Positions 1-64,000 of a stretch of DNA of 64,000 bases are shown here, in pieces; position 1 is the first letter of the stretch, and every line of letters starts with the position of its first letter. This DNA comes from Mustelus asterias (lineage: Eukaryota): the NCBI RefSeq assembly GCF_964213995.1, contig NC_135817.1:70866001-70930000 (forward strand), given 5' to 3'. A model generated the notes under the pieces. The model was not told the DNA's origin, did not search any database, and saw only the letters and a list, made by a program, of their open reading frames with translations. Position numbers and translations under genes: made by a program.

Positions 1-690
1 GTCATAACTAACATAAAGGAAGATGGTTGTGGTTGTTAAATGTCAGTCATCTTAGTCCCAGGACATCACTGTATGAATTCCTCAGGGTAGTGTCCTAGGT
101 TCAACCATCTTCAGCAGCTTCATCAATGACCTTCCATCCATCATAAGGTCAGAAGTGGGAATGTTTGCTGATGATGGCACAATGTTCAACACCATTCAAA
201 ATTCCTCAGATACGGAAATAGTTCTTGTTCACATGTAGCAAGATCTGGACAATATCCAGGCTTGGGCTGACAAGTGACAAGTGACATTCACACCACACAT
301 GTGTCAGGCAATGACCATCACCAATAAGAAAATCCAAACATCTTTCTTTGACATTCAAGAGCATTGCCATTGCTGAATCCCCACCACCATTGCCCAGGAA
401 CTGAACTGGGCTAGCCATATAAATATTGTGGCCACAAGGGCAGGTCAGAGGTTAGGAATCCAATGGCATAAAATCTTTTCTCCTGACACCCCAAAGTCTG
501 TCCACCATCTACAAGGCAAGAGTCAGGAGTATGATAGACTATAATCCACTTGTCAGAATGAGTGCAGCTCTAACCATACTCAAGGAACTTAATACAAACC
601 AGGGCAAAGCTTAACTGGCACTGCATTCACCCGTTCAACATTAATTCCATTCATCTCCGACCCACAGTGGCAGCAGTGGGTGCCAGGCTG
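1..690 (+). mobile_element. Degraded CR1/L2-group LINE RT fragment
   Basis: cctcagggtagtgtcctagg...atcaatgacctt...atgtttgctgatgat encodes PQGSVLG/INDL/FADD; paralogous to 12670-13370. Confidence 0.8.
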
Positions 691-876
691 ATTGGGAACT
701 AGTTCTCAGTTGACCATGGCATATGCGCTATGTGTGCTTTCTGCAAACTGCGGAATTGGCATATACATGGTGCGTGCTTTCTGCATATACTTTTTTTGTG
801 GAAAAGGTAAGCGAAAACTTTATGTGATGATATATTAGAAACTAAATTATATACTTACTGTTCTGTGTTTTTGGTG

Positions 877-2697
877 AAGACAGGGTTAAGGAGAATCCCA
901 AGGCTTTTTATGCGTATATAAGGAGGAAGAAGCAGCTAGGGAAAGATCCACTCAAGGTCAGTGGAGGGAATTTGTGTGTGGAGGCAGATGAGGTGGGTCA
1001 GGTCCTTAATGAGTACTTTGCATCAGTATTCACAAAGGAGAAGGATGTGGTGGATGGTGAGTGTGGAAAGGAATATGTTGACATTCTAGGACATGTTGAG
1101 ATAAAAAGGGAGGAAGTATTGGAGGTTTTGAGAAACATGAATGTGGACAAGTCCCCAGGGCCTGTTAGTCTATCCCAGAATACTGAGAGAGGTGAGTAAA
1201 GAAATTGCTGAGGCCTTGGCCAAAATCTTGGTATCCTCTTTAGCCATGGGTGAGGTACCAGCGGATTGTAGCTAACATTGTTCCTCTGCTTAAGAAGGGC
1301 AGAAGAGACAATCCGGGAAATTACTGTGAGCCTTACATCAATAGTGGGGAAATTATTGGAGAAGATTCTTAGGATCAGGATATACTCACACCTGGAAGAG
1401 AATAAGCTTATTAGCGATAGGCAGCATGGTTTTGTGAAGGGGAGGTCGTGTCTCACAAAATTGATTGAGTTCTTTAAGGAAGTGATAAGAAAAATTGACC
1501 AGGGCAGGGCAGTGGATGTTATATACATGGACTTTAGTAAAGCCTTCAATAAGGTTCCTCATGGCAGGCTGATGCAGAAGGTGAAGTCATATGGGATCCG
1601 AGGTGAGCTGGTAAGATGGACACAAAACTGGCTTGGGCATAGAAAGCAGAGAGTAGCAGTGGAAGGGTACTTTTCTAACTGGAGGCCTGTGACAAGCAGT
1701 GCTCCACAAGGATCAGTGCTGGGACCTCTGTTGTTTGTAATATATATAAATGGTTTGAAGGAAAATGTATGTTGTCTGATTTGTAAATATGTAGATGGTA
1801 CAAAATTTGGGAGGGTAGCAGATAGTGAGGAGAGTTGTCAGAGGATACAGCAGGATATAAATCAGCTGGAGACTGAAAGATGGCAGATGGAATTTAACCC
1901 CGACAAATGTGAGGTGATGCGATTTGGAAGGCTTATTGCAGAAGGAAAGTATGCAGTAAATGGTAGAGCCCTTAGAAATATTAGCTACAGAGGGATCTAG
2001 ACGTGCAGATCCACATTTCCCTGAAGCTGACCACTCAGGTGGACAAGGTGGTGAAGAAGGCGTATGGTATGCTGGCCTTCATCGGTCTGGGCATTGAGTA
2101 AAGGAATTGGAGAATCATGTTGCAGCTGTATAAGACTTTGGTTAGGCTGCATTTGGAGTATTGTGTACAATTCTGGTTGCCACACTACTGGAAGGATGTT
2201 GATGCATTGGAAAGGGTGCAGAAGAGATTTAACAGGATGTTTCCTGGTTTGGAGGATATGGACTATGAAGGAAATTTGAACAAACTTGGATTGTTTTCAC
2301 TGGAGCGTCAGAGGATGAGGGGAGACCTGATAGAGGTTTACAAGCTTATGACAGTCTTGGATAGAGTGGATGGTCAGTTTTTTTCCACGGGTTGAAGGGT
2401 GAAGTATTTGGGGGCATAAGTTGAAAGTGAGAGGGGGTAAGTTTAAAAGAGATGTAAGGGACAAGTTTTTCACGCAGAGGGTGGTGAGTGCCTGGAACGC
2501 GCTGCCGGAAGAGATGGTAGAAGCAGATTCTATAACAACGTTCAAGAGGCATCTGGATAGATGCATGAATAGGCAGAGAATAGAGGGATATGGACCATGT
2601 AGAGGCAAGAAGATTTTACATTAGACAGGTAATTGTGACGGTCCAGACTTGGTGGGCCGAAGGGCCTGTTCCTGTACTGTACTGCCTTTTGTTCTTT
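877..2697 (+). mobile_element. CR1 LINE 3' half, frameshifted
   Basis: QHGFVKGRSCLT, MDFSKAF, PQGSVLGPLLF, HLEYCVQFW in several frames; CR1 3' tail ggccgaagggcctgttcctgt...gttcttt. Confidence 0.92.
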
Positions 2698-2825
2698 GTA
2701 GCTGCAAGAATCCTGCATTAGATGCTCCCTGTGTGTTGTAAGCAGAATGCAGTTAGTACTTATTTAGAATGCCTTCACCTGTTAACTGGGTTGGTAGTGG
2801 GTTAGACATTAGCTTTGCAGATTTT

Positions 2826-3154
2826 AGAATCATAGAATCTCAGAATCTCTACAGTGCAGAAGGAGGCCATTCAGCCCATCGAGCCTGCAATGACAACAAT
2901 CCCACCCAGTCCGATCCCCATAACTCCACGTATTTACCCTGCTAATCCCCCCAACACTGAGGGACAATTTAGCATGGCCAATCAACCTGCACATCTTTGG
3001 AGTGTGGGAGGAAACCGGAGCACCCGGAGGAAACCCATGCAGACACAGGGAGAATGTGCAAACTCCACATTGAGAGGCACCCAAGGCCGGAGTTGAACTC
3101 AGGTCCCTAGCGCTGTGAGACAGTAGTTCTAACCACTGTGTCACCATGCCGCCC
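2826..3154 (-). mobile_element. HE1-type V-SINE, CR1-like tail
   Basis: tRNA-derived head with A/B boxes, core gggtttcctccgggtgctccggtttcctccca, tail gatgggctgaatggcctcct. Confidence 0.9.
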
Positions 3155-4096
3155 TTTTGCCCAGGTTGATGAAATGTAACTCCCACCCATCCTTGTGGAC
3201 TATAAAAGCCTTATGCAATGTGAGTAGTCTTTCCTACATTATTGTAAGACTTGATCCTTCGGTTTCAACCCAGTTTCCAGTGGGTAAGGATCCACAGTGC
3301 CAAACCTTCCTCACTTACTTGCCTTCATGTTAAAAATAAAAGACATCCTGGACCCACAGAATAAGTGCCAGTTGAATATGGCACAACATTAAACCTTTGC
3401 TACCTAGGATACAGAAACATATGTGATGTCACAGCATTTGTTATCCTGAGGCCTGGATGAATAATCTGGAAGATAAATCCCATCATGCAGCTGGAGAATT
3501 TATATCCCATGAATTTAATTAGGTTAAAATTCTGGAACCATTAACCACGAGATTGTTGTAAAAACCAACCTGCTTTACTAGTGCCCTTTAGGGGATGAAA
3601 TCTTTGTATGATTGTGTGTAAGCGTGTTCCTGGTGCAGCTTGCTACTTTTTATTCATAGACAGGCAGTATTAGGCCTACACTGTGCAACATCGAATGCCC
3701 TGTGGGGGAGGGTAGCAAGACCACGCAGGTAGATCGTGACTGTCGAAAAGGTAGATCTCAAGTTACTAAAGTCTGGGCACGCCTGCTCTACAAGGTGCAC
3801 TGCAGCAACTCACCAAGGCTCCTTCGACCGCTGTCCTTCCAAACCTGTGACCTCTGCCACCTAGAAGGACAAGAGCAGCAGATACAGATTCCACCACCTG
3901 CAAATTTCCCTCCAAGCCACGCAGCATCCTGATTTGGATCTATACCGTATACCTTCATAATTGCTTAGCCCAAATCCTGGAAATCCCTTCCTAACAGCAC
4001 TGTGGGTGTACCTGTATCATCAGAGTTCAAGAAGACAGCTCACCACCACCTTCTCAAGGGCAATTAGAAGTGGGCAATAAATGCAGGCCTAGCCTG

Positions 4097-4341
4097 AGGT
4101 CACGTATCAACCAACTCAAGAACAGCTTCTTCTCTGCTGCCATCAGACTTTTGAATGGACCTACCTTGCATTAAGTTGATCTTTCTCTACACCCTAGCTA
4201 TGACTATAGCACTACATTCTGCACTCTCTCGTTTCCTTCTCTATGAACGGTATGCTTTGTCTGTATAGCGAGCAAGAAGCAATACTTTTCACTGTATACC
4301 AATACATGTGACAATAATGAGTCAAATCAAATCAAATCAAA
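4097..4341 (+). mobile_element. Rex1/Babar LINE 3' end
   Basis: accaactcaagaacagcttcttc (RLKNSFF-like) followed by the family 3' UTR and (TCAAA)n tail; same as 47380-47627. Confidence 0.8.
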
Positions 4342-5259
4342 AGCCAGAGATGCACACACCTAGTGAAAGAATTTTAAAAACATTTCTTTGCAATATAATG
4401 AAAAAATGAGAAGGTGCATACATGGCACTGTGAACTAGAACTTAGCATATCAGCATGATGGATATTATTCTTCCTAAATGTGTTTATTGAGTTAAAAACT
4501 TAATTAAAGGTCTCGGTTTACAACAAAAGGGGAAGTTTGTGGATTACTAGGAGACAGCTCGGTGGGGCAGTCACATAAATCAAGCCCTATCTGCTCGGAA
4601 AGATGGGCTAGTTTAAAAATAGTTGCTTAGTTTCCTGGTTGGGTGCTGCAATTCATTTACGACATGATGATCAACAGATAAGAAAGAAAGATAGTGATAA
4701 AATCTGCAGTTAATTTTAGCCACATCAATTGAGGTACCAGTGAGGGAGGGAATGCTGCTTTTATTGGCCTTGATTGCAAGGGGGCTGGAGTATGAAAGTT
4801 AAAGGTAAAGTTGCCATAGTGACCATAGGCTGCTCTTCCTTTGAGGTGATTTAACCTGAGGATCATCGTACTGCAGGCAAGGGGCAAGGTTCAGAAGGCA
4901 GGATTTCATGAATAACCTCAGCTGGTACAGGAATTGAACCCACGCATCGGCCTGCATCAGGTACAGCAACTTCCAGCGAACTGAGCTACACTATGGATCC
5001 CCAGGGCTGGTGAATCTGGGGTCTTGGACAAGGAAGGGCTCTCGAAGAAGTTTGTAAGAGAATTGGGCCACCTACTCCTGCTCGCCTTCCCACACCAAAC
5101 ATTTTAAGGCACGGACAGCGTATTACCAGAGTCAATTGGCTTGATAACAAGTCTACCTGAACCTTGGCTATTTATTCCAATATGGTGAACAGGTTGCCAA
5201 TTTTGGTGGTGGAAAGGTGGTGGGGAGAACACCTGACTTATTTACATGCCCCCCCCCAC

Positions 5260-5392
5260 CACACCTCTACCCCTGCTGCCATCCCCTCCGCCACCTCTAC
5301 CCCTGCCCCGATCTCCTCCCCCTCCTCTACCCCTGCCCCTATCCCCTCCCCCACCTCTACCCCTGCCCCTATCCCCTCCCCCACCGTCTCCC
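5260..5392. repeat. 30-bp C-rich minisatellite, about 4 copies
   Basis: Unit cacctctacccctgcccctatcccctcccc repeated. Confidence 0.85.
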
Positions 5393-5963
5393 CTGTCAAA
5401 AACACACCTGGCGGTGACAGGTAAAATGTAGCCTAATGTTTTCCCTTGTCGGGAAATATTGAAATATGGGGCACAGTTTAAGCATAAAGGTTGTCCTGTT
5501 TAAGTAGGAGCTGAGGAGGAATTTCTTCTCCCCCGTGGTTTATAATGTTTGGAATTCTCCTCCCCCTGTGGGCAGTGGAGGCTGGGTCTTGGAATATATT
5601 CAAAGCTGAGCTCGACAGATTTCTGTCCGACAAGGGAGTTAAGGCATTATGGGGGAATGGGCAAGAAAATAGAGTTTAGGCCACAATCAGGTCGGCTATG
5701 ATATAATTGAATGGTGGAGCAGACTTGAAGGACCAAGTGGCCTATGTCTGCTCCTATCACATTCCTATGTTCTGATTTTTTTTGGAAGTGCTGACCTTTG
5801 ATGAGACATTAAATCAAGAGTCCATCTCAAATGGATTTAAAAGAGGCCTCCACATTATGCAAAATAACAGCAGCAAGTCCTTCTGGGATAAGAACAGGAA
5901 ATGCTGAAAGTACTCAGCAGGTCAGGCAGAATCTAAGGGGAGTAATTGCTTCATGTTAATGAA

Positions 5964-6310
5964 GCGGCACGGTGGCACAGCGGTTAGCACTGCTGCCTCA
6001 CAACGCCAGGGACCCAGGTTCAATTCCAGCCTCGGGTGACTGCCTGTGTAGAGTTTGCACGTTCTCCCTGTGTCTGCGTGGCTTTCCTCCGGGTGCTCCT
6101 GTTTCCACCTGCACTCCCAAAAGGTGTGCGGGTTAGGTGGGTTGGCCGTGCTAAATTGCCCCTTAGTGTCCAAAGGTGTGTAGTTAGGGAGAATTAGCCA
6201 TGGTAAATGCCCAGGGGAGGGCCTGGGTAAAGATGCTCTATTGGAGATCCTATGCAGACTCAATGGGCCGAATAGCCCGTTGCACTGTAGGGAATTCTGG
6301 GATTCTACCC
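5964..6310 (+). mobile_element. HE1-type V-SINE, CR1-like tail
   Basis: ggcacggtggcacagcggttagcactgctgcctca head, V core and tail. Confidence 0.9.
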
Positions 6311-9295
6311 TATGATGTTTCATCAAAACTGGGGAAAATATAAGTTGCAGTAGGTTTTAACGAAGTGAAAAGGGGAGGGTTAGAAAAAGGACTGAAGGAG
6401 AAGATCCATGATAGAGTGGAAGGAGGGAGAGATTAAATGACAAAAAGGTTCAGTGATGTCAGGCCAAAGGGAGTGGGAGGGAGAAGCAAAGAAACAAAAA
6501 GATGTGTTTACGTGTCCTGATGAAAGAACACTAATCGGAATCCTTAACCCTGTCTCTTTCGCCACAGATGCTGTCAGGCATGCTGAGCATTTCCAGCGTT
6601 TTCCGTTTTTATTTCAGATTCCAGGCACCTTTGGTATTTTGCTTTAACATTCTATGTCTAGAGGAGGTGTGAATGGCAGAATGATGAATAGCTGCTGTCC
6701 AAGTAAGAAAACAAAGGAAAAACAAGAGATTAATTTTAAAACCAGCAAAGGAAAGAAGCAGAGGTTACAACCTAAAATTGTTGAGTTCCGAAGGCTGTCG
6801 AGTGCCTTATTGAAAGCTGAGGTACCTTTCCTTGGGCTTCATTGGAACATTGCGGGAGGCTGAAGAAAGAGGAGTAAGAGTGGGAGCAAGATGTAGAATT
6901 GAAATTCACAGGAGACCAGGCCATGGGAAAGATCTTGAGGGGACTTAACTGGCCAATATGTACCACAAACTACTGTGAATGCTGGAATCTGAAACAGAGC
7001 TCTGATGAAGGGTCTATTCTCCCTCCACAGATGCTGTCAGACCTTGCTGAGGTTTCACAGCATTTTCTGTTTTTGTTTCGGATTCCAGCATCCGCAGCAA
7101 TTTGCGTTTATCCCAGCAATATCTCCATCCTCATTGGACCAAAAATGTCCTGGTCAAGGGGGTTTGATGGATCACATTCCAGAACTTCCTCCTCCTGCTT
7201 ATCCTTTATCTTAACATTATCCCAATCAATCCTTGGGTAATTAAAGTTCCTCATTATTACCACTCTTGCACACCTCTGTGATTTCCCTGCGGATTTGCTC
7301 CTCTATCCCTCTCCCACTATCCGGAGACCTGTGGAGTAATTCTGACCATGGGATCATCCCCTTTTCACTTCTCAACACTAACCAAATGGATTCTGTCTTT
7401 GCCCCTGGAGGACATCCTCTCTTTCTAACCCTACCATATCTTCACTAATCAGCCCTGCCCCACACCTCCCATCTTTCCTTCCCAATCTTTTCTGAGGACT
7501 TTATATGCTTGAATAAAAAGTGTCCAGCTCTCACCACTTTTACAGAGCGAGACTGCGGATAGTTGGGAACCTGTCTCGGGGGCAGGGAATTCAGATGGTG
7601 TTCGTAAAGCAGAAGTGGAAATGAATAGGGTTGGGAAGCATTTTCTGATCAGGGCCAGTGTGATCTCCTGGACTCGTTTCGATCGCCTCAGGGGGTCGGA
7701 GAGGAATTTCCCAGATTTTTTTTTCCCCATATTGGCCCTGGGGTTTTCACTCTGGGTTTTCGCCGCTCCCTGGAGATCACATGGTCTGGAATGGGGGGGT
7801 GGGGGTGAGTTAATAGGTTGTGATGAACAAAGCATCGTAGCTGTGAGGGACAGCTCGGTGGATAGGATATTAGGATGTAGATAGGCTGGAAAATTGGGCG
7901 GGGATCCTGGATTCAGGATTCAATCCTGGACCGGGGAGCGGCGCGGGCTTGGAGGGCCGAAGGGCCTGTTCCTGTGCTGTATTGTTCTTTGTTCTTTGAG
8001 CCAAGTTTCATTATTGCACTAAAGCATAGTCACATGACTACTTCTTCTTGATTTCACCAGTGTTATTCATCACTTGTTTGGCTACATCTACTCTAAACTA
8101 ACTCATAATGGTTCACAATCCCTTTAAGTAGCACTAGTGTGTGACTCTCCCTGCCATTTAACAGTTGCTGGATAGTAAGAGGCTGGGGCATGGCATTCGA
8201 AAATGGCAATGCTGGCATCAAGTCAGCTTTGCACAACGATTGACGATTTGTTATCGTCATTGTGGGTCTTAGATTTTGTTCATGGTCTGGATTTGTAGAT
8301 AATGCTGGAGGCAAAGCCTTTGATAAACTTTACCGGAGCACCCGGAGGAAACCCATGCAGACATGGGGAGAACGTGCAAACTCCACACAGACAGTGACCC
8401 GAGGCTGGAATTGAACCTGGGTCCTGGGAACTGTGAGGCAGCAGTGCTAATCCACTGTGCCATATATGGCTTTGCCCAGTGTCACCCTCATCCTGGCTTC
8501 AAATTGTAGAAACAAATCATGGAGAGCTGATGAAACTATGGTCAGGAAACTAAGACCACAGAACTTAGCATGTGGCATGCTAACTGACCTAAATTATCTC
8601 CTAGTTTAGCAAGATTCCCATTTTAAAATTCTCACCCTTGTTTTTAGGTCCCTCCACTGCCTTGTCCTTCCATCCCCCTGTAACCCCCTTCCAGCCAAAC
8701 TATCCTCTGAGATCTCTCTGCTCACCCCAGTTACGGCCTCATCTTTTCAAAATCTGTCATTGGCAGCCATCCCTGTTCATTAAGATCTGGAATTCTCTAC
8801 CTAATTCCCTTTGTCTCTCCGCCTCCCCGAAATCTACCTCTTTGACCAAGCTTCTGCTCAGCTTATCCTGATCCACATATCTCCTTATATGTCTGAAGCA
8901 CTTTGGGGCATTTCTGTATGTTCAAGGTGCTGTATAAATTCAAGTTGCCGTCAATTGTGGCATTTCAGGGAGTAAGTGATTTGTGTAATTCACATTCAAA
9001 AAGCACTTTCCTCTACATGCGTTAGCACTCTCAGGCGAGTTGCCAACGAGGCTGGTACAGGTATCAGCTTTTGTCTGATTTAACTGGGTCACTGCACCGC
9101 AAGTGGCATAAATAACGTGGGGTTTTTTTTAGAAGAGGAAGTTCTGGACAATCAGGAACTACATGTGAAATGTGAATGTGCAGCACTATATCTTTACAAT
9201 GGACGTTATGAAGAAGAAAAGAATGATTTGCTTTTATATAGCACTGTTCACACCCTCAGGACATCCTGAAGCACTTTTTTTTCTCTTTATTCATT

Positions 9296-9597
9296 TTAAG
9301 TTTATTTATTAGTGTCACAAGTAGACTTACATTAACACTGCAATGATGTTACTGTGAAAATCCCCTAGTTGCCACACTCCAGCACCTGTTCGGGTACACT
9401 GAAGGAGAATTTAGCATGGCTAATGCACCTAACCAGCGCGTCTTTCGGACTGTGGGAGGAAACCGGAGCACCCGGAGGAAACCCACGCAGACACGGGGAA
9501 AACGTGCAGACTCCGCACAGACAGTGACCCAAGCCGGGAATCGAACCCAGGTCCCTGGCGCTGTGAGGCAGCAGTGCTAACCACTGTGCCACCGTGC
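9296..9597 (-). mobile_element. V-SINE with alternative tail (cacagtaac...aataaataaac)
   Basis: Same head and core, different 3' 80 bp. Confidence 0.9.
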
Positions 9598-10273
9598 TAC
9601 TCACAGTGGAGCAGGAGCGTCGCTGGCTGAGCCAGCATTTATTGCCTGTCCCATTTGAGAGTCAACCACATTGCTGTGGATCTGGAGTCTCATGTAGGCC
9701 AGACCAGGTAAGGATGGCAGATTTCCTTCCCCAAAGTAGATTAGTGAACCAGATGGTTTTTTACAACAATCGACAATTGTTTCATGGTCACCGTTTTAAT
9801 TCCAGATTTTTATTGAACTCAAAAGATCACCATCTGCCATGATGGGAATTGAACCCAGATTTCTAGATTACAAGTTCAGGGACAAAGCCACTACGCCACT
9901 GCAGCCGATGAAATACTTTTGAAATGGAGTCACTGTTATAATGTAGGAAATGTAACAATGTTACAATGTTTTAACAATATCACATCTTCCCATGAAGGCT
10001 CAGTGAAATTATCAGATGACCAGGGCATTCCCAGGTTTGATCCCCAGCCCGTACTGTGCCAAATGACTGTGGTCAGGAGCATTACAATTACCCTCAGTTG
10101 GGAAGAGGAAAGTCAACCAGATCTCTAACTCCTGTTTATTATCCGGTGAATTCTGCTAAAAATGTACAAGGTAATGTTGAATAAGAACAGCCTTACTAAC
10201 ATCTGGGGGCTTGTACCAAAATTGGGAGAGCTGTCCCACAGACAAGTCAAGCAACCGCCTGACATTGTCATAC

Positions 10274-11585
10274 TGTAAAAATGCTCACTAGTTTGGGGAA
10301 AACACAACTTATTTATTTGCAGGTTAAAACTATACAGAGGCTGGCAGCCCCATGGCTGCAATCAGCTCCCAAGAGTATAGAAGCCTGTCTTTACCCCAAT
10401 CTGCTTCCCGATTGGTTCCCCAAGTCACGTGACCCTTACTTCATGAGACAATCACTACATACCTCCCCCTCTAAATCTTTTTATACAAATGTCAATGCAC
10501 AATTTACACAGTCCAAGATAATTAAACATTTAGTACATGAATTTAGTCAATTATAAGTCAAATCTTTCAGGGGGTTTCCGAATCCTTGTGGAGTGGTGTA
10601 GCTCTTCCGTCTGGGGCAACTCCACAAGATTGCTGTCAACCCAAACCATAATGACAAGCGCCTTCTCAGACACCAGCATTTCAGTTGTATCTGTTTCCAT
10701 GGAGTTGTCAATTGTGCCTGTAATAGAATGGCCAGGTACTTCAGTGTTACTACAGTCAGTAACATTTCCTGATGGCAATATACTTCCTGATGCCGTAACT
10801 GGCTGCTATGCCGTTCTCTTTTTGTCAAATGATCTATACGTTTTCAGATGATTTTGCCTTCTATGTCCACTTGATAAGACAGGGGTCCAGTTTTAGACAC
10901 AACAATTCCAGGGACCCAACTCGACCCACTACTCAAAATCCCTCACACACACGGCGTCATCCATGATAAACCACTGTGTTGACTGACATGAATGATGACT
11001 TGCTTTCTGACTGCTTTGGCTGGGCTCTATCCTCCCCGGCAACTTTTGAAACATGAGGCGTCCTGAGACATCGGTTCATTAACAACTCAGCTGGCGGGAT
11101 TCCCATTGTTGCATGTGGAGTGGTCCGGTAGCCAAGAAGGAAGCGTGAAATTCTGGTCTCCAGAGTTTCTCCTGACTGTTCCTTTAGGCCAGACTTCAAA
11201 ATTTGGTTGGCTTGCTCAGCCAGTCCATCGGGGAGTGGTGAACTTTCGGAATTCAGCACTTGTGAATACTGTTCTGTTGTCGGACACTATTACTTCAGGT
11301 ATTCCGTGGGTGGAAAAAAACTGGCATAATCTTTCAATGGTAGTCTGTGAGGTAATCTCCCTCCACTTAGAGTATGCATTCCATGTATTGTGTCCAGTCT
11401 TCCGTAGAGTAGTCAAATGGATCTATCAGTCCAAAGAGGGAAATCTTGCTAAGTACTCTTTTCTTTTCACATCTCCACTCAACTAAATGTAAACTGAATA
11501 CTCACAGTCTCCAAATGTAAAGATGCTCATTCACCAGTTTAGGGAAAACACGACTCATTTATTTACAGGTTAAAACTATCAAGAG
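10274..11585 (-). mobile_element. Internally deleted Ty3/Gypsy LTR retrotransposon
   Basis: Direct repeats at 10274-10340 and 11516-11585; 3' LTR about 10274-10459 (TG..CA on minus); PPT at 10462-10472; PBS-like TTTGGAGAC next to the 5' LTR; integrase remnants FSTHGIPEVIVSDN..FTSAEF, GLAE, FLLGYRTTPHAT. Confidence 0.85.
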
Positions 11586-12013
11586 TTGCCTTGGGAGTCC
11601 TCAACATTGATTGCAGAAGTCTCAGGTCAAACATGGGGTAAAGATATCGCCTGTTGATTACCATATACTGCAACCCTTTCCTCCACCAATTGATGAATCA
11701 GTACTCCTCTGCGTTGGACACTACTTAGAGGAAGCACTGATGGTGGTAAGAGCAGAGAATGTACTCTGGGGGATTTCAATGTCTATCACCAAGAGTGGCT
11801 CAGTAGTACCACTACTGACCTGAGCTGATTGAGTCCTAAAGGACATAGCTGCTAGACTGGGTCTGCGGTAAGTGGTGAGGGAACCAGCAAGAGGCAAAAA
11901 CATACTTGACTTCATTGTGGCCAAACTGTCTTCATGTTGAGGATACCCTCCATTGTGTTGTGTGGCACTGCCACTGTGCTAAATGGAGTCAATTTCGAAT
12001 AGATCTAGCAACC

Positions 12014-12396
12014 TGATTTGATTTGATTTGATTTGATTTTGATTTGATTTATTATTACCGCATGTATTAGCATACAGTGAAAAGTATTGTTTCTTGCGCG
12101 TATACAGACAAAGCATGCTGTACATAGAGAAGGAAAGGAGTGCAGAATGTAGTGTTACAGTCATAGCTAGGGTGTAGAGAAAGATCAACTTAATGCAAGG
12201 TAGATCCATTCAGAAGTCTGATGGCTGCAGGGAAGAAAATGTTCTTTTGTCGGTTGGTACATTACCTCAGACACTTGTATCTTTTTCCCGAAGGAAGAAG
12301 GTGGAAGAGAGAATGTCTGGGGTCCGTAGGCTCCTTAATTATGCTGGCTGCTTTGCCAAGGCAGGAGAAGTGTAGACAGAGTCAATGGATGGGAGG
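12014..12396 (-). mobile_element. Rex1/Babar LINE 3' end
   Basis: (TTTGA)n tail and the same 3' sequence as 33000-33260. Confidence 0.82.
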
Positions 12397-13589
12397 CACT
12401 GTGGGCCATCAGCAGCAGCACAATTCTACTCAACCATAATCTGTAACCTCATAGCCTAGCATATCCTCCACTCTACCATTACCACAAAGCCAAGGATCAA
12501 CACTGGCTCAATGTAGAGTTCATGAGGATGAAAGAGCTCCAGAGGTGAGGTAAGCGTGACTGCCCTTGACATCAAGAAAGCATTTGACTGAGTGTGGCAT
12601 CAAGGAGCCTGAGCAAAGCTGCAGTCAATAGGAATCAGGGGGAAAGCTGGTTGGAGTCACACCTGGCACAAAGGAAGATGGTTGTGGTGTTTGGAGGTCA
12701 ATCATCTCAATTCCAAGACACCACTGCAGGAATTCCTCAGGGAAGAGTCCTAGGCACAACCACCTTCAGCTGCTTCATCAACGACCTTCTTTCCATCATA
12801 AGGTCAGAAGTGGGGGTGTTCCATGATGACTGCATAATGTTCAGTACCATTCGTGGCTCCTCAGATACTAAAGCAGTCCATGTCCATAATTCAGCAAGAC
12901 CTGGACAATATCCAGGCTTGGGCTGAGAAGTGGCAAGTAACATTCGCACCACACAAATGCCAGATAATGACCATTTCCAACAAGAGAGAATCTAACCATC
13001 ACTCTTTGACATTCAATGGCATTACCATTGTTGAATACCCCTACTGTGGTATACTTTCAACATCCTGGGCGTTACCATTGACCAGAAACTGAACTGGACT
13101 AACCATATAAATACTGTGGCTACCAGAGCAGGTCTGACATTAGGAATCCGGCAGTGACTAACTTACCCCAGACTCCCCAAAGCCTGTCCACCCACAAGAC
13201 CCAAATCAGGAGTGTGATGGAATACTCTGTCCTTCCCTGGATGGGTGCAACTCCAATAACACGCAAGAAACTTGACACCATCTAGGACAAAGCAGCCCAC
13301 TTTATTGACACCCGATCTGCAAACATTCATTCTCTCCACCACCAATGCACTGTGGCAGCTGTGGGTACCATCTACAAGATGCACAGCAGCCTCTAACCAA
13401 ACTTGTCCTGTGGCAGCACTTCCCAAATCCACAATCACTCCCATCTAGAAGGACAAGGGCAGCAGACACGTGGAACCACCACCACCAGGAGATTCTCCTC
13501 CAAGTAACTCACCATCCTGACTTGGAAATATTTTGCTGTTCCTTCAGTGTCGCTGGGTCAAAATCCTGGAATTGTTCCCTAACAGCATG

Positions 13590-14402
13590 TGTATTGTACC
13601 TGTTAATTCTCAAATACTTTCAACCAGTTTGCTTACTCTAAGGTTTTATCCTGGTGTCCTTATTTGCAAGATGGACAAAGGACAAGCACAAGTAAAGGTT
13701 CAACAAGTTTATTAATAATAACACTATTAACCCTTAAATTACCCACATAAAACAAGACGATACCACAGATTCAAGTATACTACCCGTAAAGATGGTTTGG
13801 TTAAAACTGCAGGCTCGATTCTCTGAGTCCCTCTGGTCCATCGTCACGAAGGTGAGTCTCGATGGCAGCTTCTTCCTTCCTTCCTTCTCTGGTCAGTCTT
13901 CCAAATGGTCAAGGTCGTCTCCTTCATCGAACCTTCGCTCCTGGTGTGTCTGAAAGGTGTTCCTTTATCCCCCTGGCTGCTTGCCTTTCCAGAAACTTCT
14001 CTGGCTTCCGGCCAATAAGGTCCCAGGAGGGGGTTCCAATACCCAGTGGGTTTCTTGATGTCTGCCTGACAGGACACCAGGGTCCGCCCCCAGGTGTCCC
14101 ATCTCCATGCTGTTGCTCACATGTAACTGCAGGAACTCTCGGTGACAGAAAGTCTGGCCCGATCTGGGCTTCTAACAATAGGCCGGTGCATTTCAATGAG
14201 GTGCAATGATCTCCTGCTAAGTATCAGTAGAGTGCAACGACCTTTGATGGGTGGTTGATGGGTCAGGCGCAGACACGCTTGTGTATTTGTACAATTGGCC
14301 TGCGCGAGGTTTGACTGTGTTTGATTTTAATATGCCCAATTCTTTAATTTAGGATATCCAATTTTATCAGCCTTAAAACTAGGCCCTGTTTATATCACCA
14401 CA
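13590..14402 (-). mobile_element. Solo LTR (ERV/LTR-retrotransposon), 813 bp
   Basis: TG...CA termini; 4-bp flanks catg/cgtg; cleanly splits the host LINE motif aacagca|gtgggtgtacc; AATAAA on the minus strand near 13710. Confidence 0.65.
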
Positions 14403-15609
14403 CGTGGGTGTACCTGCACCTTAGGCACTGCAACGGTCCGAGAAGGCAGCTAACCACCACCTTCTCAAGGGCAACAAGGGATAGACAATAAAACTTGGTT
14501 TAGCCAGCAATGCCCATGTCCCGTAAAATGAATAAAGAGAAAAATGTATTTTTTGGGGTCAGTGGGTATTTTGAACAAGTCCTGTTCGGAACATCAAATG
14601 TTGATGATCACTGAAACACTCTTTGAAAAGCCCTGATTGGCCCCGGGAATTTTATTTGATAACTGATTAACGGTTCAAGAGACCAACTCACCAACTACCT
14701 TCTCAAGGGCCATTAGCGATGAGCAATAAATGCTGGTCTAGCCAGCGACACCCAGATCCCATGATGAATAATAATAAAAAAACATAAAGTAAACTACAGC
14801 AAGAGGTGAGGAAGCAAATGAGCGAGAAAAAGAAGTATCATTCTTTTACCGCCTTGCTCAATAGGTGCAGTTCTTCAATGGCATTACATAAGATACCTTA
14901 GTACACTAAATGCCATTATTGTGTGTCACACACAGTGAAAACATTTCAAACCTCATGTTTTATAGTGTGAGAAAACTACTTACTGGAAATAAACATGCGA
15001 TTATTCGTCAAGTATAAGAGTTATATCATGTTTGCTGGCTTTCAATTTAGCATTCTTTAATTTCATACATAAATAATCTCATGACCTTTTTTGGTTAATG
15101 ATATCGTGACAACTCAAAGCAGGCAGCCGAGCATGACGTTTTATTTGTTTATTAGGGCTTTAAAAGATAAATTGCTTTCATTAGAATTGTGGATAAGCTG
15201 AAAGGTCACCATCGTTTTGGTTAGTGTTCAGTTGTGTTTGTCTGACCACTGCGAAACATGCCGGAAACTGTTTGTACTCAAACATTTTCACTTCTAATTT
15301 CCATTTACTGTTCTTAAAGGTCACACAGAAAGTTGTAGATATTTTCAAATAACATCCTCCCTGTATTATTGATAAGTGATAAATTATACCTCTCTGTTAC
15401 ATTCCACACGTATCAAATTATTCGAGTCTGTCACATCTTTTTAAACCCTTTCTTTCCTAAAGCCGTATTTTATCCCACATCCCTGCCACCAGTGCACCTC
15501 AGGAATTATACAGCGTGTGAATCTTATTTTAATGATCTCCTAGTTTCCCTCTGATTTTCTCCCTCACAACAATGACAGTTCTTGCAGGCACAGTTTCACC
15601 AAGGTTCAC

Positions 15610-17940
15610 TGCTCCTCCAACCCACCCGCTCCTCCACCCACCCACCCGCTCCTCCACCCACCCACTCGCTCCTCCACCCACCCACTCGCTCCTCCACCCA
15701 CCCACTCGCTCCTCCAATCACCCACCCGCTCTTCTAACCACTCACCCACTCTTCTAACCACCCACCCGCTCCTCCACCCACCCACCCGCTCCTCCACCCA
15801 CCCACTCGCTCCTCCACCCACCCACTCGCTCCTCCAATCACCCACCCGCTCTTCTAACCACTCACCCACTCTTCTAACCACCCACCCGCTCCTCCACCCA
15901 CCCACCCGCTCCTCCACCCACCCACTCGCTCCTCCACCCACCATCCGCTCCTCCACCCACCATCCGCTCCTCCAAACACCACCCACTCCTCCACCCACCC
16001 ACCCACTCCTCCACCCACCCACCCACTCATCCACCCACCCACCCGCTCCTCCACCCACCCACCCACTCCTCCACCCACCCACCCACTCCTCCACCCACCC
16101 ACCCGCTCCTCCACCCACCCACTCGCTCCTCCACCCACCTACCCACTCCTCCACCCACCATCCGCTCCTCCACCCACCCACCCACTCGCTCCTCCACCCA
16201 CCCACTCGCTCCTCCACCCACCCACCCGCTCCTCCACCCACCCGCTACTCCACCCACCCACCCGCTCCTCCACCCACCCACTCGCTCCTCCACCCATCCG
16301 CTCCTCCACACACCCGCTCCTCCAACCACCCACCCGCTCCTCCACCCATCCGCTGCTCCCAACATTACCCACTCCTCTAATCACCACCCGCTCTCCAACC
16401 ATCACCCGCTCCTCCAAATCACCACCCGCTCCTCGAACCACCACCCGCTCCTCCAAACACCACCCCCTTCTCCACCCATCACCCGCTGCTCCACCCACCC
16501 GCTCCTCCAAACACCACCCACTCCTCTAACCACCACCCCCTCCTCCAACCATCACCCGCTCCTCCACCCACCCGCTCCTCCAAACCACCACCACTCCTCT
16601 AACCACCACCCGCTCCTCTATCCACCACCCGCTCCTCTAACCACCACCCGCTCCTCTAAACGCCACCCGCTCCTCTATCCACCACCCGCTCCTCTAACCA
16701 CCACCCGCTCCTCTAAACGCCACCCGCTCCTCTATCCACCACCCGCTCCTCTAACCACCACCCGCTCCTCTAACCACCACCCGCTCCTCTAAACGCCACC
16801 CGCTCCTCTATCCACCACCCGCTCCTCTAACCACCACCCGCTCCTCTAACCACCACCCGCTCCTCTAACCACCACCCGCTCCTCCACCCTCCACCCGCTC
16901 CTCCACCCTCCACCCGCTCCTCTATCCACCACTCGCTCCTCTATCCACCACCCGCTCCTCTAACCACCACCCGCTCCTTCATCCACCACCCACTCCTCCA
17001 TCCTCCACTTGCTCCTCCATCCACCACCCGCTCCTCTATCCACCACCCGCTCCTCCATCCACCACCCGCTCCTCCAACCACCACCCGCTCCTCTAACCAC
17101 CACCTGCTCCTCTATCCACCACCCGCTCCTCTAACCACTACCCGCTCCTTCATCCACCACCCACTCCTCCATCCTCCACCCGCTCCTCCATCCACCACCC
17201 GCTCCTCTAACCACCACCCGCTCCTCCAACCACCACCCGCTCCTCCAACCACCACCCACTCCTCTAACCACCACCCGCTCCTCCATCCACCACCCGCTCC
17301 TCCACCCACCACCCGCTCCTCTAACCACCACCCGCTCCTCTAACCACCACCCGCTCCTCCAACCACCACCCGCTCCTCTATCCACCACCCGCTCCTCTAA
17401 CCACCACCCGCTCCTTCATCCACCACCCACTCCTCCACCCACCACCCGCTCCTCCAACCACCACCCGCTCCTCTAACCACCACCCGCTCCTCCAACCACC
17501 ACCCGCTCCTCTAACCACCACCCGCTCCTCCACCCACCACCCGCTCCTCTATCCACCACCCGCTCCTCTATCCACCACCCGCTCCTCTAACCACCACCCG
17601 CTCCTCTAACCACCACCCGCTCCTCCATCCACCACCCGCTCCTCTAACCACCACCCCCTCCTCCAACTACCACCCGCTCCTCCAACAACCACCTGCTCCT
17701 CCACTCACCACCAGCTCCTCCACCCTCCACCCGCTCCTCCAACCAGCACCCGCTCCTCCAAACACCCACCCGCTCCTCCACCCACCACCCACTCCTCCAC
17801 TCATCACCCACTCCTCCAAATACCACCCAACTCCTCCAAACACCACCTGCTCCTCCACCCACCCATTCCTCCACCCACCACCCGCTCCTCCAACCATCAC
17901 CCGCTCCACCAAACACCACCTGCCCCACCACCACCTGCCC
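15610..17940. repeat. 2.3 kb C-rich minisatellite (19-23 nt units, CCACCACCCGCTCCTCYAH)
   Basis: Direct inspection; explains all the GGWRSGW/VEERVGG ORFs. Confidence 0.97.
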
Positions 17941-18060
17941 CACCTGTGACAGAGACTGTAGGTCATGTGTTAGACTCCTCAGTCACCTGAGAACTCGCTT
18001 TCAGTGTGGAAGCAAGTCATCCTCGACTCCGAGGGACTGCTTAAGAAGAACAGAAGAAGA
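17920..18060 (+). mobile_element. RTE-clade LINE 3' end
   Basis: Encodes TTTCPTCDRDCRSCVRLLSHLRT (C-terminal CxxC..H finger), then gtcatcctcgactccgagggactgc and an (AGA)n tail. Confidence 0.65.
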
Positions 18061-18169
18061 TTAAGTTATCATCCTTCATGTATGAGCTTGATCTGGCTAC
18101 TGGGAATCCATGAGCAGGTTTAGGGAAATAGAGTGGCCTGAGCAATGCCTCATCAATGACTGAGAGGTG

Positions 18170-18810
18170 TCAGAGAGATAGAGACATAAAAAATAGGAGC
18201 AGGAGTCCACAGCCTGATGTGGTAGAGAATTCACAGGACCCTGGTGAGAGCACGCCTGGAGTACGGTGTGCAGTTTTGGTCTCTTTATCTAAGAAAGGAC
18301 ACACTTGCCATAGAGGGAGTGCAGTGAAGATTCACCAGACTGATTCCTGGGATGGCAGGATTTTCATATGAGGAGAGATTGGGTCGACTGGGCTTGTATT
18401 CACTGGAGTTTAGACAAATGTGAGGGGATTTTGATGAAAGATATAAAATTCTAACAGGGCTGGACAGACTGGATGCAGGGATGATGTTCCCTGTGGCTGG
18501 GGGATCTAGTACAGAGGTCACAATCTCAGCACATGGAGTAGGCCATTTGGGACTGAGATGAGGAGAAATTTCTTCATGCAGAAGGTGGTGAAAGTGTGGA
18601 ATTCTCCTTCACATAATGTTGTGGAGGCCAAATGACTGAATGTATGTAAGAAAGAAATAGATTTCTAGACACTAAAGACAGCAAGTGGTTTGGGGAGCGA
18701 GCAGGAGTATGATGTTGAGTTAGAGGATCAGCCATGGTCACACTGAATGGCAGGCCAGGCTCGATGGACTGAATAGCCTACTCCTGCTCCTATTTTTTAT
18801 GTTTCCATGA
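18170..18810 (+). mobile_element. CR1 3' fragment
   Basis: cacgcctggagtacggtgtgcagttttgg (LEYxVQFW), FTRLIPGM and CR1 tail. Confidence 0.82.
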
Positions 18811-19855
18811 GCAACTGCTGGGATCATGACCCGAGGAATTTTGGGATCTGTGTCCTTTGTATCCATGCTAACTTGGTAGGTTGCCTATTGTACTAGGCAC
18901 TAATAGCTCCTTCCCACCCCAAACGCTGAAATACTATGCTCAGTGGAATCTAAAATTGCATAAATTACTTCAGTGTCTGCGCAAAAACAAAATGATCTAT
19001 TCCTGAAACTTTTGTTTCCTTTTTGTAACGAGGCAAGATGTGCTCAATTAATTTCTTAACCTCATACTGTGATTAAGTGTTGTCCAACCGAAAGGAGTAA
19101 CTGTGTTGGCAAATAGCTGGGTGGGGGCAGGGGAAGTGTGCATCAAGACATCTTAGGTGGACATGGCCACAATAATCCAGGTGCAGGAGAATCCGATGTC
19201 TATGTAACCTCAAAGCCCTGCATGATAATGCTGTAGCCGCCAAAAATCAGACCACAATCAGTCACTGGCTCAAACCTTTGAGGGCTTTAGTTAGGGTGTC
19301 AGCATGTAGGCCTACCTTGAGAGAAGCTACCCTATTAAACCCTTCAGCAGCCATGTTACTGGGTGCAGGATCCCCAGCTGAAAGCTTGGTAGGTTGCACC
19401 AGATAGGTTGTCTGAACAACTGTTTTCTACCTGTCTTCACAATCGAAGACACTGGGAGCACTCAAGAACAGCAGAAAATCACTGGACCAAGGGGACGGCA
19501 GAGCTTAAAATAATCCCTGTCACTGGGGAAAATCAGGAAAACTAATGGGACCAAAGGCTGACAAATCACCTGGACCTAATGGCCTGCATAATAGGGTCTG
19601 TAACCTTCCAAAATTCCAAAGATTCTGAAAGATCCCAACGGATTGGAAAACTGCAAACGTAATGCCCCTACTTAAGAAAGGAAGGAGACAGAAGGCAAGA
19701 AACTATAGGCCAGTTAGCCTAACATTTGTCATTAAGGAAATGCTGGAATTCATTATTAAGGATTTAAATATATAGAACATAGAACATAGAACATTACAGC
19801 ACAGAACAGGCCCTTCGGCCCACGATGTTGTGCCGACCTTCATCTGAAACCAAGA

Positions 19856-22800
19856 TCAAGCTATCCCACTCCCTACCATCCTGGTGTGCTCCATGTGCCT
19901 ATCCAATAACCGCTTAAATGTTCCTAAAGTGTCTGACTCCACTATCACTGCAGGCAGTCCATTCCACACCCCAACCACTCTCTGCGTGAAGAACCTACCT
20001 CTGATATCCTTCCTATATCTCCCACCATGAACCCTATAGTTATGCCCCCTTGTAATAGCTCCATCCACCCGAGGAAATAGTCTTTGAACGTTCACTCTAT
20101 CTATCCCCTTCATCATTTTATAAACCTCTATTAAGTCTCCCCTCAATCTCCTCCGCTCCAGAGAGAACAGCCCCAGCTCCCTCAACCTTTCCTCATAAGA
20201 CCGACACTCCAAACCAGGCAGCATCCTGGTAAATCTCCTCTGCACTCTTTCCAGCGCTTCCACATCCTTCTTATAGTGAGGTGACCAGAACTGCACGCAA
20301 TATTCCAAATGCGGTCTCACCAAGGCCCTGTACAGTTGTAGCATAACCCCACGGCTCTTAAACTCCAACCCCCTGTTAATAAAAGCTAACACACTATATG
20401 CCTTCTTCACAGCTCTATCCACTTGAGTGGCAACCTTTAGAGATCTGTGGATATGGACCCCAAGATCTCTCTGTTCCTCCACAGTCTTCAGAACCCTACC
20501 TTTGACCCTGTAATCCACATTTAAATTAGTCCTACCAAAATGAATCACCTCACATTTATCAGGGTTAAACTCCATTTGCCATTTTTCAGCCCAGCTTTGC
20601 ATCCTATCTATGTCTCTTTGCAGCCTACAACAGCCCTCCACCTCATCCACTACTCCACCAATCTTGGTGTCATCAGCAAATTTACTGATCCACCCTTCAG
20701 CCCCCTCCTCTAAGTCATTAATAAAAATCACAAAGAGCAGAGGACCAAGCACCGATCCCTGCGGCACTCCGCTAGCAACCTGCCTCCAGTCCGAAAATTT
20801 TCCATCCACCACCACCCTCTGTCTTCGATCAGATAGCCAGTTACCTATCCAATCGGCCAACTTTCCCTCTATCCCACACCTCCTTACTTTCATCATAAGC
20901 CGACCATGGGGGACCTTATCAAACGCCTTACTAAAATCCATGTATATGACATCAACCGCCCTACCTTCATCAACACACCTAGTTACCTCCTCAAAAAATT
21001 CTATCAAATTTGTGAGGCACGATTTGCCCTTCACAAATCCGTGCTGACTATCCCGGATTAATCCGCATCTTTCTAAATGGTCGTAAATCCCATCCCTAAG
21101 GACCTTTTCCATCAATTTACCAACCACCGAAGTCAGACTAACCGGTCTATAATTACCAGGGTCATTTCTATTCCCTTTCTTAAACAGAGGAACAACATTC
21201 GCCACTCTCCAGTCCTCTGGCACCAACCCCGTGGACAGCGAGGACCCAAAGATCAAAGCCAAAGGCTCTGCAATCTCATCCCTCGCCTCCCAAAGAATCC
21301 TAGGATACATTTCATCAGGCCCAGGGGACTTATCGACCTTCAGTTTATTCAAAACTGCCAATACATCCTCCCTCCGAACATCTATTTCCTCCAGCCTATT
21401 AGCCTGTAACACCTTCTCTTCCTGAAAAACATGGCCCCTCTCCTTGGTGAACACTGAAGAAAAGTATTCATTCATCACCTCGCCTATCTCTACTGATTCC
21501 ATACACAAGTTCCCACCACTGTCCTTGACCGGCCCTAACCTCACCCTGGTCATTCTTTTATTCCTCACATAAGAGTAAAAAGCCTTGGGGTTTTCCTTGA
21601 TCCGACCCGCCAAGGACTTCTCATGTCCCCTCCTAGCTCTCCTCAGCCCCTTTTTCAGCTCATTCCTTGCTAACTTGTAACCCTCAATCGAGCCATCTGA
21701 ACCTTGTTTCCTCATCCCTACATAAGCTTCCCTCTTCCTTTTCACAAGACATTCCACCTCTTTTGTGAACCACGGTTCCCTCACTCGGCCATTTCCTCCC
21801 TGCCTGACAGGGACATACCTATCAACGACACCCAGTATTTGTTCCTTGAAAAAGTTCCACTTTTCATCAGTGCCTTTCCCTGACAGTTTCTGTTCCCATC
21901 TTATGCCCCCTAATTCTTGCCTAATCGCATCATAATTACCTCTCCCCCAATTGTAAGCCTTGCCCTGCCGTCCGGCCCTATCCCTCTCCATTGCAATAAC
22001 AAAAGACACCGAATTGTGGTCACTATCTCCAAAGTTCTCTCCCACAACCAAATCTAACACTTGGCCCGGTTCATTTCCCAGTACCAAATCCAATGTGGCC
22101 TCACCCCTTGTCGGCCTATCCACATATTGTGTCAGGGAACCCTCCTGCACACACTGCACAAAAAGTGCCCCATCCAAACTATTCGATCTACAAAGGTTCC
22201 AATCAATATTTGGAAAGTTAAAGTCCCCCATGACAACTACCCTGTGACCCCCACACGTATCCATAATCTGCTTAGCAATTTCTTCCTCCACATCTCTATT
22301 ACTATTTGGGGGCCTATAGTAAACTCCTAGGAACGTGACCGCTCCTTTCCTGTTTCTAACTGCAGCCCATATTACCTCAGTGTGCATATCCCCCTCAAAG
22401 TGCTTTTCCGCAGCCGTTAAACTATCCTTGATTAACAATGCTACTCCTCCACCTCTTTTACCAGCTTCCCTACACTTACTGAAACATCTATACCCCGGAA
22501 CGTCCAACAACCATTCCTGTCCTTGTTCTACCCACGTCTCCGTAATGGCCACAACATCGTAGTCCCAAGTAGCAATCCACGCCCCAAGTTCATCCACCTT
22601 GTTCCGGATGCTCCTTGCATTGAAGTAGACACACTTCAACCCATCTTCCTGTCTACCGGAACCCACCCTTGACCTTGATACCTTCCCCAATATCTCACCA
22701 CCCTCAACACTGACTTCCGGACTACAACTCCTTTTCCCACTCCCCTGACAAATTAGTTTAAATCCCCCTGAAGAGCCGTAGCAAATTTCCCTCCGAGGAT

Positions 22801-22873
22801 ATTGGTGCCCCTCTGGTTCAGGTGCACCCCGTCCTGTTTGTAGAGGTCCCACCTTCCCCAGAACGTGTTCCAA
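19856..22873 (-). CDS. CR1 ORF2: APE endonuclease + reverse transcriptase
   Basis: 1005-aa open frame; EN motifs YFNARS, ITETW, MGDFN, SDHN; RT motifs QHGF, DFSKAFD, GVPQGSVLGPLLF, KFADD. True start probably lies downstream of the called codon. Confidence 0.95.
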   Translation of the reverse strand: MEHVLGKVGPLQTGRGAPEPEGHQYPRREICYGSSGGFKLICQGSGKRSCSPEVSVEGGEILGKVSRSRVGSGRQEDGLKCVYFNARSIRNKVDELGAWIATWDYDVVAITETWVEQGQEWLLDVPGYRCFSKCREAGKRGGGVALLIKDSLTAAEKHFEGDMHTEVIWAAVRNRKGAVTFLGVYYRPPNSNRDVEEEIAKQIMDTCGGHRVVVMGDFNFPNIDWNLCRSNSLDGALFVQCVQEGSLTQYVDRPTRGEATLDLVLGNEPGQVLDLVVGENFGDSDHNSVSFVIAMERDRAGRQGKAYNWGRGNYDAIRQELGGIRWEQKLSGKGTDEKWNFFKEQILGVVDRYVPVRQGGNGRVREPWFTKEVECLVKRKREAYVGMRKQGSDGSIEGYKLARNELKKGLRRARRGHEKSLAGRIKENPKAFYSYVRNKRMTRVRLGPVKDSGGNLCMESVEIGEVMNEYFSSVFTKERGHVFQEEKVLQANRLEEIDVRREDVLAVLNKLKVDKSPGPDEMYPRILWEARDEIAEPLALIFGSSLSTGLVPEDWRVANVVPLFKKGNRNDPGNYRPVSLTSVVGKLMEKVLRDGIYDHLERCGLIRDSQHGFVKGKSCLTNLIEFFEEVTRCVDEGRAVDVIYMDFSKAFDKVPHGRLMMKVRRCGIEGKLADWIGNWLSDRRQRVVVDGKFSDWRQVASGVPQGSVLGPLLFVIFINDLEEGAEGWISKFADDTKIGGVVDEVEGCCRLQRDIDRMQSWAEKWQMEFNPDKCEVIHFGRTNLNVDYRVKGRVLKTVEEQRDLGVHIHRSLKVATQVDRAVKKAYSVLAFINRGLEFKSRGVMLQLYRALVRPHLEYCVQFWSPHYKKDVEALERVQRRFTRMLPGLECRSYEERLRELGLFSLERRRLRGDLIEVYKMMKGIDRVNVQRLFPRVDGAITRGHNYRVHGGRYRKDIRGRFFTQRVVGVWNGLPAVIVESDTLGTFKRLLDRHMEHTRMVGSGIA

Positions 22874-23632
22874 TTATCCACGTATCTGAAACCCTCCCTC
22901 CTGCACCATCCCTGCAACCACATGTTTAAGTGCACTCTCTCCCTGTTCCTCAACTCGCTATCACGTGGCACCGGTAGCGTACCAGAGATGACCACATGTT
23001 TTGTCTTTGCTCTCAGCTTCCAGCCCAGCTCCCGAAATTCCTGTTTTAAATCCCCGTCCCTTCTCTTACCTATGTCGTTGGTACCAATGTGTACCACGAC
23101 TTGTGACCGTTTCCCCTCCCCCTTAAGAATCCAGAAAACACGGTCCGAGACGTCACGGACCCTGGCATCCGCTCGGCAACAAACCATCCTCGAGTCTCTT
23201 TTGCTGCCACAGAACCTCCTATCTATCCCTCTAACTAACGAGTCCCCAATAACTATTGCCCTCCCGCTCTCCTCCTTACCCTCCTGAGCCACAGGGACGG
23301 ACTCAGTGCCGGAGATCCTCTCACTGCGGCTCACCACTGGTATGTCGTCCCCCTCAACCGTATCCAAAGCGGAATACTTATTGCTAAGGGGAACGACCAC
23401 AGGGGATCCCTGCACCGACTGCTTCTTCCCAGCCCCTCTCACCGTCACCCATCTATTTTCATTCCTCGGAGTAACTGTATCCCTGAAGCTTCTGTCTATG
23501 GCCATCTCTGCGTCCCTAATGATCCTAAGTTCCTCCAACTCCAGCTCCAGTTCCCTTACACGGTTTTGGAGGAGCTGCAGATGGATGCACTTCTCACAGG
23601 TATAATCAGCAGGGACACTGTCGTCGTCCCTC
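22753..23632 (-). CDS. CR1 ORF1: zinc-knuckle/leucine zipper + SGNH esterase (5' partial)
   Basis: CEKC followed by coiled coil RVRELELELEELR; GDSL motif VIGDSLVR, HIGTND and DGVH. The N-terminal part of the called ORF (23633-23715) is AT-rich flank. Confidence 0.88.
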
Positions 23633-23882
23633 AAAATATCTTGAAAACTATTGATTTTAAATAAATAAAGAATAAATATGAATATTTGCACATTCATATT
23701 TAAATGAATGTGCAAATATGTTATTTTTATTATTTCTTCACATGTACCTTTTTAACACAGTGGAAACATGTTACCCAGGACCTGAGCTTTTATGTTCCAA
23801 ACGTAAAAGCATCAATTGTCATGATTTCATTTTTGTAGTTGATATACTGAGAAAAGGCACTGCCTTCTTTAGAAAGCTATGG

Positions 23883-24140
23883 GGCAGCACGGTGGCACAG
23901 TGGTTAGCACTGCCGCTTCATAGCGTCAGGGACTCAGGTTTGATTCCCGGCTTGGGTCACTGTCTGTGTGGAGTTTGCACGTTCTCCCCGTGTCTGTATG
24001 GGTTTCCTCCCACATTCCGAAAGACGTGCTGGTTAGGCGCAATGACCTGAGCAGACGCTGGGCTGTGACGACTAGGGGAATTTCACAGTAACTTCATTGC
24101 AGTGTTAATGTAAGCCTTACTTGTGACTAATAAATGAACA
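23883..24140 (+). mobile_element. V-SINE, alternative tail
   Basis: Head, core and cacagtaacttcattgcagtgttaatgtaagcc tail. Confidence 0.88.
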
Positions 24141-24499
24141 TTTTACTCTTCTCACTTCACTAACTCGCACTAACTTTCTCAGTAGCTTTTTTCACTGAGG
24201 CATATCTAGAGTTGGGGCAGCAGCTCTGGGACCTGGTATTAGTGCAAAGCTGTCACCGTTAAACGTAGACTGTATGAGAGAAGAACCGTGTTGTAGTCTT
24301 TTAAGAGCTGCTGCAGGTTTCCTGTCTACTTGTGAAAATACAAATGTTAAAATGCAACAAAAGTGTTAACAAGCTGGCCTTGCCAAATACGTGTAGTGAG
24401 GTTTCAAGACCGTTTGCTTCATGTTTGGGAGTCTGCCCTTTTAGCAGGAAAAACCGTCAGGTGTGACTTTGAACGCTGCTTGTGATTGACAATAAGGAG

Positions 24500-25400
24500 A
24501 CTTTTCTCAGGTTGGAGGGCAGTAACAAGTGGAGTCTCACAGGGATCAGTGCTGGGACAGCTTTTCACAAGATATATTAATGATTTGGAGAAAGGAGCAG
24601 AATGCACTGTGGCCAGGTTTGCGGATGATACAAAGGCATGAGGGAAGACGAGTTGTAAGGAGGATATAAATAGTTTACAGAGCGAGATCGACAGGTTAAT
24701 TGAATGCGCAGAAATTTAGCAAATGGAATTCAATGTGGGAAAATGTGAGATTGTTCATTTTGGAAGAAGGAATGAGAAGGCAGATTATTATTTCAATGGA
24801 GAGAGACTGCAGAAAGCTGTAGCACAAAGGGACTTGGGGGTTCGTGTTCATGAAACCCAGAAAGCTAGCACACAGGTGCAGCAAGTTATTAGGAAGGCTA
24901 ATTAATGGAAAGCTGGCTTTTACTTCAAGGTGGCTGGAGTCTAAAAGTAAACAGGTACTATTGAAGCCATATTTAGAATACTGTGTAAAGTTTTGATCTC
25001 CTTATTTAAGGAAAGATGTACTATCATTTGAGGCATATAAACATATAAGATTCTTAGGGGGTCAAACAGGGTAAATGTTGGGAGGATGTTTCCACAAACA
25101 GGGAGGTCCAGAGGGCATGGTCGCAGAATAAGGGGATGCTCATTTCAGTCAGATTTGAGGAAGAATCTTTTCTCTCAATGAGTGGTGAATCTTTGGAATT
25201 CTTTACCCCAGGAAGCTGTGGAAACCGAGTCCTTGAACATTTTCAAGGCTGAAATCAGTAGGTTTTTAATCAGTAGGAGTATGGAGAGAAAGCAGGATGG
25301 TGGACTGAGTAAGGGTTAGATCAGCCATGATCTTATTAAATAATTGAGCAGGCTTAAGGGGATGAATGGCCTACTCCTGTTCCTATTTCTTATGGTCTTA
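24500..25400 (+). mobile_element. CR1 3' fragment with internal deletion
   Basis: QGSVLG, FADDTK, MEFNVGKCEIVHFG; shares a deletion junction with 40223-41060. Confidence 0.85.
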
Positions 25401-26438
25401 TAAGTAAAGTCTATTCATATCAGACTAACAGATGAAGCTTTCTTTGCTAGCGCTTCACATTACCTCACAAACTTCATTTAACACTGGTATATTTTCTGTA
25501 TGTGATGACCAAATGAGGGTTGAACTGAACAAGTAATGTTATTTTTATTCATTTAATTCCTTTGTGGTCATGGTCAAACTGATTGCTTACCAATACAGTT
25601 AGGTTGCTGTTGTTCTTGTGGTATGTGTGGCATTTGCTCATGAAAGCTGTGGAGAAAGATATCCAGCAAAGAGACATTGACTGACCTTCAAAATAAGTTG
25701 ACATTTTATGAGGATAAATGTGCACTTCTTTGTTAAAGTGCTATCCAGAATCAGAATAAACTCATCAGCCATTTTATATTCTTCCTCCGGTTGGTATGGC
25801 AGATGGAGTGGTTGAAAAACCGGGTGTCAAACAGCAGTGCCACGCCCATTGCCTACCCACCCCCACAGATATTTTATTTACCATGGCAGGGCTGGCTATA
25901 TCCTGAGTCCAAGCATCCAGGCAAAACATTCTGGCTGCACCAGAGGGTTGCACTCAGTTGTTATAGGTAGGTCCCTCTAAGATTTTTCCCCCTCCCCTGC
26001 ACCCCCCCCCCCCCCTGCACCCCCCCCCCCCCCCCACTGCAATTCCCTTTCCCACTTGCCTTTTACATCCCAAATCCCATCTCCTTCGCAGGGGACGCCA
26101 GCCTGGATTTACCTGCATCCTGATTCCATGGCTCCACTTCTTTGGTAATTGGCTGCAGTCCCAGCAATGGCCACCAGCTCCAGTGGTGCTATTGAGTTAA
26201 GAGAGCTGCTGGCCATTTGATTGGCTGCAGCATTCTGAGGCAGAACCTGCCTCAAACCAATTAACATCATGAAACCCAGTGAATTCTCCTGACATCAGGT
26301 CAAACATGGACAAATTCCTGCTCATTGTCACCCAACACTCTCCCTTAGATGAGGAATCCCTTCTCCTCCACATTGCACACCTCTTGGAAGAAGCACTGAG
26401 AGTAGCAGGGACATAGTCTGGCCTGCTGGTCTTTGTCT

Positions 26439-26510
26439 GGTTCGTTGGTCTAGGGGTATGATTCTCGCTTAGGGTGTGAGAGGTCCCTGGTTCAAATCAT
26501 GGATGAGCCC
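26439..26510 (+). tRNA. tRNA-Pro(AGG)-like gene, probably a pseudogene
   Basis: 72-nt GGTTCGTTGGTCTAGGGGTATGATTCTCGCTTAGGGTGTGAGAGG...GAGCCC follows the vertebrate tRNA-Pro pattern, with a T5 Pol III terminator just after. The T-stem (CCTGG/CATGG) has two mispairs. Confidence 0.85.
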
Positions 26511-26520
26511 CATTTTTGTG

Positions 26521-26812
26521 GGATGGCACAGTGGTTAGCACTGCTACCTCACAGCGCCAGGGATCCGGGTTCAATTCCAGCCTCTGGTCACTGTCTGTGC
26601 AGAGTTTGCATGTTCTCCCTGTTTCTGTGTGGGTTTCCTTCAGGTGCTCTGGTTTCCTCTCACACTCCAGAGATTAGGCGGATTGATCCTAGTGTCAGGG
26701 GGATTAGCTGGGTAAATATGTGGGGTTACGGGAATAGGGCCTGGGTTGGATTGTGGTCGGTGCAGACTCGATGGGCCAAATGGCCTTCCTTTGCACTGTA
26801 GGGATTCTATGA
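26521..26812 (+). mobile_element. V-SINE, CR1-like tail
   Basis: Head and core directly after the tRNA-Pro terminator. Confidence 0.88.
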
Positions 26813-28074
26813 TAGAATGTACTCTGAGTGGGGAAACATCAATTTTCACCACCAGTAAGTGGCTTGGTAGCAGCATGACTAACCAAACCAGGAAATTCCT
26901 GAAGGGCATTTCTGCAGACTGGGCCCGTAGCAGATGGTGAGTAAATTAATGAAAGGGAATTACTTACTTGCCTTTGTCCTCACTCATCTACCTGTCTCAG
27001 GTGTGTGTGTCCATGGAAGTATTGGTAGCAGAGATCATTACTTGGACAAAGTTCCACCCTCAGATTGAGGACTCCATTACGTTGTGTAGCACTGCCACTG
27101 TGCTAAATAGGATAGACTCAGAACAGGTTTCGTAACTCAGAAACTGGGCATTCTGAGACATTGTGGGCCATTAGCAGCAGAATTGCATTCAGCCACAATC
27201 TGTAACCTCATGACCGAGCATATCCCTCATTCTCCCAATGCCATCAAGCCGGTGAATCAACTCTGGTTCAATGGAGGATATGCCAGGAACAATTCCTGAC
27301 ATATTTAAAAATCAGCCGCAAATCTGGCAAAGCTACAATAAGCATGCTAACAAAAGCAGAATGCAGCTTGCGCGTTCTCCCCGTGTCTGTGTGGGTTTCC
27401 TCCGAGTGCTCTGGTTTCCTCCCACAGTAAGAGTTTTAACAACACCAGGTTAAAGTCCAACAGGTTTATTTGGTAGCAAATACCATCAGATACCATTCCT
27501 CCCACAGTCCAGAGTGCTAAATTTCCACTTAGTATGCAAAGAAGTGTAGGTTAGGTGGATTTACCATGGTGAACGCTCAAGGATGCGGAGATGGGGCAGA
27601 AGGGAGGGCCTGGGGTGGGATGTTCTTTCAGAGAGTCGGTGGAAACTCGATGGGCTGAATAACCTCTTTCTGCGCTGTAGGGATTCTATGGTTCTATTGC
27701 TATATGCTGACCTAGCCTAGTGACACCCACAACCCATGAATGTATAAAATAATAAATGATTAGCATTCCAGGGTATCTGCCCTGTGATTTTGTTGAACTC
27801 TAATTGATACTCATTTTCTATATAGTTCAGCCGCCATTTTGCATTTCTCTGATTATGCAGTATGCATTTCTCTGGAATGTTTGCTTGCTCTCCCTATTTC
27901 ATCACCAGCGGGTGATTTTTCAGCTGACATGCCTATTCCCCGGAATTCTTGACCAAACACATTTTCTTTGCTACCTCCTTTCCTGTTTTCTAAAGGACTC
28001 TTTTGAACTATATTTTTAACCTCATCTCCTTTCCCTGCACACACCCGTCGCCAAACAAGTTCCTCTTTTAAACG

Positions 28075-28386
28075 GTACAGTGGTACAGTGGTTAGCGCTG
28101 CTGCCTCAAAGGCTGCTGCCTCAAAGCGCCAGAGACCCAGGTACGATTCCCGGCTTGGGTCAATGTCTGTGCGGAGTCTGTACATTCTCCCTGTGTCTGC
28201 GTGGGTTTCCTCCGGGTGCTCCGGTTTCCTCCCACAGTCCAAAGATGTGCAGGTTAGGTGCATTGGCCACGCTAAATTGCCCCTTAGTGTACCCGAACAG
28301 GCGCCAGAGTGTGACGACTAGGGAATTTTACAGTAACTTCATTACAGCCTGAATGTAAGCCTACTTGCGACTAATAAATGAACTTT
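28075..28386 (+). mobile_element. V-SINE, alternative tail
   Basis: Head has a small duplication (gctgctgcctcaaag x2). Confidence 0.88.
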
Positions 28387-28459
28387 TTGTTTTAAATTCT
28401 TTTCCCTGCGCACCTCTCTGTCTTTGAGATATTGGCTGGGATTCTCCAGTCCTGCTGTT

Positions 28460-28890
28460 CATAAGTTCATAAGACATGGGAGCAGAATTAGGTCATTCGG
28501 CCCATCGAGTCCGCTCTGCCATTCGATCATGGCTGATATGCTCCTCATCCCCATTTTTCTGCCTTCTCCCCATAACCTTTCAACCCATTACCAATTAAAC
28601 ATCTGTCTAACTCCTTCTTAAATTTACTCACTGTCCCAGCATCCACCGCACTTCGGGATAGCGAATTCCACAGATTCACAATCCTTTGGGAGAAGTAGTT
28701 TCTCCCCGACTCTGTTTTAAATTTGCTACCCCTTATCCTAAGACTATGACCTCTCGTCCTAGAATGCCTCACTAGCGGAAGTGTCCACTCCACATCTACT
28801 TTATCCATACCTTTTATCATCTTGAATACCTCAATTTGATCTCCCCTCATTCTTCTAACTGCCAGAGAGTATAGGCCTAAACTGTTCAAT
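28460..28890 (-). mobile_element. CR1 3' end
   Basis: LGLYSL..RRMRGDQIEVFK...TRGHSL...FSQRIVNLWNSL. Confidence 0.88.
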
Positions 28891-29719
28891 CACCAGATCC
28901 CAAGTTTCTTTAAGTGTGCACTACATCTGGTTCTGTAGGTGTCAGAACATTAAGAGTGGCCTGTGCTGTCCTTTTCATCTCTGCCCTGAGCTCAAACTGC
29001 TTATGGAAGCACCACTGTACTCAAGAAAATACCCAAGGCAGACTTGAAACTTTTAACACTGGGTTTTTTTTCCCCAAGTGAAGTTTTATTGCGGTAAAGA
29101 CATGGTTACAGACATTAACAATGATACATTGCTCAAAAGCAAAATCTGAACTAGGTAGGGATTTCCCTGTTTAATTACACAACTTCTATACCAAGAAAAA
29201 CTGTACAAACTATCCCTCGTTATATTAGAAGGGTCTCATCAATTATTAGTAGACAATGTAGCAATTGAGGTCAGATTTGTTCAGTAGAGTTCTTCTTCTG
29301 TAGAAGCTGCTGTGAATGGAGTTTTGGTTGAGTGCCACATTCTCCGTCCTCGCTGGTAGCTGTAGTGGGGCTTTCAGGACCGGAGAATTCCAGCCATTAT
29401 GTTACATGAGAAACGCTTTATAAATGATTGTTGTTGTTGCTTATGCATGTGACATTGTTATCTGATCAAGAGGATGCAAGTTGCATGTAGTTAAGTGAGT
29501 GATAGGACATTTGCAAAAAAAAGAGATATAAATGTTATGAGTGTGAATTTAGTTCGTTAAAATTTCATAAATAATTATAACCTTTCCTGTAAAATACTTA
29601 CCTGTACTCAAATTCTGAGACTGCTCAGGCATGTTTCACATAGATCATCTCTTTGTCAGTTAACAACTCTTCTTTGACCATGTTTGAGAACTGTGGTGGG
29701 CCACCACTGTATGTTTCGT

Positions 29720-29984
29720 TTATTTATTAGCCACAAGTAAGGCTTACATTAACACACTGCAATGAAGTTACTGTGAAATTCCCCTAGTCGCCACCTGTTT
29801 GGGTCAATGCACCTAGCTGGCACGTCTTTCAGAATGTGGGAGGAAACCAGAGCATCCGGAGGAAACCCACGCAGAGACAGGGAGAACCATGCAAACTCCA
29901 CACAGACAGTGACCAAGCTGGGAATCAAACCCACCCCTGGCGCTGTAAGGCAGCAGTGCTAACCACTGTGCTACCATGCCGCCC
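29720..29984 (-). mobile_element. V-SINE, alternative tail
   Basis: Family head, core and tail. Confidence 0.88.
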
Positions 29985-30003
29985 TGACTGATTGTTTTAT
30001 TAG

Positions 30004-31160
30004 ACCATAGAACATAGAACAGTACAGCACAGAACAGGCCCTTCGGCCCACGATGTTGTGCCGAGCTTTATCTGAAACCAAGATCAAGCTATCCCACTCC
30101 CTATCATCCTGGTGTGCTCCATGTGCCTATCCAATAACCGCTTAAATGTTCCTAAAGTGTCTGACTCCACTATCACTGCAGGCAGTCCATTCCACACCCC
30201 AACCACTCTCTGCGTAAAGAACCTACCTCTGATATCCTTCCTATATCTCCCACCATGAACCCTATAGTTATGCCCCCTTGTAATAGCTCCATCCACCCGA
30301 GGAAATAGTCTTTGAACGTTCACTCTATCTATCCCCTTCATCATTTTATAAACCTCTATTAAGTCTCCCCTCAGCCTCCTCCGCTCCAGAGTGAACAGCC
30401 CTAGCTCCCTCAACCTTTCCTCATAAGACCTACCCTCCAAACCAGGCAGCATCCTGGTAAATCTCCTCTGCACTCTTTCCAGCGCTTCCACATCCTTCTT
30501 ATAGTGAGGGGACCAGAACTGCACACAATATTCCAAATGTGGTCTCACCAAGGTCATGTACAGTTGCAGCATAACCCCACAGCTCTTAAACTCCAACCCC
30601 CTGTTAATAAAAGCTAACACACTATAGGCCTTCTTCACAGCTCTATCCACTTGAGTGGCAACCTTTAGAGATCTGTGGATATAGACCCCAAGATCTCTCT
30701 GTTCCTCCACAGTCTTCAGAACCCTACCTTTGACCCTGTAATCCACATTTAAATTAGTCCTACCAAAATGAATCACCTCACATTTATCAGGGTTAAACTC
30801 CATTTGCCATTTTTCAGCCCAGCTTTGCACCCTATCTATGTCTCTTTGCAGCCTACAACAGCCCTCCACCTCATCCACTACTCCACCAATCTTGGTGTCA
30901 TCAGCAAATTTACTGATCCACCCTTCAGCCCCCTCCTCTAAGTCATTAATAAAAATCACAAAGAGCAGAGGACCAAGCACTGATCCCTGTGGCACTCCGC
31001 TAGCAACCTGCCTCCAATCCGAAAATTTTCCATCCACCACCACCCTCTGTCTTCAATCAGACAGCCAGTTACCTATCCAATCGGCGAACTTTCCCTCTAT
31101 CCCACACCTCCTGACTTTCATCATAAGCCGACCATGGGGGACCTTATCAAACACCTTATT
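30004..31160 (-). mobile_element. 5'-truncated copy of the same young CR1 family
   Basis: Near-identical to 19780-20930; 319-aa RT C-terminal ORF; same (TGTTCTA)n tail. Confidence 0.95.
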
Positions 31161-31870
31161 GCTCAACATTTAGATGACACAAGGATATGGTTATTGATTA
31201 GCAGAGATTGTACGAGTCTTATATGTAGATTTTGTGCAAATTGACAATTGATTTACCGTTAAGCATTATCTTAGGGTTTTTCCTGCTTGATGCATTTGAA
31301 TACTTGAGAAAACAAGAGTGCCTAAAATACTGATACATTCTAAATAATCCAAAAGCAGCATTCTCTGCTTCCAATGGAAGCGCATGTATATTTAATCTTT
31401 CAAAAAGGTAGAGTTAGAATTTATTTTGCTGACACAATAGGGATGATTTTAATCAAATTTGGTTAAATTCGACTGGGTGAGTGAGCAACAGAACTGGGTG
31501 GGATGCTGGTTTTAAATCTGGTCCAATGTTACTTCCCATTGGCTTCCATATTTTGGCAGCTGGGTTAAGTCACTGTCCCCCTGAATGTCGCCCGAGAGCT
31601 AAATCCTCAAATTTTTGACAGCTCTATAAATAAAATCAAGAGATAAGGGAAAGTTGATCATCGTGAATCTGTTTGTTGTCTCGCTTTAAAATAACAATTA
31701 CATTGTAGTAATATTAAAGCAAAGTCCTGCGGATGCTGGGAATATGGAATAAAAACAGAATGCTGGAAAAAAATCAGCAGGTCTGGTGGCATCTGTGGAG
31801 AGAGAAACAGAGTTAATGTTTTGAGTCCAGTGTGAAGAAGAGTCATACAGAATCGAGGCATAAACTCTGT

Positions 31871-33560
31871 TTGATTTGATTTGATTTGATTAGGTGGGGA
31901 TGTGATCGGCGCAACTTGTGGGCCGAAGGGCCTGTTTGTGCTGTGGCTTTCTATGTTCTATGATTTGAATTATTATTGTCACATGTATTAACACACAGTG
32001 AAAAGTATTGTTTCTTGCGCGCTATACAGACAAAGCATACCGTTCATAGATGACGGGACTGGGGGCATTCTGGCCAAGTTTGCCGAAGATACAAAGATAG
32101 GTGGAGGGGCAGGTAGTATTGAGGAGGTGGGGAGGCTGCAGAAAGATTTAGACAGTTTAGGAGAGTGGTCCAAGAAGTGGCTGATGAAATTCAACGTGGG
32201 CAAGTGCGAGGTCTTGCACTTTGGAAAAAAGAATAGAGGCATGGACTATTTTCTAAACGGTGACAAAATTCATAATGCTAAAGTGCAAAGGGACTTGGGA
32301 GTCCTAGTCCAGGATTCTCTAAAGGTAAACTTGCAGGTTGAGTCCGTAATTAAGAAAGCAAATGTAATGTTGTCATTTATCTCAAGAGGCTTGGAATACA
32401 AAAGCAGGGATGTACTTCTGAGGCTTTATAAAGCACTGGTTAGGCCCCATTTGGAGTACTGTGAGCAATTTTGGGCCCCACACCTCAGGAAGGACATACT
32501 GGCACTGGAGCGGGTCCAGCGGAGATTCACACGGATGATCCCGGGAATGGTAGGCCTGACATACGATGAACGTCTGAGGATCGTGGGATTGTATTCATTG
32601 GAGTTTAGGAGGTTGAGGGGAGATCTAATAGAAACTTACAAGATAATGAACGGCTTAGATAGGATGGACGTAGGGAAGTTGTTTCCATTAGCAGGGGAGA
32701 CTAGGACGCGGGGGCACAGCCTTAGAATAAAAGGGAGTCACTTTAGAACAGAGATGAGGAGAAATTTCTTCAGCCAGAGAGTGGTAGGTCTGTGGAATTC
32801 ATTGCCACAGAGGGCTGTGGAGGCCGAGACGTTAAGCGTCTTCAAGACAGAAATTGATAAATTCTTGATTTCTCGAGGAATTAAGGGCTATGGGGAGAGA
32901 GCGGGTAAATGGAGTTGAAATCAACCATGATTGAATGGTGGAGTGGACTCGATGGGCCGAATGGCCTTACTTCTGCTCCTATGTCTTATGGTCTTATAGA
33001 GAAGGAAACGAGAGAGTGCAGATTGTAGTGTTACAGTTATAGCTAGGGTGTAGAGAAAGATCAACTTAATGCAAGGTAGGTCCATTCAAAAGTCTGACAG
33101 CAGCAGGGAAGAAGCTGTTCTTGAGTCGGTTGGTACGTGACCTCAGACTTTTGTATCGTTTTTCCAATGGAAGAAGGTGGAAGAGAGAATGTCTGGGGTG
33201 CGTGAGGTCCTTAATTATGCTGGCTGCTTTTCTGAGGCAGCCAGAGTCAATGAATGGGAGGCTGGTTTGTGTGATGGATTCAGGACCTTTTGTAGTTTCT
33301 TGCGGTCTTGGACAGAGCAGGAGCCATACCAAGCTGTGAGGCAACGAGAAAGAATGCTTTCTATGGTGCATCTGTAAAAGTTGATGGGAGTCGTAGCTGT
33401 CATGCCAAATTTCTTTAATCTTCTGAGAAAGTAGAGGCGTTGGTGGGCTTTCTTAACTATAGTCTCGGCAATGGGGGGGACCAGGACAGGCTGTTGGTGA
33501 TCTGGACACCCAAAAACTTGAAGCGCTCTATCCTTTCTACTTTGTCCCCTTTGATGTAGA
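31871..33560 (-). mobile_element. Rex1/Babar LINE 3' part, interrupted by CR1
   Basis: KKAHQRLYFLRRLKKFGM...FYRCTIESILS.CLTAWYG and RTNRLKNSFFPAAVRLLN; (TTTGA)n tail at 31871-31890. Confidence 0.88.
32051..32995 (+). mobile_element. Young CR1 3' fragment nested in the Rex1 3' UTR
   Basis: Uninterrupted RT C-terminal frame (KFAEDTK...HLEYCEQFW...LWNSLP); flanked by ataga at 32046-32050 and 32996-33000. Confidence 0.92.
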
Positions 33561-33681
33561 CATTCTCTACAGATGCCACCATACCTGCTGAGCACTTCCT
33601 GTTTTTATTTTATATTAAATTGTTGTGCCCCGCTTTTCCCTCTGCAGTTCAAGGGAAAAGATATCTGCATTCTTCTGGATC

Positions 33682-33735
33682 TTAGGGTTAGGGTTAGGAT
33701 TATGGTTAGGATTGGCGTTAGGGTTCGGGTTAGGA
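33682..33735 (+). repeat. Short degenerate (TTAGGG)n interstitial telomere-like tract
   Basis: ttaggg ttaggg ttagga ttatgg ttagga ttggcg ttaggg ttcggg ttagga. Confidence 0.7.
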
Positions 33736-35505
33736 GATAGAGAGACACCAAGGTGATTTTAGGACTCAGCCAAACTACGTCGGCCATGTAAGTTGTTTAA
33801 AGAAATATTAAGCTGATTTCCCGTTTAGGTGCTCTCGGCGAAGCGCAGTGATCTTGATGAACAAATTGCAGCCTCAGATTTTCTAATTGTTAACGAAAAT
33901 GGATGGAGAATTGAGTACTTTTGCTCTATAATTCCTCAACCAGCACTGCACATTGTCTGGAGCAACTGACTAGGAAGTCCAATCTATAGTTACCGTAATC
34001 TAACATGCATGTGCAACATTACAGAACGATTGATGATTTGAAATTTAACAAGTTTATGGATCAAATAGACAGGCGGGGAAGGAAAAATAGATAATTTGCT
34101 GCTTTCTCTCTCAGTAAATTCAAAATAAATGGCCAATTATAAATTCATTCAGGTCAGCAAATGCAGATGCCACAAAGCAAGGGCCGCAAAACCAGTAGCT
34201 TTTCTTTGCAGAGAATAATTATTCAGAATCTTAAGAATTTGTATGAAAATTCACTTGTAAAGATATAAATTATGAACCGGAGTAGGCCATTCGGCCCCTT
34301 CAGCCTGCTCTGCCATCCATTAAGATCATGGCTGATCTGACTGTGGCCTCAACTCCACATTCCACCCACCCCCTGTACCCTAGTCTGACTTGTCAATCAA
34401 GATTCTATCTCACTCAGCCTTACAAATATTCCATGACACTGCCTCCACCCCTCCCTGGGGAAGAGAGCGCCACAGAAAGCTCCTAGTAAAATGATAATGT
34501 CCATTGTAACCGGCATCCGGTTACAAATGTTGCCTGAAATATGCAAACTGGGTTGTTAATAGCAAGAGCCTCAATGAGATAACACAGTTGTATGCACCCT
34601 ATAGGTGATCCCACCATGACTATTAACAAGCCAGAGAATACAGATTTTATTTTATTAGTATCAAGAAATGCTGTTAACTTGACAGGAAAATATTTCATTA
34701 ATTATTTATAGCGCTGTGCGGATGGTAGCACTGATTTTGGTGACTGCCTCAGCCCTCATTAACCTATTCTACGCATCGCACCAGGTGGAAACAAAGACTG
34801 TAAATGCATATTTGAGGAAAGATTCAATACTTGCAACCCAGATAAACGTCACAAAATCTTTCCAATCTTGTAGAAGTAGAAGAAAGCGTTTTTCTGCCTA
34901 GGTACGCATGTTATTCAATAAAATCATTTCACATAAGGGGTGTAATTCTATTTTATGAGTATCCTCACAGGGAAGAAATTATCAAATGACTCCTAAGCAA
35001 CAAAATGGAATGATTGAACAGCATAGGTTGTCACTGCCGGTGAGAAACGTCGATGCCCTCCAGTATCTCTGTGTGACACAACCTTTAAGAGGCCAGAGGA
35101 CAAAGACTGAGTGGTTCATAACTGTACCTGTGGTTTCGTGATCAGCAAGTCTGAATACTCTGCTGATTGCTGCTTCTCACTACAATATATTTTAATATCT
35201 ACCATGCAACAGAACCTTATCATGACATTATAGCCCATCAAAAAGAGCAGGAGTAAGCAATTTGGTCCCTCAAGCCAATTCTGCCATTTGGAAATATTGC
35301 CTGCATTATGCCAGTGACTACAACTCAAAAATATTTAATTAGTTGTAAAGTGATTTGGGACATCATGGAAGATGCTGTATAAATGTAGGTTCTGTCTTTC
35401 TTTCATTACATCTGCATGCAGTGAGCAGATTGACAACAGCAATGGCGAAATTGGAGGCCCAATGCTGAGTCTTTAAGGATAATTAATCACAGAGCATTCA
35501 ACAGA

Positions 35506-35825
35506 TCATGGAATCATAGAATCCCTGCAGTACAAAAGTGTCCATTCGGCCCATCAGGTCCACACTGACTCTCCAACTGAGCATCTCACTCAGGCCTCTC
35601 CCCCACCCCATCCCCATAACCCCACACATTTCCCATGACTAATCCACCCAACCTACACATTTTGGGACACTAAGGGGCAATTGAGCGTGGCCAATCTACC
35701 TAAGCTGCATATTTTTGGAGTGTGGGAGGAAACCGGAGCACCCGGAGAAAGCCCACGCAGACATGGGGACAATGTACAAATACCACACAATCACCCAAGG
35801 CTGGAATTGAACCTAGATTCCTGGA
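35506..35825 (-). mobile_element. V-SINE, CR1-like tail, older copy
   Basis: Core gggaggaaaccggagcacccggag. Confidence 0.82.
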
Positions 35826-36162
35826 AGCTCGAGGACTCCCTGCCCCCCCCCCCTCACCCTATCACACCCCCACCAAAACCTCGAGATCAGGTCCTCCTCA
35901 TGGACTTGCCTTCCTCTGTTCAAATCTATGATGAGCAGTTAGTCTGAAATCACAATGCTTTAGACGCAATGGGCGTGATCTTACCGCCCGTTTGCACCTC
36001 ACTCCCACTGCAGCGAGGTCGGAGAATTTGGCAGCTAGCCAAATCTTCGTTCACTGCGGCAGGATGGGAAATTCCCACTGGCATGAACAGTAGTGAGAAT
36101 GTGGCCAGTGGTTTAGTATGCTGTATGTACCATATAAATACAGCAGCATACCTAAAAATAAT

Positions 36163-36485
36163 TTGATTTTGATTTGATTTGATCTATTATTGTCACATGG
36201 ATTAACATACAGTGAAAAGTATTGTTTCTTGCGCGCTATACAGACAAAACATACAGTTCATAGAGAAGGAAAGGAGACAGTGCAGAATGTAGTGTTACAG
36301 TCATAGCTAGAGTGTAGAGGAAGGTCAACTTAATGCAAGGTAGGTTCATTCAAAAGTCTGACAGCAGCAGGGAAGAAGCTGTTCTTGAGTCGGTTGGTAC
36401 GTGAACTCAGACTTTTGTATCTTTTTCCTGAAGGAAGAAGGTGGAAGAGAGAATGTCCGGGGTGCGTGGGGTCCTTAATTATGCT
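36163..36485 (-). mobile_element. Rex1/Babar 3' end
   Basis: (TTTGA)n tail plus family 3' sequence. Confidence 0.82.
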
Positions 36486-36849
36486 TAATTAAAATGGTCA
36501 AACTATCGGTGTGCAGAGTTTCGAGCTTTTTCACAAAGTGCACCGTTTAGTTTAGATGCTATCCTGTGTCCTAGGCAAGTGAGCTACATTAACCACAGGC
36601 ACAGATCTGACTTTAATTAGATATTTCTAAAAATATTTCTGAATATTGTACATTTAGTATTACCATCACATGGGTGTTGCAATATATGCAGGCTGGGCAG
36701 TCTGGTGTAAAGATCTGCATTCTGATAACTGCAACAAACATCCTGTGTGGGCAGGAAAACGGGGACCTTCAGTTTTACCAGCCGTCAGCTACATCTCTTC
36801 ATATCTCATCCGCATCTCGTTTACTTGGGCCACGGTGACATGGGCAACA

Positions 36850-39800
36850 CCTAAGTGACACTTCACATCTCCTCGGGTTAAGGTGCTAAATTGGGGGAAG
36901 GCGAACCACAACCGGATTAGGCAGGGTTTGGAGGCTGTTGTTTGAGAGAGGCTGCTTGAAGGTAAATCCTCATTTGGCACGTGGGAGTCTTTCAAGGAGC
37001 AGTTGATAGGCGTTCAGGACAGCCATGTGCCAATGAGAAGGAAGGTCAGGGAAGGCAGGATTCAGGAACCATGGGTGACCACGGAAATTGTTCGTCTAGT
37101 CAAAAAGGAAAAGGATGCAGACATGAAGTCTAGGCAATTAAAAACAGATGAAGCATTTGAAGAATACAGGAGAAGTAGAAAAGAGCTCAAACAGGGAGTT
37201 AGGAAGGCAAGAGCGGGTTCACGAAATGTCCTTGGCAGACAGGGTTAAGGAGAATCCCAAGGCATTTTATACATATATTAGGAGCAAGAGGGTGGCTAGA
37301 GAAAGAGTTGGTTCACTTCAGGACAAAGGAAGGAAATTATGTGCAGAACCAAAGGAAATGGGTGAGTTTCTTAATGAGCACTTTGCATTGGTATTCACAA
37401 AGGAGGGGGACATGTTGATTGACGGTGTCTTGGAGAGGTATGTAAACCCTTTAGAACAAGTCATCATTATGAGGGAGGAAGTGTTAGGTGAATTAAAAAG
37501 CATTAAGGTAGACAAGTATCCAGGGCCAGATGGCATCTATCCCAGATTACTGAGGGAGACAAGAGATGAAATTGCTGGGCCTCTAACAGAAATTTTTGTT
37601 TCTTCGTTGACCACTGGTGAGGTACCAGGGGTTTGGAGGATAGCCAATGTTGTCCTGTTATTTAAGAAGGGTAGCAAGGATAACGCGGGTAATTATAGGC
37701 CAGTGAGTTTGATGTCAGCGATAGTGAAATTGTTTGAGAAGATTCTAAGGAATAGAATCTATACACATTTGGAACCAAATGGTCTTGTTAGCGACAGACA
37801 GCATTTGTTTTGTACGTGGGAGGTCATGTTTCATTAATTTGATTGAGTTTTTTGAGGAGGTGACAAAAATGATTGACGAGGGAAGGGCTGTGGATGTTGT
37901 CTACAAGGACTTTAGTAAGGCATTTGACAAGGTCCCGCATGGCAGGCTGGTGCAAAAGATTAAATCTCACGGGATCAGGGGTGAACTAGCTAGATGGATT
38001 CAGAACTGGCTTGGCCATAGAAGACAGAGGGTAGCAGTGGAAGGGTGTTTTTCTAAATGGAGGTCTGTAACTAGTGGTGTTCCAAAGGAATCAGTGCTGA
38101 GACCTCTGCTTTTTGTAATATATATATAAATGACTTGGAAGAAAACATAGCTGGTTTGATTAGCAAGTTTGCGAATGATACTAAGATTGGCGGAGTTGCA
38201 GATAGTGATGAAGATTGTCAGAGAATACAGCAGGATATAGATAGACTGGAAAATTGGGCGGAGAAATGGCAGATGGAATTTAATCCGGACAAATGCAAGG
38301 TGATGCATTTTGGTAGATCCAATTTAGGTAGGAGCAATAAAATAAATGGCAGAACAATCAAGAGCATAGACAAAGAGAGAGATCTGGGAGTACAGGTCCA
38401 CAGATCCTTATAAGTGGCAGCACTGGTGGAAAAAGTGGTGAAGAAAGCATATGGCGTGCTTGCTTCATCGGATGGAGCATCGAGTATAAAAGTTGGCAAA
38501 TTATGTTACAGTTGTATAAAACCTTTGTTTGGCCAGATTTGAAATACTGGGAGCAATTTTACCATTTTGATTCCAAGTGCTGAATCTGGGTGTGATTCAG
38601 ATCTGACTTGGAAACTTGTTCCCAGGTGCCTCCATACGCACTCAGCCTGAAAAAAAAATTGTGAGTCTGAATCGTGCTGTGGGCGAGGCTTATCGCGCCT
38701 GAAACGTTGCAGCTCCAATCGGAACCTTCAACTGCGCATGCGCAGTGAAAATAAATTTGAAAAACGCTCCCCTGTCACATCGTTCCCGGGCCGCAAAAAG
38801 CGGATAAAGCAGCCCGGGAGCGATGGCCCCCACAGACATCACCCCACCCCCACAACATAACTATCCCCCTTATCCATGCCCCCCCCCACAACCCAGACCG
38901 ATCGCGACCCCCTGCCCCTTCCTGTCCACCGATCGCCCGCAGAGTGGCAGTGGTCCCCCTTCCCCCCCACCGATCACCCACAGAGTGGCAGCAGACCCCC
39001 CTGCCCCCGCCTCCCCCCCCCCCCCCCCCACCAGTGATCCATCTGGCCTCTCTACTCCCCACCCCCCCCCCCCACTAAAGAGCGATCTGTCCCTTGTTCT
39101 CCCCTCCCCCCCCCCACTAGAGAATGATCTGGCCCTCTCTCCCCCCCGACTAGAGAATAATCGGGCCTCCCTCACCCCCCCCACCTCCCAACCAGAGAGC
39201 TATCTGGCCTCCCTCCCCTGCGCCCCTCCAGAGAATGATCAGGCCACCCTCCCTCCCCCCCCCTACCAGAGATAAACCTGACCTGCCTCCTCCTCCCTCC
39301 CCCGCACCAGAGAATGATCCGGCACGCCTCCTTCCTCCCCCCCCCTCCCCCCCAACCGATCTGAGTCAGAGAGCCGCTGGAAGCTCTGAACTTACCTCTT
39401 CAGAAGCTGGAGCGCCCGAAACAGACCTTTGCCGAGCATGTCTGTTTTGTACTGAATCTGGACGGGCGAACACGATGGTAAAGGGGGAAATGCTGGTAAG
39501 ATTGGGCGTCCAGCTCATTAAGTCAATTTAAATGCATGCAAATGCATTTAAATTGACGTCACGCCTGTTTCAAGCGTGGTTACGATCATGGCCATTTTCA
39601 GACCTTGGTAAAGTGGGAATCTGCGCGGACATGGACGCGGATTGCGCTATTCACCTCACGCTCGACTTTATGAAGTTTTTTTGCCCAAAAACGGGCACAG
39701 CCCAATGGTAAAATCAGTCCCACTGTGTCCAATTCTGGTCACCACACCACTAGAAGGATGTGGAGGCTTTGGAGAGAGGATGTTGCCTGGTATGGAGGGT

Positions 39801-40222
39801 ATTAGCTATGAGGAGAGATTGAATAAACTGGGATTGTTCTCCCTGGAAAGAAGTAGGCTGAGGGGCGACCTGATAGAAGTTTATAAAATTATGAGAGGTA
39901 TAGATAGGGTGAACAGTTGGAAGCTTTTTCCCAGGGCAGAAATTACAACTACAAGGGGGCACAAGTTCAAGATAAGGGGGGAAAGGTTCAGTGGAGATGT
40001 GCGGAGAAGGTTTTTACACAGAGGGTGGTGGGGGTCTAGAATGCACTGCCAAGTGAGGTGGTTGAGGCAGTCACATTAGCCACATTTAAGTCTTATCTTG
40101 ATAGGCATATGAACAAACGGGGAATAGAGGGATATAAGCGGTTGGCCTAGATAGATAAACATGATCGGCACAGGCTTGGAGGGCCAAAGGGCCTGTTCCT
40201 GTGCTGTCCTGTTCTTTGTTCT
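36850..40222 (+). mobile_element. Long CR1 ORF2 fragment interrupted by a DNA transposon
   Basis: EPWVT, KENPKAFYTY, NYRPVSL, DFSKAFDKVPH, WQMEFNPDKC; CR1 tail at 40180-40222. Confidence 0.9.
38549..39721. mobile_element. Non-autonomous PIF/Harbinger-type DNA transposon
   Basis: TIRs GGGAGCAATTTTACCATT / AATGGTAAAATCAGTCCC; 3-bp TSD act (38546-38548, 39722-39724); removing it restores the CR1 YCVQFW codons. Confidence 0.85.
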
Positions 40223-41060
40223 TTGTTTGTTCTCTATATTAATGATTTGGAGAAAGGAACAGAGTGCACTATGGCCAGGTTTGCGGATGATACAAAGATA
40301 TGCGAGAAAGCAGGTTGTAAGGAGGATATAAATAGTTTACAGAGAGATATGGACAGGTTAATTGAGTGGGCAGAAATTTGGCAAACGGAATTCAATGTGG
40401 GAAAATGTGAGATTGTTCATTTTGGAAGAAGGAATGAGAAGGTGGATTATTATTTAAATAGAGAGAGAGCACAAAGGAAGTTGGGGATCCTTGTTCGTGA
40501 AACCCAGGAAGCTAACATACAGGTACAGAAGGTAATAGGAAAGGTGTATGGAATACTGGTTTTTATTTCAAGGGGGCTGGAGTATAAAAATAAAGAGGTG
40601 TCGCTGCAACTGTCCAAAGTAATAGTGAGGCCACATTTAGAATATTGAGTACAGTTTTAGTCCCCTTATTTAAGGAAAGATATATTATAATTGGAGGCAT
40701 ATAAAGATATTAGATTCTTAGGGGGTTAAACAGGATAAATGTTGGGAGGATGTTTCTGCTCATGGGAGAGTGTAGGATCACAGGGCATAATTGCAGAATA
40801 AGGGGATGCTCACTTCAGTCAGATTTGAGGAAGAATTTATTCTCTCAAAGAGTGGTGAATCTTTGCAATTCTTTGTCCCAAGAAGCTGTGGAAACCGAGT
40901 CCTTGAACATTTTCAAAGCTAAGATTGATAGGTTTTTAATCAGTAGGAGCATTAAGATTGATACAAAGGCAGGAAAATGGACTTAGTGAGTGTTAGATCA
41001 GCCATGATCTAATAAACTAGTGCAGCAGGCTTGAAAGGCTGAATGGCCTATTCCTGTTTG
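40223..41060 (+). mobile_element. CR1 3' fragment with internal deletion
   Basis: FVLYINDL, RFADDTK, RPHLEY; sister of 24500-25400. Confidence 0.85.
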
Positions 41061-41130
41061 TAATTTGTATGGTCTTATGGACTGTATTCGCTCGTACTTT
41101 ACCAGAGATTGGACTTCAAAATAAAGACAA

Positions 41131-41231
41131 AGGGCGGAATTTTCCCGTCCCACCCGCCACGGGAATTGTAGCAAAGGACCTCGGGTGGGAATTTCTGGCC
41201 TTGGGGCAATGGCGGTCGGAAAATCCCACCC
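41131..41231. mobile_element. Short Harbinger-type MITE
   Basis: gggcggaattttcc...ggaaaatcccaccc TIRs; aaa on both flanks. Confidence 0.7.
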
Positions 41232-43559
41232 AAAATACTTTGGGAGTCTTGCAGTAAGGTCTTTTTTGAGTGAATCTCTGCTTATAGTTAAGCAACTGAA
41301 GTGAGTGAACACACCGTGAATCCTTGAGTTCATAATATCTAAGCCAGTTTTGTAAGTGTATCCATCCAGGATCCTTGCCCATGGCCAGCCTTCAGAAATT
41401 ATTGTTGTACAACTGTAATATTCCCACATTAAAATTGACGGATGGGAAATGGTGGGTGGTACACTTCAATTTCCTGATGTACGCAGTCGAGGTTTCCCAT
41501 TGGTGGTGCAGGTTCGTGAAACTAAAGATTTTCTCTTCATCATGAATCCCAAATAATTGAAAATTATTTTAAAATCTGAAACTTGGTTTTAATTTTGAAA
41601 AATGTTTAAAGCACAGTTCAGAGTTAAAATTGTGTTTCATTGTGATCTAATAATGAAATTACATCGATATGGTAATTTTCATGTCCTCTGGATATCCAAA
41701 AGTCTTTTAAAACCAATTATTTGTTTTAAGAAGAGCAGTCATCAATGTTATGCAGTATAACATGGTCCCATGAATAGTGAGTGAGTGAGTGAAGGAGTTA
41801 GTCAAGGGAGGAATTTGGTCGTGACACTGGGGGAAATCCCTTGGGTTATTTTCATGTCAACTTGAGGAGACTTTTTCTGAAGTACTTCTTCTGAAAGATG
41901 GCATCTCACTCAGTATTGCACTGAAATATCAATCTATGTCCTCAAATATTGAAGTTGGGTTTGAAGCCACAATCTTTTGCCTCAGAAATGTGAAAGATAC
42001 GAACATCCGTTAGCTGATGGGTAAATTCTGAGATGCTTTGTTGCCAGTGAGACATTTCACACGGCTAACTCATAATTTGTTCCTCTTGAGAGGCCAGACA
42101 AAACCTTTGGAGTTTTAAATCGGCCTTTGTTCAAGCTATAGCAGGGATGTCTGGCTCCACGTGGTGGCATACCAACTTCCTGAGTGATACATTGCAGCAG
42201 TAATTGTATCTTTGCTTATCTTACAAGTAATTTGCAAATACCAATCACAAGTGTACATTTGTTCTGAAGTCAATAATATCCAATTACAGCAAATAGCTCT
42301 AGTTACTTAATTTATGTCAGGTGAATATAATTAACTGGTTACAGCCTCGAAACACTTGTACAATTGTAGTATTCAATTACTAATGGCTGCACCATCTAAA
42401 CATCCACACCTGCAGACCTTGGCTGTTATGACTATTCTCCTTGTGGTTTGTCAAAGTTCCCATTCTCTTGTCCCTTGTTCGTCTTGTTAATGCAGCCCAT
42501 CTGTAACTGTGGGAACTTCACAGAGACCACATCACAGCAACTTCCCAGGAGAATTCTGCTGTACTCATTTCACAGGGGGACTTTACTGTATTCAAGGATT
42601 TTAACCCCTTCACACAGAGTTGACAGGAATCACAAAATCATGGGCGTCTTGCTTGCAATCTTCAATCATATGAAGAGGAGAAGGCCATGGTGCCCTTCAA
42701 GCCAGTTCTGCATGAATACATCTTTTATCCTCTTCCAATCAGATCTTAAAATGAGGGTCCAACTACCTGCTTGGGGGTTTAAAAGATCCCATGGCACTAT
42801 TTTGAAGCAGATAGGGTGAATTATTGCCATTGTACTGACCAATATTTATCCCTCAATCAACATCACAGAGATTTTTTCCTTTATCCGTTCATGGGATGAG
42901 GGCATCACTGGCAGCTCCAGCATTTGTTACCCATCCTTAATTGCCCTTGAACTGAGTGGCTTATTAGTCCACATTTCAGAGGGCTGTTAAGATTCAACCA
43001 TTGCTGTGGATCTGAAGACGGTGTAGGCCAGAACAGGTAAAGACGGCAGATTTCCTTCCCTATATTCATGAACCAGATGGATTTTTACAACAATCTATGA
43101 TAGTTATCATGGTCAACAGCATTAAGGCTGGCTTTTTTTAATATTCCAGATTTAGTACATAATTTGGCTGCCATGGTGGGATTTGAGCCTGCAGCCCCAG
43201 AGCAGTAGCCTTGGTCTCCAAATTACTAGTCCAGTGACCTCACCATTATGTCGCTATCTCCCCAAAAGTAACAATTACTTTATCATGATCACATAGCTGT
43301 TTGTGGATGTTTGCTGGACAGGTATTGGCTGCTACATTTCCTACATTACAACAGTAACTATGCTATGAAAGTTACTTCGTTGACTATAAAGCACTTTGAG
43401 ACGTCCACTGGTCCTGTCAAGCATTATACAAATAGAAGTCTTTTTATTTTCTTTTACTTTAGACCTGCAGACCATCAGAAGAGGCTGAGTAAATTGGGTC
43501 TGTATACTCTGTTTAGAAGAATGAGAGGTGATCTTGTTGAAACAATCACGATTCTGAAG

Positions 43560-43905
43560 ATAGAAACGTAGAAACCCGACAGTGCAGAAGGAGGCCATTC
43601 AGCCCATCGAGCCTGCACCAACCACAATGCCACCCAGGCCCTATCCCCGTAACCCCACATATTTGCCCTGCTAATCCCTCTAACCTACGTATCCCAGAAC
43701 ACGAAGGGGAAACTTATCATGGCCAATCCACCCAGCCCACACATCTTTGGACTGGGGGAGGAAACCGGAACACCCGGAGAAAACCCCCGCAGACACAGGG
43801 AGAATGTGCAAACTTCACACAGACAGTGACCCAAGCCGGGAATTGAGCTCGGGTTCCTGGAACTGTGAGGCAGCAGTGCTAACCACTGTGCCACCGTGCC
43901 GCCCC
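43560..43905 (-). mobile_element. V-SINE, CR1-like tail
   Basis: Family head, core and tail. Confidence 0.9.
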
Positions 43906-43926
43906 AGAGTAGATATTGAGATGTTA

Positions 43927-44052
43927 GGCAGGGTTTTATGACCTTGCTCATCCCGAAACCATAAAATCCCACCCGAGGTCAACGGACCTTCCCATTGTCC
44001 GCCCCTCACTGGTTCAGATTCCCATGGCGGGCAGGATGGTAAAATTCCAGCC
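43927..44052. mobile_element. Short Harbinger-type MITE
   Basis: ggcagggtttta...gtaaaattccagcc; reverse-orientation relative of 57332-57457. Confidence 0.65.
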
Positions 44053-44094
44053 ATTGTCTCCCTGGTTGGGGAATCTGGATCAAGGGGCCAGGAA

Positions 44095-44367
44095 AGTAAA
44101 GTTTATTTATTCGTCACAATTAAGGCTTACATTAACACTGCAATGAAGTTACTGTGAAATTCCCCTAGTCGCCACACTCCGATGCCTGTTCGGGTCAATG
44201 CACCTAACCAGCATGTCTCTCAGACTGTGGGAGGAAACCGGAGCACCCGGAGGAAACCCACGCAGACACGGGGAGGACGTGCAAACTCCACACAGACAGT
44301 GACCCAAGCTGGGAATCGAACCTGGGTCCCTGGCGCTGTGAGGCAGCAGTGCTAACCACTGTGCCGC
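44095..44367 (-). mobile_element. V-SINE, alternative tail
   Basis: Family head, core and tail. Confidence 0.9.
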
Positions 44368-46011
44368 TGTGTTTATTTCATAGGTTTGAATTTTCCTTGT
44401 CACTGGGACTCCTGTCAAATCAGTGACAGGTCAGGTTTGGCACGCACCTACCCTCACTCTAGCCTGACCACAACAAATCCTCCAATGATAATAACTGTGG
44501 TGCCCTTACAGTGGTACCTCAGGTCTTAGGGGGCAGAGGGAAAGGAAATATTTGCTGCACTTGCAGTGGTGTACTGTGACCGGCAGTACTAACTGACGCA
44601 ACAAAGTTAATTGGCGTGCTGCAATTGATCACTGTACAGCCAATTGCATTGGTCTGTGTTACCCTCTCAGTTTTAAATCCTCCAGCCTTAGTAACACTGG
44701 ACACCGGGAACAGGAAATATGTTAGTTGATGTTTTTCCATTATTGGCATTTAATATTAATATGCCCAACTAAATTTAGTTTCAACTTCTTGGTAGAAATA
44801 TGCCAGAGATTATAGTAGAAGCTAAGGCATTCACTGAGGAGCTGCATCTCCTGCACTCGCGTGCCAATATACCACCCAAAAATGGATGAAAAAGAAATCA
44901 GAGCAATAATTTCTAGCCTGTGACATCTTGGTCTATCAGAGTGTGATTTGTCCACCAGTCAGATAAATCTGTAGACTCTGCATCCGACGTCAATACTGAT
45001 GCAAAATGGGTTTATTTTTCATCCTGTGCACCTTACCTTGTAGATTATGTTTGACATCGCTCTTTGGTCCATGGGTTGATTTGCCTGTGGAAGCAAATAG
45101 TCTTCAATGGCATTTAGATACACTATTTGAAGTGTAACTGAATAATAACAGGAGGCCCTGATATCCAATAATATTCATACAGTACTGTTATTAAAGCGTA
45201 AAGCCTCCTCAGACATTTCACAATTGTAGGTCAGAGGTAAGCAGGAGTAGGATAGAATTCAGGGAATTGACTCAAGGCATTATCAAATGATAGGCGTTTG
45301 TGCGAAGGTAGCTTTTGAAAATGGAAACCAATGTTACAAAGCAGGGGGATTTAGCAAGAGGGTTCCAGAGGACAATCCAGCCACAGTAGGACAGAAGGTG
45401 GAGGTAGGGCGAGAGGATGTTAAATAGGAAGACACAGGACTATAAAAGGAATTGTAAAAGAGGATGTGGACACTGAAGTCAATGGACTGAAGAATAGGAA
45501 GCCAATGGAAGTTGACAATCCTAGAGGTAATGGATGAATGGAATCAGTGCAAGTAAGTTTGGAAGAAGCTTGTTCAATTTGAGTTGGAGCCAAAGGCAAT
45601 TGCAAATCACTTAAATATATTGAACTCCATTTAACCATAAGAATGTGTAATAAATATCAACAGGCAGCAACCTAATGGTATTGATCTTTGCTTCTATATT
45701 CTCCCAGTAACTAGTGCACATGGAACATTAGCTCAGATTAAAATAGTTGACAAATGGAGTGAGTAAGATCATTGCAAGCTATTTTCATTGCCTTCAAATC
45801 TATTTTTTTCTTGTTGACAACTCATAGATATTAGGACCTGAAAAGAAATCCACTTGTTTTTCAATCTTGCTCCTATCCTCTTAGCCGTTGGTGCACTCAA
45901 GAAATGATTTTTAAGTCAGACGTAATATTGCTGTAGTTCAGATTAATAGCCACCAGGTGACATGCTTATGCTTTGAGCCAATATATTCTATGTTTTCCCA
46001 ACTTCTCTTTT

Positions 46012-46298
46012 TAAAGTTTATTTGTTAGTGTCACAAGTAGGCTTACATTAACACTGCAATGAAGTTACTGTGAAAATCCCCTAGTCGCCACACACTGAGG
46101 GAGAATTTAGCATGGCCATTGCACCTAACTAGCTTGCCTTTCAGACTGTGGGAGAAAACCAGAGCACCCGGAGGAAACCCACGCAGACATGGGGAGAACG
46201 AAAAAACTCTGCACAGAAAGTGTTCCAAGCCGGGAATCGAACCCAGGTCCCTATTGCTGTGAGGCAGCAGTGCTAACCATTGTGCCACCATGCCGCCC
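46012..46298 (-). mobile_element. V-SINE, alternative tail
   Basis: Family head, core and tail. Confidence 0.88.
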
Positions 46299-46434
46299 AA
46301 TGTGTGTGCAGAGTTATAGATGGTGTTGTACAGATGATCCCACTTCGACACCTCAGTCCGACCTTGGGGTTTGTTGTACAAAGAGCCTGATCAAGGATAT
46401 TGAGGAACTCCTGGGTCATTACTGAAACATCAAG

Positions 46435-46531
46435 GCCCTGATTTTACCGGCCACCCGAGGCTTGTAAGATTGCCCCCGAGGCCAACAGGGTGTGCCGTTC
46501 TCAGGGCGGACGTGCCGGTAAAATCAGGACC
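46435..46531. mobile_element. Short Harbinger-type MITE
   Basis: ggccctgattttaccggc...gccggtaaaatcaggacc; TSD caa. Confidence 0.75.
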
Positions 46532-47064
46532 CAAGTGTTGATCTGAGAACAAACTTTCTTCTTGGAGTGGTATAGTTTCCTTGGCTGAAACCTGACCTTG
46601 CTACAAGCCAGAGAGTGATCAGTATCACGGTCAGCACTGTAATAGCTGTGGGTGATGAGAACACTGTTGATGGTGAGATCTAGCTGCTACAGCTTGGTTT
46701 AGAAGTAGCTGTCTATCACACAGAGCCTTTGGTAACAGTATATCTCCCAACGATTTCTGTCCATTTTCATTCGTCTTGTCAATTCCCTGGTGCCCTATGC
46801 ACGTTGGCCAAGCTGTGTAGTCAGTACCCAATGATGTTGGGTACTGAGAAAATACCATTGAGCCTATCCAGTGCAGCAAGAAGAGGCCTGGAGTGGTGGT
46901 ATTGTCACTGGGCTAGTAAACCAGGACAATGCTCCGGGGACCCCTAGTTCACATTTGAATTCAATAAAAATCTGGCATTAAGAAAATCATCTGGTTCACG
47001 AAAGTACTTTAGAAAAGGAAATCTGCCATCCTTACCTGGTCTGACCTATGTGTGACTGCAGACC

Positions 47065-47627
47065 CAGCAATGCTCTACTTTCTCAGAAGACTAAGGAAAT
47101 TTGGCATGGCAGCTACGACTCTCTCCAACTTTTACAGATGCACCATAGAAATCATTCTTTCTGGTTGTATCACAGCTTGGTATGGTTCCTGCTCTGCCCT
47201 AGACCGCAAGGTCATGAATGTAGCCCAGTCCATCACGCATACCAGCCTCCCATTCATTGACTCTGTCTACACTTCCCGCTGCCTCGGCAAAGTAGCCAGC
47301 ATAATTAAGGACCCCACACACCCCAGACATTCTCTCTTCCACCTTCTTCCATCGGAAAAAAGGTACAAAAGTCTGAGGTCACGTACCAACCAACTCAAGA
47401 ACAGCTTCTTCCCTGCTGCTGTCAGACTTTTGAATGAACTTACCTTGCATTAAGTTGATCTTTCTCTACACCCTAGCTAGCTATGACTGTAACACTACCT
47501 TCTGCACTCTCTTGTTTCCTTCTCTATGAATGGTATGCTTTGTCTGTATAACGCGCAGGAAAGAATACTTTTCACTGTATGTTAATACATGTGACAATAA
47601 TAAATCAAATCAAATCAAATCAAATCA
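47065..47627 (+). mobile_element. Rex1/Babar 3' part
   Basis: LYFLRRLRKFGM...FYRCTIEIILSGCITAWYG; (TCAAA)n tail. Confidence 0.88.
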
Positions 47628-48566
47628 ATGTGGTTGACTCGTAATTGCCATCTGAAATGGCATTTTATTTATAGATAGACAATAAATGCTGGCCCAATCA
47701 GAGACACCCAATCCCATGAACGAATAAAAAAATGTTTAATATATGTAGGGATAAGCAAACATCAGACTGAGATAAACTAGATCACATTTAAATATTTCCT
47801 TATTATAATGCATGGTCCAATTTTGGTTCCTTCAGATTATCTGTTCATTTGTACCCCCACATTATTTAACTTAGATTCCACTTCAACTCATGTTGCTTGT
47901 GAGCGTGACCTCAAGAAGCTAAAACTTCTTAAAACCTCCACTTCATATGCAGGAATGCAAAAACAAATGAAGAGTCCTGCTTAACCAGGAAAACTGGCTC
48001 CTGTCAAAAAAGAAACTGAAGTGTTTTCAATTCATCGCCATGGGGCAAATGCTAGAGATGGATGGAAAATAATGGGCTAGAGTTATGTGATTTTTTTGAA
48101 ACAATGTTCTGATGGTGTGCATCAGGAATGCCAGAAACAGAATTTGTCACCTTTTTCACTGTACATTGTGGCAGCCTCCTGGTGTCTAAAACCTGAAAAG
48201 CGAAACTAAATGCTCAAGAACCTGATTTTCTTGGGTGTGTCAGTGTCAAGGTGCAATGAGATACAAATATGTCAAATATCTCACCAAACTAGTGTGTAAA
48301 GAAAGCTCTGCCCTCAACAGTGTGAATTTGCTTCCATTTCTCTGCGCATTCGTCAAACTTCATGGTACAAGTCTGGTGTTCTTTACAATTTAAGATGTAG
48401 CAACTAAAACACAAAAATGCGCTTTTTCAAACCTTCAGCCCATAACACCAATATCGGCATAAATATAAGTGCAATTAGTGTTGGGTAAGGTTAAGTTTTG
48501 AGAGCTGAATGACCAAGACTCAGGCTCTGGGGCAGCAGCTGGTAGCTCAGGGTATCTCTGCAGTCA

Positions 48567-49041
48567 TGATGTGGAGATGCCGGCGTTGGACTGGGGTGAA
48601 CACAGTAAGTAGTCTCACAACATCAGGTTAAAGTCCAACAGGTTTATTTGGCAGCACAAGCTTTTGGAGTCTTGCTCCTTCTTCAGGTGAGTGAGGAGTT
48701 GTGTTCACAAACATGGCATATACAGACACAAACTCAATTTGCAAGATAATGGTTGGAATTTGAGTCTTTACAGGCAATCAAGTCTTAAAGGTACTGACAA
48801 TGTGAGTGGAGAGAGAGCTAAGCACAGGTTAAAGAGATGTGTATTGTCTTCAGCCAGGACAGTTAGTGAGAATTTGCAAGCCCAGGCAAGTCGTGGGGTT
48901 CAATCGGGATCTTGGGTTCATGTCACACTATCTGTAACCCCTACGACTTGCCTGGGCTTGCAAAATCTCACTAACTTGCCTGGGCTTGCAAAATCTCACT
49001 AACTTGCCTGGGCTTGCAAAATCTCACTAACTGTCCTGGCT
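48567..49041. mobile_element. Penelope-like element terminal fragment with internal inversion and 28-bp triplication
   Basis: Same terminus as 51926-52156; 48852-48900 is inverted at about 48936-49041; acttgcctgggcttgcaaaatctcacta x3. Confidence 0.65.
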
Positions 49042-49201
49042 GTTAATTAGATGTGGCTGTTCATTAAACGTTGAGAACGGGGCACCCTTCCGATCCCAGA
49101 ACCCCAGTGTTGCTGGTGCGTTTAGGCCCCGCCCCTCCAGCTGGCTGTGTGATCCTCGCCAACGTTTTGAAATTGCACAGAGTGCTGTTAAATCAGGCAA
49201 A

Positions 49202-49474
49202 GTAAAGTTTATTTATTTGTCACAAGTAAGGCTTACATTAACACTGTAATGAAGTTACTGTGAAATTCCCCTAGTCGCCACAGCCCGGCACCTGTTTGGG
49301 TTAATGCACCTAACCAGCAGAATGTGGGAGGAAACCGGAGCACCCGGAGGAAACCCACGCAGACACGGGGAGAATGTGCAGACTCCACACAGACAGTGAC
49401 CCAAGCCAGGAATCGAACCCGGGTCCCTGGCGCTGTGAGGCAGCAGCGCTAACCACTGTGCCACCGTGCCGCCC
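49202..49474 (-). mobile_element. V-SINE, alternative tail
   Basis: Family head, core and tail. Confidence 0.9.
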
Positions 49475-49710
49475 CATCAGCAGAGTAGAAAAGGCAGCTG
49501 TGGTTTCACACAGATTTTCTCACCTGATCCAGCACTCCAGGCAATTCTGGGAAAACTGCACCCATTGTGAAGCACCTTGGAACATTTCTTAATGTTATGG
49601 GTGTAAGTTGGCGTTTTAAATCATACTTTTATAACACACTAGCTAAGTATTTATTCTCTTATCAAATTTAGTGATTTCTGTTCTTATATCTTCAGGATGA
49701 GACAAATGAA

Positions 49711-49774
49711 ATGATGCCTCTGGGAACACAAACAGTCAAACTTTGTGTTTTGCTTTACTTCTTTCTCACTGCAG
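49711..49774 (+). CDS. Signal-peptide exon of VJ-C1 IgSF receptor (CD28H/TMIGD2-like V domain)
   Basis: ATG at 49711 gives MMPLGTQTVKLCVLLYFFLTA (hydrophobic core), ending GCAG|gtaag (phase 1). A pyrimidine-rich acceptor ttcttatatcttcag ending at 49695 implies a further upstream exon. Confidence 0.8.
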
Positions 49775-50343
49775 GTAAGACTTAATTCAAGTCTAACATC
49801 ATGAAAGACTGCAGTAATTATTAATTGCAAGGGGAGAACAAAGAAAATAGAGATGTTTCCCTGCTATACCAACCAATGGAAATATTCCTTACTTTAACTT
49901 TCCAAGTCAAAGCATAGAAATAGGTTCTACCACTTTTATTAATCATAATATAGTTTTAAAAATATACCCATAATCTCCGTAATATTCACATCTCTAATTT
50001 CTTCTTTGCTCCTTGGTGCATGGAACCTCCTTAAAAGTTACCTGTTGATCACCAACATATTCTTCCTCTATCCATTGCTCAAATGTCTGCTTATTTTCAT
50101 TTTCATGATGTGCTTTGGGGTATTTTATTACACGGGTATTAGAGTGGGAGTTGTTATTGTTCCTCGGAATGAGTTGTTGAACCCTATATGGAATCCTAAC
50201 TCAGCATTGTTCAAATTCTGCCACATATATGCCAAGTAAAATCCTATGCTTTGCCTCACCTGCATTTTTACATCCACCACGTGAGAGAGAGGTGGTTTCT
50301 CCATTAATTACCAATGACACTTGTGGTATGGCCCATTTTTATG

Positions 50344-50604
50344 TAAAGTTTATTTATTAGTCACAAGTAGGCTTATAGTCACACTGCAATGAAGTTACTG
50401 TGAAAATCCCCAAATCGCCACACTCCGACGCCTGTTCGGGTACACTGAGGGAGAATTTAGCATGGCTGATGCTAAATTCTGTGGGAGGAAACCGGAGCAC
50501 CCGGAGGAAACCCACGCAGACACAGGGAGAATGTGCAAACTCCACACAAGCTGGGAATCGAACCCTGATCCCTGTGAGGCAGCAGTGCTAACCACTGTGC
50601 CACC
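50344..50604 (-). mobile_element. V-SINE, alternative tail (leader-V intron)
   Basis: Family head, core and tail. Confidence 0.88.
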
Positions 50605-50952
50605 CTATGTGATATCATGTGGAATCAGTGCAAAGGGAAGGCAGAGAGCAAAAATTGCAAAGAGAAAAACACGAAACTATGAGCTGAGAACAAGAACAGA
50701 TTTTTTTTTTTAAATAGGCAAGGGTATAAGCAATTATATGAAGAAAGGAGGTCAATAAAGGATAGAATTTTAGAAATGGATTTACACAGATTTCATTTAA
50801 CAGATCGGTGCTGGAAGGTATTAAATCATCAATATCTTCTTTTCATGGGGGAAATGATTCACATTGATCTTTCGATTTATTCAATTCATTGAATTACAGA
50901 CTGCTAACTGAGTTGTACATCCAGCACAGAATTGCATTCATTATTGCATTCA

Positions 50953-51264
50953 GGGTGGCACAGTGGTTAGCACTGCTGCTTCACAGTGCCAGGGACCTGG
51001 GTTCAATTCCCGGCTTGGGTCACTGTCTGTGTGGAGTTTGCACTTTCTCCCCGTGTCTGTGTGGGTTTCCTCCGGGTGTACCAGTTTCCTCCCACAGTCC
51101 AAAGACGTGCAGGTTAGGTTGATTGGCCATGCTAAATTGACCCTTTGTGTCAGGGGGACTACGAGGGTAAATATACGAGGTTATGGGGATAGGACCTGGG
51201 TGGCATTGTTGTGGGTGCAGGCTCGATGGGCCAAATGGCCTCCTACTGCACTGTAGATTCTGTG
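50953..51264 (+). mobile_element. V-SINE, CR1-like tail (leader-V intron)
   Basis: Ends about 50 bp upstream of the V-exon acceptor. Confidence 0.9.
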
Positions 51265-51314
51265 ATTGCAAATAGAAGATTGTGTATTATTTATCCTTTT
51301 TGTACTTTCTGCAG

Positions 51315-51674
51315 TGGGAGGCAAAAACCTGTCTGTCTTCCAAACACCGTCAGAGATCAGAGTGTTGAAGGGGGGCACTGCACGAATAAATTGTTCATAC
51401 AGCAATACAGTTGAACAATGGAGGATTATGTGGAAACGAAACACAAGCGCAAAACCATTATGTCAACGAATTGAAAATGCAAAGAATTCCACGTCTATCG
51501 TCCATTGCACAAAACGTAACTACATTACAGACGCCCCCTCAGCAAAATCCTCATCCTTAATAATCACTGATCTTCATTTCAATGACTCCGACATTTATTC
51601 TTGTGAAGTTGCCTATGAGATACCTCCCCCTCAACAGATGGAAAAAGGAAAAGGCACAAGTATCACAGTGGAAG
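51315..51674 (+). CDS. V-set (VJ-type) Ig domain exon
   Basis: Acceptor ctttctgcag|, donor GAAG|gtgagt, 360 nt, phase 1-1. LSVFQTP...RINC...IMWKR...DSDIYSC...GKGTSITVE: B- and F-strand Cys, C-strand Trp, DxxxYxC and J-like GxGT. Confidence 0.93.
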
Positions 51675-51925
51675 GTGAGTTTCACATCCACAACTCATTT
51701 ATCACTCTTCTGATTTTAATGCTTTATGTTTATCTCTATATTATAGGTAGAGAATTAGGGGGAAAAATCTCAAATAGCAACTTGCATTTATACAGCCCCT
51801 TTAACATAGTTAAACATCTCACGGTGCAGCACAGGAGCAGGTTCAAACAAAATTTGGCACCAAGTCACATAAGAGCAATTACTTGGTCCAAAAGTAGGTT
51901 TTAAGGACTGTCTAAAAGGAGGAGA

Positions 51926-52156
51926 CACAGTAAGAAGTTTAACAACACCAGGTTAAAGTCCAACAGGTTTATTTGGTAGCAAAAGCCACACAAGCTTTCG
52001 GAGCTGCAAGCCCCTTCTTCAGCACCTGAAGAAGGGGCTTGCAGCTCCGAAGGCTTGTGTGGCTTTTGCTACCAAATAAACCTGTTGGACTTTAACCTGG
52101 TGTTGTTAAACTTCTTACTGTGTTCACCCCAGTCCAACGCCGGCATCTCCACATCA
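51926..52156. mobile_element. Penelope-like foldback insertion
   Basis: 98-nt inverted arms 51925-52022 / 52026-52123 with one mismatch and a 3-nt loop; 13-bp TSD taaaaggaggaga (51913-51925, 52157-52169). Confidence 0.8.
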
Positions 52157-52988
52157 TAAAAGGAGGAGAGACAGATAGAGAGGCAGTAAGGCTCAGGGAT
52201 GGAATTACACAGCTTCAGGCCTTGACATGTGCAAGAACAGTCCAGAACTAGAGAAGCTGGAGGGGATGACGGAGAGGCACACTCAGAGAGGGATTTGAAA
52301 ACAAGGTTGAGAATTTGAAAGTTGAGGCACTGTCAGTCAGGAAGCCTGCATAGCACAGACGGGCAAATGGAACTTGGTCCTGGATAATTACAGGCAAAAA
52401 ACATCAAAGGGTGGAATTCTCTCACCCTTCCCGCCAGCAGGATTTCTGTCCTGCCGAAGGGTGACACCACCCACCCCCCCTCCCTCCCTCCCCCCAACCC
52501 CCCACCCCCTTTCCCTGAGGGTGGGACAAGTGAGACACACAAAACACCCGTAGACATTGGTGGTACCGGAAGATCCCACCAGGGGCCAATGACAAGCTGC
52601 CTCTGCCACTGGAAAACACACCCAGGGAGGGGGTGTGAGTCCTGGCCTAGCTGCATTCAATGTGTTGTAAAAGAGCAGACTGTACTGAAGGGTAAGCTAT
52701 ACATCTGCCTTACGTTGAGGCTGCCTCTCACTTGTTTCAGACAGGTGGGCTACACACCCATTTGCAGGTTCGCCTGAAAATGATGTCAAGTGGGCCCTTG
52801 GGCATCAAGGGGGTGGCCGCTATGCCTCTTCGATTTTCAATTGGCAGCCTTTTGTTTTTCAGATGAGTGACACATAGTTGAAAATTGCTCCTTGCATGTC
52901 CCCAAGAAGCCCGAGGGAATATTCAGTACAAACTAGCAAACAGCCTAAACCATTAGAAGTCTAATAACTTGTTACAATTGATTTTCAG

Positions 52989-53294
52989 CTTCTCCCACTG
53001 TTCAGTTAAGAGCAGAGACTTTGCCTTACCCTCATGAAGGTATACAGCTAATCTGCATCTCACTGGAGTTCTACCCTGAGAACATTCAAGTGTCCTGGTT
53101 TCAAGATGGACAGTTGATCACCAATGGCACCAAGAATGGGAGGCTCTGTGCTAACACTGATGGCTCATTCTCCATTATAAGCTTCCTGAATCTTTCTCTA
53201 TTTGACTGGAATGAAGGCAGGAATTATTCCTGTCAAGTGAACCACTCAACACTGTCTACACCCATCACTGAAAGGATTTCTGCTCCGAATGAAG
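52989..53294 (+). CDS. C1-set Ig constant domain exon
   Basis: Acceptor attttcag|, donor GAAG|gtaaaa, 306 nt, phase 1-1. LICISLEFYPENIQVSW...DGSFSIISFLNL...W..GRNYSCQVNHSTL contains the C1 signatures FYP..I.V.W and YxCxVxH. Confidence 0.93.
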
Positions 53295-53619
53295 GTAAAA
53301 ATGTCAGTTCGTTTTGTTATAAAAATCTTTGGACTCTGCAGACTTGTGGAATTTTAAGTTATGTGATTCCAATTACTTTGGGGTAGGATATACATACGAA
53401 TGTTGCACTTGTATCATTCTTTCTCCATCCATATCCCCCTTCCATGCCCAAACCTGACCTCGACCCTGGAAAAAAGCTGTTACCTCATTCACTTATAACT
53501 GCACTCTCAGAATCCCAACTCTCTAACCTTTGTGGCTCCATTTGCCACAATGTGCCTGCAGCTACTGATCTGCACAACTGCACCTTCACCTTCCATCTTG
53601 GATGTCCTGCTTTTTAATA

Positions 53620-54135
53620 AGACCAGTCCTCTCTCACCATTACTCTCACACATGTGCAATTTGGCCATTAAGATCAAGGTGAACCGATCAGCTCACTCTG
53701 CTGCTTCTCTCTCTTCCACAAACCCAATGGGCCAAGTTCCTCCAAAGCTACCCCATTCTCCAGCCCTGAACTCACATCTTCCTCTAGTTTGTCTCCTATC
53801 TCCCCATATCTTGTCCTCTATTGACTTTACTTCCATTAAACTGCTGATCACACAACTTCCCCTCCTGCTCCCCCATGTTGGCCAATATTGCTTGTGATCC
53901 ATTCCCTTTATAAATCTGCCATCACCACCCTCTGCTCAAAGGCCAACCCTTGATTCCACCATTCTTGTAAACTACAGGCCCATCTCCAACCTGCTTTTCC
54001 TCTCCAAAGCTCTTGAATGTGTTTCACTTCCCAAATCCATGCTCTGCTTTTCTGGAACATCGTATTTGAATCCTCCCAATCAGTTCGCCTCTCCCTCCTG
54101 CCACAGTGCCGAAACGGCAGCTCTAATCAATATAA
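53620..54135 (+). mobile_element. Old L2 LINE RT fragment
   Basis: aactacaggcccatctccaacctgcttttcctctccaaagctcttgaa = NYRPISNLLFLSKALE; tgccacagtgccgaaacggca = CHSAETA. Confidence 0.72.
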
Positions 54136-54325
54136 TCAAGGCGACATACTGCGGATGCTGGAATCTGAAGCAACAAGAGAAAATGCTGGAAAATCTCAGC
54201 AGGGTCACTCTCAGAATCCCATCTCAGAAGCAGCAGAGTGAGCTGATCGATTCATCTTGATCTTAGCAGGCAAACTGCACATGAGTGAGACAAATGGTGA
54301 GGGAGTACTGGTCTTATTATCTACT

Positions 54326-54606
54326 GGTGGCACGGTGGCACAGTGGTTAGCACTATTGCCTCACAGCACCAGGGACCTGGGTTTGATTCCCAGTTTGGGT
54401 CACTGTCTGTGTGGCGTTTGCACATTCTCCCCGTGTCTGCGTGGGTTTCCTCCGGATGCTCCGGTTTCCTCCCACATTCTGAAAGACGTGCTGGTTAGGT
54501 GCATTGACTCAAACAGGTGCTGGACTGTGGTGACTAGGGGGGAATTTCACAGTAACTTCATTGCAGTGTTAATGTAAGCCTTACTTGTTACTAATAAATA
54601 AACTTT
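54326..54606 (+). mobile_element. V-SINE, alternative tail
   Basis: Family head, core and tail. Confidence 0.9.
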
Positions 54607-55159
54607 TCTTAAAATTAAAAACCAGGACATCCAAGATGGAGGTGAGTTGCAGTTGTGCAGATCAGTAGCTGCAGGCATATTGTGGCAAATGGAACCATAA
54701 AGGTTAGAGAGTTGGGATTTTGAGAGTGCAGTTATAAGTGAATGCGGTAACAGTTTTTTTCCAGGGGTGGATACAGGAGGAGGTCGGGTTTGGGCATGGA
54801 AGGGGGATATGGATGGAGAAAGAGTGATACCTGATTCGAAATGTTGGCTCTATTCTCTCTCCACAGATGCTGTCAGACCTGCTGAGATTTTCCAGCATTT
54901 TCTATGTTTTTTTTTCAGCTCTTATCAACGTTGTAAGATATTTTCACCAGGGGCCCTGCTCCACCACTGATTCAGCCCCTACCGTGAGTTGATAGGGGGC
55001 TGGTGACAACTAAATATGCTTATTTCTGCTCGATGCAATAACTATATTTACCATTCACTTAATCAAAAGCAAACACTTACAATGCCTAATGTCCAACTTA
55101 CTTGCATGGGAGAGACTGTGTAGTGGTAATGTAATTAAATAAGACATTCAAAGGCCCAT

Positions 55160-55490
55160 ATGTCATAGGAGCAGAATTAGGCCATTCAGCCCATCAAGTC
55201 TGCTCTACCATTTAATCATGGCTGATAAGTTTCTCAACCCCATTCTCCTGCCTTTCCACAGAACCTTACCAATTAACAATCCATCTATCTGTCTTAAATG
55301 CACTCAATGACCTGGCCTCCACAGCCCTCTATGGCCATGAATTCCATAGATTCACCACCCTCTGGCTGAAGAAATTCTTCCTCAACTTGGTTCTAAAGGG
55401 TCGTCCCTTTACTCTGAGGCTGTGCCCTCGGATCCTTGTCTCGTCTACTAACAGAAACATCTTTCCCACGTCCACTCTATCCAGGACCCC
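55160..55490 (-). mobile_element. CR1 3' end
   Basis: LDRVDVGKMF...RGHSLRVKG...FFSQRVVNLWNS. Confidence 0.85.
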
Positions 55491-56437
55491 TGTGTACCAC
55501 CCAGGCAAGTACACAGGGGACATAGGTTCAAATCCCACCATGGGAGCTGGTGGAATTTACATTCAAACTGATTTTTAAAAATCTGGAATTAAAAGCTATT
55601 CTCAATTATACATTCATCCAAAAAACTATCTGGTTCACTCATGTCCTTTAGGGAAGAAAATCTGCCATCCGTACCTGGCCCACATGTGACTCCAGACCCA
55701 CAGTAAAGTTGACACTTACCTGCTGTCTGAAATGGCAAAGTAAGTGAAGTCCAAGGGCAATGAAAGATGGACAACAATGCTGGCCTTGCCAGTGACACTT
55801 GGGTCTCATGGAAGTATAGAGAAAGAAAGAGATAAGAATATTTTAGCCTTCAGCAATAGATGGTGATTGTTCTCTCTGAGACTGCTTCGTTCCAAGCTGC
55901 TTGAATCAATTATAGTTCATCACCTTTCTCATTTCCTGTCACAACACTCAGCTTATCTGACCTTTCTTATCACGCTCTGTTGAACCACTCGATAATCGGT
56001 TTGCCGTTTCATCTTGTGCCACACTGCTGTCGTGCGGCTGATGTTTATCACGTACACATTGTCCCCAAAGATCACCCATTAACCCTATTGCCCAACCATT
56101 TCACTCGGTGCGTTTATAGCAGTGTCCATTTTCCCATCATGCTTAGCAGTATCATTGGCCTGTTGTCTCCTACCATGCTTTGCACTCTCTCCTTTTAGTA
56201 GGCGGTCCATCTGCTGAGGCTACATACCATAGTCTACATGTACAGAAAATAAAGAAAAACTATTTCAACAGTCACTCACAGAAATATCACAAAGGTTGCC
56301 TTAAAACCACTTACATTGGTGTATAGCAAAAGCCTACATTATTCCATCCCTTTAAATGCTATGCAGCAATTGCATTTAATCATCATTTGCAACACGAGGC
56401 TTCATGCTCAGAATCACCAATAGCTTTTACTTGCCTT

Positions 56438-58669
56438 CACACCTTAGACTTCTGACTGCATTTACACACCTCAGTTAGCAGGTAGATTTTTATTACAAGT
56501 TGCACAGATATCAAAACCTGTGAAATCACTCTTATCCAGGGATGGGGGATCCAGGGGTTCAGGCCTCAGTTCCATAATGCCTTCCACCATCGGGTAATCA
56601 CCTGATTCGATTTCCTCAATGTTTCAGGCAACTTGGTAAAATCTCACAATAGAGCCTTTTGTTTTATCTTTAAGATTGGTGAGGTGTTCTGGTCGTAGGA
56701 GAATATCGTACCCAAAATTAGGCGCCTATGCAGTCAGTTCATGACTACTCATTTCATTCCCAATAGTGATGTTAAGATTACAGGACACATTAGTCAGGTA
56801 CATTTTGAATGCTCCAATGAGTCCTGGCCATTTGGGTACCATGTGTTCCTCATAGCTTATTGGATATGATTGTTTATTTATCACAAAGAGTTGATGCTTG
56901 CTCCTATAACATATAACTCTTTATTCTCATATAAGCTGTCCATATGGGAACACTATCCAAGTCTCCTGTTACCTTGGTGCAATTGATAACCCCTGGTGTC
57001 AATTCAATTCACACACGGGAATTTCACAATCCAACAAATAATAGGGACAGACCCATGTATTCCTCTTCCACTGACAGCCTCCCAAATCTGGAGCAACCCA
57101 TGTAGTCCCATCCATCCAGGCTAACCTGGAGGGAGCATGTAAAGATCTCAACTAGAGCTCTGAATGAGGAAAAATTCTCAACCCGGAATAAAGAATGATC
57201 TTCTATGGTCTCTGGAATGACTGGGTTAACAACATCAATCAATGATCTCTGCATTAGCCCACTTTTGTCACAGTCCTGTAGGACTGGCATCACTTGGGTT
57301 AGTTCCCTCGTTAGGGTATTATTCAACATCTAGGCCGGAATTTTACCATCCCGCTCACCGCGGGAATCGGAGCGGACAAGGGGCAGACCATGGAAAAGTT
57401 TGTTGACCTCGGGCGGGATTTTACGGTTTCTGGACGAGCGAGATGGTAAAATCCCACTCTTCATGTCTGAGGCTTGTTTCAGGTGCACAATTTTAACCCA
57501 GGAGGGTAAATTCTCCTGCACGATCTTCCTAAGATTGACTCTGGTTTGTTCCATGAGCCAAGAACCATACATCATGCAGATGTCATTCTTACTGCCTGAC
57601 GAGATACATCTCCCCCTTTCTTGTATATTTCATTGATAATGTGGTCCTGTCACTCATCTTCTTCCACTAGATCACTAACTCTCCTAAGACTATCTCCTCT
57701 TCTGTACCCATCTGTTGTTGAGTCTCTGCTATCCCCTGGATAATTTCCTCTAACCCGTAATGTAATCGATGAACTGACATTTCCAAACTCGCAACATCTA
57801 GGCTATTCATTATGGACATCCCAGTGTTAAAAATCCTGACCACATCCACAAGGGGATGATTATGGTCAGTGAGCCTGGGTAAGATGCTCTTTTGCAGAGT
57901 TGGTGCAGACTCAATGGGCCAAATGGCCTTCATCTGCACTGTAGGGATTTTATGGTTCTATGATGGACTAGTGGCCGGAGGTCTCTTCCTTTATTCTAAG
58001 CTCACTCTGGCATACATTCAAGAGCAATACAATTTACTGCTCACTCCCTACCCATGGAGCCCCATTGCTACCATCTTCTTTCCTGAATCACGTTCATTCT
58101 CCTGCCACAATTTTGGTTCGAACGTCAGGTCATAGTTCAATATTGGAAAGGTGCTGTTGTACGGCTCACCATTTGTCAGGGTTCAGATCTATTATCTCTC
58201 CCCCCAGTCCCTGCTATTTACTCAGGATGGTCCAAAGCCCATGCCACAGCTTTAAGATCCTTGTCCCTTTTTGTAGTTGTACTTTGCAAGCACATACACC
58301 TTCTCTGAACATGCTTTTAGAACAAATACGTTGCACAAATCACATGGTGCATGTTACGATGGGCACGAAGGGCAGGGGATAGATCCTCCCGTGGGTTTTG
58401 TGAAATATGAATGCCTTTCCTGAGCAAGTGGAGGCGTACCCAATGAGAAGTGGGGGTTAAAACCCATTGCTTCAACCTTGACCGGTAGGGTAGGTCCCCG
58501 AGTATGGTTGTAAGCAGTACAGCCGGCTCTTTGTTGTGTTATGATTGAAGGGTTTTTGGAGATGGACGACTGGTTTAGATGGCATTAATACAGTGCAATT
58601 TGAACCTTCTTCTTGAACAATGGAAAAATCCCAAACCGCTTGCTTTAACTTCATTTGTTCCGCATTTCA
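56438..58669 (-). pseudogene. Degraded endogenous viral envelope / class I fusion glycoprotein-like sequence
   Basis: Ordered on the minus strand: fusion-peptide-like VDVVRIFNTGMSIMNSLDVASLE plus heptad segment (about 57850-57670), central fragments, then aromatic WWKALWN*GLNPWIPHPWIR and a hydrophobic anchor VISQVLISVQLVI (about 56600-56480). Many stops and frameshifts. Confidence 0.5.
57332..57457. mobile_element. Short Harbinger-type MITE inside the env-like remnant
   Basis: ggccggaattttaccatcccgctc...gagcgagatggtaaaatccc inverted ends. Confidence 0.7.
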
Positions 58670-58972
58670 NNNNNNNNNNNNNNNNNNNNNNNNNNNNNNN
58701 NNNNNNNNNNNNNNNNNNNNNNNNNNNNNNNNNNNNNNNNNNNNNNNNNNNNNNNNNNNNNNNNNNNNNNNNNNNNNNNNNNNNNNNNNNNNNNNNNNNN
58801 NNNNNNNNNNNNNNNNNNNNNNNNNNNNNNNNNNNNNNNNNNNNNNNNNNNNNNNNNNNNNNNNNNNNNNNNNNNNNNNNNNNNNNNNNNNNNNNNNNNN
58901 NNNNNNNNNNNNNNNNNNNNNNNNNNNNNNNNNNNNNNNNNNNNNNNNNNNNNNNNNNNNNNNNNNNNNNNN
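58670..58972. other. Assembly gap (303 N)
   Basis: Run of N. Confidence 1.
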
Positions 58973-59420
58973 GGAATGGAACCCCTTTCTATTCATGAAA
59001 CGTGCAGAATTCTCCTCAGTGGCCTTGAGGGTGCCGTGGCTGCGGTCTATGGCCCCCAGCACATTTGGCATTCCAGTGATGGCCACCAATTCTGCAGCCC
59101 AGGCTTCCTGCTGGGCCTTGCCCACGTCAAATTTGACATACTGGATTGCCCAGGCGTACAGAGCATCCGTGACCTCCCTCACACACTTGTGTATGGACGA
59201 CTGTGAGATGCCACACAGGTTTCCACTGCCAGCCTGGTAGCAAAAAGTTTAGGGCGGCTGTCATTTTCACAGCCACCGGGAGTGGGTGCCCCCCTATGCC
59301 CCTGAGGTGCCAGGTACCACACTGCCTCCGTTTGTAGGCAGAGCCATTGGCGGCACACAATGTCCGACAGCTGCTCGAAGGACATTCGCATCCAGAACTG
59401 CCGAGGTCTCCGCTCCCTTC
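58973..59420 (-). mobile_element. PIF/Harbinger transposase fragment (HARBI1-like DDE nuclease), frameshifted
   Basis: GGHPLPVAVKMTAALNF then REVTDALY...GMPNVLGAIDRSH...FMNRKGFHS; matches the Harbinger GAIDGxH and NRKGxxS motifs. Confidence 0.85.
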
Positions 59421-60414
59421 TCCTCCTGCCCCCCCACCCCCCACCCCCCCTCCCCACACCCGTCGACACCCACCCATGGCAATTGTCGGCCATACAAGCC
59501 GCACACGCACACCACCCCCTCCCACACATACACACACACATACACAGATACACACACTCACACACACATAGTTGCTTTACAAGCCTGATGGCTGATTTGT
59601 GAGTCTTTGAAGAGCTCCCTCCCTCTCTGCTCAAACACTGAGATGCTCCTTGGTTTAAGTTTAGATGGATAATTTTTCATTGTCCACCTAAACTTAAACC
59701 AGCTCACGGCTAAGCCTCTGTCACCTTTGACGCTGGTTTCCCGTTATATTGAGGTCGGATGTGCTAGGCCTGTACACCCTTCCCCAGGGTAGTACCTGGT
59801 TGTCCTGCTTCCCCTCGTCCTCCTTCTTGGAGCGTATGAAGCGTGCCTCTTCTTCCTGACCTTTTGATTCCCCCAGGCCTCTGGCTGCTCAGAGTGACTG
59901 TCTTCTGTGGCCTCTCTGTGTGAGGGTGCCATGTCCATCTTCTATGTTCCTTTGCATGAAGCGCTCTGCACTCTTCTCCAGCACAAAGTTCCTCCTGGCA
60001 ACTGGGTGCATGAATCAGTAGGGGAAACAATAATTGCCCAGTGAGTCACTGAACTCTTCCTCTGATATGGTGGCCAAGTGCCAGTTTGAAATGCCACTGC
60101 CCCAGTAGTGTCGCAAAGAGCACAGGAGGGCACCATTGGTTGAAATGAGTGAATTAGTGTCTGTCCCATTCTGAGACACTCAGCACAATGAGTCACTTTC
60201 TGGGAACCCCTGGGCTTTTGACTGCTATCCAAGGTGTGGCTTCAATTGTGTGTTTGCTACCAACGCCTTTCAGTTAAAACTAAAGTGGGAAGAGGAGAAT
60301 CTATGGACAATTTTTGTCAGGTATATTTTAATGTGCAGTGATATAGGCATGAGTTAGTTGTGTAGAATGGCCATGGTGAAGTGTATAAAATGAATATCTT
60401 ACTGAAAAAATAGT

Positions 60415-61469
60415 GAGGGCGATTGTTCCAAAAACATTCAAAGTGTCAAAGTCGCGTCAAACTGGAGTAAATGCCACTGTTTTTTTCAACGGGAATTTCA
60501 AAATGAATCTCCCACACTCTGTGCACAGCAGAATGCACCAGTGTGAATCACAGTTAAAATTCAGGGGGCAGGGCCTATTCCCGCAGGAGAGGCTGGCAGC
60601 ATAGTGCTGAGTGCGCCCCCGCACATGCGCCAATCCGTCAGTGCCGAGTTCGGCACATGCACAGTTGCCCCGCATTGCCAGTCTCCCGCTTGCTGGCCAG
60701 TCCCGTGACCTCCACATCGCTGGCCATGCGACCCCTCCACACCCCAACCGCTACCGCTGGCCTCCCGGACATGTCCGGGCCAGCCTCAACCCCTGCCCTC
60801 CCCCAGCCCGCCTCGATCTCCCAACCCCCGCAGACCCCAACCCCACCACCCCCCCCGCAGATCCTGACCCCACTCCCCCCACCCCAATTGCTGCCCTCCC
60901 TCCCTCTGCCCACGATTCCAAAGTGCAGAGTAGCAGCGGGAACCTCCAACCCCACCGATCTCCCCCCAGAGGCCCCACCCCCATTAGGCCCCACCCCTCT
61001 GTCCCCACTCCCTTGCCACTGCCTGGTGCCCGGTGGGCAGTGCCAAGATGCCCCCTGGGCATTGCCATTTAGGCAGTGCCAGGGGGTCAGGCTGGCATTG
61101 CCAGGCTGGCAATGCCCAGGGGGCACCCCCTTCATGCATGACCTCCAGGGGGACCTCCATGGCACCCCCCCTCCCTTCACTCCAGTGGGGTTGGGCTGCC
61201 ATTCCCCCAGGAGTGAGGCTATTGTAAACCCCGCTGGAGTGGAACACTCTTGGTGGGGTGGGGGCAGAATCTAGTAGACCTCAGCCCTGGGCCTGCTAAT
61301 GAAGTGCTAATTCTAATTTAAATAAATTATACAGCTCCGTGCCAATTTCTGGCACAGAGCTGATGGCGCGGGAAAGCCGGCGGCCAGAGGCTCGCGGAGG
61401 CCGTGGCGCCCAGCGAGGAGCCCGTCAAACGGCCTCCACTTAAGTCTCCCAGCTGAGAGAATCGCCCCC
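60415..61469. mobile_element. Non-autonomous GC-rich Harbinger-type DNA transposon
   Basis: Ends gagggcgattgttc / gagaatcgccccc; flanks agt/att; C-rich interior like 38549-39721. Confidence 0.65.
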
Positions 61470-61631
61470 ATTATGGTTACCAAACAGCCCACATCACCTT
61501 CATCATCTTGTCATACAAATTTATTTAACAGTTACACTGTACGCAAAAAATAAGATTGAAGTCTTGAGTGATGCTTTGTGGATTATTTCTCAACACAGAT
61601 TTCACTCCATGTTCCCAATAACTTTCAACAG

Positions 61632-61736
61632 GTCCTCCCAGTGATAACCTATTCTGGATATCCCCAACAGTTAGCTGTCTAATTGCATTGATGGTGTTCG
61701 TGATCATTGCAGTGTTTTGGGCATGTTTAATTGCAA
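61632..61736 (+). CDS. Transmembrane exon
   Basis: Acceptor tttcaacag|, donor GCAA|gtaagt, 105 nt, phase 1-1. (G)PPSDNLFWISPTVSCLIALMVFVIIAVFWACLIA; uncharged hydrophobic helix in frame with both neighbouring exons. Confidence 0.88.
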
Positions 61737-62231
61737 GTAAGTAGTCTTGATTTTTTACATTTCAATCTACAGTCAGAAAGTCAGAGGGCGGAAATGTATG
61801 AGAATTCAGCAGTCCCAGTCAGAAACTGGCTCCACTGGCCAGTTTTCTCTCCAGATCTTGTCTCTTTAACTGCCAAAACAAAGAGTGGCCATGATTTGCA
61901 CGGTCACTCTGGCGAGGCTGGGACTCTTAGAGCAAGGAAACAGCTCCAGTAAGAGATTGGGCTGCCATTTTGAAAGGGTTAGGGTTAATCTCCCCCCCCC
62001 TCCACCCACTGAGGTATCTGTGGCCTTCACCTCCTTCCCATTCCTAACCATCACCAGCATCCCCAACCCCTTCCCCCCTCGACATTGCCCCCCCCCCTTC
62101 ACCCCCGATCGTCACCAGCATGGCTGCCCCTTCCCCCCCTGCCCCCTACCCCACCTCAATCATGGCTGGCATTGCCGCCCTCCCTCCCCCCCGACCATTG
62201 CCAGCAGCACCCCATCCCCCCCACCCCATCA

Positions 62232-62520
62232 CCAGGGACCTGGGTTCGATTCCCGGCTTGGGTCACTGTCTGTGTGGAGTTTGCACATTCTCCTCGTGTC
62301 TGCGTGGGTTTCCTCCGGGTGCTCCGGTTTCCTCCCACAGTCCAAAGATGTGCGGGTTAGGTTGATTGGCCATGCTAAAATTGCCCCTTAGTGTCCTGAG
62401 ATGTGTAGGTTAGAGGAATTAGTGGGTAAATATGTAGGGGTATGGCCTGGGTGGGATTGTGGTCGGTGCAGACTCGATGGGACGAATGGCCTCTTTCTGT
62501 ACTGTAGGGTTTCTATTCTA
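62232..62520 (+). mobile_element. V-SINE (5'-truncated), CR1-like tail
   Basis: B box, core and tail. Confidence 0.88.
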
Positions 62521-62678
62521 TAAATAAATCAAATCAAATAAGAATAAATTAATTTATCTGGCTTCCATTTTAAAGCAATCTCTCCACACTGAAGTTGACC
62601 GTATTTATGGGCTGTAACCTTTGCTGTTGTTTTGTCTATTGAGCTTCTCTGAGAAATTTCCTGTTTGGCTTGTTGCAG

Positions 62679-62806
62679 AAAAAATGGTTTCATCGACAAA
62701 GGAATCAGCCGTGCCTGACAGTGGCCAAAGTGGGAGAGAGCAACCGAACACTGATGACACCGTCATCTACTCTCTGCTTGGTCCAGAGCTCTCTTATCAT
62801 ATATAA
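62679..62806 (+). CDS. Terminal cytoplasmic exon with ITIM
   Basis: Acceptor ttgttgcag|, phase 1. (K)KMVSSTKESAVPDSGQSGREQPNTDDTVIYSLLGPELSYHI*; VIYSLL fits the ITIM consensus VxYxxL. Basic KK stop-transfer is created by the splice. Confidence 0.82.
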
Positions 62807-63578
62807 ACAGTTTATTCAAAGACTGTAAAGTGCATTATTCAAAATGTTCAAACACTCCTCTACGCCATTTTGGAAATATCTATGGCTATCTTATATTGAC
62901 GGCTATCTGATATTCCAACAAATAGAAACTCCTGTGAGCACAAAATTGGTTGACATAGCGGTGTCGCCACAGCACGAGGCCTGTCATTGCTTACTGAGTG
63001 TGGACCACACAACACCGCCAATGGTACCCTAAGCACCATTGGTGCTGAAAAAGAGCACACACCATGTGGCAGAATGCTGCGAATGGACGCTACCCTGAAA
63101 TGAAACAGCCTAACCACCCGTCTGACGTCATTCTTTCTCTTCCTGTTTTGCTGCCACATCTGTAACACCAGACGACATGTCATGTGGTCCCATTTCCTCT
63201 TCAAGGTGAATCTGGAGGGCTTCCTACCCCACCCGGGGAAACATTGCCTCCCTCCTGGAGTCCACCTCAGTGACCAAAGCTCCCAGTGCAGAATCAATGC
63301 CGGTGGTGGAGGGGGGGGGTGGGGGGGGGAGCTCCTGCTTGGCTGCTGCAGTGTTGAAGACTGGTTTTCTCTCTGGTATGAGAACAGGTGGACAGCCTCC
63401 TTTTACTAAGCACTGAGTAGCAGTCTGCCCGGGTCATGTTATTGGCTAAGCAGCTCCAGGCAGATTGACTATCAGGGAATCGATGCTGGAGTCACACAGA
63501 CTGATATAAAATTTCACAGCTGAGGTGATAAACAAAAATTGCATCGTCCCAATGTTGATCTGCATGGCTGCAGACAGG

Positions 63579-63852
63579 GGTGGCACGACAGCACAATGGT
63601 TAGCACTGCTGCTTCACAGTGTCAGGGACCCGGGTTCAATTCCCAGCTTGGGTCACTGTCTGTGTGGAGTTTGCACATTCTCCCCGTTTCTGTGTGGGTT
63701 TCCTCCGGGGGCTCCGGTTTCCTCCCACATTCTGAAAGACGTGCTGGTTAGGTGCATTGACCTGCACAGGCACCGGACTGTGGCGACTAGAGGAATTTCG
63801 CATTAACTTCATTGCAGTGTTAATGTACATCTTACTTATGACTAACCAACTT
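63579..63852 (+). mobile_element. V-SINE, alternative tail
   Basis: Family head, core and tail. Confidence 0.88.
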
Positions 63853-64000
63853 TAAAATATTATACTTTATTAAGCTGTGTCACTGCTTTTAGTGATTTGT
63901 ATTCCGTACCCTCCTCTATCCGATTCAGGCTTCCATTTTTTAAGTAATATGTGACTCCTCATCATTAATACCAAGATAATCCACACTCACCCTGTTGAAT

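What the first reader, a model, noticed from the sequence alone, without database searches (positions are those of the whole stretch)
49711..62806. Intact non-rearranging VJ-C1-TM-ITIM receptor: antigen-receptor architecture with an inhibitory tail
Seen: five exons with canonical AG/GT sites, all phase-1 introns, join into a stop-free 963-nt CDS (320 aa): leader, V with germline-joined J-like GKGT strand, C1 domain, uncharged TM and a tail with VIYSLL. The TM and leader exons are absent from the ORF track. Established: V(J)+C1 is the domain layout of a TCR chain or Ig light chain; C1 domains are largely restricted to Ig/TCR/MHC/beta2m/tapasin/SIRP/B7-type molecules; non-rearranging VJ-C1 genes are discussed as relics of the pre-RAG antigen-receptor ancestor. 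Inference: this is a germline-encoded shark inhibitory immune receptor of that class, possibly uncharacterised.
Basis: partly seen in the sequence, partly recalled or inferred. Interest (0 to 1): 0.88.

Follow-up and report, generated by a model that had tools for sequence, protein, structure and literature searches.

The report
Shark CD28H-like V-C1 inhibitory receptor gene
This is an intact starry smooth-hound shark gene for a membrane receptor that joins a CD28H-like binding domain to an antibody-type constant domain and an inhibitory tail, and it belongs to an old, unnamed family of paired inhibitory and activating immune receptors.

Summary
Five + strand exons (49711-49774, 51315-51674, 52989-53294, 61632-61736, 62679-62806) have AG/GT sites and phase-1 introns and sum to 963 nt. 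Exon by exon they equal residues 53-372 of an automatic NCBI model, 'immunoglobulin kappa light chain-like [Mustelus asterias]'. The N gap lies inside intron 3. Orthologues in other cartilaginous fishes run from C1 straight into the TM, so no hidden exon is needed, but continuity across the gap is not shown.

The layout is V + C1 + uncharged TM + canonical ITIM (VIYSLL). However, the V domain carries the CD28H/CD28H-like signature (YxCExxxEIPPP...GxG), and its nearest relatives outside the family are CD28-family V domains, not Ig/TCR V. The C1 domain is most like UrIg2 C1.

The gene is the inhibitory member of a family found in sharks, rays and a chimaera, with V-C1 relatives in sturgeon. The family has an activating-type partner with Arg in the TM on the same chromosome. 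V domains are orthologous across species, while C1 is homogenised within species (98% against 49% in Mustelus).

No RNA evidence could be obtained. The scan's first readers noted similar V-C1 genes upstream on this piece and on other pieces. No paper I could search names the family. Verdict: new variant of a known kind.

The parts
49696..49710 (+). Stretch just 5' of the start codon. The NCBI model P0004 reads it as coding (…DETNE) after an acceptor AG at 49694-49695. The rest of that model's 52-aa N-terminal extension is not in the window.
   Evidence: only the 8-mer starting at residue 48 of P0004 maps, at 49696. One search gives the sequence. Orthologues start at the MxxLGTQ leader, so the extension is probably a longest-ORF artefact or a 5' UTR exon.
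49711..49774 (+). Exon 1: start codon and most of the signal peptide (21 codons + 1 nt). Donor GT, phase 1.
   Evidence: The leader is conserved in orthologues. The AF2 model shows a helix at residues 56-74 of P0004.
51315..51674 (+). Exon 2: end of the leader plus the whole V domain, including the J-like strand. It has 5 N-glycosylation sequons and 4 Cys (the canonical pair plus an extra pair).
   Evidence: Pfam V-set 4.4e-14 and V-set_2 (ICOS) 1.5e-7, 32.2 bits against a cut-off of 28..
51596..51658 (+). F strand, FG loop and start of the G strand: Y-S-C-E-V-A-Y-E-I-P-P-P…G-K-G-T. This is the CD28H-type CDR3-loop signature followed by GxG.
   Evidence: Sequence. Motif definition from PMC11599192, sections 15-16. 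Motif scan.
52989..53294 (+). Exon 3: C1-set constant domain (4 N-glycosylation sequons) plus the start of the connecting peptide.
   Evidence: Pfam C1-set 8.4e-19 against C2-set_2 2.2e-4. The best single-domain match in the PDB is UrIg2 C1, 9dmx_A residues 153-230, 52.3 bits. It is 98% identical to the C1 of the paralogue P0011.
58670..58972 (.). Assembly gap (303 N) inside intron 3. It was not filled and not looked up.
   Evidence: Within the window, the 1-kb flanks match only themselves, apart from one short SINE-like piece in the left flank and one short inverted self-match in the right flank.
61632..61736 (+). Exon 4: connecting peptide and uncharged transmembrane helix.
   Evidence: it is the best hydrophobic phase-1/phase-1 exon candidate between 53295 and 62700 (score 3.11).. 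It is colinear with the catshark orthologue P0002. AF2 helix at residues 300-334 of P0004.
62679..62806 (+). Exon 5: 42-residue cytoplasmic tail and the TAA stop.
   Evidence: tblastn of P0002 gives 65% identity, E 5e-11.
62762..62779 (+). ITIM V-I-Y-S-L-L. A second tyrosine follows three residues before the C-terminus (…L-S-Y-H-I).
   Evidence: YxxL is kept in 11 of 11 inhibitory-type relatives that have a tail. The canonical residue at position -2 (V) is kept in 5 of those 11.

Best explanation
The locus is an intact, single-copy, non-rearranging gene of Mustelus asterias for a type I membrane glycoprotein. Its parts in order are: signal peptide, one V domain of the CD28H/CD28H-like kind (EIPPP loop, GxG bulge, extra Cys pair), one C1-set domain, an uncharged TM helix, and a 42-residue tail with one canonical ITIM.

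It is the inhibitory member ('type I') of an unnamed V-C1 receptor family present in sharks, rays and a chimaera, with V-C1 relatives in sturgeon. The same chromosome also carries an activating-type partner ('type A', P0011). The partner has an almost identical C1 (98%) and a divergent V (49%). It has an arginine in the TM and a short tail.

Inferred mechanism, not shown here:
- The V domain binds a cell-surface ligand, perhaps of the B7 family as CD28-family V domains do.
- Src-family kinases then phosphorylate the ITIM tyrosine.
- SHP-1, SHP-2 or SHIP is recruited and damps leukocyte activation.
- The type A partner signals the opposite way through an ITAM adaptor that pairs with its TM arginine.

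The V exons have stayed orthologous since before the shark-ray split. The C1 exon is kept alike between the two genes of each species by gene conversion.
For: Gene model:
- The five exons match P0004 exactly, exon by exon.
- They are colinear with the catshark protein P0002.

Domains:
- Pfam assigns V-set, V-set_2 and C1-set.
- The AF2 ectodomain has pLDDT about 80-97.
- The Foldseek matches listed (ranks 1-50) are all V+C1 antibody light chains.

Family range:
- 18 of 18 significant hits, among 871 candidates, come from 13 genera of cartilaginous fishes.

Paired design:
- 11 of 11 type I tails keep YxxL.
- 5 of 8 type A models have a complete TM with Arg. The other 3 are truncated or mispredicted after C1.
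- P0004 and P0011 lie on the same 91.9-Mb contig.

Concerted evolution:
- In the C1 tree the type I and type A genes pair within species: Mustelus 100/99*, Scyliorhinus 100/98*, Carcharodon 95/91*.
- In the V tree the 10 elasmobranch type I rows form one clade (98/99*).

CD28H-like V domain:
- The motif fits the definition in PMC11599192.
- 34 of 101 hits outside the family in the exhaustive search carry the same kind of motif.
- Named examples are TMIGD2 [Ascaphus], CD28-like [Polyodon] and CTLA4-like sharks.
- Against the family V HMM the sturgeon V-C1 proteins score 83 bits, single-V CD28-like proteins about 45-80 bits and TCR beta V 48 bits.
- In the 51-row V tree a starred clade (95/93*) holds 20 rows, all of them V-C1 proteins, including the sturgeon ones.
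Against: - There is no expression evidence.
- No ligand, phosphorylation or adaptor binding was tested. The ITIM could equally act as a YxxL endocytosis signal.
- The ITIM residue at position -2 is not canonical in rays (A or T) or in the chimaera (G).
- The partner gene lies outside the window and was seen only as a database protein.
- The AF2 two-domain geometry matches B7-H6 best (Z 18.5). B7-H6 is a ligand, not a receptor.
- The V tree has only one antigen-receptor V domain, used as outgroup, so 'CD28-like rather than Ig/TCR-like' rests mainly on motif and score ranking.
- Continuity across the N gap is inferred from orthologues only.
Confidence: 0.7

Rival explanations
1. It is a B7/butyrophilin-type ligand (V + C + TM + short tail) rather than a receptor.
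For: In the wide structural search the best match to the two-domain model is B7-H6 (4zso_E, Z 18.5, rmsd 3.7 A, 197 residues aligned). Next come a checkpoint protein, butyrophilins and B7-H3 at Z 16.3-16.6. Pfam also gives weak C2-set_2 (CD80-like) and C2-set_3 (butyrophilin) matches for exon 3.
Against: - At sequence level the V domain is nearest to CD28-family receptor V domains.
- C1-set scores 68 bits against 22 for C2-set_2.
- A partner with Arg in the TM and an ITIM-bearing member is a receptor design.
- The interdomain angle of a single-chain AF2 model is weak evidence. The V-only matches (TCR V, PD-1, CD28) are tied at Z 14.7-16.
Confidence: 0.07
2. The inhibitory and activating chains are two halves of a germline-encoded, TCR-like heterodimer held together by their near-identical C1 domains. 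In that case the locus would be a true relic of a pre-RAG antigen receptor.
For: - The layout is V + C1, with the J-like strand in the V exon.
- C1 is closest to UrIg2 C1 and to Ig C domains.
- C1 is kept 92-98% identical between the two genes in four shark species. This would preserve a shared C1-C1 interface.
- The Foldseek matches listed (ranks 1-50) are all antibody light chains.
Against: - The family has no conserved membrane-proximal Cys.
- The V domain lacks the F/W of the J consensus and groups with CD28-like V domains.
- An ITIM on one chain and an Arg-TM on the other is the pattern of opposing paired receptors, not of one complex.
- Homogenised domains are usual in paired receptor families (listing of PMC3210942; abstract start only).
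- No dimer prediction was available.
Confidence: 0.08
3. It is a member of an already described non-rearranging family, namely shark NCR3/NKp30, PRARP, SIRP or a germline-joined IgL, so it is not new.
For: - Automatic names include 'Ig kappa/lambda light chain-like', 'SIRP-like' and 'tapasin-related-like'.
- Shark IgL lambda is germline-joined (PMC12227049, section 15).
- NCR3 and PRARP are cited as non-rearranging VJ genes.
- The papers on PRARP, UrIg (2023) and shark NCR3 were not readable here.
Against: - IgL has no TM or tail, and the V domain matches IgL V at only 24 bits per domain.
- SIRP has V-C1-C1. UrIg and UrIg2 have 3 or 9-11 C domains.
- NCR3 is treated as a VJ-domain gene, with no C1 mentioned, in the sections read.
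- None of the 18 named hits, and none of the 30 hits whose names were looked up, is called NCR3, NKp30 or PRARP.
- PMC11599192 states that every CD28-family gene has a single V domain (abstract).
Confidence: 0.12
4. It is an unexpressed or decaying gene copy whose intact frame is fortuitous.
For: No RNA run was found. No AATAAA or ATTAAA lies between the stop codon and the window's end. The surroundings are dense in LINEs and SINEs.
Against: - 320 codons over five exons are free of stops and have canonical splice sites.
- Orthologues with the same architecture exist in sharks, rays and a chimaera.
- Functional motifs are conserved.
Confidence: 0.03

Closest known systems
CD28H (TMIGD2) and its paralogues CD28HL1-3 (extended CD28 family; Quiniou et al. 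2024, PMC11599192; abstract and sections 14-16 read, plus passages of the Introduction, Methods, PD-1 section and Discussion)
   Same: - The V domain has the signature YxC[E/K/Q/N]xxxEIP, in the EIPPP form that the paper reports for chondrichthyans, followed by GxG.
- The tail has a Tyr-based motif. CD28HL3 of bony fishes also carries an ITIM.
- A neighbouring family member in Chiloscyllium (P0056) carries YVNV and YENT, which fit the CD28H YxN consensus.
- TMIGD2 [Ascaphus] and CTLA4-like or CD28-like proteins are among the nearest V domains outside the family.
   Different: - The paper states that all nine CD28-family genes have a single V ectodomain. This gene has an added C1-set domain.
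- There is no stalk Cys and no YxxxxT motif in the TM.
- It has a paired activating partner with Arg in the TM.
- Synteny with the CD28H or CD28HL marker genes could not be tested.
UrIg and UrIg2 (non-rearranging elasmobranch VJ-C1 genes; Flajnik et al. 2025, PMC12227049; abstract, Introduction, the UrIg2 results section and two Discussion sections read)
   Same: - It is non-rearranging, with a single-exon V domain that includes a J-like strand, followed by C1-type domains.
- NCBI names it an Ig light chain automatically, as the paper reports for UrIg2.
- The C1 exon's best single-domain PDB match is UrIg2 C1 (52.3 bits).
   Different: - It has one C1, against 3 in UrIg and 9-11 in UrIg2.
- It is a membrane receptor with an ITIM. 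UrIg is only secreted.
- Its V domain is of the CD28H kind, and no UrIg2 V match appeared among the best 60 PDB hits.
- The family reaches the chimaera and sturgeon, whereas the paper says UrIg and UrIg2 are retained only in elasmobranchs.
SIRP-alpha/SIRP-beta and other paired IgSF receptors such as KIR, and the teleost NITRs (their architectures are recalled, not taken from a call)
   Same: - An inhibitory member with an ITIM and an activating member with a basic TM residue share very similar ectodomain parts.
- A V domain with a J-like strand is followed by C1 (SIRP).
- Domains are homogenised between the partners.
   Different: - SIRP has V-C1-C1 and several tail tyrosines. NITRs have no C1.
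- Here the membrane-proximal C1 is the homogenised part, while the V domains have diverged (49%) and are orthologous across species.
- The inhibitory V domain evolves faster than the activating one in 10 of 10 species pairs.
NCR3/NKp30, PRARP, lamprey 'TCR-like' and hagfish APAR (cited; details recalled, papers not readable here)
   Same: They are non-rearranging receptors with a joined VJ-type V domain. Some have an ITIM or a charged TM.
   Different: No sequence of these families was available, so there is no test of kinship. None of the named database hits bears these names.

Membership tests
Pfam C1-set immunoglobulin domain | Score above the C1-set gathering cut-off and above the C2 and I-set models | tested here: met
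   Exon 3 scores C1-set 68.2 bits (cut-off 21, E 8.4e-19). C2-set_2 scores 21.7 bits and C2-set_3 16.9 bits. The same holds for relatives.
ITIM-bearing inhibitory receptor | Cytoplasmic (S/I/V/L)xYxx(I/V/L) motif (consensus recalled), with an uncharged TM | tested here: met
   V-I-Y-S-L-L lies at 62762-62779, and the TM exon has no charged residue. Function was not tested. Only 5 of 11 relatives keep the canonical residue at position -2.
Paired (inhibitory/activating) receptor family | A second gene with a closely similar ectodomain, a basic residue in the TM and a short tail | tested here: met
   P0011 is from the same species and the same 91.9-Mb contig. Its C1 is identical at 99 of 101 positions and its V at 54 of 111. 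Its TM holds Arg. The same pairs occur in Scyliorhinus, Carcharodon, Pristiophorus and Hemitrygon. Adaptor binding was not tested.
CD28 family (as defined in PMC11599192) | [quoted passage not shown] | tested here: not met
   The ectodomain is V + C1. The paper's abstract says each family gene has a single V domain.
CD28 family (CD28H/CD28HL branch) | CDR3-loop motif YxC[E/K/Q/N]xxxEIP (EIPPP in chondrichthyans), followed by GxG | tested here: met
   Y-S-C-E-V-A-Y-E-I-P-P-P…G-K-G lies at 51596-51658. Pfam V-set_2 (ICOS V-set) scores 32.2 bits against a cut-off of 28.
CD28 family (CD28H/CD28HL branch) | Conserved synteny: fsd1/stap2 for CD28H, man2b for HL1, slbp/tacc3 for HL2, prkab1b/pla2g1b/tmem233 for HL3 | not testable with these tools
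Rearranging antigen-receptor chain (TCR, IgL) | V and J as separate segments with recombination signals. J motif FGxGTx(L/V)xV. A membrane-proximal or C-terminal Cys for the interchain bond. | tested here: not met
   The V domain and its J-like strand are one exon (51315-51674). The strand reads K-G-K-G-T-S-I-T-V, without F or W. There is no conserved Cys between C1 and TM. The V + C1 layout itself is met.
UrIg/UrIg2 | A VJ exon followed by three or more C1 domains. V and C domains cluster with UrIg. | tested here: not met
   There is one C1 only. C1 resembles UrIg2 C1, but the V domain's best 60 PDB matches do not include UrIg2. No tree with UrIg sequences was possible.
SIRP | A V-C1-C1 ectodomain (recalled) | tested here: not met
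   One C1 exon lies between V and TM in the window and in 9 full-length orthologues. The 'SIRP-like' names are automatic.
Shark NCR3/NKp30 family; PRARP | Sequence orthology to the published genes | not testable with these tools
   The papers and sequences are not held. No hit is so named.

The most novel reading that the evidence does not exclude
The V-C1 cluster comprises an ITIM member, an Arg-TM member and a YxN member. Its V domains are of the CD28H kind and its C1 is of the Ig/UrIg kind. It may preserve the ancestral form from which the single-V CD28H/CD28-type co-stimulatory receptors arose by loss of the C1 exon. [quoted passage not shown]
Probability: 0.15. Interest if true: 0.85.

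Novelty: new variant of a known kind. Interest (0 to 1): 0.6.

Why it matters
Two literatures are kept apart at present. One covers non-rearranging VJ-C1 genes sought as relatives of the antigen-receptor precursor (UrIg, UrIg2). The other covers the CD28 family, which is defined by a single V domain and whose origin is unknown.

This gene and its relatives combine a CD28H-type V domain with an Ig-type C1 domain. They are at least as old as the split between elasmobranchs and the chimaera and, if the sturgeon proteins are true kin, as old as jawed vertebrates.

They also give cartilaginous fishes a clear paired inhibitory/activating receptor system with an unusual pattern. The membrane-proximal domain is homogenised, the ligand-binding domains are old and divergent, and the inhibitory V domain evolves faster.

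If the genes are expressed on shark lymphocytes or NK-like cells, they are candidate checkpoint receptors whose ligands, possibly B7-family proteins, could be sought directly.

Tried and rejected
Rejected readings:
- Germline-joined IgL. The gene has a TM and a tail, and its V domain matches IgL V only weakly.
- SIRP, UrIg and UrIg2. The number of C domains differs.
- A second Ig exon or an alternative Arg-type TM exon hidden in the window. tblastn with 9 family proteins found only the five exons.
- A transposase reading of the minus-strand ORF beside the gap. Pfam found nothing, so I make no claim about it.

Led nowhere:
- RNA evidence. The run search found 2 runs from one study, of unknown kind, none on record as RNA.
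Synteny with MHC paralogons or with the CD28H marker genes was therefore not tested.
- The C1-only word search returned family members only.
- The protein atlas gave generic V+C1 clusters, and a PD-1 cluster for the V part. These are leads only.
- Structural search cannot separate V families. TCR V, PD-1 and CD28 tie at Z 14.7-16.
- The 52-aa N-terminal extension of the NCBI model is not in the window, apart from its last 5 residues.
- No poly(A) signal lies before the window's end.

Literature:
- Ten searches were sent. Two of them were slips that did not complete. The eight answered searches, plus one on 'PRARP' that returned only unrelated uses among the 20 of 106 papers listed, found no paper that describes a V-C1 gene with a CD28H-type V domain.
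- Not held: Fu et al. 2019 on PRARP and Flajnik et al. 2023 on UrIg. I did not try to fetch Ohta et al. 2019 or Kinlein et al. 2021.
- Supplements are closed. The supplementary data sheets of PMC11599192 (sequence lists of chondrichthyan CD28H and CD28HL) and the supplement of PMC12227049 might list these genes or their V exons. That could lower the novelty.

Full report
OBSERVATION

Reading the window and locating borders by script gives five + strand exons:
- E1 49711-49774 (64 nt)
- E2 51315-51674 (360 nt)
- E3 52989-53294 (306 nt)
- E4 61632-61736 (105 nt)
- E5 62679-62806 (128 nt, ending in TAA)

All internal borders are AG/GT and all four introns are phase 1. The lengths sum to 963 nt. 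E4 was the top hydrophobic candidate among all phase-1/phase-1 open exons between 53295 and 62700.

One search translated each exon alone. The five peptides are exact substrings of the database protein P0004, at residues 53-73, 75-193, 195-295, 297-330 and 332-372. The four split codons give the four single residues in between.

P0004 is NCBI's automatic model 'immunoglobulin kappa light chain-like [Mustelus asterias]'.

P0004 has 52 further N-terminal residues. Only the last five of them are coded in the window, after an acceptor at 49694-49695. All orthologues start at the MxxLGTQ leader, so I take 49711 as the true start.

THE GAP

The only N run (58670-58972) lies inside intron 3 and touches no coding frame. 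I neither filled it nor looked it up.

Continuity cannot be shown from the window. The 1-kb flanks match nothing else in the window, apart from one short SINE-like piece in the left flank and one short inverted self-match in the right flank.

Indirect support comes from orthologues. The catshark protein P0002 maps colinearly onto all five exons. In 9 full-length orthologues C1 runs straight into the connecting peptide and TM. No hidden exon is needed.

DOMAINS

Pfam results:
- E2: V-set at 4.4e-14, and above the cut-off for V-set_2, the ICOS V-set model (32.2 bits against 28).
- E3: C1-set at 8.4e-19 (68.2 bits), against 21.7 bits for the CD80-like C2 model.

The TM exon holds no charged residue. 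The tail holds V-I-Y-S-L-L (62762-62779), a canonical ITIM, and a second Tyr three residues from the end. There are 5 + 4 N-glycosylation sequons.

An AlphaFold model of P0004, built with a 22-row family alignment, has pLDDT of about 80-97 over both Ig domains and a helix at residues 300-334. The Foldseek matches listed (ranks 1-50) are all antibody light chains over about 230 columns.

A search of 48,161 representative chains that does not depend on Foldseek ranks B7-H6 first (Z 18.5, rmsd 3.7 A, 197 residues). Butyrophilins and B7-H3 follow at Z about 16.5. V-only matches (TCR V, PD-1, CD28) are tied at Z 14.7-16. I give little weight to the interdomain angle of a single-chain model.

THE FAMILY

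A word-indexed search with the catshark orthologue found 18 significant proteins among 871 candidates. All are from cartilaginous fishes of 13 genera: sharks, the rays Pristis, Mobula and Hemitrygon, and the chimaera Callorhinchus. All bear automatic names such as IgL-like, SIRP-like, tapasin-related-like or uncharacterized.

Their sequences and alignment fall into two types.

Type I, to which the window's gene belongs:
- It has an uncharged TM and a tail ending in x-I/V-Y-x-x-L-G-Q.
- YxxL is present in 11 of 11 tails.
- The residue at position -2 is the canonical V in 5 of 11, all of them sharks. It is A or T in rays and G in the chimaera.

Type A:
- It has a TM with an arginine near its outer third and a short acidic tail.
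- The arginine is seen in 5 of 8 models. The other three are truncated or run into unrelated sequence after C1.

Both types occur on one contig in Mustelus (P0004 and P0011), Scyliorhinus, Carcharodon and Hemitrygon.

In Chiloscyllium punctatum the locus tags run 2799 (type A), 2801 (a third, more distant V-C1 gene, here called 'X') and 2802 (type I) on one scaffold. The tail of the X gene carries YVNV and YENT.

Two unchecked first-reader notes place further V-C1 or CD28-like V features 45 kb and 93 kb before this window's start. This agrees with such a cluster, but I could not read that DNA.

PAIRED-RECEPTOR EVOLUTION

In the V tree (19 rows) the 10 elasmobranch type I rows form a starred clade (98/99*). 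Type A rows of sharks and the ray lie outside it. The split between type I and type A is therefore older than the shark-ray split.

In the C1 tree (20 rows) the type I and type A genes pair within species: Mustelus 100/99*, Scyliorhinus 100/98*, Carcharodon 95/91*.

Identity between type I and type A within a species:

| Species | V | C1 |
|---|---|---|
| Mustelus | 54/111 (49%) | 99/101 (98%) |
| Scyliorhinus | 55% | 98% |
| Carcharodon | 54% | 92% |
| Pristiophorus | 60% | 95% |
| Hemitrygon | 44% | 77% |

This is the mark of gene conversion confined to the C1 exon.

In 10 of 10 species pairs the type I V domains are less alike than the type A V domains, for example 64% against 81% for Mustelus-Scyliorhinus. 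The C1 identities are equal.

WHAT KIND OF V DOMAIN

An exhaustive HMMER search of 1.84 billion representatives with the V exon gave 110 hits at E <= 0.001. Of these, 16 had E <= 1e-10 and 1 had E <= 1e-30. Seven full V-C1 family members scored 87 bits or more, and scores dropped below them.

Nine of the 110 hits belong to the family. Of the other 101, 34 carry YxCxxxxEIP or a P-x-P…GxG loop.

Thirty hits were looked up for names. Informative names:
- TMIGD2 [Ascaphus] (a member of a hit's cluster)
- CD28-like [Polyodon]
- CTLA4-like [Carcharodon, Stegostoma]
- one TCR beta chain

The survey of the CD28 family (PMC11599192) defines CD28H and its paralogues by YxC[E/K/Q/N]xxxEIP, with EIPPP in chondrichthyans and reptiles. 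It also notes GxG as the link to VJ-type domains. I read the abstract and sections 14-16, plus passages of the Introduction, Methods, PD-1 section and Discussion.

The window reads Y-S-C-E-V-A-Y-E-I-P-P-P…G-K-G-T, which fits. The same paper states that every family gene has a single V domain, so the C1-bearing form is outside its definition.

Scores against an HMM of the family's V domains:

| Group | Bits |
|---|---|
| Family | 158-208 |
| X gene | 136-143 |
| Two sturgeon V-C1 proteins | 83 |
| Single-V CD28-like proteins | about 45-80 |
| TCR beta V | 48 |

In a 51-row V tree rooted on that TCR beta V, a starred clade (95/93*) holds 20 rows, all of them V-C1 proteins. These are the type I and type A genes, the X gene and the two sturgeon proteins. 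A second V-C1 group lies elsewhere with weak support (86/46). It comprises axolotl P0049, shark and ray 'SIRP-like' P0134 and P0136, and the truncated P0050. The tree holds only one antigen-receptor V domain, so it cannot by itself exclude an Ig/TCR affinity.

WHAT KIND OF C1 DOMAIN

The best single-domain PDB match of E3 is the C1 domain of UrIg2 (9dmx_A 153-230, 52.3 bits). Next come UrIg2 C2 (40.8 bits) and the first C-type domain matched in entry 2rcj_C (38.2 bits).

Against an HMM of the family's C1 domains, the sturgeon protein P0080 scores 85.7 bits. This is far above TCR beta C (46.3 bits) and the 'SIRP-like' P0117 (35.9 bits). The sturgeon proteins are thus nearest in both domains and are probably true kin. 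If so, the family would date to the common ancestor of cartilaginous and bony fishes.

MECHANISM

Shown:
- the architecture
- the ITIM
- the uncharged TM
- the Arg-TM partner
- conservation across species
- the mode of evolution

Inferred:
- Ligand binding through the V domain's FG-loop face, as in CD28-family receptors.
- Phosphorylation of the ITIM and recruitment of SHP or SHIP phosphatases.
- Opposite signalling by type A through an ITAM adaptor.

The YxxL motif could also serve endocytosis. Nothing is known of expression. I put 0.7 on this reading.

COMPARISON AND NOVELTY

The gene works like SIRP-alpha/beta, KIR or NITR pairs (architectures recalled). Its V domain is of the CD28H branch and its C1 resembles UrIg2. 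It fails the defining feature of each named family:
- CD28 family: single V domain.
- UrIg and UrIg2: three or more C domains.
- SIRP: V-C1-C1.
- TCR and IgL: split V and J, and an interchain Cys.

Kinship with NCR3 and PRARP could not be tested, because neither the papers nor the sequences were available.

Ten literature searches were sent, two of which were unanswered slips. Among the answered ones none found a description of a V-C1 gene with a CD28H-type V domain. Closed supplements of PMC11599192 and PMC12227049 might hold such genes.

I therefore call it a new variant of a known kind. It is real and intact, already present as an automatic gene model, but unnamed and not analysed in what I could search.

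The scan's first readers flagged similar V-C1 genes elsewhere in this genome. I tested none of them.

Noticed in passing
window:51925-52123: A near-perfect foldback lies in intron 2. It has two 98-nt arms, 99% complementary, 3 nt apart. It gives identical short ORFs on both strands. It may be a MITE-like element or an assembly artefact.
   Followed up: partly
window:19856-23715 (- strand); also 30084-31043 (-), 31998-32918 (+), 1278-2000 (+), 37148-38129 (+): There is a long LINE-type ORF (1005 aa, with endonuclease-like and reverse-transcriptase-like text) with an upstream 320-aa ORF, plus several truncated copies of the same kind. The 49 kb upstream of the gene are mostly such repeats. No family search was run on them.
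   Followed up: no
window:15606-16510 (- strand) and the 16001-18000 composition bin: A G/C-skewed simple repeat (GC 0.65, GC skew -0.84) translates to GGWRSGWV-type repeats on the minus strand.
   Followed up: no
window:50963-51256, 54257-54577, 62120-62365 and others: Many copies of one short, SINE-like repeat in both orientations fill the introns and flanks. Their ORFs share text of the kind …AQWLALLPHS…GSIPGLG…CGVCTFSP….
   Followed up: no
window:60600-61280: A GC-rich, proline-rich, low-complexity stretch in intron 3 has long overlapping ORFs on both strands. Pfam finds nothing in the 205-aa + strand ORF.
   Followed up: partly
P0004 residues 1-47 (not in the window): The NCBI model starts 52 residues before the conserved leader, in an exon or exons that are not in the 49.7 kb upstream part of this window. 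Either there is a very distant 5' exon or the model is chimeric.
   Followed up: partly
P0056/P0126 (Chiloscyllium), P0080/P0132 (Acipenser), P0049 (Ambystoma), P0117/P0134 (Scyliorhinus), P0093/P0136 (Narcine): Further V-C1 membrane proteins with P-P-P loops were seen:
- A third cluster member in Chiloscyllium with YVNV and YENT in its tail.
- Two sturgeon proteins.
- An axolotl protein with V-C1-V-C1.
- A separate shark and ray group. The catshark member has two ITIM-like motifs in its tail.
   Followed up: partly
type I against type A V domains (stored proteins): The inhibitory-type V domain is less conserved between species than the activating-type V domain in 10 of 10 species pairs. I recall that in many paired receptor families the activating member diverges faster, which would make this the reverse.
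   Followed up: partly

What the first reader, a model, noticed from the sequence alone, without database searches (positions are those of the whole stretch)
51315..51674. V domain combines CD28H/TMIGD2 hallmarks with a CD28-type PPP loop
Seen: LSVFQ start, an extra cysteine pair in LCQ...VHC, and FG loop YSCEVAYEIPPPQQMEKGKGT. From recalled sequences, human TMIGD2 has LSVQQ, LCQ...VC and C..AVEIP, and CD28/CTLA4 bind B7 ligands through MYPPPY at the same FG position. Mammalian members have a single V domain and no C1. Inference: a CD28-family-like V attached to a C1 could link costimulatory receptors to the antigen-receptor lineage and predicts a B7-family ligand (for example HHLA2/B7-H7-like).
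Basis: partly seen in the sequence, partly recalled or inferred. Interest (0 to 1): 0.75.

Follow-up and report, generated by a model that had tools for sequence, protein, structure and literature searches.

The report
Shark CD28-like paired receptors beside HHLA2
This is an intact shark immune-receptor gene that joins a CD28-like binding domain to an antibody-type constant domain, sits in a three-gene cluster beside a B7-family gene that is likely HHLA2, and is predicted to be the braking member of a receptor set that likely binds that neighbour.

Summary
The motifs are real (LSVFQ, Cys45/Cys60, EIPPP, GxG). They lie in a five-exon gene: leader, single-exon V, C1, neutral membrane helix, tail with VIYSLL. 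It is not the CD28H/TMIGD2 orthologue: that gene lies on contig C26 with one V, no C1 and YVNV. EIPPP is already reported as the primordial CD28H motif, and the extra cysteines are shared with the shark CD28/CTLA4 genes. The gene belongs to a V-C1 family with relatives in chimaera, rays, sharks, sterlet, gar, bowfin, teleosts, lungfish, caecilian and turtles; the 2024 CD28-family survey, which required a single V, does not list it. In this genome three paralogues (ITIM-type, membrane-arginine type, YVNV type) lie between BBX and a V-C-V B7 gene followed by CIP2A, the human HHLA2 neighbourhood. Two paralogues share a 99% identical C1 exon but only 49% identical V domains; the same split appears in 4 of 4 species with both. 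A modelled complex with the B7 neighbour scores 0.74 against 0.00 for controls, through EIPPP, possibly from memory of solved CD28-family complexes. Trees do not resolve the family's origin. Binding and signalling are untested.

The parts
49696..49774 (+). Leader (signal-peptide) exon; conserved start Met at 49711
   Evidence: Canonical splice sites and open frame; matches the N-termini of P0003-P0006. NCBI model P0001 adds a further first exon about 60 kb upstream, outside the window, not seen in relatives.
51315..51674 (+). Single-exon V domain with joined G strand; Cys22-Cys92, extra Cys45/Cys60, EIPPP, GxG; four N-glycan sequons
   Evidence: model pLDDT 93.2; no nonamer near the exon, the one heptamer-like word is coding sequence
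52989..53294 (+). C1-set domain exon, inside a 339-bp tract (52964-53302) 99.1% identical to paralogue B
61632..61736 (+). Stalk and uncharged transmembrane exon
62679..62806 (+). Cytoplasmic exon with one ITIM-consensus motif (VIYSLL) and stop codon

Best explanation
The window holds an intact, non-rearranging V-C1-membrane-tail receptor gene, one of three paralogues between BBX and a V-C-V B7 gene (likely HHLA2), and it likely works as an inhibitory checkpoint receptor that is predicted to bind a B7-family ligand, likely that neighbour, through its EIPPP loop. Shown: gene anatomy, cluster, neighbours, a family from chimaera to turtle, a separate true CD28H, a C1 exon kept nearly identical between paralogues A and B while their V domains stay distinct. 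Inferred: binding uses the front sheet and FG loop as in CD28/CTLA4-B7; the tail tyrosine is phosphorylated and recruits an SH2 phosphatase; paralogue B (arginine in the membrane helix) would activate through an ITAM adaptor and paralogue C (YVNV) would costimulate like CD28H; the C1 is a spacer or dimer contact homogenised by gene conversion. Odds: real gene of a distinct CD28-related family about 0.8; B7-family ligand about 0.65; HHLA2 itself about 0.4; inhibitory output about 0.65.
For: Five exons splice into 325 open codons equal to the C-terminal part of NCBI model P0001; an elephant-shark relative has an NP_ record, a prefix that by convention marks mRNA-based entries. Family V profile scores this genome's CD28H/HL1/HL2/CD28X look-alikes at 55.5-60 bits, its CD28/CTLA4 triplet 28-34, a TCR V 34, two SIRP V 19 and 13. 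Profile-profile scores: 107.7 against CD28H/HL1/HL2, 68.3 against the triplet with Cys45 and PPP aligned, 39.0 against SIRP. Human CD28 is the best single-domain chain among the 60 PDB rows shown (45.6 bits; higher rows are multi-domain sums). The ICOS V-set profile finds 2 places among 22 candidates scored in the genome: a triplet gene and this exon; 8 of 15 family V domains match it. Neighbours: BBX HMG box (E 2.6e-34), V-C-V B7 gene, CIP2A; human BBX, IFT57, HHLA2, MYH15, KIAA1524 share one TAD (PMC8254995) and HHLA2 is IgV-IgC-IgV (PMC10173190). Complex model 0.74 in the median of three runs, best of 3 controls 0.00, runs agree in at least 91% of contacts, partner pLDDT at least 92, interface residues 95 and 97-102 (EIPPPQ) plus the front sheet; the mark was reached by 51 of 78 solved and 2 of 108 mismatched microbial pairs, 71 of 105 solved and 2 of 126 unrelated eukaryotic pairs. 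Membrane arginine in 6 of 6 B-type models with a helix; a distal YxxL/V/I in 21 of 21 A-type and bony-vertebrate rows.
Against: Trees do not settle the origin: the group of family plus CD28 relatives has 69/76 and 53/91 support, and AU tests reject none of five groupings, including family+SIRP (p 0.188) and family+antigen receptors (p 0.083). Fold searches tie TCR V, VNAR, PD-1, CTLA-4 and CD28. The SIRP profile was built from two poorly aligned rows. The complex pass may come from memory of CD28/CTLA4/PD-1-B7 structures and cannot tell which B7 member binds; the genome holds many other B7-like V exons (23 matches). NCBI names the basking-shark relative of the B7 neighbour VTCN1-like, and the Atlas put an HHLA2 cluster only at rank 18 and not in the rows shown for the third domain. 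Only 5 of the 21 tails match the strict ITIM consensus, and there is a single tyrosine motif. The elephant-shark member lacks the extra cysteines. Linkage to HHLA2 was tested in this genome only.
Confidence: 0.6

Rival explanations
1. It is a SIRP/NITR/NKp30-like paired receptor for a non-B7 or pathogen ligand; the PPP loop and extra cysteines are old inheritance or convergence, and the B7 neighbour is a bystander.
For: V-C1 layout, inhibitory/activating pair and gene conversion are typical of paired receptor families (own knowledge); NCBI auto-names several members SIRP-like; AU test does not reject family+SIRP (p 0.188); A and B V domains are only 49-62% identical, so they may see different ligands.
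Against: SIRP V scores 13-19 bits and SIRP C1 43-51 bits against the family profiles, below CD28 relatives and Ig C1; no SIRP or NKp30 chain among the 60 PDB rows shown; PP is invariant over 37 rows from chimaera to turtle, unlike a fast-changing pathogen sensor.
Confidence: 0.17
2. It is a member of an already described non-rearranging VJ-C1 family (PRARP or the VJ-C1 genes of Ohta 2019), here only newly seen in sharks.
For: Such VJ-C1 genes are described in tetrapods (PMC10751288 passages); the source papers were not held, so overlap cannot be excluded.
Against: From recall, PRARP has a canonical J-like segment and two ITIM/ITSM motifs; this family has one motif, no FGxG in 37 of 37 rows and no GxG in the 16 bony-vertebrate rows. 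A different V(PPP)-C1 gene on C19 with two ITIM-like motifs nearby fits the recalled description better.
Confidence: 0.15
3. It is the true ancestor-line orthologue of amniote TMIGD2, which later lost the C1; the single-V shark CD28H is a sister gene.
For: Amniote CD28H rows carry the extra cysteine pair and shark, lungfish CD28H rows lack it (supplement 3 of PMC11599192); paralogue C has YVNV, the shark CD28H motif.
Against: Turtles have both a CD28H and a member of this family; the paper places cd28h with fsd1 and stap2 from sharks to tetrapods; this genome's CD28H match is on C26, single V, YVNV, whereas this gene lies by BBX and CIP2A.
Confidence: 0.05
4. It is an immunoglobulin light-chain-like relic, as the automatic names say, pairing with another chain like an antigen receptor.
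For: NCBI names; the C1 profile scores Ig constant domains highest among outsiders (84, 76, UrIg-like 72 and 69 bits).
Against: V and G strand are in one exon with no nonamer nearby; it has a membrane helix and tyrosine tail; antigen-receptor V (88/92 with SIRP) and C1 (81/92) rows group apart from the family.
Confidence: 0.03

Closest known systems
CD28H/TMIGD2 and CD28HL1-3 (Quiniou et al. 2024, PMC11599192)
   Same: YxCxxxxEIP(PP) FG loop with GxG in sharks; highest V profile scores; paralogue C has the YVNV motif; CD28HL3 is ITIM-bearing.
   Different: Extra C1 domain; locus BBX-HHLA2-CIP2A instead of fsd1/stap2, man2b/kiaa0232, slbp/tacc3 or prkab1/pla2g1b; three signalling types in one cluster; extra cysteines absent from shark CD28H/HL1/HL2.
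CD28/CTLA4/ICOS
   Same: PPP loop, second cysteine pair with the first cysteine aligned, predicted B7-binding mode, best single-domain PDB hit is CD28.
   Different: C1 domain, no YxxM motif in gene A, other chromosome; the genome's own triplet lies on C14.
SIRP family
   Same: V followed by C1, inhibitory and charged-helix members, signs of gene conversion.
   Different: One C1, V sequence far from SIRP V (13-19 bits), PPP loop, one tyrosine motif.
PRARP and other non-rearranging VJ-C1 genes; UrIg/UrIg2 (PMC12227049)
   Same: Single-exon V with G strand, C1-set domain, no rearrangement.
   Different: No canonical FGxG; CD28-like V; UrIg proteins have three or more C1 domains. PRARP details are recalled, the paper was not held.
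NKp30/NCR3
   Same: Non-rearranging V receptor for a B7-family ligand; paralogue B has a membrane arginine (NKp30 feature recalled).
   Different: C1 domain; not in the MHC region as far as the neighbours found show; no NKp30 sequence could be compared directly.

Membership tests
CD28 family (definition of PMC11599192) | Single extracellular IgV, then membrane helix and tail | tested here: not met
   A C1 exon lies in frame between V and helix and in all complete relatives.
CD28 family (definition of PMC11599192) | Conserved FG-loop motif (EIP/PPP, GxG) | tested here: met
   EIPPP and GxG in gene A; PP 37 of 37, PPP 35 of 37, GxG 16 of 37 rows.
CD28 family (definition of PMC11599192) | Cytoplasmic tyrosine motif | tested here: met
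   VIYSLL in gene A; YVNV in paralogue C.
CD28 family (definition of PMC11599192) | V domain groups with CD28 members in a tree | tested here: inconclusive
   Weak support (69/76; 53/91), AU tests reject no alternative; profile scores favour it.
CD28 family (definition of PMC11599192) | Binds a B7-family ligand | not testable with these tools
   Only a model: 0.74 against 0.00 for the best control, possibly from likeness to solved complexes.
CD28H/TMIGD2 orthologue | Locus with fsd1 and stap2; YxNx tail; single V | tested here: not met
   Neighbours found are BBX, a B7 gene and CIP2A; tail is VIYSLL; a separate single-V gene with YVNV is on C26 (its fsd1/stap2 linkage was not shown).
CD28HL3 | Locus with prkab1, pla2g1b, tmem233; two ITIM/ITSM motifs | tested here: not met
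   PRKAB profile hits lie on C13 and C8, not C17; one motif only. pla2g1b and tmem233 were not searched.
SIRP family | V domain homologous to SIRP V, V-C1-C1 layout | tested here: inconclusive
   One C1; SIRP V 13-19 bits, profile score 39.0 from a poor alignment; AU test does not reject. Only two SIRP-named rows were used.
NKp30 / NITR | V domain groups with NKp30 or NITR | not tested
PRARP / VJ-C1 genes | Canonical J-like segment, two ITIM/ITSM, own locus (recalled) | tested here: inconclusive
   No FGxG in 37 of 37 rows, one motif; defining papers not held.
Rearranging antigen receptors | Split V and J with recombination signals | tested here: not met
   V and G strand in one exon; no nonamer in 51201-52000.
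HHLA2 (for the neighbour gene) | B7-type V-C-V ectodomain near BBX and KIAA1524/CIP2A | tested here: met
   Three domain exons, B7-H4/B7-H3 as top PDB hits, BBX and CIP2A on either side. No direct match to a sequence named HHLA2; NCBI calls the relative VTCN1-like.

The most novel reading that the evidence does not exclude
An undescribed, jawed-vertebrate-wide branch of CD28-related receptors with a V-C1 ectodomain is the ancient receptor set for HHLA2, encoded next to its ligand; sharks keep inhibitory, adaptor-coupled and CD28H-like versions whose C1 exons are homogenised by gene conversion. A second V(PPP)-C1 gene near another B7 gene on C19 would make linked receptor-ligand pairs the ancestral state, and V-C1 the ancestral form from which single-V CD28 receptors arose.
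Probability: 0.25. Interest if true: 0.82.

Novelty: new variant of a known kind. Interest (0 to 1): 0.63.

Why it matters
HHLA2 is a human checkpoint ligand with an activating receptor (TMIGD2) and an inhibitory one (KIR3DL3; PMC10173190). KIR genes are a mammalian, largely primate, expansion (own knowledge), so what carries HHLA2 inhibition in other vertebrates is open. This family gives a direct candidate, testable with one binding assay. It also adds a branch that the 2024 CD28-family survey could not count under its single-V rule, puts a C1 domain, otherwise typical of antigen receptors and MHC, behind a CD28-like V, and offers a sharp case of exon-limited concerted evolution.

Tried and rejected
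Trees of V (49 rows, with the CD28X row cut short by a script slip; 39 rows after repair and after dropping 10 long or redundant rows) and of C1 (32 rows) did not resolve deep branches. Fold searches were uninformative; NKp30 and SIRP were not among the rows listed, which excludes nothing. PDB search with the single V gave only antibodies and TCRs. CD28HL3 identity rejected. IFT57 maps to C2, so the human block is only partly kept. CD47 profile rang nowhere, including controls: no conclusion. A possible small exon at 54919-54983 is not needed by the model. My first membrane-exon scan missed the true exon through an offset slip (corrected). Atlas searches did not name the B7 neighbour. No earlier findings near this place. 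Ten literature searches and two searches of the nine supplements of PMC11599192 for four member accessions, KIAA1524, CIP2A, BBX, HHLA2 and three motifs found no description of the family; synteny figures there are pictures and may hide names.

Full report
Observation. With a leader exon (49696-49774), a C1 exon (52989-53294), a membrane exon (61632-61736) and a tail exon (62679-62806) it gives 325 open codons identical to the C-terminal part of NCBI model P0001, which its source labels an immunoglobulin kappa light chain-like protein of a houndshark. V and G strand lie in one exon and no nonamer is near, so the gene does not rearrange. The helix is uncharged and the tail holds one ITIM-consensus motif, VIYSLL.

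The family. A search with a catshark relative returned 19 proteins from sharks, rays, elephant shark and sterlet. A profile search of 1.84 billion representatives added single V-C1 proteins that their sources assign to lungfish, turtles, bowfin, gar, caecilian, carp, loach, conger and a characin. Their automatic names disagree (Ig light chain, SIRP, tapasin-related, CEACAM, MHC), a sign that the family has no label. In 37 aligned rows both extra cysteines stand in 36, PP in 37, PPP in 35, GxG in 16 (all cartilaginous fish), FGxG in none. The 23 family rows of the first tree formed a group at 89/87; in the reduced tree that group was not recovered but not rejected (p 0.459). I did not see bird or mammal members among the 20 proteins looked up by name; this was not a search for absence.

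The cluster. The genome has two close paralogues on the same contig. Gene B (C17:70.765-70.773 Mb, minus strand) has an arginine at the start of its membrane helix, as have 6 of 6 B-type models that include a helix (three B-type models without one were not counted). Gene C (70.810-70.821 Mb) has a neutral helix and a tail with YVNV, the motif listed for shark and turtle CD28H. Genes A and B share a 339-bp tract at 99.1% identity that covers only the C1 exon and its splice sites; the other matches are short stretches with many copies, which I read as repeats. In 4 of 4 species with both genes C1 identity within the species is 94-100% while V identity is 49-62%; for the three pairs tabulated the V is closer to its orthologue in other species (63-81%), and C1 trees group by species. 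Gene conversion limited to the C1 exon is the simplest reading (inference).

The neighbours. About 19 kb past the tail exon begins a gene with leader, V, C and second V exons (C17:70.948-70.960 Mb) whose first two domains match B7-H4 and B7-H3 best in the PDB. CIP2A follows at 70.995-71.026 Mb and BBX precedes the cluster at 70.696 Mb. In human, BBX, IFT57, HHLA2, MYH15 and KIAA1524 (CIP2A) share one domain of 3q13 (PMC8254995, passages; PMC4467842, one legend) and HHLA2 is IgV-IgC-IgV (PMC10173190, passages). I therefore take the neighbour for HHLA2, although NCBI names its basking-shark relative VTCN1-like; the two genes are each other's closest human relatives (PMC13262535, passages). IFT57 is elsewhere.

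Relation to the CD28 family. Quiniou et al. 2024 (PMC11599192; main text parts 1-5 of 6, supplement 4 whole, supplement 3 parts 6 and 10) define the family by a single V and report E-I-P-P-P as probably primordial for CD28H. This genome has separate look-alikes of CD28H, CD28HL1, CD28HL2, CD28X and the CD28/CTLA4 triplet, named here by motif likeness to that paper's tables. The CD28H look-alike on C26 has one V, no C1 in 120 kb searched, a helix like that of epaulette-shark CD28H and YVNV. So the window gene is not TMIGD2's orthologue. Its extra cysteines resemble those of the triplet, with the first aligned directly, and are missing from shark CD28H/HL1/HL2; amniote CD28H rows have them. Profile scores favour CD28 relatives over SIRP, TCR and Ig, CD28 is the best single-domain PDB chain among 60 shown of 5069, and the ICOS profile picks this exon as one of two places in the genome. 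Against this, trees are weak, AU tests reject none of five groupings and fold searches tie many V domains. It works like a CD28-family receptor by prediction, but fails the single-V criterion, so I do not file it as a member.

The C1. Among outsiders the family C1 profile scores Ig constant domains highest (84 and 76 bits), then UrIg-like (72, 69), a B7-H6-like row (66) and SIRP (51, 43) (UrIg-like, B7-H6-like, IgH and TCR labels are mine, from sequence likeness). In the tree antigen-receptor C1 rows group apart (81/92). The proposed bridge to antigen receptors stays open. UrIg and UrIg2 are different proteins (PMC12227049, parts 1-2 of 8 and passages).

Mechanism. A model of the V with the neighbour's first V scored 0.74 against 0.00 for the best of three controls, with EIPPPQ and the front sheet at the interface. 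Like complexes are solved, so the pass shows likeness and cannot pick the ligand among the many B7-like exons of the genome. Inhibition rests on VIYSLL; the tyrosine with a hydrophobic residue at +3 is kept in 21 of 21 A-type and bony-vertebrate tails, but only 5 of them fit the strict ITIM consensus. My committed reading: an inhibitory B7-binding checkpoint receptor, paired with an adaptor-coupled activator and a CD28H-like costimulator, HHLA2 the leading ligand.

Novelty. Ten searches and two supplement searches found no description. Fu 2019 (PRARP), Ohta 2019, Flajnik 2012 and Flajnik 2023 were not held; I saw only their titles in reference lists and passages about them in PMC10751288, so what I say of PRARP is recalled and prior description remains possible. 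Verdict: real gene, new variant of a known kind, interest 0.63.

Noticed in passing
G000:C19:66.774-66.827 Mb (L004, L082-L087): A second gene with a PPP-loop V, a divergent C1 and a downstream frame with two ITIM-like motifs lies about 30 kb before another B7-type V exon; a possible paralogous receptor-ligand pair or PRARP candidate.
   Followed up: partly
G000:C13:61427955-61428287 (L008): A CD28-like single-exon V about 2 Mb from a PRKAB hit; could be the shark CD28HL3 that PMC11599192 did not find.
   Followed up: no
G000:C17:53.415-53.417 Mb (L010): Another V plus C1 gene on the same contig; groups with ray P0130 and caecilian P0158.
   Followed up: partly
G000:C17:70.70-70.95 Mb: The receptor cluster lies between BBX and the HHLA2 candidate, the interval where human CD47 and IFT57 lie (order recalled); IFT57 is on C2 here and CD47 was not found by a search that rang nowhere.
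   Followed up: partly
window 19856-23751 (-): Two long open frames (1005 and 332 aa) that look like an intact CR1-type LINE retrotransposon (identification by eye).
   Followed up: no
window 58575-59250 (-): Frame resembling a Harbinger-type transposase, running through the N stretch 58670-58972, in the intron between C1 and membrane exons (by eye).
   Followed up: no
window 15544-18064: Long C-rich tandem repeat array with strong GC skew.
   Followed up: no
supplement 3 of PMC11599192: Amniote CD28H carries the extra cysteine pair while shark and lungfish CD28H lack it, so the pair was lost or regained within CD28H.
   Followed up: no
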